Source: Bdellovibrionales bacterium (lineage in GTDB: Bacteria; Bdellovibrionota; Bdellovibrionia; Bdellovibrionales; UBA1609). From it: a DNA stretch of 64,000 bases. Numbering within the stretch: the stretch's first letter is position 1; every line of letters starts with the position of its first letter. The position numbers were made by a program, and so were the translations under genes. The stretch is from positions 384,001-448,000 of the forward strand of contig CBDHDF010000002.1 in assembly GCA_965261545.1 (NCBI GenBank), read 5' to 3'. Shown here piece by piece: positions 1 through 64,000 of this stretch. The notes beneath the pieces are model-generated. The model was not told the origin of the DNA and did no database searches. It worked only from the letters and a program-made list of their open reading frames with translations.

Positions 1-28
1 ATGAAGGCGATGAATGAAGGAGGCGTCA

Positions 29-832
29 ATGCCAGATAGTGCTAAGAAAGTAGGTCCTGAAGTTGTGTGGAAGCTTATGGAGAAGGTCGCAAAATCCCAA
101 GAAGAGACAGACCGTCATTTTAAAGAGATGTCCAAGGAGGCTGATCTCCAACGGCAGGAGGCTGATTTCCAACGGAAGGAGAGAGACCATCACTTCAAAA
201 AGATGTCCAAGGAGGCCGATCTCCAAAGGAAGGAGACAGACCGTCATTTCAAAGAGATGTCCAAGGAGGCCGAACTTCAAAGGGAGGAAGCCAAACTTCA
301 AAGGGAGAAGGCCGACCTTGAAAGGAAGGAGACAGATCGTTATTTGAAAGAAATATCCAAAAAGGCAGATATTCGCCATGCTCACTTGGAAAAAAGAACA
401 AGAGAACTCAACGAATTGTTTACGGGACAATGGGGAAAACTGATAGAAAGCCTTGTTAAAGGTGACTTGGTAAGACTTCTCAATGAAAGAAATATCCAAG
501 TGATGGGGCTTGCCCAGGAAAATTTTCGTAGGCGGAATGGAGAAGAATACGAGGTTGATATCATTGCAGTCAATGGGCGGGAGGTTGTTGTTGTGGAAGT
601 AAAAACCACTTTAAAAAATCATCACCTTGACCATTTTATAGAAAAGCTCGGCATGTTTAAAGATATTTTTCCAGAGTACAAAGACAAGATAATTTACGGT
701 GCCATAGCTTATTTGAAGGCCAATGAAGGGGCTCATAACAAGGCTGAAAAAAAAGGTCTTTTTGTAATCCGAGCTACCGGCAATAGTGCCACCATCACCA
801 ATCAAAAAGAATTTTCTCCGAAGGTGTTCTAA
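29..832 (+). CDS. Coiled-coil + PD-(D/E)XK nuclease-fold protein (DUF3782-like), array copy 1 (267 aa)
   Basis: GGAGG RBS before ATG 29; K/E/R-rich repeats then WGKLIESLV...EVDIIAVNGREVVVVEVK (E..D..EVK catalytic-type motif). Confidence 0.8.
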   Translation: MPDSAKKVGPEVVWKLMEKVAKSQEETDRHFKEMSKEADLQRQEADFQRKERDHHFKKMSKEADLQRKETDRHFKEMSKEAELQREEAKLQREKADLERKETDRYLKEISKKADIRHAHLEKRTRELNELFTGQWGKLIESLVKGDLVRLLNERNIQVMGLAQENFRRRNGEEYEVDIIAVNGREVVVVEVKTTLKNHHLDHFIEKLGMFKDIFPEYKDKIIYGAIAYLKANEGAHNKAEKKGLFVIRATGNSATITNQKEFSPKVF

Positions 833-1196
833 GGCAAAAAGGACTTTGATACCTCGTTAAAGAAGCTTATGGAGCCTTTTACAGTGACGAGTCTGTAGAT
901 ACAGCGAGTCTACTGAGCCCTTTGTACAGGAGAGTGCTCAACTTGAAGAGTCATGGGAACGACAAAGACTATAAAAGCCAAAAAAAAAGAAAGAAGAGGC
1001 TGGAGGAGATTCTTAAAAAGCGTCTTGTATTGGCTTTTTTGTAAACCTTGGTGTTTTTGAATGCTTTGTGGGCATAGAAGATGAGGTTAAAATGAAGATA
1101 ATGGACTTATTTTTGCCTGTGCCTTTGTTGTGTGATATTTGTGAAATGAAACCAATGGGTGAAGTCAAGTGAAGCCAATGAATGATGGAGGTATCA

Positions 1197-2225
1197 ATGT
1201 CAGATAGTGCTAAGAAAGTAGGTCCTGAAGTTGTGTGGAAGCTTATGGAGAAGGTAGCAAAATCCCAAGAAGAGACAAGTCTCCAACAGAAGGAGACAGA
1301 CCGTCATTTCAAAGAGATGTCCAAGGAGGCTGATCTCCAAAGGAAGGAGGCCGATCTCCAAAGGAAGGAGACAGACCATCACTTCAAAAAGATGTCCAAG
1401 GAGGCCGATCTCCAAAGGAAGGAGACAGACCATCACTTCAAAAAGATGTCCAAGGAGGCCGATCTCCAAAGGAAGGAGACAGACCATCACTTCAAAAAGA
1501 TGTCCAAGGAGGCCGAACTTCAAAGGGAGAAGGCCGACCTTGAAAGGAAGGAGACAGACCGTTATTTGAAAAAGATGTCCAAGGAGGCCGAACTTCAAAG
1601 GGAGAAGGCCGACCTTGAAAGGAAGGAGACAGACCGTCATTTCAAAGAGATGTCCAAGGAGGCCGAACTTCAAAGGGAGGAAGCCAAACTTCAAAGGGAG
1701 AAGGCCGACCTTGAAAGGAAGGAGACAGATCGTTATTTGAAAGAAATATCCAAAAAGGCAGATATTCGCCATGCTCACTTGGAAAAAAGAACAAGAGAAC
1801 TCAACGAATTGTTTACGGGACAATGGGGAAAACTGATAGAAAGCCTTGTTAAAGGTGACTTGGTAAGACTTCTCAATGAAAGAAATATCCAAGTGATGGG
1901 GCTTGCCCAGGAAAATTTTCGCAGGCGGAATGGAGAAGAATACGAGGTTGATATCATTGCAGTCAATGGGCGGGAGGTTGTTGTTGTGGAAGTAAAAACC
2001 ACTTTAAAAAATCAGCACCTTGACCATTTTATAGAAAAGCTCGGCATGTTTAAAGATATTTTTCCAGAGTACAAAGACAAGATAATTTACGGTGCCATAG
2101 CTTATTTGAAGGCCAATGAAGGGGCTCATAACAAGGCTGAAAAAAAAGGTCTTTTTGTAATCCGAGCTACCGGCAATAGTGCCACCATCACCAATCAAAA
2201 AGAATTTTCTCCGAAGGTGTTCTAA
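1197..2225 (+). CDS. Coiled-coil + PD-(D/E)XK protein, array copy 2 (342 aa)
   Basis: Near-identical paralog; longest coil. Confidence 0.8.
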   Translation: MSDSAKKVGPEVVWKLMEKVAKSQEETSLQQKETDRHFKEMSKEADLQRKEADLQRKETDHHFKKMSKEADLQRKETDHHFKKMSKEADLQRKETDHHFKKMSKEAELQREKADLERKETDRYLKKMSKEAELQREKADLERKETDRHFKEMSKEAELQREEAKLQREKADLERKETDRYLKEISKKADIRHAHLEKRTRELNELFTGQWGKLIESLVKGDLVRLLNERNIQVMGLAQENFRRRNGEEYEVDIIAVNGREVVVVEVKTTLKNQHLDHFIEKLGMFKDIFPEYKDKIIYGAIAYLKANEGAHNKAEKKGLFVIRATGNSATITNQKEFSPKVF

Positions 2226-2589
2226 GGCAAAAAGGACTTTGATACCTCGTTAAAGAAGCTTATGGAGCCTTTTACAGTGACGAGTCTGTAGATACAGCGA
2301 GTCTACTGAGCCCTTTGTACAGGAGAGTGCTCAACTTGAAGAGTCATGGGAACGACAAAGACTATAAAAGCCAAAAAAAAAGAAAGAAGAGGCTGGAGGA
2401 GATTCTTAAAAAGCGTCTTGTATTGGCTTTTTTGTAAACCTTGGTGTTTTTGAATGCTTTGTGGGCATAGAAGATGAGGTTAAAATGAAGATAATGGACT
2501 TATTTTTGCCTGTGCCTTTGTTGTGTGATATTTGTGAAATGAAACCAATGGGTGAAGTCAAGTGAAGCCAATGAATGATGGAGGTATCA

Positions 2590-3551
2590 ATGTCAGATAG
2601 TGCTAAGAAAGTAGGTCCTGAAGTTGTGTGGAAGCTTATGGAGAAGGTCGCAAAATCCCAAGAAGAGACAAGTCTCCAACAGAAGGAGACAGACCGTCAT
2701 TTCAAAGAGATGTCCAAGGAGGCTGATCTCCAAAGGAAGGAGGCCGATCTCCAAAGGAAGGAGACAGACCATCACTTCAAAAAGATGTCCAAGGAGGCCG
2801 ATCTCCAAAGGAAGGAGACAGACCATCACTTCAAAAAGATGTCCAAGGAGGCCGAACTTCAAAGGGAGAAGGCCGACCTTGAAAGGAAGGAGACAGACCG
2901 TTATTTGAAAAAGATGTCCAAGGAGGCCGAACTTCAAAGGGAGAAGGCCGACCTTGAAAGGAAGGAGACAGACCGTCATTTCAAAGAGATGTCCAAGGAG
3001 GCCGAACTTCAAAGGGAGGAAGGGAGAAGGCCGACCTTGAAAGGAAGGAGACAGATCGTTATTTGAAAGAAATATCCAAAAAGGCAGATATTCGCCATGC
3101 TCACTTGGAAAAAAGAACGAGAGAACTCAACGAATTGTTTACGGGACAATGGGGAAAACTGATAGAAAGCCTTGTTAAAGGTGACTTGGTAAGGCTTCTC
3201 AATGAAAGAAATATCCAAGTGATGGGGCTTGCCCAGGAAAATTTTCGCAGGCGGAATGGAGAAGAATACGAGGTTGATATCATTGCAGTCAATGGGCGGG
3301 AGGTTGTTGTTGTGGAAGTAAAAACCACTTTAAAAAATCAGCACCTTGACCATTTTATAGAAAAGCTCGGCATGTTTAAAGATATTTTTCCAGAGTACAA
3401 AGACAAGATAATTTACGGTGCCATAGCTTATTTGAAGGCCAATGAAGGGGCTCATAACAAGGCTGAAAAAAAAGGTCTTTTTGTAATCCGAGCTACCGGC
3501 AATAGTGCCACCATCACCAATCAAAAAGAATTTTCTCCGAAGGTGTTCTAA
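2590..3551 (+). pseudogene. Array copy 3, frameshifted by a 13-bp deletion near 3020 (324 aa if restored)
   Basis: caaagggaggaagggagaagg versus caaagggaggaagccaaacttcaaagggagaagg in other copies; ORFs 2575-3066 and 3063-3551. Confidence 0.8.
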
Positions 3552-3899
3552 GGCAAAAAGGACTTTGATGCCTCGTTAAAGAAGCTTATGGAGCCTTTTA
3601 GTGACGAGTCTGTAGATACAGCGAGTCTACTGAGCCCTTTGTACAGGAGAGTGCTCAACTTGAAGAGTCATGGGAACGACAAAGACTATAAAAGCCAAAA
3701 AAAAAGAAAGAAGAGGCTGGAGGAGATTCTTAAAAAGCGTCTTGTATTGGCTTTTTTGTAAACCTTGGTGTTTTTGAATGCTTTGTGGGCATAGAAGATG
3801 AGGTTAAAATGAAGATAATGGACTTATTTTTGCCTGTGCCTTTGTTGTGTGATATTTGTGAAATGAAACCAATGGGTGAAGCCAATGAATGAGGCGTCA

Positions 3900-4820
3900 A
3901 TGTCAGATAGTGCTAAGAAAGTAGGTCCTGAAGTTGTGTGGAAGCTTATGGAGAAGGTCGCAAAATCCCAAGAAGAGACAAGTCTCCAACAGAAGGAGAC
4001 AGACCGTCATTTCAAAGAGATGTCCAAGGAGGCTGATCTCCAAAGGAAGGAGGCCGATCTCCAAAGGAAGGAGACAGACCATCACTTCAAAAAGATGTCC
4101 AAGGAGGCCGAACTTCAAAGGGAGAAGGCCGACCTTGAAAGGAAGGAGACAGACCGTTATTTGAAAAAGATGTCCAAGGAGGCCGAACTTCAAAGGGAGA
4201 AGGCCGACCTTGAAAGGAAGGAGACAGACCGTCATTTCAAAGAGATGTCCAAGGAGGCCGAACTTCAAAGGGAGGAAGCCAAACTTCAAAGGGAGAAGGC
4301 CGACCTTGAAAGGAAGGAGACAGATCGTTATTTGAAAGAAATATCCAAAAAGGCAGATATTCGCCATGCTCACTTGGAAAAAAGAACGAGAGAACTCAAC
4401 GAATTGTTTACGGGACAATGGGGAAAACTGATAGAAAGCCTTGTTAAAGGTGACTTGGTAAGGCTTCTCAATGAAAGAAATATCCAAGTGATGGGGCTTG
4501 CCCAGGAAAATTTTCGCAGGCGGAATGGAGAAGAATACGAGGTTGATATCATTGCAGTCAATGGGCGGGAGGTTGTTGTTGTGGAAGTAAAAACCACTTT
4601 AAAAAATCAGCACCTTGACCATTTTATAGAAAAGCTCGGCATGTTTAAAGATATTTTTCCAGAGTACAAAGACAAGATAATTTACGGTGCCATAGCTTAT
4701 TTGAAGGCCAATGAAGGGGCTCATAACAAGGCTGAAAAAAAAGGTCTTTTTGTAATCCGAGCTACCGGCAATAGTGCCACCATCACCAATCAAAAAGAAT
4801 TTTCTCCGAAGGTGTTCTAA
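3900..4820 (+). CDS. Coiled-coil + PD-(D/E)XK protein, array copy 4 (306 aa)
   Basis: Near-identical paralog. Confidence 0.8.
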   Translation: MSDSAKKVGPEVVWKLMEKVAKSQEETSLQQKETDRHFKEMSKEADLQRKEADLQRKETDHHFKKMSKEAELQREKADLERKETDRYLKKMSKEAELQREKADLERKETDRHFKEMSKEAELQREEAKLQREKADLERKETDRYLKEISKKADIRHAHLEKRTRELNELFTGQWGKLIESLVKGDLVRLLNERNIQVMGLAQENFRRRNGEEYEVDIIAVNGREVVVVEVKTTLKNQHLDHFIEKLGMFKDIFPEYKDKIIYGAIAYLKANEGAHNKAEKKGLFVIRATGNSATITNQKEFSPKVF

Positions 4821-5159
4821 GGCAAAAAGGACTTTGATGCCTCGTTAAAGAAGCTTATGGAGCCTTTTAGTGACGAGTCTGTAGATACAGCGAGTCTACT
4901 GAGCCCTTTGTACAGGAGAGTGCTCAACTTGAAGAGTCATGGGAACGACAAAGACTATAAAAGCCAAAAAAAAAGAAAGAAGAGGCTGGAGGAGATTCTT
5001 AAAAAGCGTCTTGTATTGGCTTTTTTGTAAATCTTGGTGTTTTTGAATGCTTTGTGGGCATAGAAGATGAGGTTAAAATGAAGATAATGGACTTATTTTT
5101 GCATGTGCCTTTGTTGTGTGATATTTGTGAAATGAAACCAATGGGTGATGGAGGCGTCA

Positions 5160-6005
5160 ATGTCAGATAGTGCTAAGAAAGTAGGTCCTGAAGTTGTGTG
5201 GAAGCTTATGGAGAAGGTCGCAAAATCCCAAGAAGAGACAAGTCTCCAACAGAAGGAGACAGACCGTCATTTCAAAGAGATGTCCAAGGAGGCTGATCTC
5301 CAAAGGAAGGAGGCCGATCTCCAAAGGAAGGAGACAGACCATCACTTCAAAAAGATGTCCAAGGAGGCCGAACTTCAAAGGGAGAAGGCCGACCTTGAAA
5401 GGAAGGAGACAGACCGTTATTTGAAAAAGATGTCCAAGGAGGCCGAACTTCAAAGGGAGGAAGCCAAACTTCAAAGGGAGAAGGCCGACCTTGAAAGGAA
5501 GGAGACAGATCGTTATTTGAAAGAAATATCCAAAAAGGCAGATATTCGCCATGCTCACTTGGAAAAAAGAACGAAAGAGCTCAACGAATTATTTACGGGG
5601 CAATGGGGAAAACTGATAGAAAGCCTTGTTAAAGGTGACTTGGTAAGGCTTCTCAATGAAAGAAATATCCAAGTGATGGGGCTTGCCCAGGAAAATTTTC
5701 GCAGGCGGAATGGAGAAGAATACGAGGTTGATATCATTGCAGTCAATGGGCGGGAGGTTGTTGTTGTGGAAGTAAAAACCACTTTAAAAAATCATCACCT
5801 TGACCATTTTATAGAAAAGCTCGGCATGTTTAAAGATATTTTTCCAGAGTACAAAGACAAGATAATTTACGGTGCCATAGCTTATTTGAAGGCCAATGAA
5901 GGGGCTCATAACAAGGCTGAAAAAAAAGGTCTTTTTGTAATCCGAGCTACCGGCAATAGTGCCACCATCACCAATCAAAAAGAATTTTCTCCGAAGGTGT
6001 TCTAA
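5160..6005 (+). CDS. Coiled-coil + PD-(D/E)XK protein, array copy 5 (281 aa)
   Basis: Near-identical paralog. Confidence 0.8.
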   Translation: MSDSAKKVGPEVVWKLMEKVAKSQEETSLQQKETDRHFKEMSKEADLQRKEADLQRKETDHHFKKMSKEAELQREKADLERKETDRYLKKMSKEAELQREEAKLQREKADLERKETDRYLKEISKKADIRHAHLEKRTKELNELFTGQWGKLIESLVKGDLVRLLNERNIQVMGLAQENFRRRNGEEYEVDIIAVNGREVVVVEVKTTLKNHHLDHFIEKLGMFKDIFPEYKDKIIYGAIAYLKANEGAHNKAEKKGLFVIRATGNSATITNQKEFSPKVF

Positions 6006-6147
6006 GGCAAAAAGGACTTTGATACCTCGTTAAAGAAGCTTATGGAGCCTTTTAGTGACGAGTCTGTAGATACAGCGAGTCTACTGAGCCCTTTGTACAG
6101 GAGAGTGCTCAACTTGAAGAGTCATGGGAACGACAAAGACTATAAAA

Positions 6148-6223
6148 CCTGAATTCTACAAAAATGGTAACAAGGATTCTGGCCTAAGGTCCTGACATTG
6201 TGAAGCGACGGCTGGGATTAATA
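6148..6223 (-). mobile_element. Right-end remnant of IS1634-family element A
   Basis: Reverse complement of ~19389-19464 including the IR cctgaattctacaaaaatggtaacaagg. Confidence 0.9.
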
Positions 6224-7070
6224 GAGCCTGTAAACTATTTTGTGTAACTGCCGAATCATATTAGGATGAACTATCATCCTGAAAGGAGAAGGCAGAATGG
6301 ATATCAAGACAATGTGTGCCACGAAGTCACGGAGGTGACATGCTGATGTGAAGATGGAGGTAGGTCCTCCGCACTCGGATTTCAGGATTTGAGTGCAAAC
6401 AACCTTGCTGCTGCATGGGAGGCAAGGCCCTTGTAGTGAGCGAGCAAGGAAAAGGCCGTAGTAAACGGTCATGTAAGTACTAGGGAGATGAGCGAAAGCA
6501 AACCCACCGACGACGCATCGAAAGATTAACAGTCGCGTCAAAACCGAAGGAAGGTTGTCTCCGTCGGGATAAGTCTAGAGGAAGCCTGATGACCGATCTA
6601 GACGGCGTGCGGTGTATAGGGGGCATGAACCTAGTACAGGCTTCGTATCGGAACGTGGGAACCTGCTGGTGGATGATAAGGGAAACGCTATAAGGGAGAC
6701 CCCCGAAGTGCTAAATACCGATGCCACCAACCAGGGGCAGAGTGATTCGTAGTAGTGATGAAGTTCTTGTAATGAGAATGGAGCGAAGGGGTCACATGAT
6801 TTATGGAAGTAGTCAGGCCAACTTGGTTATGCTGAGGAGGAGCCTAATGAAACGGAAAATCATAGGAGCCGTGTGAGGGGAGACTTTCAAGCACGGTTCT
6901 GTGAGGGGCAGTGGGGGAAGTTCCCACTGCCTACTCGATAGGCAAGGAACTAGCGAAGAACGTCAAGACCCAAAAGGATTTATCCGACATAACGGGTCAA
7001 CTGATGAAGGTTGTTTTAGAGACGGCCCTTAATGCGGAAATGGACGATCACCTAGGTTATGAGAGGCATG
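6224..7070 (+). mobile_element. IS256-family element, 5' part (intron-containing), truncated by IS21-A
   Basis: Same start as the complete copy at 20956 (gagcctgtaaactattttgtgtaactgc); transposase ATG 6297. Confidence 0.9.
6314..6939 (+). ncRNA. ORF-less group II intron (626 nt, IIB / bacterial class D-like), copy 1
   Basis: 5' GTGTG; domain V gagccgtgtgaggggagactttcaagcacggttc; domain VI with bulged A ending ctcgAT; EBS1 GTTGTC (6554-6559) pairs with exon GACAAT; removal restores the IS256 transposase frame. Confidence 0.92.
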
Positions 7071-8820
7071 TGTTAGCTGACAATTAAAATGCCCCACCGT
7101 CGCCAATGAAAAGTGGCCACTTTTCAGAGGAGGACCTATGGTGATTTTTGGCATTGTCAACCGAGACGCATATAATCAATTGATATTACTCATAAAAAGG
7201 CTCCGAGCTGATAAGAACTCCTTTTGGGTTCTTGTCGACCTGGAAAGGGGCTCCGTGTTGGAGAGTCCTTCCATGACAGCCTATTCAGGTTCCATATTTG
7301 TCATTTGTAGACTGTTTCTGGATTTCAATGAGGTTAAATATATAGTCAAGAAAAGCCTGTTTAGGCTGTGCCCATTTTCTAAAGTATTTAAATTCCACAA
7401 GATTCCAACATTTGCCTCAATTTTCATGGAATTTCTTTCTGAAGACAGGCTTCCCTTAAAGCCGTCGCCAATTAAAATGTCCCACTTTCAATATGGAGGT
7501 TGTCGCCAATGAAAAGTGACCAATCTTCAGGGAGTGTTCAAATACTAGACAATGAAGTCTCTTCTTCTGATATAGATACTAAGCTCACAGAGTCCCTCCC
7601 TTTTGCAACTCAAAAGGTTAGCAATGAGGAGGATCTTATGATTAGTCAATACACTTTCGGCCGCATTCGTGACCTGAGTCACAGTGGTAAAAATAAGACA
7701 GAAATATCTCGTGAATTAGGGATCAATCGTAAGACGGTGCGCAAGTACTGTGAGTCCAACACCCCACCGAAGTACAAGGCGAGGTCCAAAAGAACTCGCC
7801 CAGATCCCCTTAATGGATATATGGATCGGGTGAAGTACTTTTTGAAGTTGAACCCAAGTAACACCGCCCGTGAAATATATGAGCTATTAGTTGAGGAGGG
7901 TTATCGTGGGAGTGAGAGAACGGTTCAGAGAAGAGTTTGTGAGATTCTTGGTTCTCGCCCCAAGGAGCGTTTTTTCAGCCAAAGATATGATCCTGGAGAA
8001 CAGGCTCAGTTTGATTTTAAGGAGAAGGTTGCTTTACCATTTGCCGATGGTGTTCAGATCGTTCATCTCCATTTTGGAACATTGCCTTGTAGTGGCACCT
8101 GTTGGGTTCGTGCCTACCCCTTTCTTGTCTATGAGTGTTTCATCGATGGGGTGCATGCTTTTTTGAAAAGATAGGTGGGATGAGTGCGAACATCCGTATT
8201 GATAATTTATCTCCCTGTGTGAAGAAAGTTCTTAAAGGAAATCAGCGAATTTACACCCAATCTTTTGATCGAGCCATCCAATACTATGGATTTAAGGTTC
8301 TTCCCTGCCGCGCAGGGAAGGGCTCTGACAAGGGAGATGTGGAGCGTGATATTCGAACCTTCAGTTCTCGGATAAAAAATATTGTTAGAAACAAAGGAAT
8401 TGTTTTTAAAGACTGGGATCATTTGAATCAGTTTTTAGAGTCTTATATGGATCAGCATCAGAGTGACTCCACCAAATCTCGCTTTGAGGAGGAGGCCAAA
8501 GTTCTTAAGCCTTTGCCTCCACGAGATGAAGATATTCTCTGTAAGGTGAATATTTGTCAAAGTAATGGTTATGGGACTTTGAGAATAGGTAAAACCACAT
8601 ATTCCATACCTGATGAGGTGATCCAATCTCCCTGTAAAACCGTACAGGGTCCCTATCATGTCACGATCTATCGTGCAGGAGGGAAGCAAGAAATTGTCGC
8701 TCGCCATCAAAGAAAACCTGATGGGGAGCATAGTTGCTGAATTTCACGAGTTTGACCCACTGAATTTCACGAAGTTTGACCCACCCCTCAGTCAGTCAAT
8801 TTGAGGTCCAATTTTGAATT

Positions 8821-9228
8821 TCACGGTGGCTCAAACTTTGTCAATTTAAACCTTCTTTTTTCTGCTGACTCAGTAACTTTTACACCCTCAATGTCACGAT
8901 GTCCCAACGGTGGGTTAAGGCTTATTTGCCAGAATGTTAGATGCCAACTAAAATTGGCCACTTTGTCATTGAGAATCTCGACCCTCCCCATTTCTGAGGT
9001 TTCAATGGAGGGTTTTTCAATGGGGATGTTGAATCCATTGCTCAAAATGGCAGAGAATAGCGAGCCAGTTATCCACAAATTTATCCATGGTGACGCTGCG
9101 TCTGTGACCCCGATGTCTATCAACGCAGCGCTGCCGTGGGTAAATTTTGTGGATAACTGGCGGGTACATGATTCAATAGTTCCGATGGAGTGTCTCCCGA
9201 TGGTGTCTTCCAAGGTCTGCCTTTGCAT
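8821..9228 (-). CDS. Possible passenger ORF downstream of istB (135 aa), hypothetical
   Basis: AAGGAG RBS directly after the istB stop, but overlaps a long palindrome. Confidence 0.3.
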   Translation of the reverse strand: MQRQTLEDTIGRHSIGTIESCTRQLSTKFTHGSAALIDIGVTDAASPWINLWITGSLFSAILSNGFNIPIEKPSIETSEMGRVEILNDKVANFSWHLTFWQISLNPPLGHRDIEGVKVTESAEKRRFKLTKFEPP

Positions 9229-9237
9229 GGATTCTCC

Positions 9238-9966
9238 TTAAATCGTCTTTCTCTGCCTAAATGAGCTTCCAGACATGGCTATTTTGATAGCTTGAGAGGT
9301 TATGCGATCCATAATAGCTTCACAAACGATGGGATCCTCAATGACTTCACTCCAATTTTTTATTGGAAGTTGGGTTGTAAGAATGAGGCTCAGGTCAGGG
9401 CCTCGTTCATCAATCACATCGTAAAGGTCTTGATATTGGTTAGAGGTAAGGGGCTTGATACCAAAATCATCCAACACAAGTATCGAGACTGATTTTAGCC
9501 TTTTAAGGAAGTTTAGATATGTCCCCTGGGCTCTTTCTAAGTTGAATTTTTCAACAAGAGTATTCATTCTGAAGAACTGAGTGGAAAAACCTTGGCGACA
9601 GGCGTGATTACCTATGGCACAAGCCAAATATGACTTTCCAACACCCGTTGGGCCAGAGATAATTATATTTTGACCTCTTTGAGCAAATCTCATAAGGGCT
9701 AGATCACTCAAAACTCTTCGATCGACTCCTCGGTTGGATTTGGTTTCAAAGGCCTCAAGGCTTGCTTTTTGCTGCAAAGCTGCTCTTTTGATAAGTCTTG
9801 AGACCTTCTGATTTTCACGATGGATTTTTTCGTCCTCAAAGATGACATTTAGAAAGTCCTCGTAACCAAGATCCTGCTCCTCAGCTTCTTTGAGCCTCTG
9901 GCTCAAGGTTGCTAAAACTCCCCTCATTTTTAATATCTCTAATAAATTTTCTGTTTGTTTAATCAT
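9238..9966 (-). CDS. istB: IS21 helper ATPase IstB
   Basis: GPTGVGKS Walker A, LVLDDFG, TTQLP, AIMDR. Confidence 0.93.
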   Translation of the reverse strand: MIKQTENLLEILKMRGVLATLSQRLKEAEEQDLGYEDFLNVIFEDEKIHRENQKVSRLIKRAALQQKASLEAFETKSNRGVDRRVLSDLALMRFAQRGQNIIISGPTGVGKSYLACAIGNHACRQGFSTQFFRMNTLVEKFNLERAQGTYLNFLKRLKSVSILVLDDFGIKPLTSNQYQDLYDVIDERGPDLSLILTTQLPIKNWSEVIEDPIVCEAIMDRITSQAIKIAMSGSSFRQRKTI

Positions 9967-10047
9967 TTTCTTCTCCTATACGACCTCTCTTATGGAGGTC
10001 AAAATGACCCGTTAGGTGGTTGAGAACCACCCACCGGGGCTATGTGA

Positions 10048-11571
10048 TTAGTGGCGGCAAGCATTCTCCCAGTGCTCTGAACCTCTTAAATTTTCATTAG
10101 GTTGACGGCAGACTCTTGGCTCCTCTTTTCGATGACTTTTTGCTGAAATAACTTTCTCAACTCCACGAACCCTAATGTCACTTAAAGCTGCATCTACAAA
10201 AAATGAGCAAGCCTGCTCCAAAGAAGCTGTTGAATACCGTTTTCTTAGATTGAGTATCCCCTGAACACGACGAAGATACATAAGCGGATGGCGAGGCTCT
10301 TTGATAAGCCGCTCGGCAACTTTGTGAATGCTTTCTCCAAGGCTTGATGCCTCTTTAAGTACATTTTGTGGCGTTTGCTCTAAAATGGCCCGGTGGGACT
10401 CAGGGAGATGAGATTTTGTCGTAAAGTAGCGCCCTCGACTGCCCTGGGGGATGTGATGTATCGCCACCCGCTCTAATTCTGAATAAACCTCCAAGCATTG
10501 TTGGCTAATACGAATATCTAACTTCTTGCCGCGATGCTTATAAGGAACAGAGTAAAAATTGTAGTTATATTGAATGTGACAATCCGGATGAACCTTGGAA
10601 TGCTTCCAGAATCCACTCTCATAGCGTCTTTCAGGAAGAGGATTCAATTTTGACTTCTCAAAAGATTCAAACTTCTGTCGACGACTCAACCCATACTTTT
10701 TTTGAATACGATCATTGAAAATAGCTGCCAAATGCTTCAACTCAGCGTTGATGTCTGCTAGAGAATACATTTGCCGCTCTCTTATCTGGGGCCAAGACCA
10801 GCGCCAAAAGACTCCAAGGGTATTTTCGATAAGACTCTTGTCTTTGGGGCGAGATGGCCTCATCGCCAAAGGAGCCACATTGTAGTGATCACACAAGAGG
10901 TGAAACTCAGAGTTAATATCGGGGTCATAAGTATCAGCTCTTGTCACTTGAACCTTTGCGTTATCAAAAGCAATGGTTCCGGTCACACCACCAAAAAACT
11001 CAAAACCAGAAGCTATGGAGGAAAAAACATCTTCCCGCTGCTCTGTTAATGTGGCGCATGGAAAGAAAAACTGACTCGATGGAAGTATCATTCCAAATAA
11101 TCGACATGGGATGAACTCCCCAGTCTTGGCATCTGTATAGCCAAAACAAGAGTCTTTTCCCTTATAGTCAAACTCACTCCGTTCACCAGGGGTGAATGTC
11201 TGGTGCATATCAAGCTTTATACTTGGGTGCCTCCGACGAAACTCTCTCCAAAAAGAAAGATAACTCACACCGTCAATCTCGGACTGAATATGTCGCTCCC
11301 AGTAATGAGCCAATTGAGTCCCTAGGCTTTGCTTGAGGCGAACATCTGTCCAATTCACCTTGGATGACCATGGGGCTTGGTAGGGCCCATGCGACCCCTT
11401 TGAGCGGCTGTTAGGGCCTCCGGGACTATCCTTCACATACTTCTTCACAGTGTTCCGACTAACACCCATAGCTCGAGCTATTTGTCTCGAACTGAGTCCA
11501 AGCTCTATGTATTTCTTAATATTGTTGATCATTCTTGCTCCTTTTTTCTTACCTTGTTTGCCCATAGACAC
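10048..11571 (-). CDS. istA: IS21 transposase IstA
   Basis: HTH, PGERSEFDY, FDNAK, PKDKSLIE. Confidence 0.93.
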   Translation of the reverse strand: MSMGKQGKKKGARMINNIKKYIELGLSSRQIARAMGVSRNTVKKYVKDSPGGPNSRSKGSHGPYQAPWSSKVNWTDVRLKQSLGTQLAHYWERHIQSEIDGVSYLSFWREFRRRHPSIKLDMHQTFTPGERSEFDYKGKDSCFGYTDAKTGEFIPCRLFGMILPSSQFFFPCATLTEQREDVFSSIASGFEFFGGVTGTIAFDNAKVQVTRADTYDPDINSEFHLLCDHYNVAPLAMRPSRPKDKSLIENTLGVFWRWSWPQIRERQMYSLADINAELKHLAAIFNDRIQKKYGLSRRQKFESFEKSKLNPLPERRYESGFWKHSKVHPDCHIQYNYNFYSVPYKHRGKKLDIRISQQCLEVYSELERVAIHHIPQGSRGRYFTTKSHLPESHRAILEQTPQNVLKEASSLGESIHKVAERLIKEPRHPLMYLRRVQGILNLRKRYSTASLEQACSFFVDAALSDIRVRGVEKVISAKSHRKEEPRVCRQPNENLRGSEHWENACRH

Positions 11572-12089
11572 CTCCTCGTTAATGCGTAGCGCAGAAAGAA
11601 TATCTATGAAGATCTAAGTGGGTCAATGTTTGGTGAAATTCAGTGGGTCAAACTTCGTGAAATTGGGTGGGTCAAACCAGGTGAAATTGGGTGGGTCAAA
11701 CTAGGTGAAATTTTGCATAGTCTTCTTCTTGAACATATCCTTCCCTCTTTAGTTCGTAAGCCGCAAGCCATGGTAAGATGGGCTCACCGATCCATTCTTT
11801 TTCCAACAAATGTGTTTGAAAATTTTTATCAATACCTCAAGCAACAAGATTCAAGCCGTGCCGAGCATGAATATTTAAGAGTTATCAACTTGATTCAGCA
11901 TGTGAGTTGGCAGGACTTATCTACAGCCATGGAGCTTCAATTAGAAAGTCGTGAGATTTTCGACTTTAAATCCATAAAAGATTTGCTCTTAGGAAATCCC
12001 ACCAAAATTAATTTGAATGACCAACAAAAACCACTTCAACCTAGATTGTCTCAATATGACAGTCTTGTTCCAAACATAGGAGGTTCTTA

Positions 12090-12491
12090 ATGAATCACGA
12101 AGAACTTATAGGTTCTCTTAAAAAACTCCGACTTCCAGCGATGGCGGATGAATATGTTGCAACGGCTAGAGTTGCCGAAAAAACAAAAAAGACGTATGAA
12201 CAGTATTTAGGTATACTCGTTCAAAATGAGCTTGCTGACAAGCATTCCCAGAGAGTGAAAAGATTGCTTAAGGGGGCCAAGCTTCCTCAACTTAAATCAC
12301 TCCAAACTTATAACTTCCAGAAAAGAACGGGAGTGACAGCTCAGCAAATTAATTGGATGGCAGAGGGAGAGTGGGTCAGAAAAGCCTGTAATGTTGTGTT
12401 TTACGGAAGCTTTGGAATGGGGAAAAGTCATTTGGCCATGTCCCTAGTTCGTTCACTCTGTGAACAAGGCTATCGATGTTTATGGGTCACA
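12090..12491 (+). pseudogene. istB: IstB of IS21-A, 3'-truncated and fused to array spacer sequence
   Basis: LKKLRLP...GSFGMGKSHLA; sequence switches to reverse-complement spacer at ~12492. Confidence 0.85.
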
Positions 12492-12761
12492 ATTATCTTC
12501 ATTTTAACCTCATCTTCTATGCCCACAAAGCATTCAAAAACACCAAGGTTTACAAAAAAGCCAATACAAGACGCTTTTTAAGAATCTCCTCCAGCCTCTT
12601 CTTTCTTTTTTTTTGGCTTTTATAGTCTTTGTCGTTCCCATGACTCTTCAAGTTGAGCACTCTCCTGTACAAAGGGCTCAGTAGACTCGCTGTATCTACA
12701 GACTCGTCACTGTAAAAGGCTCCATAAGCTTCTTTAACGAGGTATCAAAGTCCTTTTTGCC

Positions 12762-13619
12762 TTAGAACACCTTCGGAGAAAATTCTTTTTGATTGGTGAT
12801 GGTGGCACTATTGCCGGTAGCTCGGATTACAAAAAGACCTTTTTTTTCAGCCTTGTTATGAGCCCCTTCATTGGCCTTCAAATAAGCTATGGCACCGTAA
12901 ATTATCTTGTCTTTGTACTCTGGAAAAATATCTTTAAACATGCCGAGCTTTTCTATAAAATGGTCAAGGTGATGATTTTTTAAAGTGGTTTTTACTTCCA
13001 CAACAACAACCTCCCGCCCATTGACTGCAATGATATCAACCTCGTATTCTTCTCCATTCCGCCTGCGAAAATTTTCCTGGGCAAGCCCCATCACTTGGAT
13101 ATTTCTTTCATTGAGAAGCCTTACCAAGTCACCTTTAACAAGGCTTTCTATCAGTTTTCCCCATTGCCCCGTAAACAATTCATTGAGTTCTCTTGTTCTT
13201 TTTTCCAAGTGAGCATGGCGAATATCTGCCTTTTTGGATATTTCTTTCAAATAACGATCTGTCTCCTTCCTTTGAAGTTTGGCTTCCTCCCTTTGAAGTT
13301 CGGCCTCCTTGGACATCTCTTTGAAATGACGGTCTGTCTCCTTCCTTTCAAGGTCGGCCTTCTCCCTTTGAAGTTCGGCCTCCTTGGACATCTTTTTCAA
13401 ATAACGATCTGTCTCCTTCCTTTCAAGGTCGGCCTCCTTGGACATCTTTTTGAAGTGACGGTCTGTCTCCTTCCTTTGGAGATCAGCCTCCTTGGACATC
13501 TCTTTGAAATGACGGTCTGTCTCCTTCTGTTGGAGACTTGTCTCTTCTTGGGATTTTGCTACCTTCTCCATAAGCTTCCACACAACTTCAGGACCTACTT
13601 TCTTAGCACTATCTGGCAT
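12762..13619 (-). CDS. Coiled-coil + PD-(D/E)XK protein, array copy 6 (285 aa)
   Basis: Near-identical paralog. Confidence 0.8.
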   Translation of the reverse strand: MPDSAKKVGPEVVWKLMEKVAKSQEETSLQQKETDRHFKEMSKEADLQRKETDRHFKKMSKEADLERKETDRYLKKMSKEAELQREKADLERKETDRHFKEMSKEAELQREEAKLQRKETDRYLKEISKKADIRHAHLEKRTRELNELFTGQWGKLIESLVKGDLVRLLNERNIQVMGLAQENFRRRNGEEYEVDIIAVNGREVVVVEVKTTLKNHHLDHFIEKLGMFKDIFPEYKDKIIYGAIAYLKANEGAHNKAEKKGLFVIRATGNSATITNQKEFSPKVF

Positions 13620-13981
13620 TGACGCCTCCTTCATTCATTGGCTTCACTTGACTTCACCCATTGGTTTCATTTCACAAATATCACACAACAAAGGCACATG
13701 CAAAAATAAGTCCTTATCTTCATTTTAACCTCATCTTCTATGCCCACAAAGCATTCAAAAACACCAAGGTTTACAAAAAAGCCAATACAAGACGCTTTTT
13801 AAGAATCTCCTCCAGCCTCTTCTTTCTTTTTTTTTGGCTTTTATAGTCTTTGTCGTTCCCATAACTCTTCAAGTTGAGCACTCTCCTGTACAAAGGGCTC
13901 AGTAGACTCGCTGTATCTACAGACTCGTCACTGTAAAAGGCTCCATAAGCTTCTTTAACGAGGTATCAAAGTCCTTTTTGC

Positions 13982-14923
13982 CTAGAACACCTTCGGAGAA
14001 AATTCTTTTTGATTAGTGATGGTGGCACTATTGCCGGTAGCTCGGATTACAAAAAGACCTTTTTTTTCAGCCTTGTTATGAGCCCCTTCATTGGCCTTCA
14101 AATAAGCTATGGCACCGTAAATTATCTTGTCTTTGTACTCTGGAAAAATATCTTTAAACATGCCGAGCTTTTCTATAAAATGGTCAAGGTGATGATTTTT
14201 TAAAGTGGTTTTTACTTCCACAACAACAACCTCCCGCCCATTGACTGCAATGATATCAACCTCGTATTCTTCTCCATTCCGCCTGCGAAAATTTTCCTGG
14301 GCAAGCCCCATCACTTGGATATTTCTTTCATTGAGAAGTCTTACCAAGTCACCTTTAACAAGGCTTTCTATCAGTTTTCCCCATTGCCCCGTAAATAATT
14401 CGTTGAGCTCTTTCGTTCTTTTTTCCAAGTGAGCATGGCGAATATCTGCCTTTTTGGATATTTCTTTCAAATAACGATCTGTCTCCTTCCTTTCAAGGTC
14501 GGCCTTCTCCCTTTGAAGTTTGGCTTCCTCCCTTTGAAGTTTGGCTTCCTCCCTTTGAAGTTCGGCCTCCTTGGACATCTCTTTGAAATGACGGTCTGTC
14601 TCCTTCCTTTCAAGGTCGGCCTTCTCCCTTTGAAGTTCGGCCTCCTTGGACATCTTTTTCAAATAACGATCTGTCTCCTTCCTTTCAAGGTCGGCTTCCT
14701 CCCTTTGAAGTTCGGCCTCCTTGGACATCTTTTTGAAGTGATGGTCTGTCTCCTTCCTTTGGAGATCGGCCTCCTTCCTTTGGAGATCAGCCTCCTTGGA
14801 CATCTCTTTGAAATGACGGTCTGTCTCCTTCTGTTGGAGACTTGTCTCTTCTTGGGATTTTGCTACCTTCTCCATAAGCTTCCACACAACTTCAGGACCT
14901 ACTTTCTTAGCACTATCTGACAT
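13982..14923 (-). CDS. Coiled-coil + PD-(D/E)XK protein, array copy 7 (313 aa)
   Basis: Near-identical paralog; TAG stop. Confidence 0.8.
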   Translation of the reverse strand: MSDSAKKVGPEVVWKLMEKVAKSQEETSLQQKETDRHFKEMSKEADLQRKEADLQRKETDHHFKKMSKEAELQREEADLERKETDRYLKKMSKEAELQREKADLERKETDRHFKEMSKEAELQREEAKLQREEAKLQREKADLERKETDRYLKEISKKADIRHAHLEKRTKELNELFTGQWGKLIESLVKGDLVRLLNERNIQVMGLAQENFRRRNGEEYEVDIIAVNGREVVVVEVKTTLKNHHLDHFIEKLGMFKDIFPEYKDKIIYGAIAYLKANEGAHNKAEKKGLFVIRATGNSATITNQKEFSPKVF

Positions 14924-15262
14924 TGACACCTCCATCACCCATTGGTTTCATTTCACAAATATCACACAACAAAGGCACATGCAAAAATAAGTCCTTATCT
15001 TCATTTTAACCTCATCTTCTATGCCCACAAAGCATTCAAAAACACCAAGATTTACAAAAAAGCCAATACAAGACGCTTTTTAAGAATCTCCTCCAGCCTC
15101 TTCTTTCTTTTTTTTTGGCTTTTATAGTCTTTGTCGTTCCCATGACTCTTCAAGTTGAGCACTCTCCTGTACAAAGGGCTCAGTAGACTCGCTGTATCTA
15201 CAGACTCGTCACTGTAAAAGGCTCCATAAGCTTCTTTAACGAGGTATCAAAGTCCTTTTTGC

Positions 15263-16141
15263 CTAGAACACCTTCGGAGAAAATTCTTTTTGATTGGTGA
15301 TGGTGGCACTATTGCCGGTAGCTCGGATTACAAAAAGACCTTTTTTTTCAGCCTTGTTATGAGCCCCTTCATTGGCCTTCAAATAAGCTATGGCACCGTA
15401 AATTATCTTGTCTTTGTACTCTGGAAAAATATCTTTAAACATGCCGAGCTTTTCTATAAAATGGTCAAGGTGCTGATTTTTTAAAGTGGTTTTTACTTCC
15501 ACAACAACAACCTCCCGCCCATTGACTGCAATGATATCAACCTCGTATTCTTCTCCATTCCGCCTGCGAAAATTTTCCTGGGCAAGCCCCATCACTTGGA
15601 TATTTCTTTCATTGAGAAGCCTTACCAAGTCACCTTTAACAAGGCTTTCTATCAGTTTTCCCCATTGCCCCGTAAACAATTCATTGAGTTCTCTTGTTCT
15701 TTTTTCCAAGTGAGCATGGCGAATATCTGCCTTTTTGGATATTTCTTTCAAATAACGATCTGTCTCCTTCCTTTCAAGGTCGGCCTTCTCCCTTTGAAGT
15801 TTGGCTTCCTCCCTTTGAAGTTCGGCCTCCTTGGACATCTTTTTGAAGTGATGGTCTGTCTCCTTCCTTTGGAGATCGGCCTCCTTGGACATCTTTTTGA
15901 AGTGATGGTCTGTCTCCTTCCTTTGGAGATCGGCCTCCTTGGACATCTTTTTGAAGTGATGGTCTGTCTCCTTCCTTTGGAGATCGGCCTCCTTCCTTTG
16001 GAGATCAGCCTCCTTGGACATCTCTTTGAAATGACGGTCTGTCTCCTTCTGTTGGAGACTTGTCTCTTCTTGGGATTTTGCGACCTTCTCCATAAGCTTC
16101 CACACAACTTCAGGACCTACTTTCTTAGCACTATCTGACAT
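15263..16141 (-). CDS. Coiled-coil + PD-(D/E)XK protein, array copy 8 (292 aa)
   Basis: Near-identical paralog; TAG stop. Confidence 0.8.
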   Translation of the reverse strand: MSDSAKKVGPEVVWKLMEKVAKSQEETSLQQKETDRHFKEMSKEADLQRKEADLQRKETDHHFKKMSKEADLQRKETDHHFKKMSKEADLQRKETDHHFKKMSKEAELQREEAKLQREKADLERKETDRYLKEISKKADIRHAHLEKRTRELNELFTGQWGKLIESLVKGDLVRLLNERNIQVMGLAQENFRRRNGEEYEVDIIAVNGREVVVVEVKTTLKNQHLDHFIEKLGMFKDIFPEYKDKIIYGAIAYLKANEGAHNKAEKKGLFVIRATGNSATITNQKEFSPKVF

Positions 16142-16480
16142 TGACGCCTCCATCACCCATTGGTTTCATTTCACAAATATCACACAACAAAGGCACATGC
16201 AAAAATAAGTCCATTATCTTCATTTTAACCTCATCTTCTATGCCCACAAAGCATTCAAAAACACCAAGATTTACAAAAAAGCCAATACAAGACGCTTTTT
16301 AAGAATCTCCTCCAGCCTCTTCTTTCTTTTTTTTTGGCTTTTATAGTCTTTGTCGTTCCCATGACTCTTCAAGTTGAGCACTCTCCTGTACAAAGGGCTC
16401 AGTAGACTCGCTGTATCTACAGACTCGTCACTAAAAGGCTCCATAAGCTTCTTTAACGAGGCATCAAAGTCCTTTTTGCC

Positions 16481-17488
16481 TTAGAACACCTTCGGAGAAA
16501 ATTCTTTTTGATTGGTGATGGTGGCACTATTGCCGGTAGCTCGGATTACAAAAAGACCTTTTTTTTCAGCCTTGTTATGAGCCCCTTCATTGGCCTTCAA
16601 ATAAGCTATGGCACCGTAAATTATCTTGTCTTTGTACTCTGGAAAAATATCTTTAAACATGCCGAGCTTTTCTATAAAATGGTCAAGGTGCTGATTTTTT
16701 AAAGTGGTTTTTACTTCCACAACAACAACCTCCCGCCCATTGACTGCAATGATATCAACCTCGTATTCTTCTCCATTCCGCCTGCGAAAATTTTCCTGGG
16801 CAAGCCCCATCACTTGGATATTTCTTTCATTGAGAAGCCTTACCAAGTCACCTTTAACAAGGCTTTCTATCAGTTTTCCCCATTGCCCCGTAAATAATTC
16901 GTTGAGCTCTTTCGTTCTTTTTTCCAAGTGAGCATGGCGAATATCTGCCTTTTTGGATATTTCTTTCAAATAACGATCTGTCTCCTTCCTTTCAAGGTCG
17001 GCCTTCTCCCTTTGAAGTTTGGCTTCCTCCCTTTGAAGTTCGGCCTCCTTGGACATCTTTTTCAAATAACGATCTGTCTCCTTCCTTTCAAGGTCGGCCT
17101 TCTCCCTTTGAAGTTTGGCTTCCTCCCTTTGAAGTTCGGCCTCCTTGGACATCTTTTTGAAGTGATGGTCTGTCTCCTTCCTTTGGAGATCGGCCTCCTT
17201 GGACATCTTTTTGAAGTGATGGTCTGTCTCCTTCCTTTGGAGATCGGCCTCCTTGGACATCTTTTTGAAGTGATGGTCTGTCTCCTTCCTTTGGAGATCG
17301 GCCTCCTTGGACATCTTTTTGAAGTGACGGCCTGTCTCCTTCCTTTGGAGATCAGCCTCCTTGGACATCTCTTTGAAATGACGGTCTGTCTCCTTCTGTT
17401 GGAGACTTGTCTCTTCTTGGGATTTTGCTACCTTCTCCATAAGCTTCCACACAACTTCAGGACCTACTTTCTTAGCACTATCTGGCAT
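16481..17488 (-). CDS. Coiled-coil + PD-(D/E)XK protein, array copy 9 (335 aa)
   Basis: Near-identical paralog. Confidence 0.8.
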   Translation of the reverse strand: MPDSAKKVGPEVVWKLMEKVAKSQEETSLQQKETDRHFKEMSKEADLQRKETGRHFKKMSKEADLQRKETDHHFKKMSKEADLQRKETDHHFKKMSKEADLQRKETDHHFKKMSKEAELQREEAKLQREKADLERKETDRYLKKMSKEAELQREEAKLQREKADLERKETDRYLKEISKKADIRHAHLEKRTKELNELFTGQWGKLIESLVKGDLVRLLNERNIQVMGLAQENFRRRNGEEYEVDIIAVNGREVVVVEVKTTLKNQHLDHFIEKLGMFKDIFPEYKDKIIYGAIAYLKANEGAHNKAEKKGLFVIRATGNSATITNQKEFSPKVF

Positions 17489-17714
17489 TGACGCCTCCTT
17501 CATTCATTGGCTTCACTTGACTTCACCCATTGGTTTCATTTCACAAATATCACACAACAAAGGCACATGCAAAAATAAGTCCATTATCTTCATTTTAACC
17601 TCATCTTCTATGCCCACAAAGCATTCAAAAACACCAAGATTTACAAAAAAGCCAATACAAGACGCTTTTTAAGAATCTCCTCCAGCCTCTTCTTTCTTTT
17701 TTTTTGGCTTTTAT

Positions 17715-19464
17715 CCTGAATTCTACAAAAATGGTAACAAGGTTTAGGTCTAAAGTCTAGAATCTGACTTCAGAACAAATATAACGCGGTTTCAGACCTC
17801 TTTTGAATTGAAAGAATTCAAAATCCTTGTTACCATTGGTAACAATGTCTTATTTACATGAGCAAAAGAGAAACGGTAAAATTTACGTTTATGAGATACA
17901 CGGCTATTGGGACTCAAAGAAAAAACAATCTCGCCAAAAAAGAACCTATTTAGGGCGTAAAGATGAGGTCAGCGGTGAGATTAAAACTAAAAAGAAAAAA
18001 GTCCCTATAGGCTCCTATACTGTTGGATCTTTATATTTTCTGAAAGAAATTTGTAAACAATCCAAACTACTTAAAGTTGTCAAACAAGTTTTTCCTGAGG
18101 AATATGAAAAGATTCTTCATTTGTCATGTTTTAAGATTATAAAGAAAGAGCCTTATTATTTTTATAAGTCTTGGTGTGAAGAGTCTTACGTTTCCAAAGA
18201 AATTTCTATGGGATCGACCAAAACTAGTAGACTTTTACACTCTATTGGTCAAGACGAGAAAAAAATAGATATTTTTTTTACAAATTGGATAAAAGAGCTT
18301 AAATCTACTGGCTCTATCCTATTTGATATTACATCTATTTCTTCTTATGGGTCCAAAAATGAATTTTTGGAACGAGGTTACAATAGAGATGGCGAAAATT
18401 TAGAACAAGTAAATTTGGGTTTGATTGCACGAGCTTCCAGCACTAATTCAATAGGCTTACCTTTAGCTTACAGGGTATACCCTGGCAGTATTACGGATGT
18501 AACGACACTGAGGAATGTAACAGATCTTGTGGGTAGATATAAGTTAAATCTTGATATTTTAGTGATGGACAAAGGGTTTTATAGTCAAGAAAACATAAAG
18601 AATATGAACAAACAAGGCTTGAGCTATATAGTTCCTATGAGCTTCAGCACTCAGAAATCTAAAGAAATTTTATTTGACTTGCATGACAAGTTATTATCTC
18701 CTGGATCATTATTTGCTTTCTATGAGCAAGTATACTCCTACTCTAAGAAAGAAATAGAAATTGGAAGTGAAAGTTGTATGGCTCATGTTTTTTTAGAAGG
18801 TAAGAGGCGGTCTGATCAGGAGTCTATTTTTATAAGAAAGATATCAGATTTAGAAAATCTTTTTTTAGAAAAAAATTTTTCAAGTAAGGATGATGCATCT
18901 CTTTATTTGAAAGAGACATTAAAAACTAAGAAAAATTTTTTTTTCATTGAAGAATCCGAGAATAAATTTGTAATTGAGAGAAACCTCAATGTTTTTCGAG
19001 ATGAGATGATAAAGATGGGCTGCTTGATTCTCATCACTAATAACATTCAAATGGATCGGGATGAAATTTTAAGATTATATAGAAGAAAAGATTGTGTAGA
19101 AAAGGTTTTTCGTGCTTTTAAGCATGACATAGATGAGAAAAGAAATAGGACACATTCGTTGATCGCAATGAGAGGAAGTATTTTCATTAATTTTAGCTCT
19201 TTAATTTTGATTACATGGGTTGATCATGTGATGAAGAAAAATGAGCTATACAAAAAAATGACAAAAGCCGAACTTTATAAGATATTAGACCGTCTCAAGT
19301 TGTATGAGCTAGCCACAGGCACTCCCATACTTGGTGAAGTGTCAAAAAAGCAAAAAGATATTTTGAAGGCGTTCAATGTAAGTACAAATATTAATCCCAG
19401 CCGTCGCTTCACAATGTCAGGACCTTAGGCCAGAATCCTTGTTACCATTTTTGTAGAATTCAGG
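17715..19464 (+). mobile_element. IS1634-family element A, full length, non-matching flanks
   Basis: Perfect 28-bp IRs cctgaattctacaaaaatggtaacaagg. Confidence 0.9.
17845..19428 (+). CDS. IS1634-family DDE transposase
   Basis: FDITSISSY, GYNRDG..QVNLGL, YPGSITDV, MDKGFYS, YRRKD.VEK.F. Confidence 0.88.
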   Translation: MSYLHEQKRNGKIYVYEIHGYWDSKKKQSRQKRTYLGRKDEVSGEIKTKKKKVPIGSYTVGSLYFLKEICKQSKLLKVVKQVFPEEYEKILHLSCFKIIKKEPYYFYKSWCEESYVSKEISMGSTKTSRLLHSIGQDEKKIDIFFTNWIKELKSTGSILFDITSISSYGSKNEFLERGYNRDGENLEQVNLGLIARASSTNSIGLPLAYRVYPGSITDVTTLRNVTDLVGRYKLNLDILVMDKGFYSQENIKNMNKQGLSYIVPMSFSTQKSKEILFDLHDKLLSPGSLFAFYEQVYSYSKKEIEIGSESCMAHVFLEGKRRSDQESIFIRKISDLENLFLEKNFSSKDDASLYLKETLKTKKNFFFIEESENKFVIERNLNVFRDEMIKMGCLILITNNIQMDRDEILRLYRRKDCVEKVFRAFKHDIDEKRNRTHSLIAMRGSIFINFSSLILITWVDHVMKKNELYKKMTKAELYKILDRLKLYELATGTPILGEVSKKQKDILKAFNVSTNINPSRRFTMSGP

Positions 19465-19903
19465 GAGAATAGCATGGGGCTCTTTTTTGGCATAGCCATG
19501 GATCACCTCGCCCACAGGACGAGGCTATTTTAATTTAGTATAGACGCAATGCCGTTTCCTTAAGAAAAATCTCTTGAAATCATTAGATAAATCGACAAGA
19601 ATAAGACTTGTTTTATTTTACACCCAACCCTCAACCAAGGAGTAAGTCACATGCAATCCAATATTGATCTCGAAAGCCCCCAAATGACGAGTTCGCGTCA
19701 CAGATGACCATTTTATTCTACCAAAACTTGATTCTTCCTTCAAGCCAGAGCACCTTGTCGATCCAGAAAAACAAAAAAGGAATCGAAAATTTAATCCTCA
19801 AATTTTCTTTTTTACCATTATCTATCTTATTGCCGGAACAAATTACGAAGGCTACCAAATCGCTCTTAAGACGGTATGGACTCATTTTGGTGACCTGCTT
19901 CTC

Positions 19904-20950
19904 ATGCCAGTCAAAAGCAGTCTCAGCAAGATACGTCAAAGTATTTCTTACCTATTTTTCAAAGATATCTTTGAATCTCTGATTACAGACTACGAACCAT
20001 TGAGAAAAACGTTTCATGGTTTTTATATCTATGCCATAGATGGCGACCAATTAGCACTTCCTCGCTCTAAAGATCTTTTAAAGGAGGGTTATTGTGGGTA
20101 CCCTTGCCCAAATGAGATGGAAACTCATTTCTTACGTATGTATCTATCTCATGCTTATGACGTTTTATCGGGTGTGACAAAGAATCTTTGCTTTTCTCCC
20201 GCTCTCAACGAAATCGCCAATGCTATTCAAATGATAGGTAGTTTTGAGAGTAATAGCATAACTCTCTACGATAGGCTTTATTTATCTACAGAGATTATTA
20301 AGGCCCATGCTCAAGCCAGTAACTTCTTTATTGCGCGTTGTAAGCGAGGCTCTACTTTTATCCCCATTGTAAATTTATTTAATGGCCCAGGTTGGTATTC
20401 ACGAATGGTTATTGAGGGGGTGGTCATTCATCTCTATAAGTATAAAAACCCAAAGACTGGGGAGTTCTCTGTTTTGGCCACTAATCTTCCGCATGGCTCC
20501 TTGGACAAGAAGGATATGGTTGCTCTTTACTCTCGTCGTTGGGAAATAGAAACGACATTTCGTGATTTTACATCGACAATGAAAATGGAGCAGTGGCACT
20601 CAACAAGCCTTAATGGAATATTGCAAGAGCTGTATTCTTATTTTTGGCTCTTCAATTATACAAAGATTCAAATGAGCATAAATGAGGATGAAGACAGTGT
20701 GAATCAGTTGGTAAAAAATGACTACAAAAAACCTAACTTTAAACTGATTCTTGATTTCATAATGGATAGCATCCCCCTTTTTGTTGCGGGGCTCTATCAG
20801 AAATTTAGGAAGCAGATAAAGTTGCTGATGAAGATTTCAATGGAGAAGAGGAGGCACTTCAAAAGAAGCTATGAAAGGTCTATCAAAAGGGCTGGGAGTT
20901 CTTTTAAAAGAAATAGCTTAACGCAGAGGCAGAGGGGTGTGGTGGCTTAA
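19904..20950 (+). CDS. IS4-family transposase (open frame extends upstream to 19688)
   Basis: AIDG, YDRLY, YSRRWEIETTFR (YREK-like). Confidence 0.88.
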   Translation: MPVKSSLSKIRQSISYLFFKDIFESLITDYEPLRKTFHGFYIYAIDGDQLALPRSKDLLKEGYCGYPCPNEMETHFLRMYLSHAYDVLSGVTKNLCFSPALNEIANAIQMIGSFESNSITLYDRLYLSTEIIKAHAQASNFFIARCKRGSTFIPIVNLFNGPGWYSRMVIEGVVIHLYKYKNPKTGEFSVLATNLPHGSLDKKDMVALYSRRWEIETTFRDFTSTMKMEQWHSTSLNGILQELYSYFWLFNYTKIQMSINEDEDSVNQLVKNDYKKPNFKLILDFIMDSIPLFVAGLYQKFRKQIKLLMKISMEKRRHFKRSYERSIKRAGSSFKRNSLTQRQRGVVA

Positions 20951-21045
20951 GGAAAGAGCCTGTAAACTATTTTGTGTAACTGCCGAATCATATTAGGATG
21001 AACTATCATCCTGAAAGGAGAAGGCAGAATGGATATCAAGACAAT

Positions 21046-21671
21046 GTGTGCCACGAAGTCACGGAGGTGACATGCTGATGTGAAGATGGAGGTAGGTCCT
21101 CCGCACTCGGATTTCAGGATTTGAGTGCAAACAACCTTGCTGCTGCATGGGAGGCAAGGCCCTTGTAGTGAGCGAGCAAGGAAAAGGCCGTAGTAAACGG
21201 TCATGTAAGTACTAGGGAGATGAGCGAAAGCAAACCCACCGACGACGCATCGAAAGATTAACAGTCGCGTCAAAACCGAAGGAAGGTTGTCTCCGTCGGG
21301 ATAAGTCTAGAGGAAGCCTGATGACCGATCTAGACGGCGTGCGGTGTATAGGGGGCATGAACCTAGTACAGGCTTCGTATCGGAACGTGGGAACCTGCTG
21401 GTGGATGATAAGGGAAACGCTATAAGGGAGACCCCCGAAGTGCTAAATACCGATGCCACCAACCAGGGGCAGAGTGATTCGTAGTAGTGATGAAGTTCTT
21501 GTAATGAGAATGGAGCGAAGGGGTCACATGATTTATGGAAGTAGTCAGGCCAACTTGGTTATGCTGAGGAGGAGCCTAATGAAACGGAAAATCATAGGAG
21601 CCGTGTGAGGGGAGACTTTCAAGCACGGTTCTGTGAGGGGCAGTGGGGGAAGTTCCCACTGCCTACTCGAT
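21046..21671 (+). ncRNA. ORF-less group II intron, copy 2
   Basis: Same sequence and same exon position as 6314-6939. Confidence 0.92.
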
Positions 21672-22297
21672 GTGTGCCACGAAGTCACGGAGGTGACATG
21701 CTGATGTGAAGATGGAGGTAGGTCCTCCGCACTCGGATTTCAGGATTTGAGTGCAAACAACCTTGCTGCTGCATGGGAGGCAAGGCCCTTGTAGTGAGCG
21801 AGCAAGGAAAAGGCCGTAGTAAACGGTCATGTAAGTACTAGGGAGATGAGCGAAAGCAAACCCACCGACGACGCATCGAAAGATTAACAGTCGCGTCAAA
21901 ACCGAAGGAAGGTTGTCTCCGTCGGGATAAGTCTAGAGGAAGCCTGATGACCGATCTAGACGGCGTGCGGTGTATAGGGGGCATGAACCTAGTACAGGCT
22001 TCGTATCGGAACGTGGGAACCTGCTGGTGGATGATAAGGGAAACGCTATAAGGGAGACCCCCGAAGTGCTAAATACCGATGCCACCAACCAGGGGCAGAG
22101 TGATTCGTAGTAGTGATGAAGTTCTTGTAATGAGAATGGAGCGAAGGGGTCACATGATTTATGGAAGTAGTCAGGCCAACTTGGTTATGCTGAGGAGGAG
22201 CCTAATGAAACGGAAAATCATAGGAGCCGTGTGAGGGGAGACTTTCAAGCACGGTTCTGTGAGGGGCAGTGGGGGAAGTTCCCACTGCCTACTCGAT
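21672..22297 (+). ncRNA. ORF-less group II intron, copy 3 (head-to-tail with copy 2)
   Basis: Exact junction ctcgAT|GTGTGcc. Confidence 0.92.
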
Positions 22298-22347
22298 AGG
22301 CAAGGAACTAGCGAAGAACGTCAAGACCCAAAAGGATTTATCCGACA

Positions 22348-22592
22348 GGGTGTGCTAACGATATACTGTAGATTATATACCCACAGCGTCAATTTGTGCC
22401 CTCTTCAATCAGCATTTAGTCATAGGTTGAGCTCGACACTGTCGGTTTAAGGCCTTAAAATTTTCATCAATCCCTTAAAAGTTCAATACAAAGCACTTGC
22501 AGAGTCAATCTTGTGGGTAGATTCTTCTTAAACTGATAGTATTAAGTTAGACTAAAGGACGGTAATTTCTACAGTATATTATTAGCACACCC
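22348..22592. mobile_element. 245-bp MITE, copy 1
   Basis: TIR gggtgtgctaa..atatactgtaga; 8-bp TSD ATCCGACA. Confidence 0.92.
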
Positions 22593-24412
22593 ATCCGACA
22601 TAACGGGTCAACTGATGAAGGTTGTTTTAGAGACGGCCCTTAATGCGGAAATGGACGATCACCTAGGTTATGAGAGGCATGAGAAGTCTGAGACCCGCAA
22701 ATCCAACACTCGCAATGGTTACAGTAGAAAGACCATAAAGGGAGAGAAAGGCGAGGTGGAGCTTCAGGTCCCCCGTGACCGAAGTGCCTCCTTTGAACCT
22801 CAAGTCATTCCCAAGGGTAAGACTCGTCTTGAGGGCTTTGAAGACAGTATCCTGACCCTCTATGCGAGGGGAATGACGACCAGGGATATTCAAGGAGCTA
22901 TCAAAGACCTCTACCATGGTGCAGAGATATCCCACTCAGTGATAGCCAACGTGACGGATGCTGTTATTGATGAAGTTACGGCTTGGCAGAACCGCCCCTT
23001 GGATAGCACTTACCCTATCGTATTTTTGGACTGTATCGTGGTGAAGGTCCATCAAGACAAGAGAGTTATTAATAAGGCGATTTACCTAGCTCTTGGTATT
23101 ACAGAGGAGGGTCAGAAAGACTTGTTGGGCCTATGGATTTCTGAAAATGAGGGTTCAAAGTTTTGGTTGAGTGTTTTGACTGAGCTGCAAAATCGAGGGT
23201 TGAAAGATGTATTTATATTTTCTGTAGATGGTCTTACAGGTTTTCCTCAAGCCATTTCAGCGGCTTTTCCCAAGTCTAAAGTGCAACTGTGCATTGTCCA
23301 TATGGTCCGCAATTCCCTTCGCTATGTTCCTTCCAAGGATATGAAAGCTGTCGCCCAAGACCTCAAGTCCATTTATGGCTCTACGACTCTGACAGAAGCT
23401 GAAAAGGCCCTTGAGGAATTTTGTACCAAGTGGTCTTCAAAGTATCCTAATATTGAAAAGTCTTGGCGTAGGAATTGGGACAATCTCATCACTATTTTCG
23501 ATTATCCGGATGAAATCAGAAAGATTTTTTATACCACAAACGCCATAGAGTCGTTAAATAGCGTGATCCGCAAGGCGATCAGAAATCGTAAGATATTTCC
23601 CAGTGATCGGTCGGCTTTAAAAGTTGTATATTTAGCGATAAAAATGGCCTCTAAGCGATGGACACGACCATTACACAACTGGAAGCCAGCCATGAACAGG
23701 TTTGCCATTGAATACGGTGACCGTTTTGACAACTAAGTTTTTTAATAAGGTCCACCACCTGCCTTATAAGGGGGCTTAAAAGCCCCTCTAAGGCGTTGAC
23801 AGAAGTACTGGAATACCGAGACTATGGTTAGGGTAATATAGTATGGGAACCTAAATACATGCCCTCTTGGTGCAGATTTGGGTTTCCATTTTTTTTCATA
23901 TTTCATCCCAATTCTGGTATTTCTCGAATATCCTAAGTTAAAAAAAATAAAAAAAAGGGGGTAATATAGTATGGGAACCTAAACACATGAACCCTTTGAT
24001 GAGATTGGAATTTCCATTTTTTTGAGAGAGCCATTGCTGATTTTTTTTCAACCAAGATGATAATTATTTATTTGAGTTCTTTCCAGTTCTGATATGATCC
24101 CATTACGGCTCCATAATACAATCAAAAGTCCAGAGTAACTAAAGAGGCCAATTATATAGACCAGCGAAGATGTCCACCTCCCCATTAACTTATAATGCAT
24201 TGTGACTGACAAAATCGCTTGAAGGAAAAAATGTCAATTATACATTGACGAATAATATGGGACTGTGCTTTTTGCCAGGAGTGGAGCCACATAAGTGGCT
24301 TTAAGATTTAAGAAAAAAATTGCAGTTACACAATTATTTTTACAGTCCCTAAGGAAACGGCATTGGTCCTAGGAGAGTAGGGGTTTTATGCACTTCCCCC
24401 TTTCGTTCACAA

Positions 24413-24637
24413 CTATGCAATCGATTCTTCATTTACAACATGCTCAATAGATCGCGGGTTCTCCATTTTTTCGGAGGCGTTTAAAACTTCCATAGCCACA
24501 ATATTACCTTTTTTGTCATAATCAAGAATAACTCCTGACCCATTTTCTTCACTCTCGACTATTTCACGATCGGAAAGAACAATTCTAATAATATCAACTT
24601 CAGCATCATAAGAAACTTTCATTATTTGAACTCCCAA
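24413..24637 (-). CDS. DUF2283-like small protein (putative antitoxin); likely start 24622
   Basis: MKVSYDAEVD...ILDYDKKGNIVAMEVLNAS. Confidence 0.75.
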   Translation of the reverse strand: MGVQIMKVSYDAEVDIIRIVLSDREIVESEENGSGVILDYDKKGNIVAMEVLNASEKMENPRSIEHVVNEESIA

Positions 24638-24855
24638 TATTTCTTTATCTTACTTGTTTTATAAACAGTAATTATCTTAAACGGAATCTTTCTCTCATCA
24701 ACTATAATACGAATTAAATACACTTTACCATTAGAAAAAGGTAACCGAGACTGGTAAACACGGCACCCAGAATAGCTACCCACAATCTGTTCAGGTTTTA
24801 ATAAAACTCCTTCGAGAAGTATCTCAGAAATTCTCCTCCTTTTCATTTCCTGCAT
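24622..24855 (-). CDS. DUF4258-like small protein (putative toxin); true start may be slightly upstream
   Basis: SKHVMQEMKRRRI...IITVYKTSKIKKYW; adjacent to DUF2283. Confidence 0.65.
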   Translation of the reverse strand: MQEMKRRRISEILLEGVLLKPEQIVGSYSGCRVYQSRLPFSNGKVYLIRIIVDERKIPFKIITVYKTSKIKKYWEFK

Positions 24856-25289
24856 AACATGTTTTGATAGTACAAATTTTTTATTATTCAGACTCTACCT
24901 CTCCACTTCACCTAATATTTCCAAATATTTTTTAATCTGCTTATGCTATCAAGTATCTTTTTACAAATCATCATAGCTTTTTATTTTTTTAGATCCGATC
25001 ATACACCTCTCCTTTCCTTTAGCACTGTCCTATGGATGTTTAGAATCTATCTCTTTCTCCCAATAATCTTTCAACATGACCAACTGATACCTACTACCAG
25101 CCTTGATTAGCGGTGTTGGAGGATGGTCGACTTGACCCACCATCTTAAAGTTATGGCTTCTCCTCATAAATACCACCAAAAACCCTGAATACCAAGGGTT
25201 TGAGCTAGAAACTCCTTTGATCTTTTGCTGGATGAGAGCTTTTTTTTTGGATTCAAGTCTTTTTGCCTCCTCGATGCGGGCTTTTTCTC

Positions 25290-25420
25290 GCTGAAGGCTT
25301 GACTGTAGGAACTAAGGAAGAAAGGGTCCCTAAGATTCTCACAAAAGATGAGCTTAGGATACTTCTTAAGCAGGCTAAAACAAGCAACAATCCTTGGTAT
25401 CCCACATGGGCTTTTGCTAT
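25290..25420 (+). pseudogene. Fragment resembling a tyrosine integrase
   Basis: EERVPKILTKDELRILL..A....PWYPTWAFAI resembles the region before the catalytic R box. Confidence 0.4.
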
Positions 25421-26353
25421 TTCCCGGAGGGGAGGGCAAACTACTCCCCGGACACAATGGCAAACTTTTGGAGGTTGGCACAACGTGTCGAACTACAATT
25501 TCACTTGCCTTAATGTTCACCTCAACCTCCTTCACCAGTAGCCTTACAATCTCCTTTTTTTGCTCAAAACTCAATACCTTTAAATTGGCACTCACTTTTT
25601 TTTGGAATTCTTGGAGTTGATCTACAAGCTGTAGTTGTTGTCCTTCTTGCCTTTGCTCATACTCTAAAGATTGCTTTTCATTTTCAAGTTGCTTTATTTT
25701 TCCTCTTATTTTTTTTAATCGTGACTCTATTTCTGATAGATTTAGAGTTCCATTTTGATAAAGATCCAAGAGACGTTCCTTTTCATGTGTTATTTGACGA
25801 ATCTCCTGAGCCTTTTTTACAATTAATTTTTCCAATGATTGTTGTTCACCTTTTTGCTCATGAATTCTACTTGTATACTCATCTATAACTGTCTGCGGAT
25901 TTTCAAGTAATTTAACTGTTTGTTCCCAAACTAAGTCATCTAAAACTTCAACTCTTACGGGATGAGATGAGCAAACTCTACCTTTAGCTGGCCACCTATA
26001 ACCATCTTGTCCCATGCAGCGATAATAACAAAGCTTCCTGAAATCCCTAAAAGTTGTAACTAGGTTTAATGTATTGCGTTAACTTTCCTCTCTTCCTATG
26101 GAATTGGCTGCTGTCAACGGTTTGAGAGGTTTAATAGTATTAATATATTTAATATGATTCATAAGAATTTGCTGCGAAAGGTCCTCTTCGTCCCCATTGG
26201 ATAGATGAGGCATAGTGGTAGCCACAGCCACCGTCACATTTGAAACAGATAAAAAACATCATTTTGTCTTGGGAAGCCCATCTATTTGGAAGGCTGAAAA
26301 AATATCCTTTTGTTTTTTAGACAGCTCTCCAAGCATCAGATCACCTGTAGCTA

Positions 26354-28508
26354 GTTCCTGTCCAGGGAAGAAAGTTAAGTAGTTTTAAGTATTTACATGC
26401 CTTCCCTTTAGATTTTATGCTTTAAAATGGAGTCCATCAAACATAATCCGTGTAAATTCAGTTACTTACATAAAACGGAAAAATAAAATAAGTTCCCCCC
26501 CCCCCCCCCCCCTCTCTTGACGAACCTTTCACAGCCCCTCCCTTTCAGTGACTTATGTGGCTATCAACTGGTTACTTGATATGAGAGGAAGAGTTGGATC
26601 AACCTGTGTTTCCACCGTGGTGATTTCAAACCTCCTTCAGGGAAATAACATTACGTTGCGCATCAACTTCAAAAAATACTTGACGTGTTTTTTCAGAGAA
26701 ATAATTTTTGATATTTTATTCTTCATTTATTTTTTATGTAGGTTTTAGGAGGCGTGGGAACCTCTCTATGAGGTAGAATTCTTATCCATGTTCTCCGAGA
26801 ACCTCTCTGATTTTTTTCTTCTTAAAAGACATCCTTGCTCACTTTTTTCCCTCAAAAAAACGTATGTTAATATAAAAATTAAAGAGAAACTTTCACCAAA
26901 GGGGGGACTATGCGCCATTTGAAGAAGACACAGTTGGGACTCTTTTCCCAATATCCTAACCACCAACTCAGTACAGAATTGCAGCAAATTAATAACATCA
27001 TTGATCGCCATCCAGAGTTTGCCCATATGGTTCATGAAGACCTTGTTAAAGAAAAGAAAGATTCTGGTGATATTGGTATGACATCGGAGCAAGTTCTCAA
27101 GGTGGCTATTCTTAAATCCATAAGAGGTCTTTCCTATCGTGCGTTAGCCTTTAATCTTGTCGATTCAGTATCCACCAGAGCTTTTCTGGGCCTTGAATTG
27201 GAAGAAAATTACGCTCACTCCACCTTACAGGACTTGATTGTTCAAATAAGTGAAGAAACTTGGGGAATTATTAGCGCCTCTTTAGTTTCAGATGCAAGAG
27301 ATCAAAAGATTGAGCCGTGTAAGAAAATGAGATTGGACAGTACAGTGACGAAATCAAATATTCATCATCCAACGGATGCATCGCTTTTATATGACTGCAT
27401 AAGAGTTACAGAAAGAGAATTTAAAAAAGTTCGTAAAAATGTCATGAAAGATTTTTGGCGACTTATTTCAAGAGAAGATCTTAAGAGAGCAAAAACCTTG
27501 CTTTACAAAATTAATAATTCCAAAAATGATGCGGAAAGACTACCTTGCTATAAGGAGCTTTTAAAAATCGCTACCAAATTGAACAAAGGATTACCTGATA
27601 CCATCAGAAAGATAAAAAAAGAACAAAAATGTGTGAAGATGAATGCTTTGAAAAAGAGTCTAAAACAGTTAGAAAATGTTGCCTTCTACCTGGAAAAAAT
27701 CATCTTTCAAACTCAAAAAAGAGTTATTGAGGGGAAAAAAGTATCTTCTGAAAAAAAGGTCCTATCCATCTTTGAACCGCATACAGACATTATTGTAAAG
27801 GGGCAAAGAGAAGTCGAGTTTGGGCATAAAATCTTTTTGACCTCAGGGCAAAGCAACATGATTTTAGATTGTCAGATCCCTGATGGCAACCCCGCAGACT
27901 CTGATATGTTTTTAAAAGTTATGAATTCAGTGACACAAACCTATGGGGCTTGCCCTGTAAAAGTAAGTGCAGATGGTGGGTTTGCTTCAAAAGAAAATCT
28001 TGAAGAGGCCAAAGAGATGGGGGCTAAAGATGTTTGCTTCCCAGAAAAAAAAGGAATGAAAATATTAAAGATGGTTAAAAGTGCTTGGGTCTTTAAAAAT
28101 CTTCTCAATTGGAGAGCCGGAATAGAGGCTGTTATTTCATTCCTTAAGAGATGTTTTGGTATGAGAGTTGCTTACTGGAAAGGGCATGATGGTTTTAAGA
28201 GGTATGTAAAGAATGCCGTTTGTGCCTATAATTTTGTTGTCTTGGCAAGACATGAATTATCAACTGTCACCTAAATTTATCCATTAGGAATAACAGCAAT
28301 GGACCAGGTCGAAGGTGCTAAAATCTTCCAAAGGTAGGGGTGCGTCTTCAAATCGAAAAAACTAGGGCGCAAGTCGCTTAAAGACCTTTTTCCCCTTAAT
28401 CTGTAGAGTTTGTGTGGCAAATCTCCAACTCTCACTCCCCCATTGAGGCATTGGGAGGCTCAATGGGGAGTGTCAGAGAACAAAAAATGGGCCTTTCTGG
28501 ACAGAAAC
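26354..28508 (+). mobile_element. ISNCY/IS5-like element copy 1
   Basis: IR gttcctgtccag / ctggacagaaac; TSD TAGCTA. Confidence 0.88.
26910..28274 (+). CDS. ISNCY (IS5-like) DDE transposase, 454 aa
   Basis: RLDSTV..NIHHPTDASLL, EFGHK, SADGGF, WRAGIEAVIS.LKR. Confidence 0.85.
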   Translation: MRHLKKTQLGLFSQYPNHQLSTELQQINNIIDRHPEFAHMVHEDLVKEKKDSGDIGMTSEQVLKVAILKSIRGLSYRALAFNLVDSVSTRAFLGLELEENYAHSTLQDLIVQISEETWGIISASLVSDARDQKIEPCKKMRLDSTVTKSNIHHPTDASLLYDCIRVTEREFKKVRKNVMKDFWRLISREDLKRAKTLLYKINNSKNDAERLPCYKELLKIATKLNKGLPDTIRKIKKEQKCVKMNALKKSLKQLENVAFYLEKIIFQTQKRVIEGKKVSSEKKVLSIFEPHTDIIVKGQREVEFGHKIFLTSGQSNMILDCQIPDGNPADSDMFLKVMNSVTQTYGACPVKVSADGGFASKENLEEAKEMGAKDVCFPEKKGMKILKMVKSAWVFKNLLNWRAGIEAVISFLKRCFGMRVAYWKGHDGFKRYVKNAVCAYNFVVLARHELSTVT

Positions 28509-30253
28509 TAGCTAATTCATAAAATTTTAATCGGTCCATCATTTTGTAAATTTCTATTTTAGACATTTTTTTATATAACTTCTTATCTTTCATAACAGTA
28601 TCAATATGTGAAATTAAAATTAAAGAGAGAAAATTAATAAAGATGCTTCCCCTCATATTCATGAGAGAATGAACTCGACTTCTCCTTCCATTAATATCAT
28701 GCTTGAATGAGAAAAATACTTTCTCAATGATATCTTTGTTTCGATATAAACTCAATATATTTGTTTTCTTTAAATCATGACTATTTGTAATTAATATCAT
28801 AATACCCAGCGTAGAAGATTCTTCATTAATATTTTCTTCATTTAAAGAAATCTTAAATGGAGTGCAATCAGAGATATTGAGAAACCTTTTTTTATTTCCT
28901 AAAGTTTCTTTCATATAGGAACTAGCTTGTTCTTCTGATTTCAAATCTTTCTCAAGAAAGAGTTTCATAAAATCAAGCAACTCTTTCATTAACACAGATT
29001 CCTCATAAACCCTTCTTTCTTTGTCTAAGAAAATATGAGCCGTACAATCAAATCCTCCGATTTTTATTGATTCTTTGCAATGCGAATAAATTTCCTCATT
29101 AAAAGTAAAAGAGCATGATGGAGATTTTATTTTCTCATTTAAAGCCACAGCAAGCTCTCTTGAGAGTTTTGTTCTAAAACTCATGGGTATCAAATACTTC
29201 AATTCCTTACGATGCAGTCCCTTAATATTTTCTACACTAGAAAAACCCTTATCCATAACTAAACAATCTAAATCTAATTTATAACTTGTTATGATCTCAA
29301 TAATATTCGATAAAGTTTTGACATCCGGTATACTTCCAGGATAGATTCTGTACGCTATAGGCGTATGAGTTTTATTGTCTTCAGATTTCCTACTTATCAG
29401 ACCTAAGTTTATTTGTTCGAGATTCTCTCCATCTCTGTTGTAACCTTTCTCTAAAAATTCATTATTCATAGAGTAGGAAGAAAAGGATGTGATGTCAAAC
29501 ATTACCGTACCAGAACCCTTCACTTGATTTATCCATTCGCTAAAGAAAGATTCTATCTTTTTTTGATCTCTCCCAAGATCACATAAGAGATTGCTTATTT
29601 TTTGTGACGACATAAAATTTTTCTTTGAAACATAAGCTTCTTGACACCACATATCGTAAAGATAAAAGGGCTCTCTTTTGATTATTTTAAAAAAAGCTAA
29701 ATGCAAATAATGTTCGTAATTATCTGGATAAATTTTAGACAATGTTTTTAGAAGATTTAGTTGTTCGCATATTTTCTCTAAGAAAAATAAGGCTCCCACA
29801 TTATAGGAGCCTATGGGAATCTTTTTTCTTTTGGTCTTAATTTGACCTGTAAACTCATCCTTTCTTCCAAGGTAGATGCGTTTTTGCCTGGCCTGCTTTT
29901 TTTCCTTGTCCCAAAAGCTTTCAACTTTATAGACATAGGTTTTTCCCTTATTTTTTTGCTCAAAAGTGTATGACATCGTTAATATTGTAACTATGCTTTT
30001 GAAGAGATGACAATCTCTTAATCAAAGTGAAGGCCTTCTCAGACAATAATCAGGACTTAAGTCCTACACCTAGTTACAACTTTTAGGGATTTCAGGAAGC
30101 TTATACCTTGAGTGAGAAGCAGGTTTGCCATAGATCGAATAACCACACTCTTTGCATCATAAAAGGTAAATCATCGAGGAACCCCGTCTTTCAATAATTT
30201 TGAGATGTAATAGACTGAATCCATAACCACTAACTACTTACGAGGAGATAGAT

Positions 30254-30652
30254 ATGGATTTAGAGATTTTACGCAAGAAATTGAGCACATATCGTGGCCC
30301 AAGCGGCCGCATACGAGGAGCCAGTGATGAACTCCTTTATGAGTTGCTGACGGCCTGGGAGAATTGGTCGGGTCCGATGAGCGGCTTCTATAAATCTCTT
30401 GGAGTCAGTAGGAATGGTATGGCCTCAATGATAGGCAAGGCAAAGAAGCTAAAAAGAGAGGGCCATTTTCCGGAGTCAGAGTTTAAAGAGATCAAGATGG
30501 AGCCAAGTTCTTCGCTCCCAGGGGTGAGTTCTCCCTCCCATTCAGGCATCATTTTGAGATGGTCAAGGGGGCAAGTCATCCGTTTTCCCCATGTGGATGG
30601 GCTGATTGAATTTCTAAATAAGACAGATAAGACAGAAAAGAAGGCCTCATGA
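30254..30652 (+). CDS. tnpA: IS66 TnpA-like protein
   Basis: First ORF of the element, overlaps tnpB start. Confidence 0.7.
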   Translation: MDLEILRKKLSTYRGPSGRIRGASDELLYELLTAWENWSGPMSGFYKSLGVSRNGMASMIGKAKKLKREGHFPESEFKEIKMEPSSSLPGVSSPSHSGIILRWSRGQVIRFPHVDGLIEFLNKTDKTEKKAS

Positions 30653-31005
30653 TAGCTTTGAACCGCAGGACCAAAATATTCGTCTGTAAGGAGCCCACAG
30701 ATATGAGGGCTTCTTATGATTCTTTATTTCATCGAGCCAAGACAGTTTTAGACAAGGACCCTTTTTCGGGTCATTTATTTTTGTTTGTCAACCGCCGTCG
30801 TACGTCGTGCAAGTGCCTGTACTATGATGGCACAGGATTGGTAATTTTATCCAAGCGTCTTGAGCAGGGAACATTTTCTAGGATCAATCCTTTTCATAGT
30901 AAAGAAATTGTATTAACAGAGGCCGAGTTTGGTTTATTTTTTGAGGGAGCGAATTTAGAAAAAAGGTTTATAGAAAGTCCTTTGGAGATAAAAAAAAGTT
31001 GCTAA
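30649..31005 (+). CDS. tnpB: IS66 accessory protein TnpB
   Basis: PTDMR.SYD.L, HLFLFVNRRR, KRLEQG.F. Confidence 0.9.
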   Translation: MIALNRRTKIFVCKEPTDMRASYDSLFHRAKTVLDKDPFSGHLFLFVNRRRTSCKCLYYDGTGLVILSKRLEQGTFSRINPFHSKEIVLTEAEFGLFFEGANLEKRFIESPLEIKKSC

Positions 31006-31066
31006 AAAAATATTCCCAATGAGTCAAGAGTTGTCACTTTAAAAATATTTGTTTATCCTTTTATTT

Positions 31067-32701
31067 ATGAGCCAAGAAGATCTTTTCAAAGTTGTTCCAA
31101 AGACTCGATTTGACTTGATAAAAAAAGGTGAAGTTGTTTACCTTTTCCAAGAAGCCGAGCACACCATCCGCAAGCTGCAAAAAGAGATCAAAGACTTAAG
31201 AAATCTCCATGGAGAACTGAAGCAAAAAACTTTCTTGGTGGATGAGCAATATATTCTTTTAAAGAACAAGCTTTTTGGCAAAAGCTCAGAAAAGGAATCT
31301 CCAGATAATAAGAAAGATTCATCCCACCCAGCTTCGTTTCAAAATTCTACTTCTGACAAGGATGAAAAAAGAAAAAAGCGTATCCAGCTCCCCTCGGAAA
31401 GATATCCCAATGCCCCCGTTGTTGAACAAGAGGTGGAGCTTCAAGAACCTCCCAAATGCACTTGCTGTGGGGCCGAGATGAAGGACTCAGGTCTTACGGA
31501 AGCCAGTGAGTACCTCACCGTGGTTCCTGCCAAATATCTTATTATTAGACAAAAACGCCACAAATATAACTGTGGCCGTTGTCACGGGAGTCTTAAAACC
31601 GCTCCTACCCCCCCTCGAATCAAACCAAAGAGTTCTTACAGCGATGAAATGATGTTGGATGTGTCTTTGACCAAATACTGTGACCTCATTCCCATAGAGC
31701 GCTATGGGGCCATAGCTGGAAGAGCTGGGCTCGAAGGCTTACCTCCCCAAAGTCTCATAGAGTTGACCCACCATGTGGCCGACTTTACAAAAGGAGCTTA
31801 CGATAAGCTCAAAGAAGAGATTCAAAGCAGCCAGGTTCTTCATGCCGATGAAACCCCTCACAAAATGCTTGAGAGAAATGGGGGGAAGAGTTGGTATTTA
31901 TGGGGATTTTCCAATACAAAGACGAGTTATTTTGAAATACACAACACTCGCTCTGGGGATGTGTCTTCAAAGATGATAAAGAACTCCAAGTGTGAATATT
32001 TGGTCAGTGATGTTTTTTCTGGCTACAGCAAAACAGTGAGAGAAGTGAATCAATACCGGAAAGACAGAGAAAATAAAGAAGAATTTAAGAAACTTTACAA
32101 TGTGTACTGCAATGCCCATGCGAGGAGAAAGTTCAGGGAGGCCGTGGTGGCGAACTTGAACAAAGAGCCAGATCCATCCCAGTGTGCCCAATATTTTGTG
32201 AATATCTATGGAAAGATTTATCGTCTGGCAAAAATAGCCAAGAATGGGGAGCAAGGCTGTGATAAATTCCTGCGTGCTCAAAGGCTTATGCTCTGTCTAT
32301 TTGAGAAGATGAAGGTGCGGGCCATGGAAGATATGGGGGGCTACTCTTCCAAAAGCTCTATGGGCAAGGCCATGGGATATCTTCTCAGAAACTATAAAGG
32401 CTTGACTTTGTTTGCTCACCACCACGGCTTGCCCATTGACAATAATTGCCAAGAACGACAGCTTCGCAGTCCTGTGGTGGGGCGCAAGACATGGTATGGA
32501 ACGCACTCTAAAAGAGGGGCTGAAACAGCCTCCATATTGTTCTCCTTGGTAGAGTCATGCAAACTCAATCAGGTCAATCCAAGGGAGTATTTCAAAAAAC
32601 TGGTCCAAGATATCCATCAAGGCAAAAATCCATATACACCCTCTCAATACAAGATCTTGTATCCTCCCAACGAAAATAAAGACGATTTATTGCATATGTG
32701 A
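31067..32701 (+). CDS. tnpC: IS66 transposase TnpC
   Basis: LFGKSSEK, Zn finger, HADET, CNAHARRKF, IDNN..ER.LR. Confidence 0.93.
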   Translation: MSQEDLFKVVPKTRFDLIKKGEVVYLFQEAEHTIRKLQKEIKDLRNLHGELKQKTFLVDEQYILLKNKLFGKSSEKESPDNKKDSSHPASFQNSTSDKDEKRKKRIQLPSERYPNAPVVEQEVELQEPPKCTCCGAEMKDSGLTEASEYLTVVPAKYLIIRQKRHKYNCGRCHGSLKTAPTPPRIKPKSSYSDEMMLDVSLTKYCDLIPIERYGAIAGRAGLEGLPPQSLIELTHHVADFTKGAYDKLKEEIQSSQVLHADETPHKMLERNGGKSWYLWGFSNTKTSYFEIHNTRSGDVSSKMIKNSKCEYLVSDVFSGYSKTVREVNQYRKDRENKEEFKKLYNVYCNAHARRKFREAVVANLNKEPDPSQCAQYFVNIYGKIYRLAKIAKNGEQGCDKFLRAQRLMLCLFEKMKVRAMEDMGGYSSKSSMGKAMGYLLRNYKGLTLFAHHHGLPIDNNCQERQLRSPVVGRKTWYGTHSKRGAETASILFSLVESCKLNQVNPREYFKKLVQDIHQGKNPYTPSQYKILYPPNENKDDLLHM

Positions 32702-32709
32702 CAAACTTT

Positions 32710-33006
32710 TTATCCATTTGGCTTGACGACTTCCCATACAGCTAGCCTTAAATGCCCCTTAACTTTGTGTGCAACGCCAACAGCATCAAGTAATGCAAGC
32801 CGTTCTAGAGGAATACTATCAATATTTTGGTCGTCTTCAAATTCTAAGTGAATGACCTTTTTGTGAAGAAACTCCTTCATCTCTGGTCGAATATTTTTGT
32901 CAATAGTAACAACCAAAAAATTAAAATGATTGGCCTTTGTCTTCATAGGCCAAAACCCAAGACTTCGAAGTCTGCTCAATTTCTTGTGTAAAATCTCTAA
33001 ATCCAT
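32710..33006 (-). CDS. Inward-facing 98-aa ORF sharing the TnpA N-terminus
   Basis: GAGGAGG RBS and MDLEILHKKLS derive from the long right IR. Confidence 0.45.
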   Translation of the reverse strand: MDLEILHKKLSRLRSLGFWPMKTKANHFNFLVVTIDKNIRPEMKEFLHKKVIHLEFEDDQNIDSIPLERLALLDAVGVAHKVKGHLRLAVWEVVKPNG

Positions 33007-34008
33007 ATTTACCTCCTCGTAAGTGGTTATGGATTCAGTCTATTACACCTTCAAATTATTGAAAGACGGGGTTCCTGGATGATTTACCATAAAAGACCAC
33101 TTAACAAATACTCATATTTTTTATTATTCCGAGAGGAAAGTTTTTTGTTAGCTTCCAATTGGCTGGACGCATCTTGAAAAGTTTTTGAAGAAATTATAGA
33201 TGGAACGGGAATATATATCCAATCCTTTTTATTTCGATTGGAAGAACTTGATTTATGTTTTTTTGGATAAAAATTATTGTCTCTTGCGAACTTGGTTGGA
33301 CGCAACCTTTCTACCTTGATAGTCTTTCTAAAAGCAGCTTGTCCATAATAAGCGGGATTTTTAAGCATACACAAGATAGTTGAACGCCCCCAAATACCTT
33401 GTTGTCTTCTAGTAGGCACCCCCCTTATATTTAATTCCTTTGCAATTGCTCTAATACTTAGTTTGTTTCGGCAATACATTTGAAAAATATTTTTAACAAC
33501 TTTAGACTCTTCTGGATGGATTTCATATCGTGCGTCAGCGGAGTCTGTTTTCAGAATATATATATAACCATAGGGGGCTCCACATAAAACGCTAACAAAG
33601 CCCTTAGAAGCCTTTTGAAGTTTACCCCTTCGACTTCTTTCCATAATTTTTTCTCTTTCATATTCTGAAATGACTCCTTGTATTTGTAGCAAAAGCTGAT
33701 CTTCGGGTGAATTTGTAATATCTCTATTAGAAAAAATAATTTCAACACCTAGCCTCTGAAATTCTTCAATTAGAATCAATTGATGGGCATATTTACGAGC
33801 TAATCTGTCTGGACATAACACAAGTACCTTTGTAACCTCCCCAGAAAAAGCTTTGTCGCGAAGAGAGTCTAAAGCAGGACGAACAAGGGTGGCGCCACTC
33901 ACACCATTATCCATAAATATAAGATCCTCCTCTACACAAAAATTGTGTTCCTTAGCGAAATCGTGAAGACTAGAAATCTGTGAATCAATGGTTCCCTCTT
34001 GAGCTTGT

Positions 34009-34224
34009 TTATCTGAGGACACTCGACAATAAAGAGCTACTGATGTTTCCATTTTTAACCTCCATTATTTTCTGTTGTTTTACTTTCTGCTTTAATTGTT
34101 TCTTTATTTTTGGAACAACAACTTCGTATGTCTGTTGAATCCGTGTGGTTTGGTCGCTTTGATAGACACTTTTTAGCTGAGCTGTCCATGGATTTTGATG
34201 TTTTGTTTGGTGGGCCATTATCAT
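34009..34224 (-). CDS. Small protein upstream of the serine recombinase (probable start 34218)
   Basis: AAGGA RBS; overlaps the recombinase start; ..QQTYEVVVP. Confidence 0.5.
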   Translation of the reverse strand: MIMAHQTKHQNPWTAQLKSVYQSDQTTRIQQTYEVVVPKIKKQLKQKVKQQKIMEVKNGNISSSLLSSVLR

Positions 34225-34377
34225 TCCTTTGACTATGGTTCGAAGCTAAATGGGAAGAATCCTCAGGTGGATGCCAACGATAGTGAGCATATTTACGACC
34301 ACTTGCATAAAGTGAATGATTATATATATTTATGGAAATTTCAATGGAAAAGTTGTCTATTGTGTCCGAGGAGTAAC

Positions 34378-35491
34378 GGGTGCTTACAAAGGGCAACCTG
34401 TCTTGCGGGTAGAAATACCCAAGTCAGACGGGGGCACAAGACCCTTGGGTGTCCTGGCCTTGGAGGACAAGATTGTCCAGAAGGCCGTTGTAGACAGCAT
34501 CCTCTCTCCCATCTACGAGGAACATTTCCTCGGTTATAGCTACGGATTCCGTCCAGGGCGTGGAGCGCATAATGCGTTGGATGCTCTGGCTTACGGAATA
34601 GAGCGTAGAAAGATCAGCTACATATTGGATGCGGATATAAAATCCTACTTCGATAGCGTGGATAGAAAGACTCTAATTCGCTTTCTAAAACACCTCATCG
34701 GAGATGAGAGACTCATTCGTCTCTTTGAAAAGTGGCTCAAGTGCGGAGTGCTATCTCAAGGCGTCTTAGAAGACACAGGGAGAGGGACCGTTCAAGGTTC
34801 AAATATTTCCCCTATCTTCGCCAACATATATTTACATTATGTGTTGGATTTATGGATGCAGAAATGGCGCAAGGACCATGCCACAGGGGACATGATATTT
34901 GTTCGCTACGCCGATGACTTTGTCGTAGGCTTTCAATACAAGGGGGAAGCTGAACGCTTCCTCAATGATCTGAAGCGCAGGCTTAAGGAGTTTTCTCTAG
35001 AAATACATCCGGGGAAAACTCGCCTCATAGAGTTCGGTCGATTTGCAAATGCAAATTGCCGCCGACGAGGTCTTGGTCACTCCGAGACTTTTGATTTCTT
35101 AGGATTCACTCACTTTTGTGTGCGCACGAGGAAAGGAGGCTTTAGGATAGGGCGTAAACCCATATCCAAGAGAGTCTGCCGGACCTTACAGCACCTGAAG
35201 CTGAGTCTGAGAAAACGAGTCTACACGAGGGACCTAGCGGAATGTGCAAAGTGGTTGGGTTTGGTCATCAAAGGCTGGCTCAATTATTTTGCGGTTCCAG
35301 GAAGTACGGTGTACCTACGAAAATTTATTTGCGCAATCAGGAGTGCTTGGATGAAAGCCATCCGACGACGCTCACAGCGTGGACGGAGATTCTCGTGGAA
35401 GAGGTTGGATAGAATGATTCGTCTATTCTGGCCTCGTATATCCATACGCCACCCGTGGCCAACAGATAGGTTCGCTTGCGGTACCACCTGA
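34378..35491 (+). pseudogene. ltrA: Group II intron RT/maturase, 5'-truncated, no endonuclease domain
   Basis: RVEIPK..G.TRPLG, SYGFRPGR, DADIK.YFD, QG.NISP, RYADDF, FDFLGF, HPWP. Confidence 0.9.
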
Positions 35492-35496
35492 AGTAG

Positions 35497-35568
35497 GAGC
35501 CGGATGCTTTAACGAGCACGTCCGGATCTGTGCGGGGGGTGCGTGGCAACACGCATTCCTACCGTAAC
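35497..35568 (+). ncRNA. Group II intron domains V-VI (3' end of the RT-encoding intron)
   Basis: gagccggatgctttaacgagcacgtccggatc; domain VI ending cctaccgtaAC. Confidence 0.88.
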
Positions 35569-35819
35569 CCTTAAGATCACGCATTGATTCTATGAAAAAG
35601 TTTGCCTTGATGCTCAGGAAGCACCAAGAAAATATTCTTTCCTTCATTAAAGATCCTGTCACAAATGCCAAGGCTGAGGGAATCAATCGCCTTCTAAAGA
35701 TCATAAAAAATCGGGCTTCAGGATTTAAGAACCTACAGGGTTTTGAGAATATGATTTACTTGTGTGCTGGGGATTTGGATATTGTTGGAAGTTTCCCCAA
35801 GCGTTTTTGTACATTATAG
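35569..35819 (+). pseudogene. ISL3 transposase C-terminal fragment (3' exon of the intron)
   Basis: TNAKAEGINR.LK.IKNRASGFKN. Confidence 0.75.
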
Positions 35820-35884
35820 TTTTTATTGTCGATCAACATTTCTTTTTCCAATTCACCTCCCCATACTAACTCCGCCAAGATGAG

Positions 35885-36045
35885 TCAGTTATCCACAGAC
35901 TCATCCATGGCGACGCTGCGGCTATGGCCCTCGGGAGCCACAATAAAGCAGCGCTGCTGTGGGTGAGCCCATCTTGTCAGATTACCCTAAATGGCCTGGT
36001 TTGCCCGCCCACAAATGGCCTGGTTTAACCCGCCCATCGGGGTGT
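35885..36045 (+). mobile_element. IS21-like terminal remnant
   Basis: Repeated aaatggcctggttt; homologous to the reverse complement of ~58399-58480. Confidence 0.55.
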
Positions 36046-36189
36046 GGATAACGGCGGCTCTCCACACAAGTGATTTGGTAGCCCTGTCCTCCGTGTTTTT
36101 ATGTACAAATCTTAGGAATAACCTGTACATCCAGTTTTTAGCTATTTCCCTAGGGAATTTGGACTTTAGGCTCCGAGAAACTCGGATAT

Positions 36190-36315
36190 AGCCAAAAAAC
36201 TGGTCCAAGATATCCATCAAGGAAAAAATCCATATACACCCTCTCAATACAAGAGATTGTATCCTTCCAACGAAAATAAAGACGATTTACTGCATATGTG
36301 ACAAACTTTTTATCC
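36190..36315 (+). pseudogene. Diverged fragment of IS66 tnpC 3' end
   Basis: Similar to ~32595-32716. Confidence 0.7.
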
Positions 36316-36618
36316 ATAACCCATAGGTCGAAAAGATATAAATTATTTGAGGAATCATGATAGGTGTATCCTACATTCCGCACAAAAAAGATTAAAAAAG
36401 GGCTCCAATTCAATCCCTCAAAAACATTATAACACGAAGCACTATTCATCAATTATTGGGATATTCATTAATAATCTCATGCTTTCCCCTAATGACACTC
36501 CAAGCAAAACATTTGAAAGCTAATTGAAGTATTGATTACTCTGTTACATACACAACTGGGGTCAAAGTTTTTTCAAAATGGTCTTTCAAGAAAGTCTTAA
36601 AAAAATGATAACTAATTT

Positions 36619-36862
36619 GGGTGTGCTAACGATATACTGTAGATTATATACCCACAGCGTCAATCTGTGCCCTCTTCAATCAGCATTTAGTCATAGGTTG
36701 AGCTCGATACTGTCGGTTTAAGGCCTTAAAATTTTCATCAATCCTTAAGAGTTCAATACAAAGCACTTGTAGAGTCAATCTTGTGGGTAGATTCTTCTTA
36801 AACTGATAGTATTAAGTTAGACTAAAGGAGGGTAATTTCTACAGTATATTGTTAGCACACCC
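36619..36862. mobile_element. 244-bp MITE, copy 2
   Basis: Near-identical to 22348-22592; 8-bp TSD ACTAATTT. Confidence 0.92.
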
Positions 36863-37447
36863 ACTAATTTCCTCCTAACTTACACACTACAGCAGCTCTA
36901 GCCACGGATTCAATGAAAAATATCTGATATTTACGATAAATGTTTTCTCAAGATATCGAAAAAGTCATCAGCAATTTCCACCGAAAAATAGTTTTAGTTT
37001 CTGTAATCTGTTTCAAGCCATTTTCTAAAAAATGACTTTGCAAAGACTAAAGTCCAGAAATCCCTAAAACAAACCTCTACCATTCATAGATTTCTTTTCA
37101 AAGCAAAGCCAGAAAAATCTCGACGGGAATTGTTGAAAAGTTATTGTATAGCTCGATTTGTAATAATATTATTATACCAATGTAGAAACCACAAGCAAGT
37201 GTGATTGGGCGAAGAAGGAAGTTGCGAAGCCCCTTCGTTAGGAAAAGGGGGGCAGAGAAAAAGGTTGCTTTGATTACGCAAAAAAGTATGTCACAGGCAC
37301 CTGGGAAGTGACAAAAAATCTCCTAAGTTATTGAAATTAAAGGAAATTGACTCCAACTTTTTGTGCTTCAAAAGTGCGGAATGTAGGGTGTATGAAATGA
37401 AATAGGCTCCGTGGGTGGCTTTGCTGTCTTTGCCATATTAGAAGATT

Positions 37448-40054
37448 TTAAAACTGATTTCCAAATTCAAAAAGAACGTTGTAGGAAAATTTTGTTTCGT
37501 CGCTATTGGGTGTTTGGTGGAAGGAAAGGGCAATGGCCCAGCAGTTGCCTTCAGGTTTGAGGATGGTTCTTGCATCCCAAGATTGAAGACTTCGATTTTT
37601 AAAAGAGTAGTTAAATCCTCCTTCAAAATTAAAGTACCGAGAGACGAACCCAAAGCCGACTCCACCTGTTTCATTTTGATTGTCGACGGCTTTGTTGTTG
37701 TCTTCGCTGATGATGGGGTCCTTTGAGTAAATGAGTTCGAGAAAGCTGCCCAGTTGACTTTTGAGTCGAAGGCGATTTGAAGTTCTTAGAGCTTTGGCAT
37801 AGGGAAAGTAGGAGTTGCTTCCATGAAATTCAATGTGGTCCAACCTAAGTGTGAGAAGTGAGTCAATTGTGTTGAAGGGTTGGGAATCTTTTGAATTCTT
37901 CTTATGGAAATCATAGGATTGATTGATTTCTAAGGAGGCTACTTCCAAGTAGCTGGGGCCTTCATGGTGATGTTTTTTACGAATAATTTTATTGGTGACC
38001 CCAAAGTGAACCATTTTTTTGAGGAAGAAGTTGTCGTGGTAGTCAAATTGGATTTTGCCGTCCCTGAGAAAGTCCAAATCTGTAAGGGGTTGCATGTTTT
38101 GGGAAAAGGTTTGTGGTGGGGAGTTTCCGAAAAAGGGATGGGGGGAGACCTTGTAAAAAGGGGTGTGTACATAGGATATCTGAGGTTCAACGATATGCTT
38201 ATAAACAGTGGCATTCTTTGAATTTTCTCTCTTAGTTTCATTTTTATCTGATATTTCTGAGTTATCTGATCTCTCTGAGTTTCTTTTAAAGACATTTCTA
38301 AAGGTGCGACTTATTCTTGTTTTCATGGAGAGTTTGGTTTCTAGGTGGTTGTGAGATGTGATTTTTTTATAGGAGGCGGCATTGTCATTGGTAGGGCTAA
38401 AGTGATAAAGCCTGTGGTAATAAGTGGCTGAAGGAACAAGTTCAAACTTATTCTTCAAAAGAATGGGGTAGTTGAAGCTTGGTGTGATGAGAAGCCTTTG
38501 ACCAGTACGAATGAGGTCTGTGGTAGGGTCAAAGGAGCCATCTCTTTGGCTATCCACTCTTCTCGCACTGAGGCTGGTGTTGTTAAAGTCAATATCGCTA
38601 AAGGTCACACTCTTGCCATCGAGACAGGACTCATTGTTGCAAATATTGTCATAGCTCCACCTATTGCGGAGAAAGTGGGTGTATCGAAGGTCGAGGTTAA
38701 ACATGAGTCCACTTTTGAGCAGGTCTTTTTCCATAAGTGAGTAGTGAAGTTCAGGGAGGCGGTGGATGGACTCATTATTTTTAGCCTTGGCATCCTCCTG
38801 GAGAAGATTGATGTGAAAGGCTCCTTCGAGACTCAGAGATTGATCTTCTGTGTTCTTGGTCAAGGAAATGTTGTTTTCTAGAGCGGGTTGAGTGGCTTCA
38901 AGGGAAGTGGTCGTTGGTTTTTTCGTGTCTTGGGCATCAAAGGGGTTGGAGAGAATATCTTCGGGGAAGTCTCTGATATACCTCAAGTCACTGAGGTAGT
39001 TTAAAGAGGTTCTTTGTGTTAGGTGACCAGGCATTTCATAATGGTGATCGTACTCAAGAAAGAATCGTTGTGCCCTTTGCCGTGTTTTGCCAAGGTTGGT
39101 CTTGAGTGAATCATCTTGCTTTTGATTTTCAAAGACTGCATCGTTGAGAAAGCCTCCATTGAATTGGCCGCGGCTCCTTTGGTCTAAGGAGTATCGGAAC
39201 TCAAACAGGCCTTTGATTCCTCGCTTGTCGTAGAGTTGAGTTGAAAGAGTCATGTCTTTATCTGGAGAAAGGACTCGAAAGTAATCAAACTGAATCATAG
39301 AGCCTGAATCAGCTCCTTTTTGAAAGCTGGGGGTAAGAAATCCAGACTGTCTTTTGGCTTTGAGAGGGACAGAAATATAGGGAAGCCAAAGAATGGGAAT
39401 ACGACTGATTTTAAGAACGGGGTTGCGAATTTTGGCCTGCTGTCCAATTTCAGCGTCAATTTGGGTTCCCGTAAAGCTCCATGAAGTGGGGCAGTTGGTA
39501 CATGCGCTGTATTGAGCTTTTTTAATTTTGTAGGTATAGCGTCCCAACTTTTCCACCAGGCGCCCTTCGAAGGCCACTTGCCCCGATTGAATAAAGGCGT
39601 TGTGGAGGGTTCCGGTTCCATTTCCGTAGTTAAGGTCTACTTTGTCAGCTTCCACATAAACTTTTTCGCTTTGAAGGGTGATATGACCTTGAGCAACAAG
39701 TCTCTTCTCCTTGGTGAAAATAGTCGCTTTGTCGGCGGATAAGTAATGAGCGTCAAATATGGCTTTGATATTTCCCTCAAGTCGAAGGGTTTGGGAAGAA
39801 ATTTCTTGTGTCATTTTATTGGCATTTATGGTCAAGCCAGAAAGGGCCACTTGGCTGTGGGCTGTGGGGGAGAAAAGAAAGCACCAAGCGAGATTCTCCA
39901 TAAGAAAAGTCCATATGGGCAATATGGGCAAAGCAAGGAGGCACTGCATGGAGTGACGATTTTTAGGGTGCACATTGCGATTCTGATGATGTTTGCCGTG
40001 ATTTTCAGAGTGTGAAGTGTTGAGAGAGGGGGTATGGGTGGGGAGGAAGATCAA
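37448..40054 (-). CDS. lptD: LPS-assembly protein LptD (start uncertain)
   Basis: OstA-like N-terminus, YSACTNCP..W, RQSGFLTP, beta-barrel, C-terminal NCW. Confidence 0.85.
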   Translation of the reverse strand: MIFLPTHTPSLNTSHSENHGKHHQNRNVHPKNRHSMQCLLALPILPIWTFLMENLAWCFLFSPTAHSQVALSGLTINANKMTQEISSQTLRLEGNIKAIFDAHYLSADKATIFTKEKRLVAQGHITLQSEKVYVEADKVDLNYGNGTGTLHNAFIQSGQVAFEGRLVEKLGRYTYKIKKAQYSACTNCPTSWSFTGTQIDAEIGQQAKIRNPVLKISRIPILWLPYISVPLKAKRQSGFLTPSFQKGADSGSMIQFDYFRVLSPDKDMTLSTQLYDKRGIKGLFEFRYSLDQRSRGQFNGGFLNDAVFENQKQDDSLKTNLGKTRQRAQRFFLEYDHHYEMPGHLTQRTSLNYLSDLRYIRDFPEDILSNPFDAQDTKKPTTTSLEATQPALENNISLTKNTEDQSLSLEGAFHINLLQEDAKAKNNESIHRLPELHYSLMEKDLLKSGLMFNLDLRYTHFLRNRWSYDNICNNESCLDGKSVTFSDIDFNNTSLSARRVDSQRDGSFDPTTDLIRTGQRLLITPSFNYPILLKNKFELVPSATYYHRLYHFSPTNDNAASYKKITSHNHLETKLSMKTRISRTFRNVFKRNSERSDNSEISDKNETKRENSKNATVYKHIVEPQISYVHTPFYKVSPHPFFGNSPPQTFSQNMQPLTDLDFLRDGKIQFDYHDNFFLKKMVHFGVTNKIIRKKHHHEGPSYLEVASLEINQSYDFHKKNSKDSQPFNTIDSLLTLRLDHIEFHGSNSYFPYAKALRTSNRLRLKSQLGSFLELIYSKDPIISEDNNKAVDNQNETGGVGFGFVSRYFNFEGGFNYSFKNRSLQSWDARTILKPEGNCWAIALSFHQTPNSDETKFSYNVLFEFGNQF

Positions 40055-40083
40055 TGCAAGGGCCTCTTTAAAGAGTATTGAAG

Positions 40084-40587
40084 TTAAAGGGTATTGAGGC
40101 TTTTCAATACCTGAATGTGGGTGATGAACCAGCCCAAGTTAAATTTGGAAAACCTAATTTCCATGGGGGATTTTTGAGCGGGTCGCTGGGAAGAGTTGAT
40201 GACCACAGTCCCAGTGACGAGGACAGTAGAGCCTCCTTCCTCACTGGTTTGAAGGTCCGTGAACTTGATGGTCATAAAGCGTACATGTTTTCTTAGGATA
40301 AGTAGTTTTTGCTTGAGGTTCTCATGGGTGGTTATAGGCTTCATTTGGTGGCGGTCAATCATCATATGGATTTCAAATTTGGGAGCGAAGTTCTTACTGA
40401 CTTTGTTGGTGGCTCGCAGGAGCTGGATGGGGTCTTTGTTATGGGTAGAGTGGACGCTGAGGTCCAAGGCTAACTGCTTGGTTTTTTCTAAGGCGATTTC
40501 TATGGGACTTTTGTGAAGGTACAAGTAAATCCCTCCAAGGCCCAGCAGTATAAAAAAAATATAGGGTATCCATTTCTGGTTAAGCAT
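40084..40587 (-). CDS. Hypothetical protein with N-terminal membrane anchor
   Basis: 167-aa ORF, hydrophobic N-terminus. Confidence 0.65.
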   Translation of the reverse strand: MLNQKWIPYIFFILLGLGGIYLYLHKSPIEIALEKTKQLALDLSVHSTHNKDPIQLLRATNKVSKNFAPKFEIHMMIDRHQMKPITTHENLKQKLLILRKHVRFMTIKFTDLQTSEEGGSTVLVTGTVVINSSQRPAQKSPMEIRFSKFNLGWFITHIQVLKSLNTL

Positions 40588-40943
40588 CGTCCTAAGCCTT
40601 TGTCTTAAGCATTGTCATCCAAACTAGACTACAAATGAATGATGAAAAATACACGAAAAAAATGCATCTAGGAAAAATGAACTTAGGTTGTTCCACCGAA
40701 TATTGCCGTTGCCGAGGATTGTTGTTATGGGGGGGGGAGGTGTACCGTGGGGTTATTGCCACCGGGAGGTGACGCTGTGACTAAGGTTTGACATCGTTGA
40801 AAGTATGAGGTCACATAGGGGTTCATAGGGTTGGGGGATGGGAGTCATAGGGCGTGCCGTCGCATGAGGTTATAGTAGGAGCTATAAGAGTAGAAATTAT
40901 AAAGAAAAGGCTATGGGGCTAGAGGTCATAGAGGAGTTGATAG

Positions 40944-41636
40944 ATGGGCGATTTTAATCTCATGGGGGCTGTGGCTAAGGCGGCTATTTTATTCCCCCCC
41001 TTTTTATTGGCCCTATGTTGTCATGAGTTTGCCCACGGTTGGGAAGCGCGGCGGCGAGGGGATAGGACCGCAGAAATGATGGGGCGGTTGACTCTTAATC
41101 CCATGGCTCACATGGATATTATTGGCACTGTTATTTTACCTTTGATGGGCTTTATGGGAGGACTTCCCTTTGTGTTTGGCTGGGCCAAGCCTGTGCCTGT
41201 GAACTCCAGAAATTTGGATCATGTGGTTAAAGATATGTTTTGGATAGCTGCGGCAGGGCCTCTTTCCAATGTGCTTCTCGCTGTGATCAGTAGTATTTTT
41301 CTGATTGTTTTAAGTGGAATAGGAGTGCCCAAGCAGGTTATGATGATGCTTCTTACTTTTGGGATGGTCAACATTATCCTAGCTGTGTTTAATATGATTC
41401 CTCTTCACCCCTTGGATGGGGGCAAGGTTCTGGCTCGCTTTCTACCTGCCAGTTGGAATGAGTTTTTGGAGGCTCACCAAGGGGCCAATATGTTTATACT
41501 TTTGGGTCTTATGCTGACGGGAGTTCTCGCTTTTATTATCAACCTTGTTTCCAGACCTTACTTATATTTATTGTTGGACTCTGGGGTTGATGTCAACAGC
41601 CTTCTTTATGAAATTAGGCACCTCGGCCAGGGGTGA
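40944..41636 (+). CDS. Site-2 protease (M50) family protein
   Basis: HEFAH, GWAKPVPV, AAAGP, NMIPLHPLDG. Confidence 0.93.
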   Translation: MGDFNLMGAVAKAAILFPPFLLALCCHEFAHGWEARRRGDRTAEMMGRLTLNPMAHMDIIGTVILPLMGFMGGLPFVFGWAKPVPVNSRNLDHVVKDMFWIAAAGPLSNVLLAVISSIFLIVLSGIGVPKQVMMMLLTFGMVNIILAVFNMIPLHPLDGGKVLARFLPASWNEFLEAHQGANMFILLGLMLTGVLAFIINLVSRPYLYLLLDSGVDVNSLLYEIRHLGQG

Positions 41637-41643
41637 TGGAGGG

Positions 41644-42612
41644 TTGAATTTGCGCATTCAAATACAGAGTTTTGAGGGACCTCTCCCACTTTTACTTCAT
41701 CTTATTAAGCGTGAGGATATGGATATTTTTGATATCAATATCCATGAAATCACTCGCCAGTATTTGGATTATATTCGAGCTATGAAGCAATTTGATTTGG
41801 GTATGGCGGGTGAATTTATTGCTATGGCAGCGACCTTGATTCACATTAAATCCAGAATGCTTCTTCCCCAGTACAATGAGGGAGAAGAAGTTGAAGAAGA
41901 GCTAGACCCTCGACGTGAGTTGGTACATCGCTTATTGGAGTACCAAAAATTCCAAGAGGCTTCAGGGCAGTTATACATGCGTTCACTTGTGGGCCGAGAT
42001 GTTTGGGTGCGAGGGGTGCGGCTTGTTTTTGAAGATTCAAAGGAGGGGGAGCCTATTGTTCTTGGTGAGGACAATGCTTTGTTTGCTCTCATGAGTGCCT
42101 ATCGTAGAGCTTTAAAAAATATGAAAAAAGATGTGCATAGAATTTCTAGTGATATGCTATCTATTGGGGAGCGTATTTTAGAAATCAGAGGTCTTTTGGA
42201 CGTAGGTGAGCTAACTCCTTTTAGCCGTTTGTTGGGTGGGCCGGCTCTTTCTTCAGCTTCTTCAGTGAATCAAGTTCTCGTGACCTTTTTATCCATGCTT
42301 GAATTGGCTAAGATGGGATTTGTGTCTCTTTTTCAATCGGGGAATTTTCAAGAGATCTATGTGAGGACTCATCGTATTATTGATGGTCGTGCGGTGGAGG
42401 TTATCGAGGACTACGATTTGGTGGAAGGAACCTGGGAGACGGCTTTGAATGGAACACTAGAGAATGCTTTGAGTGGGACTTTGGAAAAGACTTTTGTGAA
42501 GGGGGACCTTTTGGGGGATGCCATTGTGGATCCCTCCACTGAGGTGGTTGCAGCCACAGATGAAGATCTGATTCAAGAGGAGTTATTGTTGAACTTGGAA
42601 GGTGGTGTATGA
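41644..42612 (+). CDS. scpA: Segregation/condensation protein A
   Basis: FEGPLPLLLHLI, MAATLIHIKSRMLLP, TFLSMLEL. Confidence 0.92.
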   Translation: MNLRIQIQSFEGPLPLLLHLIKREDMDIFDINIHEITRQYLDYIRAMKQFDLGMAGEFIAMAATLIHIKSRMLLPQYNEGEEVEEELDPRRELVHRLLEYQKFQEASGQLYMRSLVGRDVWVRGVRLVFEDSKEGEPIVLGEDNALFALMSAYRRALKNMKKDVHRISSDMLSIGERILEIRGLLDVGELTPFSRLLGGPALSSASSVNQVLVTFLSMLELAKMGFVSLFQSGNFQEIYVRTHRIIDGRAVEVIEDYDLVEGTWETALNGTLENALSGTLEKTFVKGDLLGDAIVDPSTEVVAATDEDLIQEELLLNLEGGV

Positions 42613-43421
42613 GCAAGGAACAGAAAGAAGGAAGGCAAGTCGAAGAGGGAGAAGCACTTGAGCTTGATAGAGTGGCGTCTATTATTGAGAGTATTTTGTT
42701 CTCCACAGATCGTCCCCAAAGTTTTTCCCTGATCAGTCAGGTCTTTCGTGGCACCAATATAAAGACTTCAGATATAAGGAAAGCCATAGAAATGCTCCGA
42801 GTAGATTATGCTAACGGCCTTCGCGGAGTGACTTTGGAAGAGGTCAGTGGTGGCTTTCAGTTGCGAACAAAGGTTGATAATATGGTTTACCTGAAGTCTA
42901 TGTTGAAAATGAAAGCCTTTAAATTGTCGGGGCCAGCTCTTGAGGTACTGTCTATTGTTGCCTATAAGCAACCTTGTGTGAAAATCACAGTGGATGAAAT
43001 TCGTGGTGTGGAGTCGGGCCACCTCATTCGTGGACTTATGGATAGGGGGCTAGTTCGTTTTGCAGGTAAGAGCGAGTTGCCAGGTAAGCCCATGCTTTAC
43101 GCTACGACACAAAAATTTTTAGAAATATTTGGATTGAGAAACCTCAAAGAGCTTCCGAGCTTGGCTGAGATGGACGAACTTTTACCAGAGGGTATTGGTG
43201 AAGTTGATGGTCAAGAGGATCAAAGGCAAAGCCTTACTGATGTGGCAAAAGAACTCGTCCAGACATCAGTCGAGAAAGAGTACTCTCAAAGTGAAAGAGA
43301 ATTAGTGCAAATTACAGAACAGCTAAATACAATAGAGACGACTTCAGAGTTTTTTGAGGAAGAAAAAAGACGTTTAAAGGCAGAGAGGAACGTAGAAAAA
43401 ACTTTGGATAACCCAAGGTAA
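42609..43421 (+). CDS. scpB: SMC-Scp complex subunit ScpB
   Basis: LEVLSIVAYKQP..IRGV, PGKPMLYATT.KFLE.FGL. Confidence 0.93.
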   Translation: MSKEQKEGRQVEEGEALELDRVASIIESILFSTDRPQSFSLISQVFRGTNIKTSDIRKAIEMLRVDYANGLRGVTLEEVSGGFQLRTKVDNMVYLKSMLKMKAFKLSGPALEVLSIVAYKQPCVKITVDEIRGVESGHLIRGLMDRGLVRFAGKSELPGKPMLYATTQKFLEIFGLRNLKELPSLAEMDELLPEGIGEVDGQEDQRQSLTDVAKELVQTSVEKEYSQSERELVQITEQLNTIETTSEFFEEEKRRLKAERNVEKTLDNPR

Positions 43422-43558
43422 AAAAATAAAGCAAGATAAAATTTGAACTTGCTCCATGTGATTTGATTGAATCCGCAACGCCTCATACAGAGGCGTTTCA
43501 GTGGGATTTGTTTCTTCTTGGTAATCTAAGCAATGACAAGTTTTGCTCAACAAGTGAA

Positions 43559-43957
43559 CTAACTGTTAAAACCCGTCCTATTGTTACTCGTGCGTCCCCC
43601 AGGCGTGTTTCCCTGAGGATTTTGCGTGTTGCTAGCAACCGTGCTGTGTCCAACAGGAATGGTGTTCTCTGTTACATGAGGAGTAGGTGGCACTGGAGTT
43701 GCATTAGCATTGCTTTGCATAGATGCATTTGTCTCCCTTTCAATAAAGTCCATATGTGGCAAACACCAGACAATAAGTTGAGCACGAGACTTCACGCTCA
43801 TTTTCTTATAGATATTTGTCAAATGGAACTTGACGGTCTTTTCTGTTACAAAAAGCTGGCTTGCCACTTCCTTGTTGGACAGACCTTGTGTCACCAATTC
43901 TGCAACTTCGGCTTCTCTATTTGATAAGCCCTTTTGTATTAAGACATCTTTGAGCAT
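43559..43957 (-). CDS. LuxR-type HTH regulator
   Basis: LSNREAEVAELV.QGLSNKEVA.QLFVTEKTVKFHLTNIYKK. Confidence 0.9.
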   Translation of the reverse strand: MLKDVLIQKGLSNREAEVAELVTQGLSNKEVASQLFVTEKTVKFHLTNIYKKMSVKSRAQLIVWCLPHMDFIERETNASMQSNANATPVPPTPHVTENTIPVGHSTVASNTQNPQGNTPGGRTSNNRTGFNS

Positions 43958-44401
43958 CCTTGCTCCCTCCCCCAATACATGGATTAATGAGTTGATTTTT
44001 TATCTTTGGCCGATGGTATCGGCCTCCTGCTATCTATATAAAAGTCTGTCAGGGTTTTTTATGAAGTGCAAGTCTAAATAAATTTCCATAAAAATTCTGG
44101 ACTGAACTCTCGCAGGGGGGACAAAGAGAGGGGGTGATGGTACAAACAAATTAAGATAAAACTTTTAAGTATCTATATATATTATTTTTTTAAAGAACAG
44201 AAAAATATTATGCATAATGTCTAAATTATTCAACGCTTTGGGTCCAAAAGGTATTTTTTCCTTTTTTTAATAAATTAATCTAATGGTCTAGTTTAAATTA
44301 TTCTAATCATTCGCCCTAAATATCCAAGGGTTGTCACATAAATTGCTTATTTTTCAAGCAACCTATTCAAGTCATCTATAGGTCATTTATTAAGAATAAA
44401 T

Positions 44402-46987
44402 TTACAAGAAGTCTTTTTGCCACTTGGATATTTGATTGAGAGCTTCTAGGGGAGTTAAGCCATGGATGTCAAAATTGCGAAGAGCTTCGAGCCATTCATG
44501 ACCTTTATTTGGTGGGGTTTCATTTGAGGTTTCTTTATTGTCGCTATTGTAGTTATTACAGTGAGACTCTTCACTTTGGCTTTCAGTCAGCGAAAGTTGT
44601 TGGCTTCCAGGATGGATAGGGCCAATTTCTAACTTTTGGAGAAGCAAAGAGGCACGGCGAATGACCTTTTGAGGTAATCCGGCAAGTTTTGCAACTTGGA
44701 TGCCATAGGATTTATTGGCAGGGCCTTGCATTAAAGTATGAAGAAAGTGAATATCCCCTCCCTTTTCTCGTATGGACATATGGCCATTGCGAACTTGTGG
44801 ATAGCGATGGCTCAAGGAGGTGAGTTCATGGTAGTGGGTTGCAAAGAAGGTCATAGCTCCCTTTTGGGTGACAAGAAACTCTAAAATAGCTTGGGCAAGG
44901 CTCATTCCATCGTAGGTACTTGTTCCACGGCCGACCTCATCTAAAATGACAAGAGAATCTTTGTTGGCGTGTTTAAGCATTTCTGCTGTTTCTTGCATCT
45001 CCACCATAAAGGTCGATAAACCTTCTGTGAGTGAATCACTGGCTCCAATGCGTGTGAAAATTTGATGAAAAGTAGGGAGAACAGCTTTTTCAGCGGGGAC
45101 AAAAGAGCCTATTTGAGCAATGAGAACCGTGGCGGCGACTTGGCGCATGAGTGTGCTTTTTCCTGCCATATTGGGGCCCGTGAGCATAAGACATTCTCCA
45201 GACTTTAAAGTCACATTGTTGGGAATAAAAGGACTTTTCATGGCTTGCTCCACCACAGGGTGGCGGGAAGCTTGTAGCTCTAAAGAAGAATTTTTTGAAA
45301 ACTGAGGTCGCTTGTAATTATATTCTTGAGCGAGGGCGGCCAAGCTACTTAAAACATCGAGTTCACTCCATGTTCGACTCAGCAAAAGCAACTCGGGAAT
45401 GAGATTTAAAGTCTCCTTTCGTAGAGCTGCAAAAATAGCTTGTTCTTTTTCCATGCGTTTGACCTTAGCCGATAAAATTTTATCTTCCAGCTCTTGCAGC
45501 TCTTGGGTCACATACCTTTCAGCTTGAGTGAGTGTTTGTTTTCGTTTGTAGTGATCGGGGATTTTGGCTTTGTGGGTGTGGGTGACTTCAATATAGTAAC
45601 CAAACACATTGTTGTAGCGAATCTTCAAAGATGGAATTCCCGTGGCTAACTTTTCTTGATTTTCCATTTGGAGGAGAAGCTCCTGGCCGGCTTCGGAAAG
45701 CTCAATGAGCTTGTCCAAGTCGCGATCCACACCTTGGCGAATAGCTCCTCCCTTGTTTAAATTTGCTGGGGCTTCTTCACAAAGGGTCGCCTCTATTTTT
45801 TTCACCAATGTTTCGGTCACCTGAAGGGAGGTGGATTCTATTTTTCCCTGGGCACAGAAAGGGCTGATGGCAAGGCCCGTTCGAAGAGAGTCCGCCAATG
45901 ATAGGAGGTCCCGGGGGTGACACTGGGGGAGGCTTATCTGGCCCAATCGCCTTTCAATATCTCCCATTTCTCCAAGAACTTGGCGTAGCTTTTTAAGCTC
46001 TAAGTGACGATCATACCAAGTTTGCACCTCATCTTGACGATGGGAAATCTCTTTGACATCAGTGAGGGGAAAGTGGAGCCAGTTTTTTAGAAGTCTAGCT
46101 CCTGCGGATGTCTTGGTTCGGTTGATGGCATAAAACAGGCTTCCCTTGGAGATTCCACGATAGGTGCAGAAAATTTCAAGGTGGCGTATCACTGTGGGTT
46201 GAAGTTCCATCACCCTGTGCAACTGTCTTAGCTCAAAGGATGAAATAGATTTATAGATATCCTCCCCCTTCATATAGTGGGCGTAACTTATAAGCCTTTG
46301 GGCAGAGAAGGGAAGTTTTTTGAATTCAGAAGGAAGATTTTCATTCACTTCGTGGGGTGAGATATGGTAGTGGCCCATTTCTTCTGTAAAACACTGGGCT
46401 TTCATAGCTTGTGAAAGCACGAGTTCCACAGGTTGGAGGCTTGTAAGAAGTCTTTCTCGAAGCTGATTCCTTTTGTCAGAGGACTTTTTGCTAAAAGGCT
46501 CTTTGTTAGAGGGTTCTAGGCTCGGGGTCGCAGGTTCTAGGTAGTAAAAAGCCTCCCCTGTGGATGTTTCTAGGAAGCTGATAGAGTCGTTGTCGAAACT
46601 ACAAAGATAGTTGGCTTTTAGTTCATCCAAGGTTTTGGGATCGTAGACCATACCAGGGCTGAGGATGCGGGTCACCGCTCTTTTGACAAGACCTTTGGCT
46701 TCTTTGGGGTCTTCAACCTGGTCACAAATGGCCACCTTGTGGCCAGCGGCGAGGAGCTTGCCAATGGGGGCTCCAACACTGTGGTGGGGCATTCCGCACA
46801 TCTTGGTTTCGTCCTTGGCCTTTTTGTTTCTTTGGGTGAGGGCGATATTCAGGAGAGGAGCGGCAATTTCAGCATCTTTGTGGAAGATTTCAAAAAAATC
46901 TCCCATGCGAAAAAGGAGAATTTTATCTTGGTGTTGGTTTTTAATCCTCCAGTACTGCTCCATTAAAGGTGTTTGTTTGGCTGTCAT
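44402..46987 (-). CDS. mutS: DNA mismatch repair protein MutS
   Basis: TPLMEQY, FRMGDFFE, TGPNMAGKST, STFMVEM, DEVGRGTST, SYGIQVA. Confidence 0.97.
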   Translation of the reverse strand: MTAKQTPLMEQYWRIKNQHQDKILLFRMGDFFEIFHKDAEIAAPLLNIALTQRNKKAKDETKMCGMPHHSVGAPIGKLLAAGHKVAICDQVEDPKEAKGLVKRAVTRILSPGMVYDPKTLDELKANYLCSFDNDSISFLETSTGEAFYYLEPATPSLEPSNKEPFSKKSSDKRNQLRERLLTSLQPVELVLSQAMKAQCFTEEMGHYHISPHEVNENLPSEFKKLPFSAQRLISYAHYMKGEDIYKSISSFELRQLHRVMELQPTVIRHLEIFCTYRGISKGSLFYAINRTKTSAGARLLKNWLHFPLTDVKEISHRQDEVQTWYDRHLELKKLRQVLGEMGDIERRLGQISLPQCHPRDLLSLADSLRTGLAISPFCAQGKIESTSLQVTETLVKKIEATLCEEAPANLNKGGAIRQGVDRDLDKLIELSEAGQELLLQMENQEKLATGIPSLKIRYNNVFGYYIEVTHTHKAKIPDHYKRKQTLTQAERYVTQELQELEDKILSAKVKRMEKEQAIFAALRKETLNLIPELLLLSRTWSELDVLSSLAALAQEYNYKRPQFSKNSSLELQASRHPVVEQAMKSPFIPNNVTLKSGECLMLTGPNMAGKSTLMRQVAATVLIAQIGSFVPAEKAVLPTFHQIFTRIGASDSLTEGLSTFMVEMQETAEMLKHANKDSLVILDEVGRGTSTYDGMSLAQAILEFLVTQKGAMTFFATHYHELTSLSHRYPQVRNGHMSIREKGGDIHFLHTLMQGPANKSYGIQVAKLAGLPQKVIRRASLLLQKLEIGPIHPGSQQLSLTESQSEESHCNNYNSDNKETSNETPPNKGHEWLEALRNFDIHGLTPLEALNQISKWQKDFL

Positions 46988-47375
46988 AATTTCTTTCAAG
47001 TAACACAAAGTCCTTTCTAAAGGCAAATGAGTTTTTATGGGTTTCTTGGATGCGTACCTCATGCAAGAAAGAGCCTAGCTCCGTTTGAGAAAGCTTTTGA
47101 AAAAAAATGTAACATAATATTTCACCAGTTGTTATTTCAAAGTGCTTATTGAGAAGGCTTTTGTCATATGGTCTCACAAGGGTTTTGTGAACAATATCAT
47201 TCATTTTATGGCGGTCCAAGAGCAAACCACTGTCTAGGTCAACCTTGCCTTTACAGGTGACTTCAACTTTGTAATCGTGACCATGGATATTCTTTTCTTT
47301 GTCGGTGAAATTTTTGTGTCCCGAAATCTGATGTATGGCTCTGATGGTGTATCTTTGGGTGAGATGTATTTTCAT
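46941..47375 (-). CDS. PTPS/QueD-family protein, divergent paralog
   Basis: HGHDYKVEVT, G.LLD, TTGE; lacks Cys before HGH. Confidence 0.75.
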   Translation of the reverse strand: MKIHLTQRYTIRAIHQISGHKNFTDKEKNIHGHDYKVEVTCKGKVDLDSGLLLDRHKMNDIVHKTLVRPYDKSLLNKHFEITTGEILCYIFFQKLSQTELGSFLHEVRIQETHKNSFAFRKDFVLLERNYDSQTNTFNGAVLED

Positions 47376-47890
47376 CAGAGTAGATTTCCATATTCGACCC
47401 AAAGGTCATCGTTTTCAAATAACCTCACCTTGTGTAAGCGAATGGAGAAAATGTTTCTACAGTCATCATTACTGTCACTGTTACTACTACTGCCACTGCT
47501 ACTATTATCACTGTAGGAGATTTTTTCATGGAGTTGTTCAAAGCAATATCTTGCAATGTTTTCAGTGGTGGGAACCTGGGTTTTGAATTCTTCCACATCG
47601 TCGTTAAGGTATTGGTGGTCTAGGGGCCTTACGACTTCATTTAATAGGATATCCACATCTTTAAGGTTGATAATCATGCCTGTTTCAGGGTTGACGGAGC
47701 CTTCAATATAGGCGTCTAAAATATAGTTGTGCCCATGGCCGTGTTCACTATAGCAAAGCCCAAAGATTTTTTGATTTTTTTCTTTGCTCCAATTTTTATT
47801 GAAATAACGGTGGCCGCAACTAAAGTGCACTCTTCTTGCAAGAAGGGACCTCATGGGTTTTATGGAAAGGGGGTTGGTGTGAGTTTTCAT
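47375..47890 (-). CDS. queD: 6-pyruvoyl-tetrahydropterin / 6-carboxytetrahydropterin synthase
   Basis: FG.C...HGHGHNY, GMIINL, LDHQYLN, PTTENIA. Confidence 0.8.
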   Translation of the reverse strand: MKTHTNPLSIKPMRSLLARRVHFSCGHRYFNKNWSKEKNQKIFGLCYSEHGHGHNYILDAYIEGSVNPETGMIINLKDVDILLNEVVRPLDHQYLNDDVEEFKTQVPTTENIARYCFEQLHEKISYSDNSSSGSSSNSDSNDDCRNIFSIRLHKVRLFENDDLWVEYGNLL

Positions 47891-48606
47891 GCGATGCTGA
47901 TGCCTCCATCAATGGTCATGATGGAGCCAGTGACCCACTGGGCATTGATGAGGTATTGGGTCATTTCGGCCACCTCTTGGGGGGAGCCTATTCTTCCAAG
48001 GGGGTGAAGTTTATGGACCTCTTGGAGTTGGTTTTCAGGAAGACCATAAAAGCTATGAATGGGTGTATTGACAATGCCAGGGCAGATACAGTTGACCCGG
48101 ATGCCATGGGAGGCCCACTCCTGAGCTAGGCTTTGAGTCCACATCACCATGGCTGCTTTGATGGAGGAGTAGGCGGAGAGGTTGGGCACAGGGCGTAGAG
48201 CTGCCGATGATGCAATATTGATGACGGTGGGGGAGGTGGCTTGCTGGAGTTGGGGGAAAAAAGTGCGAGTGAGCCTTACAGGCCCCATCATATTGATCTG
48301 CCATTGTCGATCCCACTCTTCATCGGATGTATTTTCAAAGCTTGCTCTTGAAAACACCCCCGCATTATTGATGAGGACATCAATGGGTTGATTTCCCACG
48401 GCTCTCACCAATGGGGTCATATCTGCTGATGAGGATAAATCACAGCTTACAGCTTTGGAAGAAGAGCCAATCTCTTGGCAAACTTGTTGGAGCCTTTCAG
48501 TATTTCTCCCCGTGAGAATGAGCTGGTAGTTGCCTTGTTGGCCAAGGAGTTTGGCCATGGCCGCCCCCAAACCACTACTTGCCCCTGTGATAAGTGCTAT
48601 TTTCAT
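47887..48606 (-). CDS. SDR family oxidoreductase
   Basis: TGASSGLG, NNAG, YSSIK, PLGRIG. Confidence 0.92.
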   Translation of the reverse strand: MKIALITGASSGLGAAMAKLLGQQGNYQLILTGRNTERLQQVCQEIGSSSKAVSCDLSSSADMTPLVRAVGNQPIDVLINNAGVFSRASFENTSDEEWDRQWQINMMGPVRLTRTFFPQLQQATSPTVINIASSAALRPVPNLSAYSSIKAAMVMWTQSLAQEWASHGIRVNCICPGIVNTPIHSFYGLPENQLQEVHKLHPLGRIGSPQEVAEMTQYLINAQWVTGSIMTIDGGISIA

Positions 48607-49297
48607 GGGGAGAATCATGATTATAAAATGAAACGATGTCAATATTTATCGTCTTTTTGTGACCCAGAAGGGTCAGGGAGCAGCAGAAGGTTTGAGGTAC
48701 ACCTTATTATGGATGTGTGATGTGTGGGAGTGTGTGGTGGATCTGTATTATGGCTCGACTGAGTATGCCATATGTGATCCAATACTTTATTTTGACGGAC
48801 TTTTCATGGGTTCCTTTGACCTCGAAGCAATTTTTATGATTTTATCCTGACTGAGTTTAAGTTGTTGAGAGTGATATTTTGATTAGCAAGGTGTGTCGAG
48901 GTGAAGTGAGTGAGAAAAGGATGACTGATTCTCTCTGTTTGGTTTGCTCTCCCGCCTGGTGGTCAAGAAATTAAGAGCACTTGAGATTTCCAAGTTCTCT
49001 TGGGAGGATAATTTCGCTGTATCTGATTTGATGGATTATTTTTGGAAGCCTAGTTCCTGGCATTTAAAGCAGGAGATCCTCCCACAGGTGGTGGCTACTT
49101 GCTTGAATCGACGCAACATCCTGTTGCGGATCTTTCAGTCTCGGGCTCCTGCCCTCGCCCCTCAGCCCCAGGGGGCTTTCGGGTACGACTGAAAGATTCT
49201 TAGTCTCGATTCCACATTGAGAGGAGATTGAGAGGAGCGTCCTATCCAGTGGGACTTTATTTGGCCCCTCAGGGAGAATAACTACCGACCATGTAGT

Positions 49298-49842
49298 TTA
49301 AATAAGTTCTGTGGCGGCTTGGCGAACATGTTCTTCTGTAATTTGTTCTTCAGAAGCTTTCATACATGCAATCAATGAACCTCTGGCAATCAAATTGGCT
49401 TTTCTTAGCAAGCCTCCAGAGCCCTGCCAAATGGCTGTGACAGCATTATCTGTCATGAGTTTATTCTTGATTCCAGAGATTTTAAGGTGATGATCTAGAT
49501 AATTTCTCATATTTTCTTCATTAAGAGCTGGTAGGTGAGCGTGGGTCATCACACGAGAAGCCAAGGGCAGAGAAGTTCTATACTTCAATTTATCAAGAAG
49601 GTTATTCTGTCCCACCAAAATAAGTGAGAATCTTTTTTCAGAATCAAAGTTGAATTGGTTAATCGTATGCAATTCAGCAAAGACATCGACTCTCAATAAG
49701 GATGCCTCATCAATGATAACCACAATTTTATTTCTTTGTTGTTCTAATATTTCTGAGATGGCTTCTTTGAATTCCTTAAGAAGGAAGGACCTATGGTTTC
49801 CTCTTAAATTTAAATTTATACTCCAACACAATTGTCTATATA
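49298..49842 (-). pseudogene. ExeA-like AAA ATPase, C-terminal fragment truncated by ISNCY
   Basis: VVIIDEA, LILVGQ, LASR; no Walker A left. Confidence 0.75.
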
Positions 49843-51988
49843 GTTCCTGTCCAGGGAAGAAAGTTAAGTAGTTTTAAGTATTTACATGCCTTCCCTTTAG
49901 ATTTTATGCTTTAAAATGGAGTCCATCAAACATAATCCGTGTAAATTCAGTTACTTACATAAAACGGAAAAATAAAATAAGTTCCCCCCCCCTCTCTTGA
50001 CGAACCTTTCACAGCCCCTCCCTTTCAGTGACTTATGTGGCTATCAACTGGTTACTTGATATGAGAGGAAGAGTTGGATCAACCTGTGTTTCCACCGTGG
50101 TGATTTCAAACCTCCTTCAGGGAAATAACATTACGTTGCGCATCAACTTCAAAAAATACTTGACGTGTTTTTTCAGAGAAATAATTTTTGATATTTTATT
50201 CTTCATTTATTTTTTATGTAGGTTTTAGGAGGCGTGGGAACCTCTCTATGAGGTAGAATTCTTATCCATGTTCTCCGAGAACCTCTCTGATTTTTTTCTT
50301 CTTAAAAGACATCCTTGCTCACTTTTTTCCCTCAAAAAAACGTATGTTAATATAAAAATTAAAGAGAAACTTTCACCAAAGGGGGGACTATGCGCCATTT
50401 GAAGAAGACACAGTTGGGACTCTTTTCCCAATATCCTAACCACCAACTCAGTACAGAATTGCAGCAAATTAATAACATCATTGATCGCCATCCAGAGTTT
50501 GCCCATATGGTTCATGAAGACCTTGTTAAAGAAAAGAAAGATTCTGGTGATATTGGTATGACATCGGAGCAAGTTCTCAAGGTGGCTATTCTTAAATCCA
50601 TAAGAGGTCTTTCCTATCGTGCGTTAGCCTTTAATCTTGTCGATTCAGTATCCACCAGAGCTTTTCTGGGCCTTGAATTGGAAGAAAATTACGCTCACTC
50701 CACCTTACAGGACTTGATTGTTCAAATAAGTGAAGAAACTTGGGGAATTATTAGCGCCTCTTTAGTTTCAGATGCAAGAGATCAAAAGATTGAGCCGTGT
50801 AAGAAAATGAGATTGGACAGTACAGTGACGAAATCAAATATTCATCATCCAACGGATGCATCGCTTTTATATGACTGCATAAGAGTTACAGAAAGAGAAT
50901 TTAAAAAAGTTCGTAAAAATGTCATGAAAGATTTTTGGCGACTTATTTCAAGAGAAGATCTTAAGAGAGCAAAAACCTTTCTTTACAAAATTAATAATTC
51001 CAAAAATGATGCGGAAAGACTACCTTGCTATAAGGAGCTTTTAAAAATCGCTACCAAATTGAACAAAGGATTACCTGATACCATCAGAAAGATAAAAAAA
51101 GAACAAAAATGTGTGAAGATGAATGCTTTGAAAAAGAGTCTAAAACAGTTAGAAAATGTTGCCTTCTACCTGGAAAAAATCATCTTTCAAACTCAAAAAA
51201 GAGTTATTGAGGGGAAAAAAGTATCTTCTGAAAAAAAGGTCCTATCCATCTTTGAACCGCATACAGACATTATTGTAAAGGGGCAAAGAGAAGTCGAGTT
51301 TGGGCATAAAATCTTTCTGACCTCAGGGCAAAGCAACATGATTTTAGATTGTCAGATCCCTGATGGCAACCCCGCAGACTCTGATATGTTTTTAAAAGTT
51401 ATGAATTCAGTGACACAAACCTATGGGGCTTGCCCTGTAAAAGTAAGTGCAGATGGTGGGTTTGCTTCAAAAGAAAATCTTGAAGAGGCCAAAGAGATGG
51501 GGGCTAAAGATGTTTGCTTCCCAGAAAAAAAAGGAATGAAAATATTAAAGATGGTTAAAAGTGCTTGGGTCTTTAAAAATCTTCTCAATTGGAGAGCCGG
51601 AATAGAGGCTGTTATTTCATTCCTTAAGAGATGTTTTGGTATGAGAGTTGCTTACTGGAAAGGGCATGATGGTTTTAAGAGGTATGTAAAGAATGCCGTT
51701 TGTGCCTATAATTTTGTTGTCTTGGCAAGACATGAATTATCAACTGTCACCTAAATTTATCCATTAGGAATAACAGCAATGGACCAGGTCGAAGGTGCTA
51801 AAATCTTCCAAAGGTAGGGGTGCGTCTTCAAATCGAAAAAACTAGGGCGCAAGTCGCTTAAAGACCTTTTTCCCCTTAATCTGTAGAGTTTGTGTGGCAA
51901 ATCTCCAACTCTCACTCCCCCATTGAGGCATTGGGAGGCTCAATGGGGAGTGTCAGAGAACAAAAAATGGGCCTTTCTGGACAGAAAC
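49843..51988 (+). mobile_element. ISNCY/IS5-like element copy 2
   Basis: Near-identical to 26354-28508; flanks TATATA / TAAATA. Confidence 0.9.
50390..51754 (+). CDS. ISNCY (IS5-like) transposase copy 2
   Basis: One amino-acid difference from copy 1. Confidence 0.85.
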   Translation: MRHLKKTQLGLFSQYPNHQLSTELQQINNIIDRHPEFAHMVHEDLVKEKKDSGDIGMTSEQVLKVAILKSIRGLSYRALAFNLVDSVSTRAFLGLELEENYAHSTLQDLIVQISEETWGIISASLVSDARDQKIEPCKKMRLDSTVTKSNIHHPTDASLLYDCIRVTEREFKKVRKNVMKDFWRLISREDLKRAKTFLYKINNSKNDAERLPCYKELLKIATKLNKGLPDTIRKIKKEQKCVKMNALKKSLKQLENVAFYLEKIIFQTQKRVIEGKKVSSEKKVLSIFEPHTDIIVKGQREVEFGHKIFLTSGQSNMILDCQIPDGNPADSDMFLKVMNSVTQTYGACPVKVSADGGFASKENLEEAKEMGAKDVCFPEKKGMKILKMVKSAWVFKNLLNWRAGIEAVISFLKRCFGMRVAYWKGHDGFKRYVKNAVCAYNFVVLARHELSTVT

Positions 51989-52226
51989 TAAATAGGTTCT
52001 TTTTTGGCGAGATTGTTTTTTCTTTGAGTCCCAATAGCCGTGTATCTCATAAACGTAAATTTTACCGTTTCTCTTTTGCTCATGTAAATAAGACATTGTT
52101 ACCAATGGTAACAAGGATTTTGAATTCTTTCAATTCAAAAGAGGTCTGAAACTGCGTTATATTTGTTCTGAAGTCAGATTCTAGACTTTAAACCTAAACC
52201 TTGTTACCATTTTTGTAGAATTCAGG
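51989..52226 (-). mobile_element. Left-end remnant of IS1634-A
   Basis: Reverse complement of ~17715-17952. Confidence 0.9.
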
Positions 52227-52287
52227 TTATATATCATCCAATAATACAATAATATCCTTATTCACTCATTATAGAGAGCAGTCAAAG

Positions 52288-52626
52288 ATGCCAAAATCTG
52301 TACCCCGGACTTATTCACGTTATACCGAAGAAGCTTTGAAGCTGATGGCCGGACTTATCCGCACAGCCAGACTTGAACGCAAACTCAGCGCTCAAGCAGT
52401 CGCCGAGCGCACTGGCATATCTCGAAGTATGCTCCAGCGTATTGAAAAAGCTGATATGAAGTGTGAGATTGGTGCAGTGTTTGAAGTGGCCACTATTGTC
52501 GGGGTCAGGTTATTTGGCCACGAAGGCTCCTCTTTGTCCAAACATATCAAGCAAACCCAGGATAAACTTACTCTGCTTCCCCAAAAAGGGCGCAAAACAA
52601 TAAAAGTGGTCGATGATGACTTCTAA
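52288..52626 (+). CDS. XRE-family HTH protein (HipB-like antitoxin)
   Basis: IRTARLERKLS..VAERTGISR..LQRIEK; overlaps the HipA gene. Confidence 0.85.
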   Translation: MPKSVPRTYSRYTEEALKLMAGLIRTARLERKLSAQAVAERTGISRSMLQRIEKADMKCEIGAVFEVATIVGVRLFGHEGSSLSKHIKQTQDKLTLLPQKGRKTIKVVDDDF

Positions 52627-53884
52627 CCCTCAACACACTCTCTCTCAATACCAAGAAGCCTATGTATGGGTATGGCTACCCAATGAGACAACACCAGTGG
52701 TTGCCGGAAAGTTGGAAGCTGATGGCGATAAACTGCTGTTTAACTATGGTCAAAGTTATCTCAATCGCATCAATAAAATGCCACGCGCTATCCCTATATA
52801 TGAACCGGAGCTACCTCTTAAACCCAGCATCCAGCCACTCTTAGAGGGGTTGAATATGCCCGGATGCATTCGCGACGCTGCGCCTGATGCGTGGGGTCGA
52901 CGCATTATTATCAACAAGAAATTAGGACTCAAAGGTACAGGCACAGATACTGCAAATCTTGACGAACTGACCTATCTACTTGAATCCGGTTCAGATCGTA
53001 TTGGTGCGCTCGATTTCCAACTCTCACCAACTGAGTATGTGCCACGCACAGCAAACAATGTGAGCATAGACGAGCTTATTGATTCTGCACAGCGTGTAGA
53101 ACAAGGCATACCTCTAACCCCGGATCTTGACCAGGCACTCTTTCATGGTAGTTCTATCGGAGGCGCACGCCCCAAGGCGCTGATAGAAGAAGATGGTGTA
53201 AAATATATTGCCAAGTTTTCAGCCAGCGCAGACCTCTACAGCGTTGTAAAAGCCGAGTTTATTGCAATGAAACTGGCCTCAATGGCTGGACTGGATGTCG
53301 CTCTCGTAAAGATGACAAGTGCTGCAAATAAAGATGTTTTACTCATTCAGCGATTTGATCGTGAATACACAAAAAGCGGCTGGATACGAAAAGCGATGGT
53401 CTCGGCTCTAACACTGTTTGGCCTTGACGACATGATGGCACGCTATGCTAGCTATGAGACATTCGCTGAAATCATTCGCCACCGATTTACTGACCCTAAA
53501 GATACACTGAAAGAATTATTTTCCAGGTTGATTTTCAATATTCTTTGCGGAAACACGGACGACCATGCACGCAATCATGCAGCCTTCTGGGATGGTAAGT
53601 ATCTCAGCCTTACCCCCGCCTACGATATATGCCCACAAGGACGATCAGGAAACGAAGCCTCTCAAGCCATGCTGATATCTGGAAGTAATAACCTGAGCAA
53701 GATTAAAACCTGCCTCGAAAGTGCACATAATTTTTTACTGGCTAAAGAAGATGCCATTGAAATTTTCGAGCATCAAAGATCTGTCATTGAACAGAATTGG
53801 GATGCGGTGTGCGATGAGGCAAATTTAAGCGAAGTTGATAAAAACCTCTTCTGGAGAAGACAGTTTCTCAATCCTTTTTCATGA
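52613..53884 (+). CDS. HipA-family kinase toxin
   Basis: DAAPDAWGR, SIGGARPKA, GNTDDHARNH, LTPAYD. Confidence 0.92.
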   Translation: MMTSNPQHTLSQYQEAYVWVWLPNETTPVVAGKLEADGDKLLFNYGQSYLNRINKMPRAIPIYEPELPLKPSIQPLLEGLNMPGCIRDAAPDAWGRRIIINKKLGLKGTGTDTANLDELTYLLESGSDRIGALDFQLSPTEYVPRTANNVSIDELIDSAQRVEQGIPLTPDLDQALFHGSSIGGARPKALIEEDGVKYIAKFSASADLYSVVKAEFIAMKLASMAGLDVALVKMTSAANKDVLLIQRFDREYTKSGWIRKAMVSALTLFGLDDMMARYASYETFAEIIRHRFTDPKDTLKELFSRLIFNILCGNTDDHARNHAAFWDGKYLSLTPAYDICPQGRSGNEASQAMLISGSNNLSKIKTCLESAHNFLLAKEDAIEIFEHQRSVIEQNWDAVCDEANLSEVDKNLFWRRQFLNPFS

Positions 53885-53956
53885 GTGTTTGGTCTGTGAT
53901 AGAACTCTTGTTGGAAGACTTCTTCAATAGGGAAAAAATATAAATTTTGCAATAAT

Positions 53957-54134
53957 TGTTAGCTGACAATTAAAATGCCCCACCGTCGCCAATGAAAAGT
54001 GGCCACTTTTCAGAGGAGGACCTATGGTGATTTTTGGCATTGTCAACCGAGACGCATATAATCAATTGATATTACTCATAAAAAGGCTCCGAGCTGATAA
54101 GAACTCCTTTTGGGTTCTTGTCGACCTGGAAAGG
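53957..54134 (+). mobile_element. Left-end remnant of IS21-A
   Basis: Matches 7071-7248. Confidence 0.9.
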
Positions 54135-55212
54135 CAATGGCATTCGTTTAGTGAGAGATCCCATTCGGTTAAGGATTTGAACCTCTAACTCCTCGGGGGT
54201 GGGCTAACCCCAAGTTTTTTTCTTTGATCCATGTGATTATCCGTTGGCCATAGCCCCCCTAACCTCTTTACTGGGTCTCCATACTCCGATGGGTTTTCTA
54301 GAAACTCGGTCGTAATGCCTATTCGGACGTAGCCTTTGTCGGCAGGTCTTCATATTTGTAATGATGCAATTGAGGGTTTTACTAAGCACTACCTTTTGTT
54401 GAAGAAAAAGACCTTCAATATTTCTTGCAATTGTCAGTAAATTGTTTTTAAAGTTTGTCTGCATGGTTTGTTTTTTACTATGGGATTGAGATGTATTAAG
54501 ACGGTCTTCCGTGTAGTTGGAAAATAATCTTGTCAGAGTGATAAGTGTGAAGTGTGCAAACAATTCTTGTTTGACTCCCCTTTCACTTTGAGAATGAAAC
54601 TCTTCAATGGTCATCAGTTCTTTGGATATTTTGTACAGTTCCTCTATACTCCAGCGTCCATGATAGAGATTGGCCAGATCATCAATGGAATATTTTTTTT
54701 GATCCATTAAGGTTGTTCCTAGAACAAAAGTAGTTTGTCCAATTTTATATTTGACCAAACGCAAAGCGTAGGCTTTGAAGTCGTCTTGTGGCTTTTTTTT
54801 ATGTAGTTCTTTCAGAATTTGCTTGCTAGGAATGACTTGGATCACTGAGTCTTTTTGATCATTATTAATAAATTCATCAAAAACAGTGTTGGCATTTCTC
54901 CTTATCCTAAACACCGCATGCAGACTTCGCACCTTATGCTCATGAAGCATTTCGTAGGAATAATAGCCACGATCATAAACCACAACATCGTTTTCAAACA
55001 ATTTTTTGAAATGAGTTTGTGCAGCCTTTCTCTCATTGTTATGGGCAAAGAGATCAAAATCCACAGGAATCTTCGACTGTAGTTGGTACAGGCAACTGAC
55101 AAGACCTTGAGGGTACCATGCTTTTTCCCATGGTTGCTGATACCCATTATCTACGAGTTGACGTGGTAAATTTATTTTCGATCCATCCACTGCGAAAACC
55201 TTATGGCCCTTC
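54135..55212 (-). mobile_element. Second IS4-family element, 5'-truncated by IS3 (transposase remnant 54237-55212)
   Basis: caatggcattcg end; AVDGSK, YDRGY, YHGRWSIEELYK. Confidence 0.8.
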
Positions 55213-55287
55213 TATAGTGGACCCCAAAAACAGACTGGTTGCTAAGTTACACCGCAGCGGGTAAAAAGCCCCTCATAGGAGGGGATA

Positions 55288-55578
55288 ATGAGAAAGAAAC
55301 ACAGCGCACAATTTAAGGCCAGAGTCGCACTTGACGCCATTCGTGAGACTGACACAATGGCAGAGTTGGCCTCCAAGCATGGAGTTCACCGCATCCAAAT
55401 CCAAGATTGGAAGAAGCAAGCTATTGAAGCCATTCCTAAGGCCTTAGCGAGCAAAAAAAAGGACAACAACGAGGTAGAAGAACAAAGAAAAACCATTGAT
55501 GAATTGTATCGGCAAATAGGGCAGTTAAAGGTTGAAAATGATTGGTTAAAAAAAAAATCTGAGAGCTTCAATGCCTGA
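55288..55578 (+). CDS. IS3 OrfA
   Basis: [31 protein letters not shown]. Confidence 0.9.
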
Positions 55579-56419
55579 GAAAAAAGCCGCTATCAATTGG
55601 AAACATCCAAATATTTGTGTCACTCGCCAATGTGAGTTGCTAGGACTCTCTAAGGGAGCCTTGTACTACAAGCCCATACCTGAGAGTGCCTACAACTTAA
55701 AACTGATGAGTTTAATTGACAAACAGTACTTGGAGACCCCTTTTTATGGGAGCCGTAAAATGGCAGCTCACTTAAGACTTAATGGCCATGGGGTCAACCG
55801 CAAGAGGATTCAGCGGCTCATGGAAAAGATGTGTCTTTTCGCTATCTTCCCAGGTCCAAACACCAGTCAGCGAAACCATCAGCATAAGGTTTATCCCTAC
55901 CTACTTAAGGGGCTTAATATCTGCTCCCCCAACCAAGTGTGGGCTACTGATATTACTTTTATAAGGTTGTCTGGTGGCTTTGCTTACTTGGTAGCTGTGA
56001 TAGATTGGTTTAGCCGATTTGTTCTGTCTTGGAGACTTTCTAATAGCCTTGAGACAACTTTTTGTTTAGAAGTCTTTGAGGAAGCCATAGAAACATTTGG
56101 TTGCCCTGATATCGTCAATACTGATCAAGGGTGCCAATTCACTTCTGAGGTTTTCACAAAATTATTGAAAAATCATGGAATCTCGATCAGTATGGACGGC
56201 AAAGGCAGGTGTTTAGACAACATCATGATCGAGCGGCTTTGGCGGTCTGTTAAGTACGAAGAGGTTTACTTGAAAGGCTATCAAGACAAATCAATGGTTC
56301 AAGCCAACAAAGGTTTTAAAACGTATTTTAATTTTTATAATAATAAAAGGCCACACCAGTCTCTTCAGGATTGCACCCCTTATCAGGTGCATATGGGAGA
56401 GGTGGATTTAACACATTAA
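55571..56419 (+). CDS. IS3 OrfB (DDE)
   Basis: [30 protein letters not shown]. Confidence 0.92.
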
Positions 56420-56687
56420 CACGGGGCTTCTTTGTGCGCTGTGGTGTAGCTTAAAAATCAAGTTTTTCAGTCTGACATTGGGGTCCACCTCAGCCTATAG
56501 TGGACGGGAAGATGAGCTGTAAGCTATCAGCCAACGAATTCCCTCAATAGCCTTTCTGCTCTGTCTGATTCGGCTCATTCAACCAAAATAGACAATTAGG
56601 TGAGTAAAATCAAATACTTGAATAAAATATGTTCCGTTTTGTCGGTATTTATTGACAATTGCCGACATTTTGGAACATCATAAGACT

Positions 56688-57287
56688 ATGGGAAACCACA
56701 GCCAAAAAATCCTAGACCTCGCTCATTCACATGGACTGATCCGCCCACGGGACCTCACTCAGCATGGGGTGCCTCGCATGGCTCTGACTCGCCTTGTGCG
56801 CCAGGGCCTGCTTATTCAAGTAGGAAGGGGTCTTTACTCTTTACCTGATAGACCTGTAACAGAAAACATCTCTCTTGCTGAGGTTTCTCGCAAATGCCCA
56901 CAAGGTATAGTGTGTCTGCTATCCGCATTGCGGGTCCATGAGTTAACCACTCAATCCCCCTTTGAAATTTGGCTTGCTATTCCCAACAAATCCAGACCCC
57001 CAAAAATGAAGTACCCACCTCTGCGTATTGTGCGATTTTCTGGATTGGCTCTCACTGAAGGTATTGACGAACAACAAGTTGGATGTGTTCCTGTTCATAT
57101 CACAAATGTGGCCCGCACAGTAGCTGACTGCTTCAAATACCGAAATAAAATCGGCCTTGAGGTGGCTCTGGAGGCTCTCGAAGAGGCTTGGCACAACAAA
57201 CGAACAAATATGGATGAGCTTTGGCATTATGCCTCAATCTGTCGGGTAACAAACATCATGCGACCTTACTTGGAGAGTTTAGTATGA
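56688..57287 (+). CDS. abiEi: Type IV TA antitoxin AbiEi
   Basis: GRGLY, CLLSAL..HELTTQ, ARTVADCFKYRNKIG. Confidence 0.88.
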   Translation: MGNHSQKILDLAHSHGLIRPRDLTQHGVPRMALTRLVRQGLLIQVGRGLYSLPDRPVTENISLAEVSRKCPQGIVCLLSALRVHELTTQSPFEIWLAIPNKSRPPKMKYPPLRIVRFSGLALTEGIDEQQVGCVPVHITNVARTVADCFKYRNKIGLEVALEALEEAWHNKRTNMDELWHYASICRVTNIMRPYLESLV

Positions 57288-58219
57288 GCCAAAGAAACAT
57301 AGCCGCCTCTGTAAGAAATCGCCTACTCAAAGTTGCCAAAGAAAATCAGAAAGACTTCAACCTACTTGTTACTCGGTATTGTATCGAACGGCTGATGTAT
57401 CGCCTCAGTATCTCTGAATATGTTGATCGTTTTCTGCTAAAAGGAGCTTTGCTATTTGACCTGTGGTTTGATATTCCTCATCGCCCCACACGAGATGCAG
57501 ACTTTTTGGGCCTTGGCCCTTCTGACATAGCAACCATAAGAAATACTTTCAAAGAAATCTGTGACATTGGCATAAAAGACGGAGTTACATTTAAATCGGA
57601 AACTGTGGATGTTAAGGAAATTCGCAAGGAAGCCAACTATCCGGGCTTGCGTGTAACTCTCTTGGCGATGATTGAAAGTATGAGGTGTTCCATTCAGGTT
57701 GATATAGGTTTTGGAGATGCCGTTACACCCAGCCCAGAAGATATTGAATACCCCACAATCTTAGGGGAGTTCGCAGCACCCAGACTACAATCCTACCCAC
57801 GTTATACTGTCGTTGCAGAAAAACTTGAGGCTTTAAGCAAACTTGGAATAGCCAATAGTCGTATGAAAGATTATTTCGACCTATGGGTTCTGGCTCATCA
57901 CAGCGACTTTAAGGGTGACATACTTCTCAAATCTATTCAGGCAACATTTATACGTCGGCAAACAGAGAGACCCCATGAAAAACCCTTTGGGCTCACTGAT
58001 GCTTTCGCTCAAGATACCCAGAAGCAAACACAATGGTCTGCTTTCTTGCGAAAGAACTCTCTTGAAGCACTTCCTTTAAAAGATGTTGTACACTTTCTTT
58101 CTGATTTCTTGTCACCAGTCATCCAGTCGGGAGGTGCGAGCCAGCCCTTTGATTTGCTTTGGAAACCTGGTGGTCCTTGGTTATTGAAGATCATGTCTAA
58201 TGATGGAGGTTCATTATGA
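57284..58219 (+). CDS. abiEii: Nucleotidyltransferase toxin AbiEii
   Basis: FLLKGALL, RPTRDADF, DIGFGD, AEKLEA, NSRMKDYFD. Confidence 0.9.
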   Translation: MSQRNIAASVRNRLLKVAKENQKDFNLLVTRYCIERLMYRLSISEYVDRFLLKGALLFDLWFDIPHRPTRDADFLGLGPSDIATIRNTFKEICDIGIKDGVTFKSETVDVKEIRKEANYPGLRVTLLAMIESMRCSIQVDIGFGDAVTPSPEDIEYPTILGEFAAPRLQSYPRYTVVAEKLEALSKLGIANSRMKDYFDLWVLAHHSDFKGDILLKSIQATFIRRQTERPHEKPFGLTDAFAQDTQKQTQWSAFLRKNSLEALPLKDVVHFLSDFLSPVIQSGGASQPFDLLWKPGGPWLLKIMSNDGGSL

Positions 58220-58398
58220 ATGATAAATTAAAGAGCATATTCTCCAATCCCAAAGACTACATGCGAACAAATAGACCAGAACTGTTTTCTGATTCTATCT
58301 TAAAAACTAAAAACATATTACATGATTCTATCTTAAAAACTAAAAACATATTACATAAAACAATACTTGAATATCAACTAGACACTCTGACAAGTAGA
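58216..58398 (+). pseudogene. N-terminal stub of a gene coupled to abiEii, with a 33-bp tandem duplication, cut by an IS21 end
   Basis: GGAGG RBS, ATGA overlap; DSILKTKNILH twice. Confidence 0.55.
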
Positions 58399-58952
58399 CC
58401 CGGAGGGGCGGACAAAACCATCCATTTGTGGGCTAACAAAACCATCCATTTAGGGTGATCTGACAAGATGGGCTCACCCTACATTTAATTTTTTATCTTG
58501 ACAAGTCGGTTTGAAGCTTCCTTCAATCGGTAGCTTTTTCCCTCAAATTTTAATAGTTGGCTGCAGTGGAGAAGGCGATCCAGGATGGCAGAGGCCACGG
58601 TATTATCGCCCAAACACTTTCCCCAGTCCTCAATAATGCGATTGGAGGTAATAAGAGTGCTTTTTCTCGCTGAGTATCGATCCAGAATGATTTCCTGGAA
58701 GTCATCACAAGCCTCTGGTGGGATGCGCTTTCTAAGAAAAAGATCATCAATGATCAATAGGTCCACATGGATGAGTTGGGTGTAGAACCTCTTTCTGCGC
58801 CCCAGCTGCCTGGCCTCAAAGAGATTTTCAAAGAGCTTGTGAGCTTCCTGATACAAAACCTTGTAATTTGATATGGAACAGACCTTGGTGGCTATAGCTT
58901 TTGCAATGTGGCTTTTTCCAGTTCCAGGGGAGCCAATAAGCAAGGCTCCCTC
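58399..58952 (-). mobile_element. istB: IS21 remnant: terminal repeats and IstB C-terminal part (58485-58952), cut by IS3
   Basis: GSPGTGKSH, LIIDD, TSNR, AILDRLLH; repeated caaaaccatccattt. Confidence 0.8.
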
Positions 58953-60232
58953 TGAGGTGGACCCCAATGTCAGACTGAAAAACTTGATTTTTAAGCTACA
59001 CCACAGCGCACAAAGAAGCCCCGTGTTAATGTGTTAAATCCACCTCTCCCATATGCACCTGATAAGGGGTGCAATCCTGAAGAGACTGGTGTGGCCTTTT
59101 ATTATTATAAAAATTAAAATACGTTTTAAAACCTTTGTTGGCTTGAACCATTGATTTGTCTTGATAGCCTTTCAAGTAAACCTCTTCGTACTTAACAGAC
59201 CGCCAAAGCCGCTCGATCATGATGTTGTCTAAACACCTGCCTTTGCCGTCCATACTGATCGAGATTCCATGATTTTTCAATAATTTTGTGAAAACCTCAG
59301 AAGTGAATTGGCACCCTTGATCAGTATTGACGATATCAGGGCAACCAAATGTTTCTATGGCTTCCTCAAAGACTTCTAAACAAAAAGTTGTCTCAAGGCT
59401 ATTAGAAAGTCTCCAAGACAGAACAAATCGGCTAAACCAATCTATCACAGCTACCAAGTAAGCAAAGCCACCAGACAACCTTATAAAAGTAATATCAGTA
59501 GCCCACACTTGGTTGGGGAAGCAGATATTAAGCCCCTTAAGTAGGTAGGGATAAACCTTATGCTGATGGTTTCGCTGACTGGTGTTTGGACCTGGGAAGA
59601 TAGCGAAAAGACACATCTTTTCCATGAGCCGCTGAATCCTCTTGCGGTTGACCCCATGGCCATTAAGTCTTAAGTGAGCTGCCATTTTACGGCTCCCATA
59701 AAAAGGGGTCTCCAAGTACTGTTTGTCAATTAAACTCATCAGTTTTAAGTTGTAGGCACTCTCAGGTATGGGCTTGTAGTACAAGGCTCCCTTAGAGAGT
59801 CCTAGCAACTCACATTGGCGAGTGACACAAATATTTGGATGTTTCCAATTGATAGCGGCTTTTTTCTCAGGCATTGAAGCTCTCAGATTTTTTTTTTAAC
59901 CAATCATTTTCAACCTTTAACTGCCCTATTTGCCGATACAATTCATCAATGGTTTTTCTTTGTTCTTCTACCTCGTTGTTGTCCTTTTTTTTGCTCGCTA
60001 AGGCCTTAGGAATGGCTTCAATAGCTTGCTTCTTCCAATCTTGGATTTGGATGCGGTGAACTCCATGCTTGGAGGCCAACTCTGCCATTGTGTCAGTCTC
60101 ACGAATGGCGTCAAGTGCGACTCTGGCCTTAAATTGTGCGCTGTGTTTCTTTCTCATTATCCCCTCCTATGAGGGGCTTTTTACCCGCTGCGGTGTAACT
60201 TAGCAACCAGTCTGTTTTTGGGGTCCACTATA
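58953..60232 (-). mobile_element. IS3-family element copy 2 (orfA 60157-59867, orfB 59874-59026)
   Basis: Near-identical inverted copy of 55213-56492. Confidence 0.92.
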
Positions 60233-60289
60233 GGCTCAAACTCGTAAAATTAACCTCATGGAGAAATCTAACAATAAAATATTCAGAGC

Positions 60290-60455
60290 ATGGTTCCTTA
60301 AAAATCGAGCTTCAGGATTTAAGAGCTTAAAGGGTTTTGAGAATATGATTTACTTGTGTGCTGGGGATTTGGATATTGTTGGAAGTTTCCCCAAGCGTTT
60401 TTGTACACTGTAGCTTTTATCGTCGGCCAACATTCCTTTTTCTAATTCACCCCAA
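60290..60455 (+). pseudogene. ISL3 transposase 3' fragment, related to ~35700-35860
   Basis: KNRASGFK.L.GFENMIYLCAGDLDIVGSFPKRFCTL. Confidence 0.7.
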
Positions 60456-60464
60456 TACTTAAGA

Positions 60465-60765
60465 CCACTATTGTTCACCACTAAATTCAAGTGCTTTTTG
60501 TAAGCTCGATTTTGCCAACCGATCCATTCATCACGGCAAGGCAAAGTGGATGTGCCAGCTTCAAATAAAAGACAACCCAATCTTCGCCCACAATTATCTA
60601 AGATGAAATAGCGTAAGGAGGTGTTAAAAAATAACTTGAACTATTTAACTTTAGTTTGAGATAGTAAAAACATAAGAATATGTTCAAGTTATTTTTTAAC
60701 ACCTCCTAAGTGGGGACCAAAGGGACGTCTGTAATTGAGATAATGATGCCGATCGACAACTGTAC
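60465..60765 (-). pseudogene. DUF4338-like gene fragment interrupted by a 90-bp MITE
   Basis: Rejoined VDRHHYLNYRRPFGPHLRYFI..LGCLLF..RDEWIGW..VVNNS. Confidence 0.65.
60617..60706. mobile_element. 90-bp MITE (IS5-like ends)
   Basis: Perfect 25-bp TIR ggaggtgttaaaaaataacttgaac; TAA duplication. Confidence 0.85.
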
Positions 60766-60890
60766 AATTGCGCGTATTGCCCGCACTGGTTGCACCCATT
60801 ACCCTCACTTTCCCTATTTCAATGCGTCATTGATGATTTTCCTTCCCATTTCTGGGGAAAATTTTAGTTAATTTGTAATCCTATTTCTTC

Positions 60891-61432
60891 CTATTTTAGG
60901 GAAAAGTCCTGGTCAAGTTTTGTTCCCTGGATTTTTCGATAACTCTCTCCTTTAAGTAAAATTTTTATGGCGGTATGCTTCAAACGGTCGATGATAGTAT
61001 CTGCCAGCACCTCATCATCAATAATTTCTGACCAATGCGTTATTGGCAGTTGAGTGGTAATAATGGTGGACCTATCGGAACGAAACTTTAAAATATCGCA
61101 GAAGTCTGTGGATTCACTTTGGGAGAACTTCCTTAATCCAAAGTCATCAAAAATTAACACTTGGGGGCGGCCCAGACGACGCAAGTAGTTCAAATACCTT
61201 CCTGAGTGCCTTTCCAGGGCCAAGGTTTCTAGAAATATGTTGATGTCTATAAACAGTGTGGAGATTCTGGATTGACAACACTGGTGTCCCAGGCTCTGGG
61301 CCAAGAAGGTTTTACCCACCCCGTTGGCCCTTCGACAATGATAGACCTTTGCTCCTTAACCCATGATAAAGTTTGAAGCCTATCCACCTCTCTTTTACTA
61401 ATAGACCTTTTGGCATGGTGGTCAAATGCCTC
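60891..61432 (-). pseudogene. istB: IstB fragment, frameshifted and truncated by IS4
   Basis: GKTFLA, LIFDDFG, TTQLP, TIIDRL. Confidence 0.8.
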
Positions 61433-61442
61433 ACCTCTGACC

Positions 61443-62859
61443 CAATGCCGTTTCCTTAAGAAAAATCTCTTGAAATCATTAGATAAATCGACAAGAATAA
61501 GACTTGTTTTATTTTACACCCAACCCTCAACCAAGGAGTAAGTCACATGCAATCCAATATTGATCTCGAAAGCCCCCAAATGACGAGTTCGCGTCACAGA
61601 TGACCATTTTATTCTACCAAAACTTGATTCTTCCTTCAAGCCAGAGCACCTTGTCGATCCAGAAAAACAAAAAAGGAATCGAAAATTTAATCCTCAAATT
61701 TTCTTTTTTACCATTATCTATCTTATTTCCGGAACAAATTACGAAGGCTACCAAATCGCTCTTAAGACGGTATGGACTCATTTTGGTGACCTGCTTCTCA
61801 TGCCAGTCAAAAGCAGTCTCAGCAAGATACGTCAAAGTATTTCTTACCTATTTTTCAAAGATATCTTTGAATCTCTGATTACAGACTACGAACCATTGAG
61901 AAAAACGTTTCATGGTTTTTATATCTATGCCATAGATGGCGACCAATTAGCACTTCCTCGCTCTAAAGATCTTTTAAAGGAGGGTTATTGTGGGTACCCT
62001 TGCCCAAATGAGATGGAAACTCATTTCTTACGTATGTATCTATCTCATGCTTATGACGTTTTATCGGGTGTGACAAAGAATCTTTGCTATTCTCCCGCTC
62101 TCAACGAAATCGCCAATGCTATTCAAATGATAGGTAGTTTTGAGAGTAATAGCATAACTCTCTACGATAGGCTTTATTTATCTACAGAGATTATTAAGGC
62201 CCATGCTCAAGCCAGTAACTTCTTTATTGCGCGTTGTAAGCGAGGCTCTACTTTTATCCCCATCGTAAATTTATTTAATGGCCCAGGTTGGTATTCACAA
62301 ATGGTTATTGAGGGGGTGGTCATTCATCTCTATAAGTATAAAAACCCAAAGACTGGGGAGTTCTCTGTTTTGGCCACTAATCTTCCGCATGGCTCCTTGG
62401 ACAAGAAGGATATGGTTGCTCTTTACTCTCGTCGTTGGGAAATAGAAACGACATTTCGTGATTTTACATCGACAATGAAAATGGAGCAGTGGCACTCAAC
62501 AAGCCTTAATGGAATATTGCAAGAGCTGTATTCTTATTTTTGGCTCTTCAATTATACAAAGATTCAAATGAGCATAAATGAGGATGAAGACAGTGTGAAT
62601 CAGTTGGTAAAAAATGACTACAAAAAACCTAACTTTAAACTGATTCTTGATTTCATAATGGATAGCATCCCCCTTTTTGTTGCGGGGCTCTATCAGAAAT
62701 TTAGGAAGCAGATAAAGTTGCTGATGAAGATTTCAATGGAGAAGAGGAGGCACTTCAAAAGAAGCTATGAAAGGTCTATCAAAAGGGCTGGGAGTTCTTT
62801 TAAAAGAAATAGCTTAACGCAGAGGCAGAGGGGTGTGGTGGCTTAAGGAAACGGCATTG
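61443..62859 (+). mobile_element. IS4-family element copy 2 (1417 bp; transposase 61800-62846)
   Basis: 18-bp IRs; 10-bp TSD ACCTCTGACC. Confidence 0.93.
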
Positions 62860-62869
62860 ACCTCTGACC

Positions 62870-64000
62870 CAATGCCGTTTCCTTAAGAAAAATCTCTTGA
62901 AATCATTAGATAAATCGACAAGAATAAGACTTGTTTTATTTTACACCCAACCCTCAACCAAGGAGTAAGTCACATGCAATCCAATATTGATCTCGAAAGC
63001 CCCCAAATGACGAGTTCGCGTCACAGATGACCATTTTATTCTACCAAAACTTGATTCTTCCTTCAAGCCAGAGCACCTTGTCGATCCAGAAAAACAAAAA
63101 AGGAATCGAAAATTTAATCCTCAAATTTTCTTTTTTACCATTATCTATCTTATTTCCGGAACAAATTACGAAGGCTACCAAATCGCTCTTAAGACGGTAT
63201 GGACTCATTTTGGTGACCTGCTTCTCATGCCAGTCAAAAGCAGTCTCAGCAAGATACGTCAAAGTATTTCTTACCTATTTTTCAAAGATATCTTTGAATC
63301 TCTGATTACAGACTACGAACCATTGAGAAAAACGTTTCATGGTTTTTATATCTATGCCATAGATGGCGACCAATTAGCACTTCCTCGCTCTAAAGATCTT
63401 TTAAAGGAGGGTTATTGTGGGTACCCTTGCCCAAATGAGATGGAAACTCATTTCTTACGTATGTATCTATCTCATGCTTATGACGTTTTATCGGGTGTGA
63501 CAAAGAATCTTTGCTATTCTCCCGCTCTCAACAAAATCGCCAATGCTATTCAAATGATAGGTAGTTTTGAGAGTAATAGCATAACTCTCTACGATAGGCT
63601 TTATTTATCTACAGAGATTATTAAGGCCCATGCTCAAGCCAGTAACTTCTTTATTGCGCGTTGTAAGCGAGGCTCTACTTTTATCCCCATCGTAAATTTA
63701 TTTAATGGCCCAGGTTGGTATTCACAAATGGTTATTGAGGGGGTGGTCATTCATCTCTATAAGTATAAAAACCCAAAGACTGGGGAGTTCTCTGTTTTGG
63801 CCACTAATCTTCCGCATGGCTCCTTGGACAAGAAGGATATGGTTGCTCTTTACTCTCGTCGTTGGGAAATAGAAACGACATTTCGTGATTTTACATCGAC
63901 AATGAAAATGGAGCAGTGGCACTCAACAAGCCTTAATGGAATATTGCAAGAGCTGTATTCTTATTTTTGGCTCTTCAATTATACAAAGATTCAAATGAGC
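62870..64000 (+). mobile_element. IS4-family element copy 3, tandem to copy 2, runs off the window
   Basis: IR starts immediately after the 10-bp TSD. Confidence 0.92.

Follow-up and report, generated by a model that had tools for sequence, protein, structure and literature searches.

Does a row of nuclease genes that share one catalytic head and differ in the length of their coiled-coil stalks form a system whose selected variable is geometry, or is it what duplication and repeat slippage leave behind? The question is raised by the beginning of the window, the 64,000-nt stretch of a Bdellovibrionales genome analysed here, where a first-pass annotation had seen its best candidate for an undescribed system. 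We find that ordinary gene duplication and repeat slippage explain most of the array, and that the locus is an unusually large new example of a known, functionally uncharacterised family.

A split row of nine copies

Nine gene copies are confirmed in the window (Table 1), and the lengths that the first-pass annotation had assigned to them were reproduced exactly. Eight are intact, with essentially one head and stalks that differ by up to 75 residues; copy 3 is frameshifted by loss of 13 nt near 3021 and would be 324 aa by length arithmetic. These copies are half of an island of 18 in 60 kb, the other nine lying just upstream of the window (C2:342-375 kb). The genome-wide paralogue count that had been proposed adds one copy at C2:640 kb and two fragments.

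Table 1. Features of the gene row and of the mobile DNA that divides it. ATG start codons are at the first coordinate of each + copy and at the last coordinate of each - copy.
Feature	Position	Strand	Remarks
Copy 1	29..832	+	267 aa; first-in-unit leader type, without EETSLQQ module
Repeated spacer	833..1196	+	339-364 nt; RBS at its end
Copy 2	1197..2225	+	342 aa, longest
Copy 3	2590..3551	+	frameshifted; stalk-only ORF and head-only ORF
Copy 4	3900..4820	+	306 aa
Copy 5	5160..6005	+	281 aa
Spacer 5' part, split by IS1634	6006..6147	+	6-bp target duplication 6142-6147 at end
IS1634 right end, 76 bp	6148..6223	-	100% identical to element at 17715-19464
IS256-type left part	6224..7085	+	right boundary approximate
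IS21-family element	7086..12490	+	truncated at 12490; left boundary approximate
Truncated spacer	12492..12761	-	row's original distal end
285-aa copy	12762..13619	-	originally 9th in row
313-aa copy	13982..14923	-	originally 8th in row
292-aa copy	15263..16141	-	originally 7th in row
335-aa copy	16481..17488	-	originally 6th in row
Split spacer 3' part	17489..17714	-	begins with second target-duplication copy 17709-17714
IS1634-family element	17715..19464	+	NF033559, E 2e-65; inversion breakpoint

The row is not the one continuous array over 1-17714 that had been described, since nested IS and intron sequences occupy 6148-12491 and the final four copies are inverted. The 6-bp target duplication is present at both IS1634 ends: the nine copies were once a single head-to-tail row, which the IS1634 insertion split and part of which was inverted. 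Within the intervening DNA, an ORF-less group II intron (about 6312-6937) interrupts the element that we take, from its protein sequence, to be of the IS256 family, and a second IS21 element (- strand, about 8728-11714) is nested within the IS21-family element. The 5' half of the spacer derives, with divergence, from the 3' end of the gene for a membrane protein nearby (C2:334.3 kb), and a promoter scan of 820-2600 returned three sites against 1.9 +/- 1.4 expected, the chance level.

The genome is riddled with IS (families of 136, 78, 71 and 71 ORFs), carries recA and has tandemly amplified unrelated genes as well. The tandem units hold hitch-hiking neighbour DNA, as plain duplications do, and the upstream copies are co-amplified with Rpn/YhgA genes that carry an internal RBS and ATG.

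A stand-alone, stalked putative nuclease

The protein comprises a leader of about 24 aa, a long charged helical stalk, a conserved neck and a 160-aa head. Its AlphaFold2 model (pLDDT 91.8) contains one continuous helix over residues 8-151; a head-only model made without an alignment (pLDDT 52) was not used. The E..EVD..EVK motif noticed at first pass is found in the head as E138..D175..E188-V-K190, which supplies PD-(D/E)XK motifs I, II and III; among 105 sequences D175, E188 and K190 are invariant and E138 is kept in at least 90%. The closest solved fold is the nuclease domain of NucS/EndoMS, in the repair endonuclease 2vld (Z 9.8, rmsd 3.1, 106 aligned), followed by the nuclease domains of Can2/Card1 (Z 8.2-8.7). 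The top Foldseek and VIA matches are PD-(D/E)XK nucleases, the best Foldseek E being 1.1e-3 with nothing at E <= 0.001, and the Hjc HMM passes its cut-off (25.3 vs 21.1 bits, 49 positions). Model, matches and conserved catalytic residues agree with the PD-(D/E)XK fold first proposed and together show a NucS/Hjc-like head whose predicted active site is intact.

The family assignment likewise agrees with the earlier description of a DUF3782-like expanded family of unknown function. PF26618 (DUF8196) is precomputed on the genome's own proteins P0001-P0008, and the Atlas clusters closest to it are those of DUF8196/DUF3782 (0.96), with only 13-29% of their members carrying PF12644. Our local Pfam search did not report PF26618, probably because that copy lacks the model. 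At E <= 0.1 the PF12644 (DUF3782) HMM gave no stalk match and PF07788 (DUF1626/PDDEXK_10) no match; the YhgA-like PF04754 nuclease domain matches the neighbouring Rpn genes and gave no match in the stalked protein. PADLOC gave weak matches, the best at E 3e-5, which lie in the nuclease domain only. The N-terminus holds just the short leader and no domain for DNA binding or anchoring, and none of 23 hits among 600 candidates was a fused longer form (all 285-345 aa), which is weak evidence. By annotation and model, then, the gene product is a stand-alone coiled-coil and PD-(D/E)XK nuclease protein of DUF8196/DUF3782 type. In a set of 1.84 billion clusters at 50% identity, the family has 579 representatives (E <= 1e-30). 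In the literature searched, whose reach most subscription papers lay outside, we found no functional study of the family and no paper on DUF8196 by name.

Stalk modules repeat in register on a conserved head

Each stalk is built from a succession of 21-nt and 33-nt modules, which encode 7 and 11 residues. Of the exact stalk repeats of at least 12 nt that lie no more than 110 nt apart, 110 of 110 keep the 7a+11b register; because the DNA repeats are all in module register, slippage alone yields in-frame steps of 7 and 11. All 17 module strings that are unbroken or readable differ, even where the heads are identical. The earlier statement that no two lengths are equal holds for the nine window copies and fails over all 18, where 260 and 278 each occur twice (the module strings of the tied copies differ). 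Nor do nine distinct lengths go beyond chance: the probability is about 0.15 under a fitted null and 0.015-0.38 under 12-40 equally likely states, which rules out the absence of equal lengths as proof of selection. In the neighbouring Rpn array, repeat numbers differ in eight of eight genes, out of nine possible (P 0.008-0.024), which indicates that selection may favour diverse lengths in a similar gene of this island.

The near-invariance of the C-terminal domain, with only R/K and H/Q exchanges, is as first described: over nine copies the head has 11 variable nucleotide sites, comprising eight synonymous changes, the two replacements and one stop-codon swap. The non-coding spacer is as invariant (pi 1.2% vs 0.94% for the head), and head invariance is thereby ruled out as proof of special constraint within the array. 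By their substitution ratios the heads are under purifying selection (dN/dS 0.11-0.16 vs older paralogues; pN/pS 0.08 in the window), and 20 of 36 site pairs among the nine window heads violate the four-gamete test. A constant head with a variable stalk is thus borne out. Geometry as the selected variable is not, given an equally invariant spacer, repeats that force steps of 7 and 11, and distinct lengths that chance would supply.

Carriers elsewhere

Five of 40 close relatives have 4-11 matches, and the five of 400 phylum genomes that carry the gene have seven or more each, an all-or-many distribution not fully explained by drift. For ten of the 11 genome groups with several rows, a single branch parts the group from all other sequences; on these sequence groupings, multi-copy heads with variable stalks arose independently in other carriers, and the idea of an undescribed system peculiar to this locus is not supported. 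Related loci hold two or three tandem copies. Adjacent copies also differ in length in G031, G043, G287 and G347, equal-length copies also occur in G008, G045 and G347, and stalk lengths show no conservation from one genome to another. In G006, G008 and G031, dispersed copies that are nearly identical have no more than the gene and short flanks in common. Among 17 copies compared from four genomes there were no fixed mobile-element ends: the DNA that they have in common ends anywhere from 1 to 211 nt beyond the stop codon, and its upstream end varies.

As the first-pass annotation had noted of the window, no cognate methyltransferase accompanies the gene; among 118 neighbours of 31 related loci there was no conserved partner gene or methyltransferase. 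An N6-methylase appears among the neighbours at one Poribacteria site only, as a member of a type I operon; that site also accounts for all three of the 31 loci in a defence-operon setting (type I R-M). Those three being one event, defence-island enrichment is not shown, and the remaining loci lie mostly among housekeeping genes. Three Spirochaetia loci where no gene was called were left out of the survey, and one short locus had no neighbours.

Origin and possible roles of the array

We lean towards a stand-alone stalked nuclease, probably latent and perhaps with a role in conflict or defence, whose array arose by duplication, crossing-over and neutral stalk slippage. The protein would oligomerise through its stalk, perhaps as trimers by analogy with DUF3782-type stalks, and would normally be a latent, metal-dependent DNA endonuclease; an anti-phage or other conflict role is suggested, faintly, by analogy with the co-amplified Rpn genes, while the rarity of defence-operon settings and the weak PADLOC matches weigh against it. 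Stalk modules may slip and recombine far faster than heads mutate, which would be why the lengths differ, and selection would maintain the head and the coiled-coil register rather than a set of particular lengths. The row would have begun as an old pair of genes, one with a head of type A and one with a head of type B, inside an Rpn-containing unit of about 3.5 kb that was tandemly duplicated. Unequal crossing-over within the pair would have left single chimeras in most units and the pair in two, while in the window unit the same process expanded it to nine or more copies, before IS1634 split and inverted the row. Leader types, tail types, chimeric heads, four-gamete failures, recA and the IS1634 target duplication underlie this proposed history.

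A less probable, though possible, reading is a specificity code like that of Rpn, in which subunits would assemble according to stalk length and module order, so that every copy regulates itself as a nuclease insulated from the rest or, in a variant, mismatched hetero-oligomers switch activity; unique-stalk copies would be kept and redundant ones lost, making the array a selected panel. Fig. 4D of PMC10400941 shows that Rpn toxin and antitoxin no longer pair once a single four-residue repeat is added, and our gene is co-amplified with just such genes, in a genome whose Rpn array is fully distinct; the all-different module strings and the unequal neighbours in four other genomes point the same way. 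Against this, with the stalk at the N-terminus, translation from an internal start would retain the nuclease, and no RpnS-like inhibitor can arise in that way; the genome has no separate stalk-only gene outside the family copies, of which two frameshifted ones could give stalk fragments; nine distinct lengths are not significant; and copies of equal length exist. The fuller proposal makes the stalk an assembly code: the copies would be single-gene nuclease toxins, or effectors of defence, that are insulated from one another or inhibit one another, with slippage as the source of their diversity and selection preserving their uniqueness. We regard it as slightly less likely again. More doubtful than either is a selfish, recombination-promoting nuclease whose occasional cuts near its own gene stimulate duplication and spread, with the stalk a passive spacer. 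Such cutting would account for carriers always having many copies, and genome-specific expansions, the dispersed copies that share little beyond the gene, and the lack of a partner gene fit it; but the 17 compared copies have no fixed ends, the tandem units carry neighbour DNA, gene conversion among old paralogues would look alike, and unrelated genes are amplified in this genome too.

The molecular-ruler set suggested at first pass, in which each stalk holds the nuclease at its own distance from an anchor and so sets its own cut position, seems very improbable. The modelled continuous helix, the spacer-length precedent of EcoR124I/II (as cited in PMC10400941) and the three related genes within type I R-M operons speak for it, yet a ruler would have to work at both ends, and the sole sequence ahead of the stalk is the leader; there is no conserved partner, and the lengths are what slippage gives and vary between genomes. 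Slimmest of all is the chance of an assembly artefact, with fewer real copies and lengths mis-assembled or mixed from strain variants. None of the listed read contigs spans the stretch (comparison over 5050-13720), the IS1634 and IS21 junctions are not among the matches listed, a single extra homopolymer base disrupts one upstream copy, and the best-matching runs may be the source sample. Nevertheless, the copies bear distinct SNP haplotypes, an IS insertion with matching target duplication splits one spacer, the head-to-tail joint is seen in short-read contigs from two of four runs, and read depth comes, by hand arithmetic, to some 8-18 times that of the IS per copy, although depth does not measure copy number.

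The locus is a ready-made allelic series, one head with many stalks, adjoining Rpn arrays whose repeat-number code is understood; the role of stalk length is therefore directly testable. If length is neutral, the locus offers a clean, textbook illustration of amplification, slippage and gene conversion in a genome undergoing an IS burst. An assembly code, if true, would have evolved independently as the mirror image of the Rpn repeat code and would be common to a family of thousands of uncharacterised proteins.

Relation to known systems

The nearest relatives, DUF8196 (PF26618) and DUF3782 (PF12644), have the same N-terminal coiled-coil stalk and PD-(D/E)XK head, and bacterial members, like ours, lack nonads according to Hartmann et al. 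2016 (PMC4786415); unlike them, our proteins have no beta-layer (A-T-K) motif. DUF1626/COG5493 (PF07788; Knizewski et al. 2007, PMC1913061), likewise functionally uncharacterised, also has a domain of restriction-endonuclease type that follows an N-terminal region made up mainly of coiled coil, with a motif III lysine that is invariant here and often threonine there; its distribution is described as patchy (PMC3424549). The N-terminal mismatch-binding domain of NucS is absent, the 2vld match covering only model residues 133-250, and a coiled-coil stalk takes the place of the CARF sensor of Can2/Card1. The units differ from insertion sequences in their variable ends and captured neighbour DNA, and from type II restriction-modification in having no conserved adjacent methyltransferase (31 loci). 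The Rpn/YhgA anti-phage toxin-antitoxin genes share no sequence similarity with the stalked gene, which also lacks their intragenic antitoxin geometry. According to Zhong et al. 2023 (PMC10400941), they too are stand-alone, multi-copy PD-(D/E)XK genes with a helical variable-repeat region, in tandem-duplication arrays with no fixed ends or terminal repeats, and their repeats are C-terminal and of four residues where ours are N-terminal 7/11 modules. With 18 copies in 60 kb, the local copy number stands far above the two or three tandem copies of related loci.

Results

The array is a real, unusually large case of a known but unstudied family. The first-pass annotation described its nine copies accurately: their number (five on the forward strand, four on the reverse), lengths and head substitutions were all recovered, and across the nine 160-aa heads there are 11 variable nucleotide sites, comprising eight synonymous changes, two replacements (R/K and H/Q) and one stop-codon swap. 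The span 1..17714 that it gave is not, however, one uninterrupted array. The stretch 6148-12491 holds a 76-bp IS1634 right end, two IS21 elements, one nested in the other, and a fragment that we take to be of IS256 type, which carries a group II intron lacking an ORF. The spacer 3' of the fifth copy ends at an IS1634 right end, the spacer ahead of the ninth begins at an IS1634 left end, and both flanking spacer parts carry an identical 6-bp duplication, matching in size that at two other copies of this element. The copies therefore once formed a single head-to-tail row, which was split by IS1634 and later partly inverted, the latter by a mechanism that we infer; its distal end is truncated at 12490 by an IS21 element.

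Features of the array, its surroundings and other tandem regions (window positions unless a contig of the source genome, G000, is named)
Feature	Position	Strand	Remarks
Copy 1	ATG 29	+	267 aa
Copy 2	ATG 1197	+	342 aa
Copy 3	ATG 2590	+	frameshifted, 13 nt short
Copy 4	ATG 3900	+	306 aa
Copy 5	ATG 5160	+	281 aa
Copy 6	ATG 13619	-	285 aa
Copy 7	ATG 14923	-	313 aa
Copy 8	ATG 16141	-	292 aa
Copy 9	ATG 17488	-	335 aa
Short basic spacer ORF	938-1054		~33-36 codons, possible RBS; equivalents in each spacer
Non-array DNA	6148-12491
76-bp IS1634 right end joined to IS256-type end	6148-6311; G000:C11:1,057,378-1,057,453		two genome sites
ORF-less group II intron, single copy	about 6312-6937		intron-less form present in contigs
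Full IS1634	17715-19464
Same intron, two head-to-tail copies	21046-22297		~626 nt; one site in IS256-type gene (Rfam matches)
HipA-like kinase gene and AbiEi/AbiEii-like gene pair (presumed)	52613-58219		among IS elements
Eight tandem Rpn/YhgA genes	G000:C2:285,528-312,998		outside window; mostly ~1.7-kb unit
Other local tandem repeats	G000:C7:228,450-232,919; C10:340,505-350,969; C10:760,864-775,242; C11:1,007,261-1,023,218		2-5 kb period

The genome holds 21 matches to the gene, two of them fragments; 18 lie in an island at C2:342-402 kb and another at C2:640 kb. Upstream of the window the gene lies within a ~3.5-kb repeated unit, together with an Rpn/YhgA gene (PF04754, E 1.5e-23) and a 3' fragment captured from a neighbouring membrane-protein gene; the short spacer ORF is a leftover of a captured neighbour gene. 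Two types each of head (dS 0.26-0.30 between them), leader and downstream flank occur in the island. A pair, arranged as type A head, spacer and type B tail, persists in two units; five others carry one copy apiece, and the last is the nine-copy row. The heads are mosaics, the four-gamete test failing for 20 of 36 informative site pairs among the nine and 187 of 990 among all 18, and recA is present. Unequal crossing-over inside an old gene pair would yield collapse, retention and expansion alike. The genome has other tandem amplifications; of the nine regions listed, three belong to the array gene family and one is an Rpn array. The genome is also in an IS burst, with at least five IS ORF families of 60-136 members (136, 78, 71, 71 and 61). 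Three PD-(D/E)XK-type families are expanded: that of the array gene, Rpn/YhgA (24 ORFs) and one of 23 ORFs, presumably another Rpn type.

The predicted structure supports the proposed PD-(D/E)XK fold. An AlphaFold2 model (105-sequence alignment, pLDDT 91.8) has a single helix at 8-151 followed by an alpha/beta head, which best matches the Pyrococcus repair endonuclease 2vld over its nuclease domain (Z 9.8, rmsd 3.1, 106 aligned), ahead of Can2/Card1 nuclease domains (Z 8.2-8.7). Foldseek ranked EndoMS and 2vld top at E 1.1e-3, with no match at E <= 0.001. In the 105 sequences D175, E188 and K190 do not vary, and E138 is almost invariant. The suggested DUF3782-like membership is supported by a precomputed PF26618 match (DUF8196 in the Atlas) and the nearest Atlas clusters (DUF8196/DUF3782, 0.96), the DUF3782 and DUF1626 models themselves giving no match in a profile search. 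The product is a DUF8196/DUF3782-type protein, not an Rpn. A literature search, with most subscription journals outside its coverage, found no functional study of the family. Hartmann et al. mention an endonuclease of this sort whose coiled coil is N-terminal, and report trimeric beta-layer constructs (PMC4786415), and Knizewski et al. give DUF1626 the same architecture and describe no function (PMC1913061).

Two surveys with one genome in common found the family in 5 of 40 close relatives (4-11 matches each) and in 5 of 400 phylum members (at least seven each, with no more than 9 candidates scored); five genomes picked because of one match have 2-12. For 10 of the 11 multi-row genome groups, a tree of 67 heads has a branch with that group alone on one side, so the expansions are separate. 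Stalk modules are genome-specific and variable in number, as in Poribacteria triplets of 282/307/314 aa; in one other genome (G031) a 4-residue step was seen. Two or three copies lie inside 6 kb at 6 of 41 named loci. Across 31 loci with 118 neighbouring genes, no neighbour was conserved; three of the loci, one Poribacteria site (L048, L050, L052), lie inside type I restriction-modification operons. There the members stand between hsdS and hsdR, either alone or in a set of three whose stalks differ in length.

Discussion

The stalk is built of 21-nt (7 aa) and 33-nt (11 aa) modules. The 16 in-frame copies contain 110 exact stalk repeats of at least 12 nt spaced by at most 110 nt, and every one falls in 7a+11b register, so slippage alone suffices for in-frame, register-keeping length changes. 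Shorter microhomologies (8-11 nt) would shift the frame in 34 of 77 cases, and 2 of the 18 copies are frameshifted. Diversity is 1.2% in the non-coding spacer vs 0.94% in the head; with the spacer as invariant as the head, constancy of the head is mostly an outcome of recent duplication and conversion. On a longer time scale, purifying selection acts on the heads (dN/dS 0.11-0.16; pN/pS 0.08 inside the window).

That no two lengths are equal is true of the nine copies but unremarkable, since a null model fitted to the module counts gives a P of about 0.15; among all 18, 260 aa and 278 aa each occur twice. Every module string is different, which counts against neutrality, as does the Rpn array, whose eight copies use eight of nine possible repeat lengths (P 0.008 under a uniform and 0.024 under a normal null, the length range being taken from the same data). 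A length code of Rpn kind carried by the stalk is, on balance, unlikely, and a molecular ruler very improbable. A selfish, recombination-promoting nuclease seems to us a doubtful explanation, less probable than the length code. An assembly artefact has the slightest chance of all. In contigs covering window 5050-13720, two of four runs of one sample, possibly the source, contain the head-to-tail joint; in the three runs, the depth of a spacer/head contig divided by that of two IS21 elements per copy comes to about 10, 16-18 and 8-12, compared with 11-12 assembled copies of that part; these ratios are hand arithmetic, and depth is not equal to copy number. In a run from a second study there is a copy similar to type B that has 36 differences.

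Our data show the amplification history, the stalk, an intact nuclease fold and purifying selection. Beyond these, we lean modestly towards a protein whose stalk would mediate oligomerisation and which would be a latent DNA endonuclease serving conflict or phage defence, stalk length variation being a by-product.

In its genomics the array gene resembles an Rpn-style solo conflict nuclease. Dispersed near-identical copies have the gene and short flanks in common and variable ends, as Zhong et al. report for rpn, where repeat number sets toxin-antitoxin specificity (PMC10400941). The eight Rpn genes have four-residue repeat tracts that are all unequal (27, 35, 39, 43, 47, 51, 55 and 59 residues), and each contains an internal, RpnS-like RBS and ATG. 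Selection for unique toxin-antitoxin repeat numbers may be at work in this array; some of its copies are separated by a gene that we take to be Uma2-like.

Follow-up and report, generated by a model that had tools for sequence, protein, structure and literature searches.

An ORF-less class D type group II intron as a probable non-autonomous parasite of insertion sequences in a Bdellovibrionales genome

How an intron without a reverse transcriptase (RT) gene came to lie inside a transposase gene, which protein copies it and what it does to the element it enters are the questions raised by the locus analysed here. The window is a stretch of 64,000 nt from a Bdellovibrionales bacterium (GCA_965261545.1, CBDHDF010000002.1 positions 384,001-448,000, forward strand). 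The 626-nt intron at window 6314-6939 is called intron A, a sister family of ORF-less introns in the same genome is called family B, and the genome contigs are given as C-numbers. The explanation held with good confidence is that intron A is a non-autonomous class D (IIB) parasite of insertion sequences, mobilised by a class D RT/maturase acting in trans and forming dimers by re-homing.

The anatomy of intron A was analysed and its features, together with the two IS256-family copies of the window, are collected in Table 1. The Rfam scan, which had been proposed earlier as a check, identified domain I as RF01999 at 6356-6473 (88.5 bits) and domains V-VI as RF00029 at 6864-6939 (66 bits). The fold of the region gave a z-score of -3.2, and none of the 20 shuffles was equally stable. 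The domain V triad, the bulged A of domain VI and the GUGYG and AY ends are those of a group II intron, and splicing is predicted from this anatomy. The search for intron-free IS256 copies, also proposed earlier, revealed that 59 of the 67 IS256 5' junctions in the genome are empty and eight are occupied. The ligated exon junction is present at all 59 without the intron, and at 43 of them it lies inside a 400-aa ORF assigned by Pfam to Transposase_mut (Mutator family). Since the intron-free junction exists in the same genome, both splice sites of intron A are exact. These results uphold the sequence-only reading in its description of a 626-nt ORF-less group II intron in codon 6 of an IS256-family transposase gene, with an EBS1 that is displayed by a stem-loop and pairs with IBS1.

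Table 1. Coordinates of intron A, of its host elements and of their neighbours in the window
Feature	Position	Strand	Evidence or remark
Left end of IS256-family copy 1 (terminal repeat, RBS)	6224..6296	+	100% match with intact copies
Exon 1, copy 1: codons 1-5 and two bases	6297..6313	+	IBS2 = ATC at -11..-9; IBS1 6308-6313
Intron A, ORF-less group IIB, class D type	6314..6939	+	Rfam, intron-free alleles; 626 nt, GTGTG...CTCGAT
Probable EBS2, 3-4 base pairs only	6524..6527	+	Inferred from position and covariation with in-genome variants
EBS1 in d3 loop	6554..6559	+	6/6 pairing with IBS1
EBS3 (U)	6617	+	Partner A at +1 of IS256 and, by wobble, G1 of an intron already in place
Gamma (A)	6739	+	Partner is T6939, the final base of the intron
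Reduced domain IV, DIVa-like hairpin, 66 nt	6797..6862	+	RBS 6834-6842, ATG 6847; RT gene scar
Domain V, 34 nt, AGC triad	6866..6899	+	Rfam and fold
Domain VI, bulged A at 6933	6902..6939	+	Rfam and fold
Exon 2, copy 1; IS stops at about 7070	6940..7070	+	Spliced frame 54 aa
IS21-like element truncating copy 1	7080..8740	+	About 43 genome matches; same ORF adjoins istB elsewhere
IS256 copy 2, left end and exon 1	20956..21045	+	ATG 21029
Intron A, upstream dimer member	21046..21671	+	Identical to 6314-6939; probably the later arrival (order inferred)
Intron A, downstream dimer member	21672..22297	+	Identical to 6314-6939; no spacer
MITE-like insert of 245 bp breaking copy 2 transposase	22348..22592	.	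Inverted ends, 8-bp target duplication, 10 matches
Remainder of IS256 copy 2	22593..24350	+	Transposase to 23736; right end approximate

The same site had been described as filled in both IS256 copies of the window. Both are indeed occupied, but the second holds a head-to-tail dimer and not a single copy. The claim that splicing restores the reading frame was likewise borne out only in part: restoration is exact at the junction, and three of the eight occupied IS256 copies in the genome would yield the 400-aa protein after splicing, but neither of the window copies is among them, both being broken beyond the intron (54 aa for copy 1 and 25 aa for copy 2). Elsewhere in the window, nine paralogous genes form two opposed arrays (14-6005 and 12762-17503), with internal repeats of 21, 54 and 75 nt and a common C-terminal domain.

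The class of the intron was then analysed from its RNA and its relatives. RF01999 is matched by intron A, by an S. meliloti plasmid intron and by two other introns with co-clustering RTs, while the other RT introns of the genome match RF02005 instead. The record of the S. meliloti intron names ltrA only, and the intron is taken here to be RmInt1 itself. The Rfam model held in common with it supports the class D affinity put forward by the sequence-only reading. Intron A is accordingly assigned to the class D type, subgroup IIB, where the class is drawn from the RNA and the relatives only, the intron having no RT gene of its own to be placed in the class D clade, and the subgroup is indicated by an EBS3-IBS3 pair at the 3' exon. 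Group IIC introns are characterised by a short domain V, the lack of an EBS2 region and insertion after hairpins; this group was ruled out by the 34-nt domain V with AGC, the full RF01999-type domain I and insertion within ORFs in either orientation.

Among 100 related genomes, the nearest relative with an ORF is 67% identical over 463 nt and encodes a YADD RT, itself 51% identical to the S. meliloti protein. This RT starts directly after a hairpin and RBS which align with 6818-6849 of intron A, thereby supporting the earlier proposal that the small domain IV hairpin with its RBS and ATG is the scar of an RT ORF. The retained part of domain IV is read as DIVa, reported to be the main protein-binding site (PMC4615759). 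An ORF-bearing parent more than about 70% identical was not found in the 100 related genomes, five of which gave a match, or by narrow motif scans among the GTDB loci listed, 26 metagenome loci and plasmids, the best matches over all of these being about 67-71%; two viral loci matched the motif scan. The domain I motif occurs at at least 116 GTDB loci. Among those listed, 52 had enough downstream DNA, and 40 of these had a domain V, which lay at ORF distance in 34 cases and no more than 900 nt away in six. The Rfam scan of four short loci revealed three ORF-less RF01999 introns and one nested case, so ORF-less class D forms recur.

How the intron pairs with its exons was compared over the occupied sites. 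EBS1 pairs 6/6 at four of the six 5' junction types, 5/6 at one and 4/6 at one, the last being a single fragment (C11:395083), as compared with a background of sampled genome positions, of which 0.6% give 6/6 and 5.8% give 5/6 or more. In two diverged copies of intron A the EBS1 has changed and the exon IBS1 matches the change, and family B has its own EBS1 which matches its IBS1. The EBS2-IBS2 pairing lies at the same position throughout, with 3-4 bp in intron A, 4 bp in one variant and 6 bp in family B. The ATC (IBS2) criterion was derived from the sites themselves, so that its background of 0.2% is no independent test. The EBS3 column (6617) forms a Watson-Crick pair with exon 2 base +1 in 14 of 16 introns (1/10000 shuffles), and the gamma column (6739) does so with the intron's final base in 21 of 24, the remaining three being G-U; in both cases the introns are related and the counts are not independent. 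The Transposase_31 allele that carries the intron has, at C4:185490-185505, two bases in the IBS2 region that none of the 20 empty alleles has, and the difference is towards the motif of the other targets.

The genome was found to contain ten contiguous full-length copies of intron A, eight of them identical, besides interrupted copies and fragments. The occupied IS256 copies represent at least five distinguishable IS haplotypes, which are also found among the empty copies or have their nearest kin there, and a marker 18 nt upstream of the junction and another 22 nt downstream of it occur in three combinations among them. Beyond IS256, intron A is present once in a DDE_Tnp_1 element (35 empty junctions), once in IS3 (22 empty junctions) and once in a Transposase_31 gene (20 empty junctions), the last two insertions being antisense to the ORF, and also at one unique site. 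Retrohoming copies the intron alone. Carriage by the IS would yield one lineage, so the several haplotypes favour homing, and the main route of spread appears to have been homing, probably retrohoming. Both routes had been offered by the sequence-only reading. Passive spread with the IS does not hold as the main one, given that the flanking alleles differ 18-22 nt from the junction and that the intron also entered three repeated elements of unrelated kinds, besides one unique site; trans homing is in accordance with the near-identical copies on several IS256 alleles, in other elements and at the unique site. Intron A has what marks a non-autonomous mobile ORF-less intron, namely near-identical copies in unrelated places, pairing of EBS with IBS, and alleles that are empty. 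The TeI3 kind also has an intact, closely related RT in its own genome; here the assembly gave broken class D-like loci only.

Head-to-tail dimers occur twice in the assembly. The second, at C11:520568-525747, lies on an IS haplotype different from that of the window dimer, its first copy being interrupted and its second carrying a 4-nt deletion. An occupied site retains IBS1 and IBS2 and presents G at +1, with which EBS3 (U) is able to pair; G at +1 is also found at one ordinary, non-dimer insertion site. The dimers are consistent with a second homing at a junction already filled, by pairing of EBS3 U with intron G1. The same EBS3(U)-G1 explanation has been offered for RmInt2, which gave a head-to-tail product in a plasmid assay (PMC4615759), and for the tandems of EcKTE56.groEL, reported at 22.4% for the ORF-deleted form vs 4.2% (PMC12584367), and retargeted RmInt1 is also described as producing tandems (PMC4075523). 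Since the end of the intron pairs only 4/6 with EBS1, a second copy is less likely to have entered behind the first, at its 3' end. In public contigs the intron-free junction was recovered in 4/4 runs, and no dimer-bridging piece was present among the matches listed. In other genomes (L081:2494-2540 and L139), class D type introns likewise begin directly after the 3' end of another intron.

The protein that could move intron A was sought among the RTs of the genome. There are 30 RVT_1 matches, and seven intact intron RTs, of 495 aa (four copies), 463 aa (two) and 435 aa (one). The RNAs of these introns match RF02005, and the proteins share 28-36% identity with class D RTs and fall outside the clade of the S. 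meliloti protein; the tree has long branches, one N-terminal fragment was left out, and it was used only to set the three intact RTs outside class D. The tblastn search of the assembly gave no intact class D RT, class D-like matches of at least 40% being confined to three broken loci. These loci are copies of one element, each truncated or interrupted, and its RNA is about 70% like intron A in short patches only. The genome search suggested earlier for an RT-encoding intron with the same RNA returned none, either by blastn or by a domain I-III profile, and all 23 RF01999 matches in the genome are ORF-less copies or fragments of intron A or family B. With 11 contigs and a completeness of 96.8%, the assembly may lack a helper. 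A single exception apart, ORF-less introns of bacteria are reported to be accompanied nearly always by a related intron that encodes a protein (PMC4424553), and mobilisation of ORF-less introns in trans has been described (PMC2882425). The helper is most likely a class D intron of the same lineage, recently broken, lost or unassembled, and this is ranked above a driver from another class.

Such a cross-class driver would be one of the intact RTs of 495, 463 or 435 aa, splicing and mobilising intron A in trans. These seven copies are the only intact intron RTs of the assembly, while the ORF-less copies are mostly identical, and a variant of the 463-aa intron at C2:263415 is followed by the same IS256 exon 2. 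However, the different Rfam model of their RNAs and the low identity of their proteins to class D RTs speak against this, as does the class D DIVa retained by intron A. The variant at C2:263415 may itself be an insertion behind a lost copy of intron A, as the two intact 5' junctions of the 463-aa intron share a motif like the end of a class D domain VI. Specificity is also found within the class, where proteins, though related, are described as often failing on the RNA mobility of each other, even between close pairs (PMC4615759). A cross-class driver of intron A is thus rated as doubtful in a high degree, and the general form of the proposal, in which two ORF-less class D families (A and B) are now spread by the RT of another intron class, is judged equally improbable. 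If true, it would break the rule by which an intron RNA works only with a protein of the matching class, and it would bear on the origin of a shared splicing apparatus; a literature search on cross-class maturases, thin in its coverage of subscription journals, found nothing.

Spread without any RT, by gene conversion between IS256 copies with dimers arising from recombination with circular intron DNA or from misassembly, is regarded as unlikely. The genome is rich in repeats, an intact class D RT was not found in the assembly, and a chimera at C2:463512-464144, whose 5' part is family B and whose last 274 nt are identical to intron A, preceded by a 5' exon of B type and followed by a unique 3' flank, points to recombination or template switching between the families. 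Gene conversion, however, cannot give precise insertion at four non-homologous sites with matching IBS1, and it would require a crossover on each side no farther than about 20 nt away. A DNA circle would need an RT too, and the interrupted first copy and the 4-nt deletion of the C11 dimer are unlike a collapsed or doubled repeat. A further proposal, that the intron is a domesticated switch through which transposase supply depends on splicing, carried along with the IS, draws on the exact restoration of the frame, on the three copies that would give the full 400 aa and on two occupied copies with a common left flank, which may be a single duplicated event. But the occupied copies form no single IS lineage, and the insertions in IS3 and Transposase_31, being antisense to the ORF, cannot leave the host mRNA by splicing. 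With 59 of 67 junctions empty and 43 of these in a full ORF, the splicing-dependent transposase production claimed by the sequence-only reading fails. Splicing of RmInt1 in vivo is given as 0.07% (PMC3035460), and its insertion is interpreted as blocking its IS (PMC5894124). The switch is therefore held to be very improbable indeed, and intron A likely disables the IS copies it enters, as RmInt1 is taken to do.

The favoured explanation, a class D parasite moved in trans, would begin with an ancestor which lost the RT gene from domain IV and retained the DIVa hairpin as the protein-binding place. With a class D RT/maturase supplied in trans, the RNA would be spliced as a lariat, which would reverse-splice into DNA pairing with EBS1, the short EBS2 and EBS3, and a cDNA copy would follow. 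Codon 6 of the abundant IS256 would be the best target, and fitting sites in other mobile elements would be used too. At an occupied site, where IBS1 and IBS2 are kept and G stands at +1, EBS3 (U) would pair again and a second copy would enter in front of the first. The intron would then be a parasite, probably to the cost of the function of each IS copy entered.

Each of these behaviours is already known, namely ORF-less introns moved in trans, class D introns in insertion sequences and tandem re-homing. This locus joins all three naturally, with dozens of empty alleles as controls, and the protein behind the recent copying is a testable puzzle. No paper combining group II intron, IS256, insertion sequence and retrohoming was found in a search that covered subscription journals thinly. 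Among the systems described, RmInt1 and RmInt2 of S. meliloti (PMC4615759, PMC5894124, PMC3035460) share with intron A the Rfam domain I model, IS targets and the EBS3 U, and RmInt2 also the two-base linker, the imperfect EBS2 and the head-to-tail product of the plasmid assay (PMC4615759). In contrast to both, intron A has no RT gene, targets codon 6 of IS256 and three other elements, and forms its dimers in a natural chromosome; its targets also lack the T-15 that RmInt1 is reported to need. TeI3 of Thermosynechococcus elongatus is described as class CL/IIB1 with closely related intact drivers in the same genome, whereas the RNA of intron A is of the class D type and its assembly has no intact RT of the same class (PMC2882425). 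EcKTE56.groEL resembles it in the second copy at the occupied 5' junction, in the EBS3(U)-G1 wobble and in being commoner when ORF-deleted, but is a IIB1 intron, groEL-specific and studied in a laboratory assay (PMC12584367). C.te.I1 of Clostridium tetani is likewise an ORF-less bacterial intron with no related protein in its genome; it is described as a splicing element, whereas intron A has many recent insertions and no sign of service to host genes (PMC4424553).

Other elements of the genome were also observed. Family B (647 nt, about 71% identical to intron A) is found at C2:47262-47908 and in six other RF01999 matches; an IS21 end site present in 60 copies is filled by it in four, the end of the DDE_Tnp_1 element is a further site, and an RBS or ATG scar is absent from its domain IV. 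The 463-aa RT intron (C11:346168-348328, C10:509088-511248 and C2:263415) lies exactly at the 3' end of a class D-like intron and is also found antisense inside a family B copy. It may target the ends of class D introns, both of its 5' exons ending in a similar motif. The 495-aa RT intron (C11:939816-943790, C10:1010149-1015948 and window 34316-35568) occurs in tandem arrays whose members are 6 nt apart, and several of its copies, that of the window included, are split by a serine-recombinase-like element. The domain V of the 435-aa RT intron (C7:387777-389650) is unusual and escapes RF00029; the intron also has an ORF-less derivative of 730 nt, about 83% identical, at C11:955493-956222. Two RTs are not of the intron type, at C4:59374-60432 (YMDD, 353 aa) and C11:1009752-1010651 (YVDD, 300 aa). 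A 1.9-kb DDE_Tnp_1 element (C2:237195-239105 and 21 others) is flanked by direct repeats of 8-409 bp at 17 of its 22 copies and has duplicated 243 bp of one intron copy; long variable repeats are known for IS1549 and IS1634.
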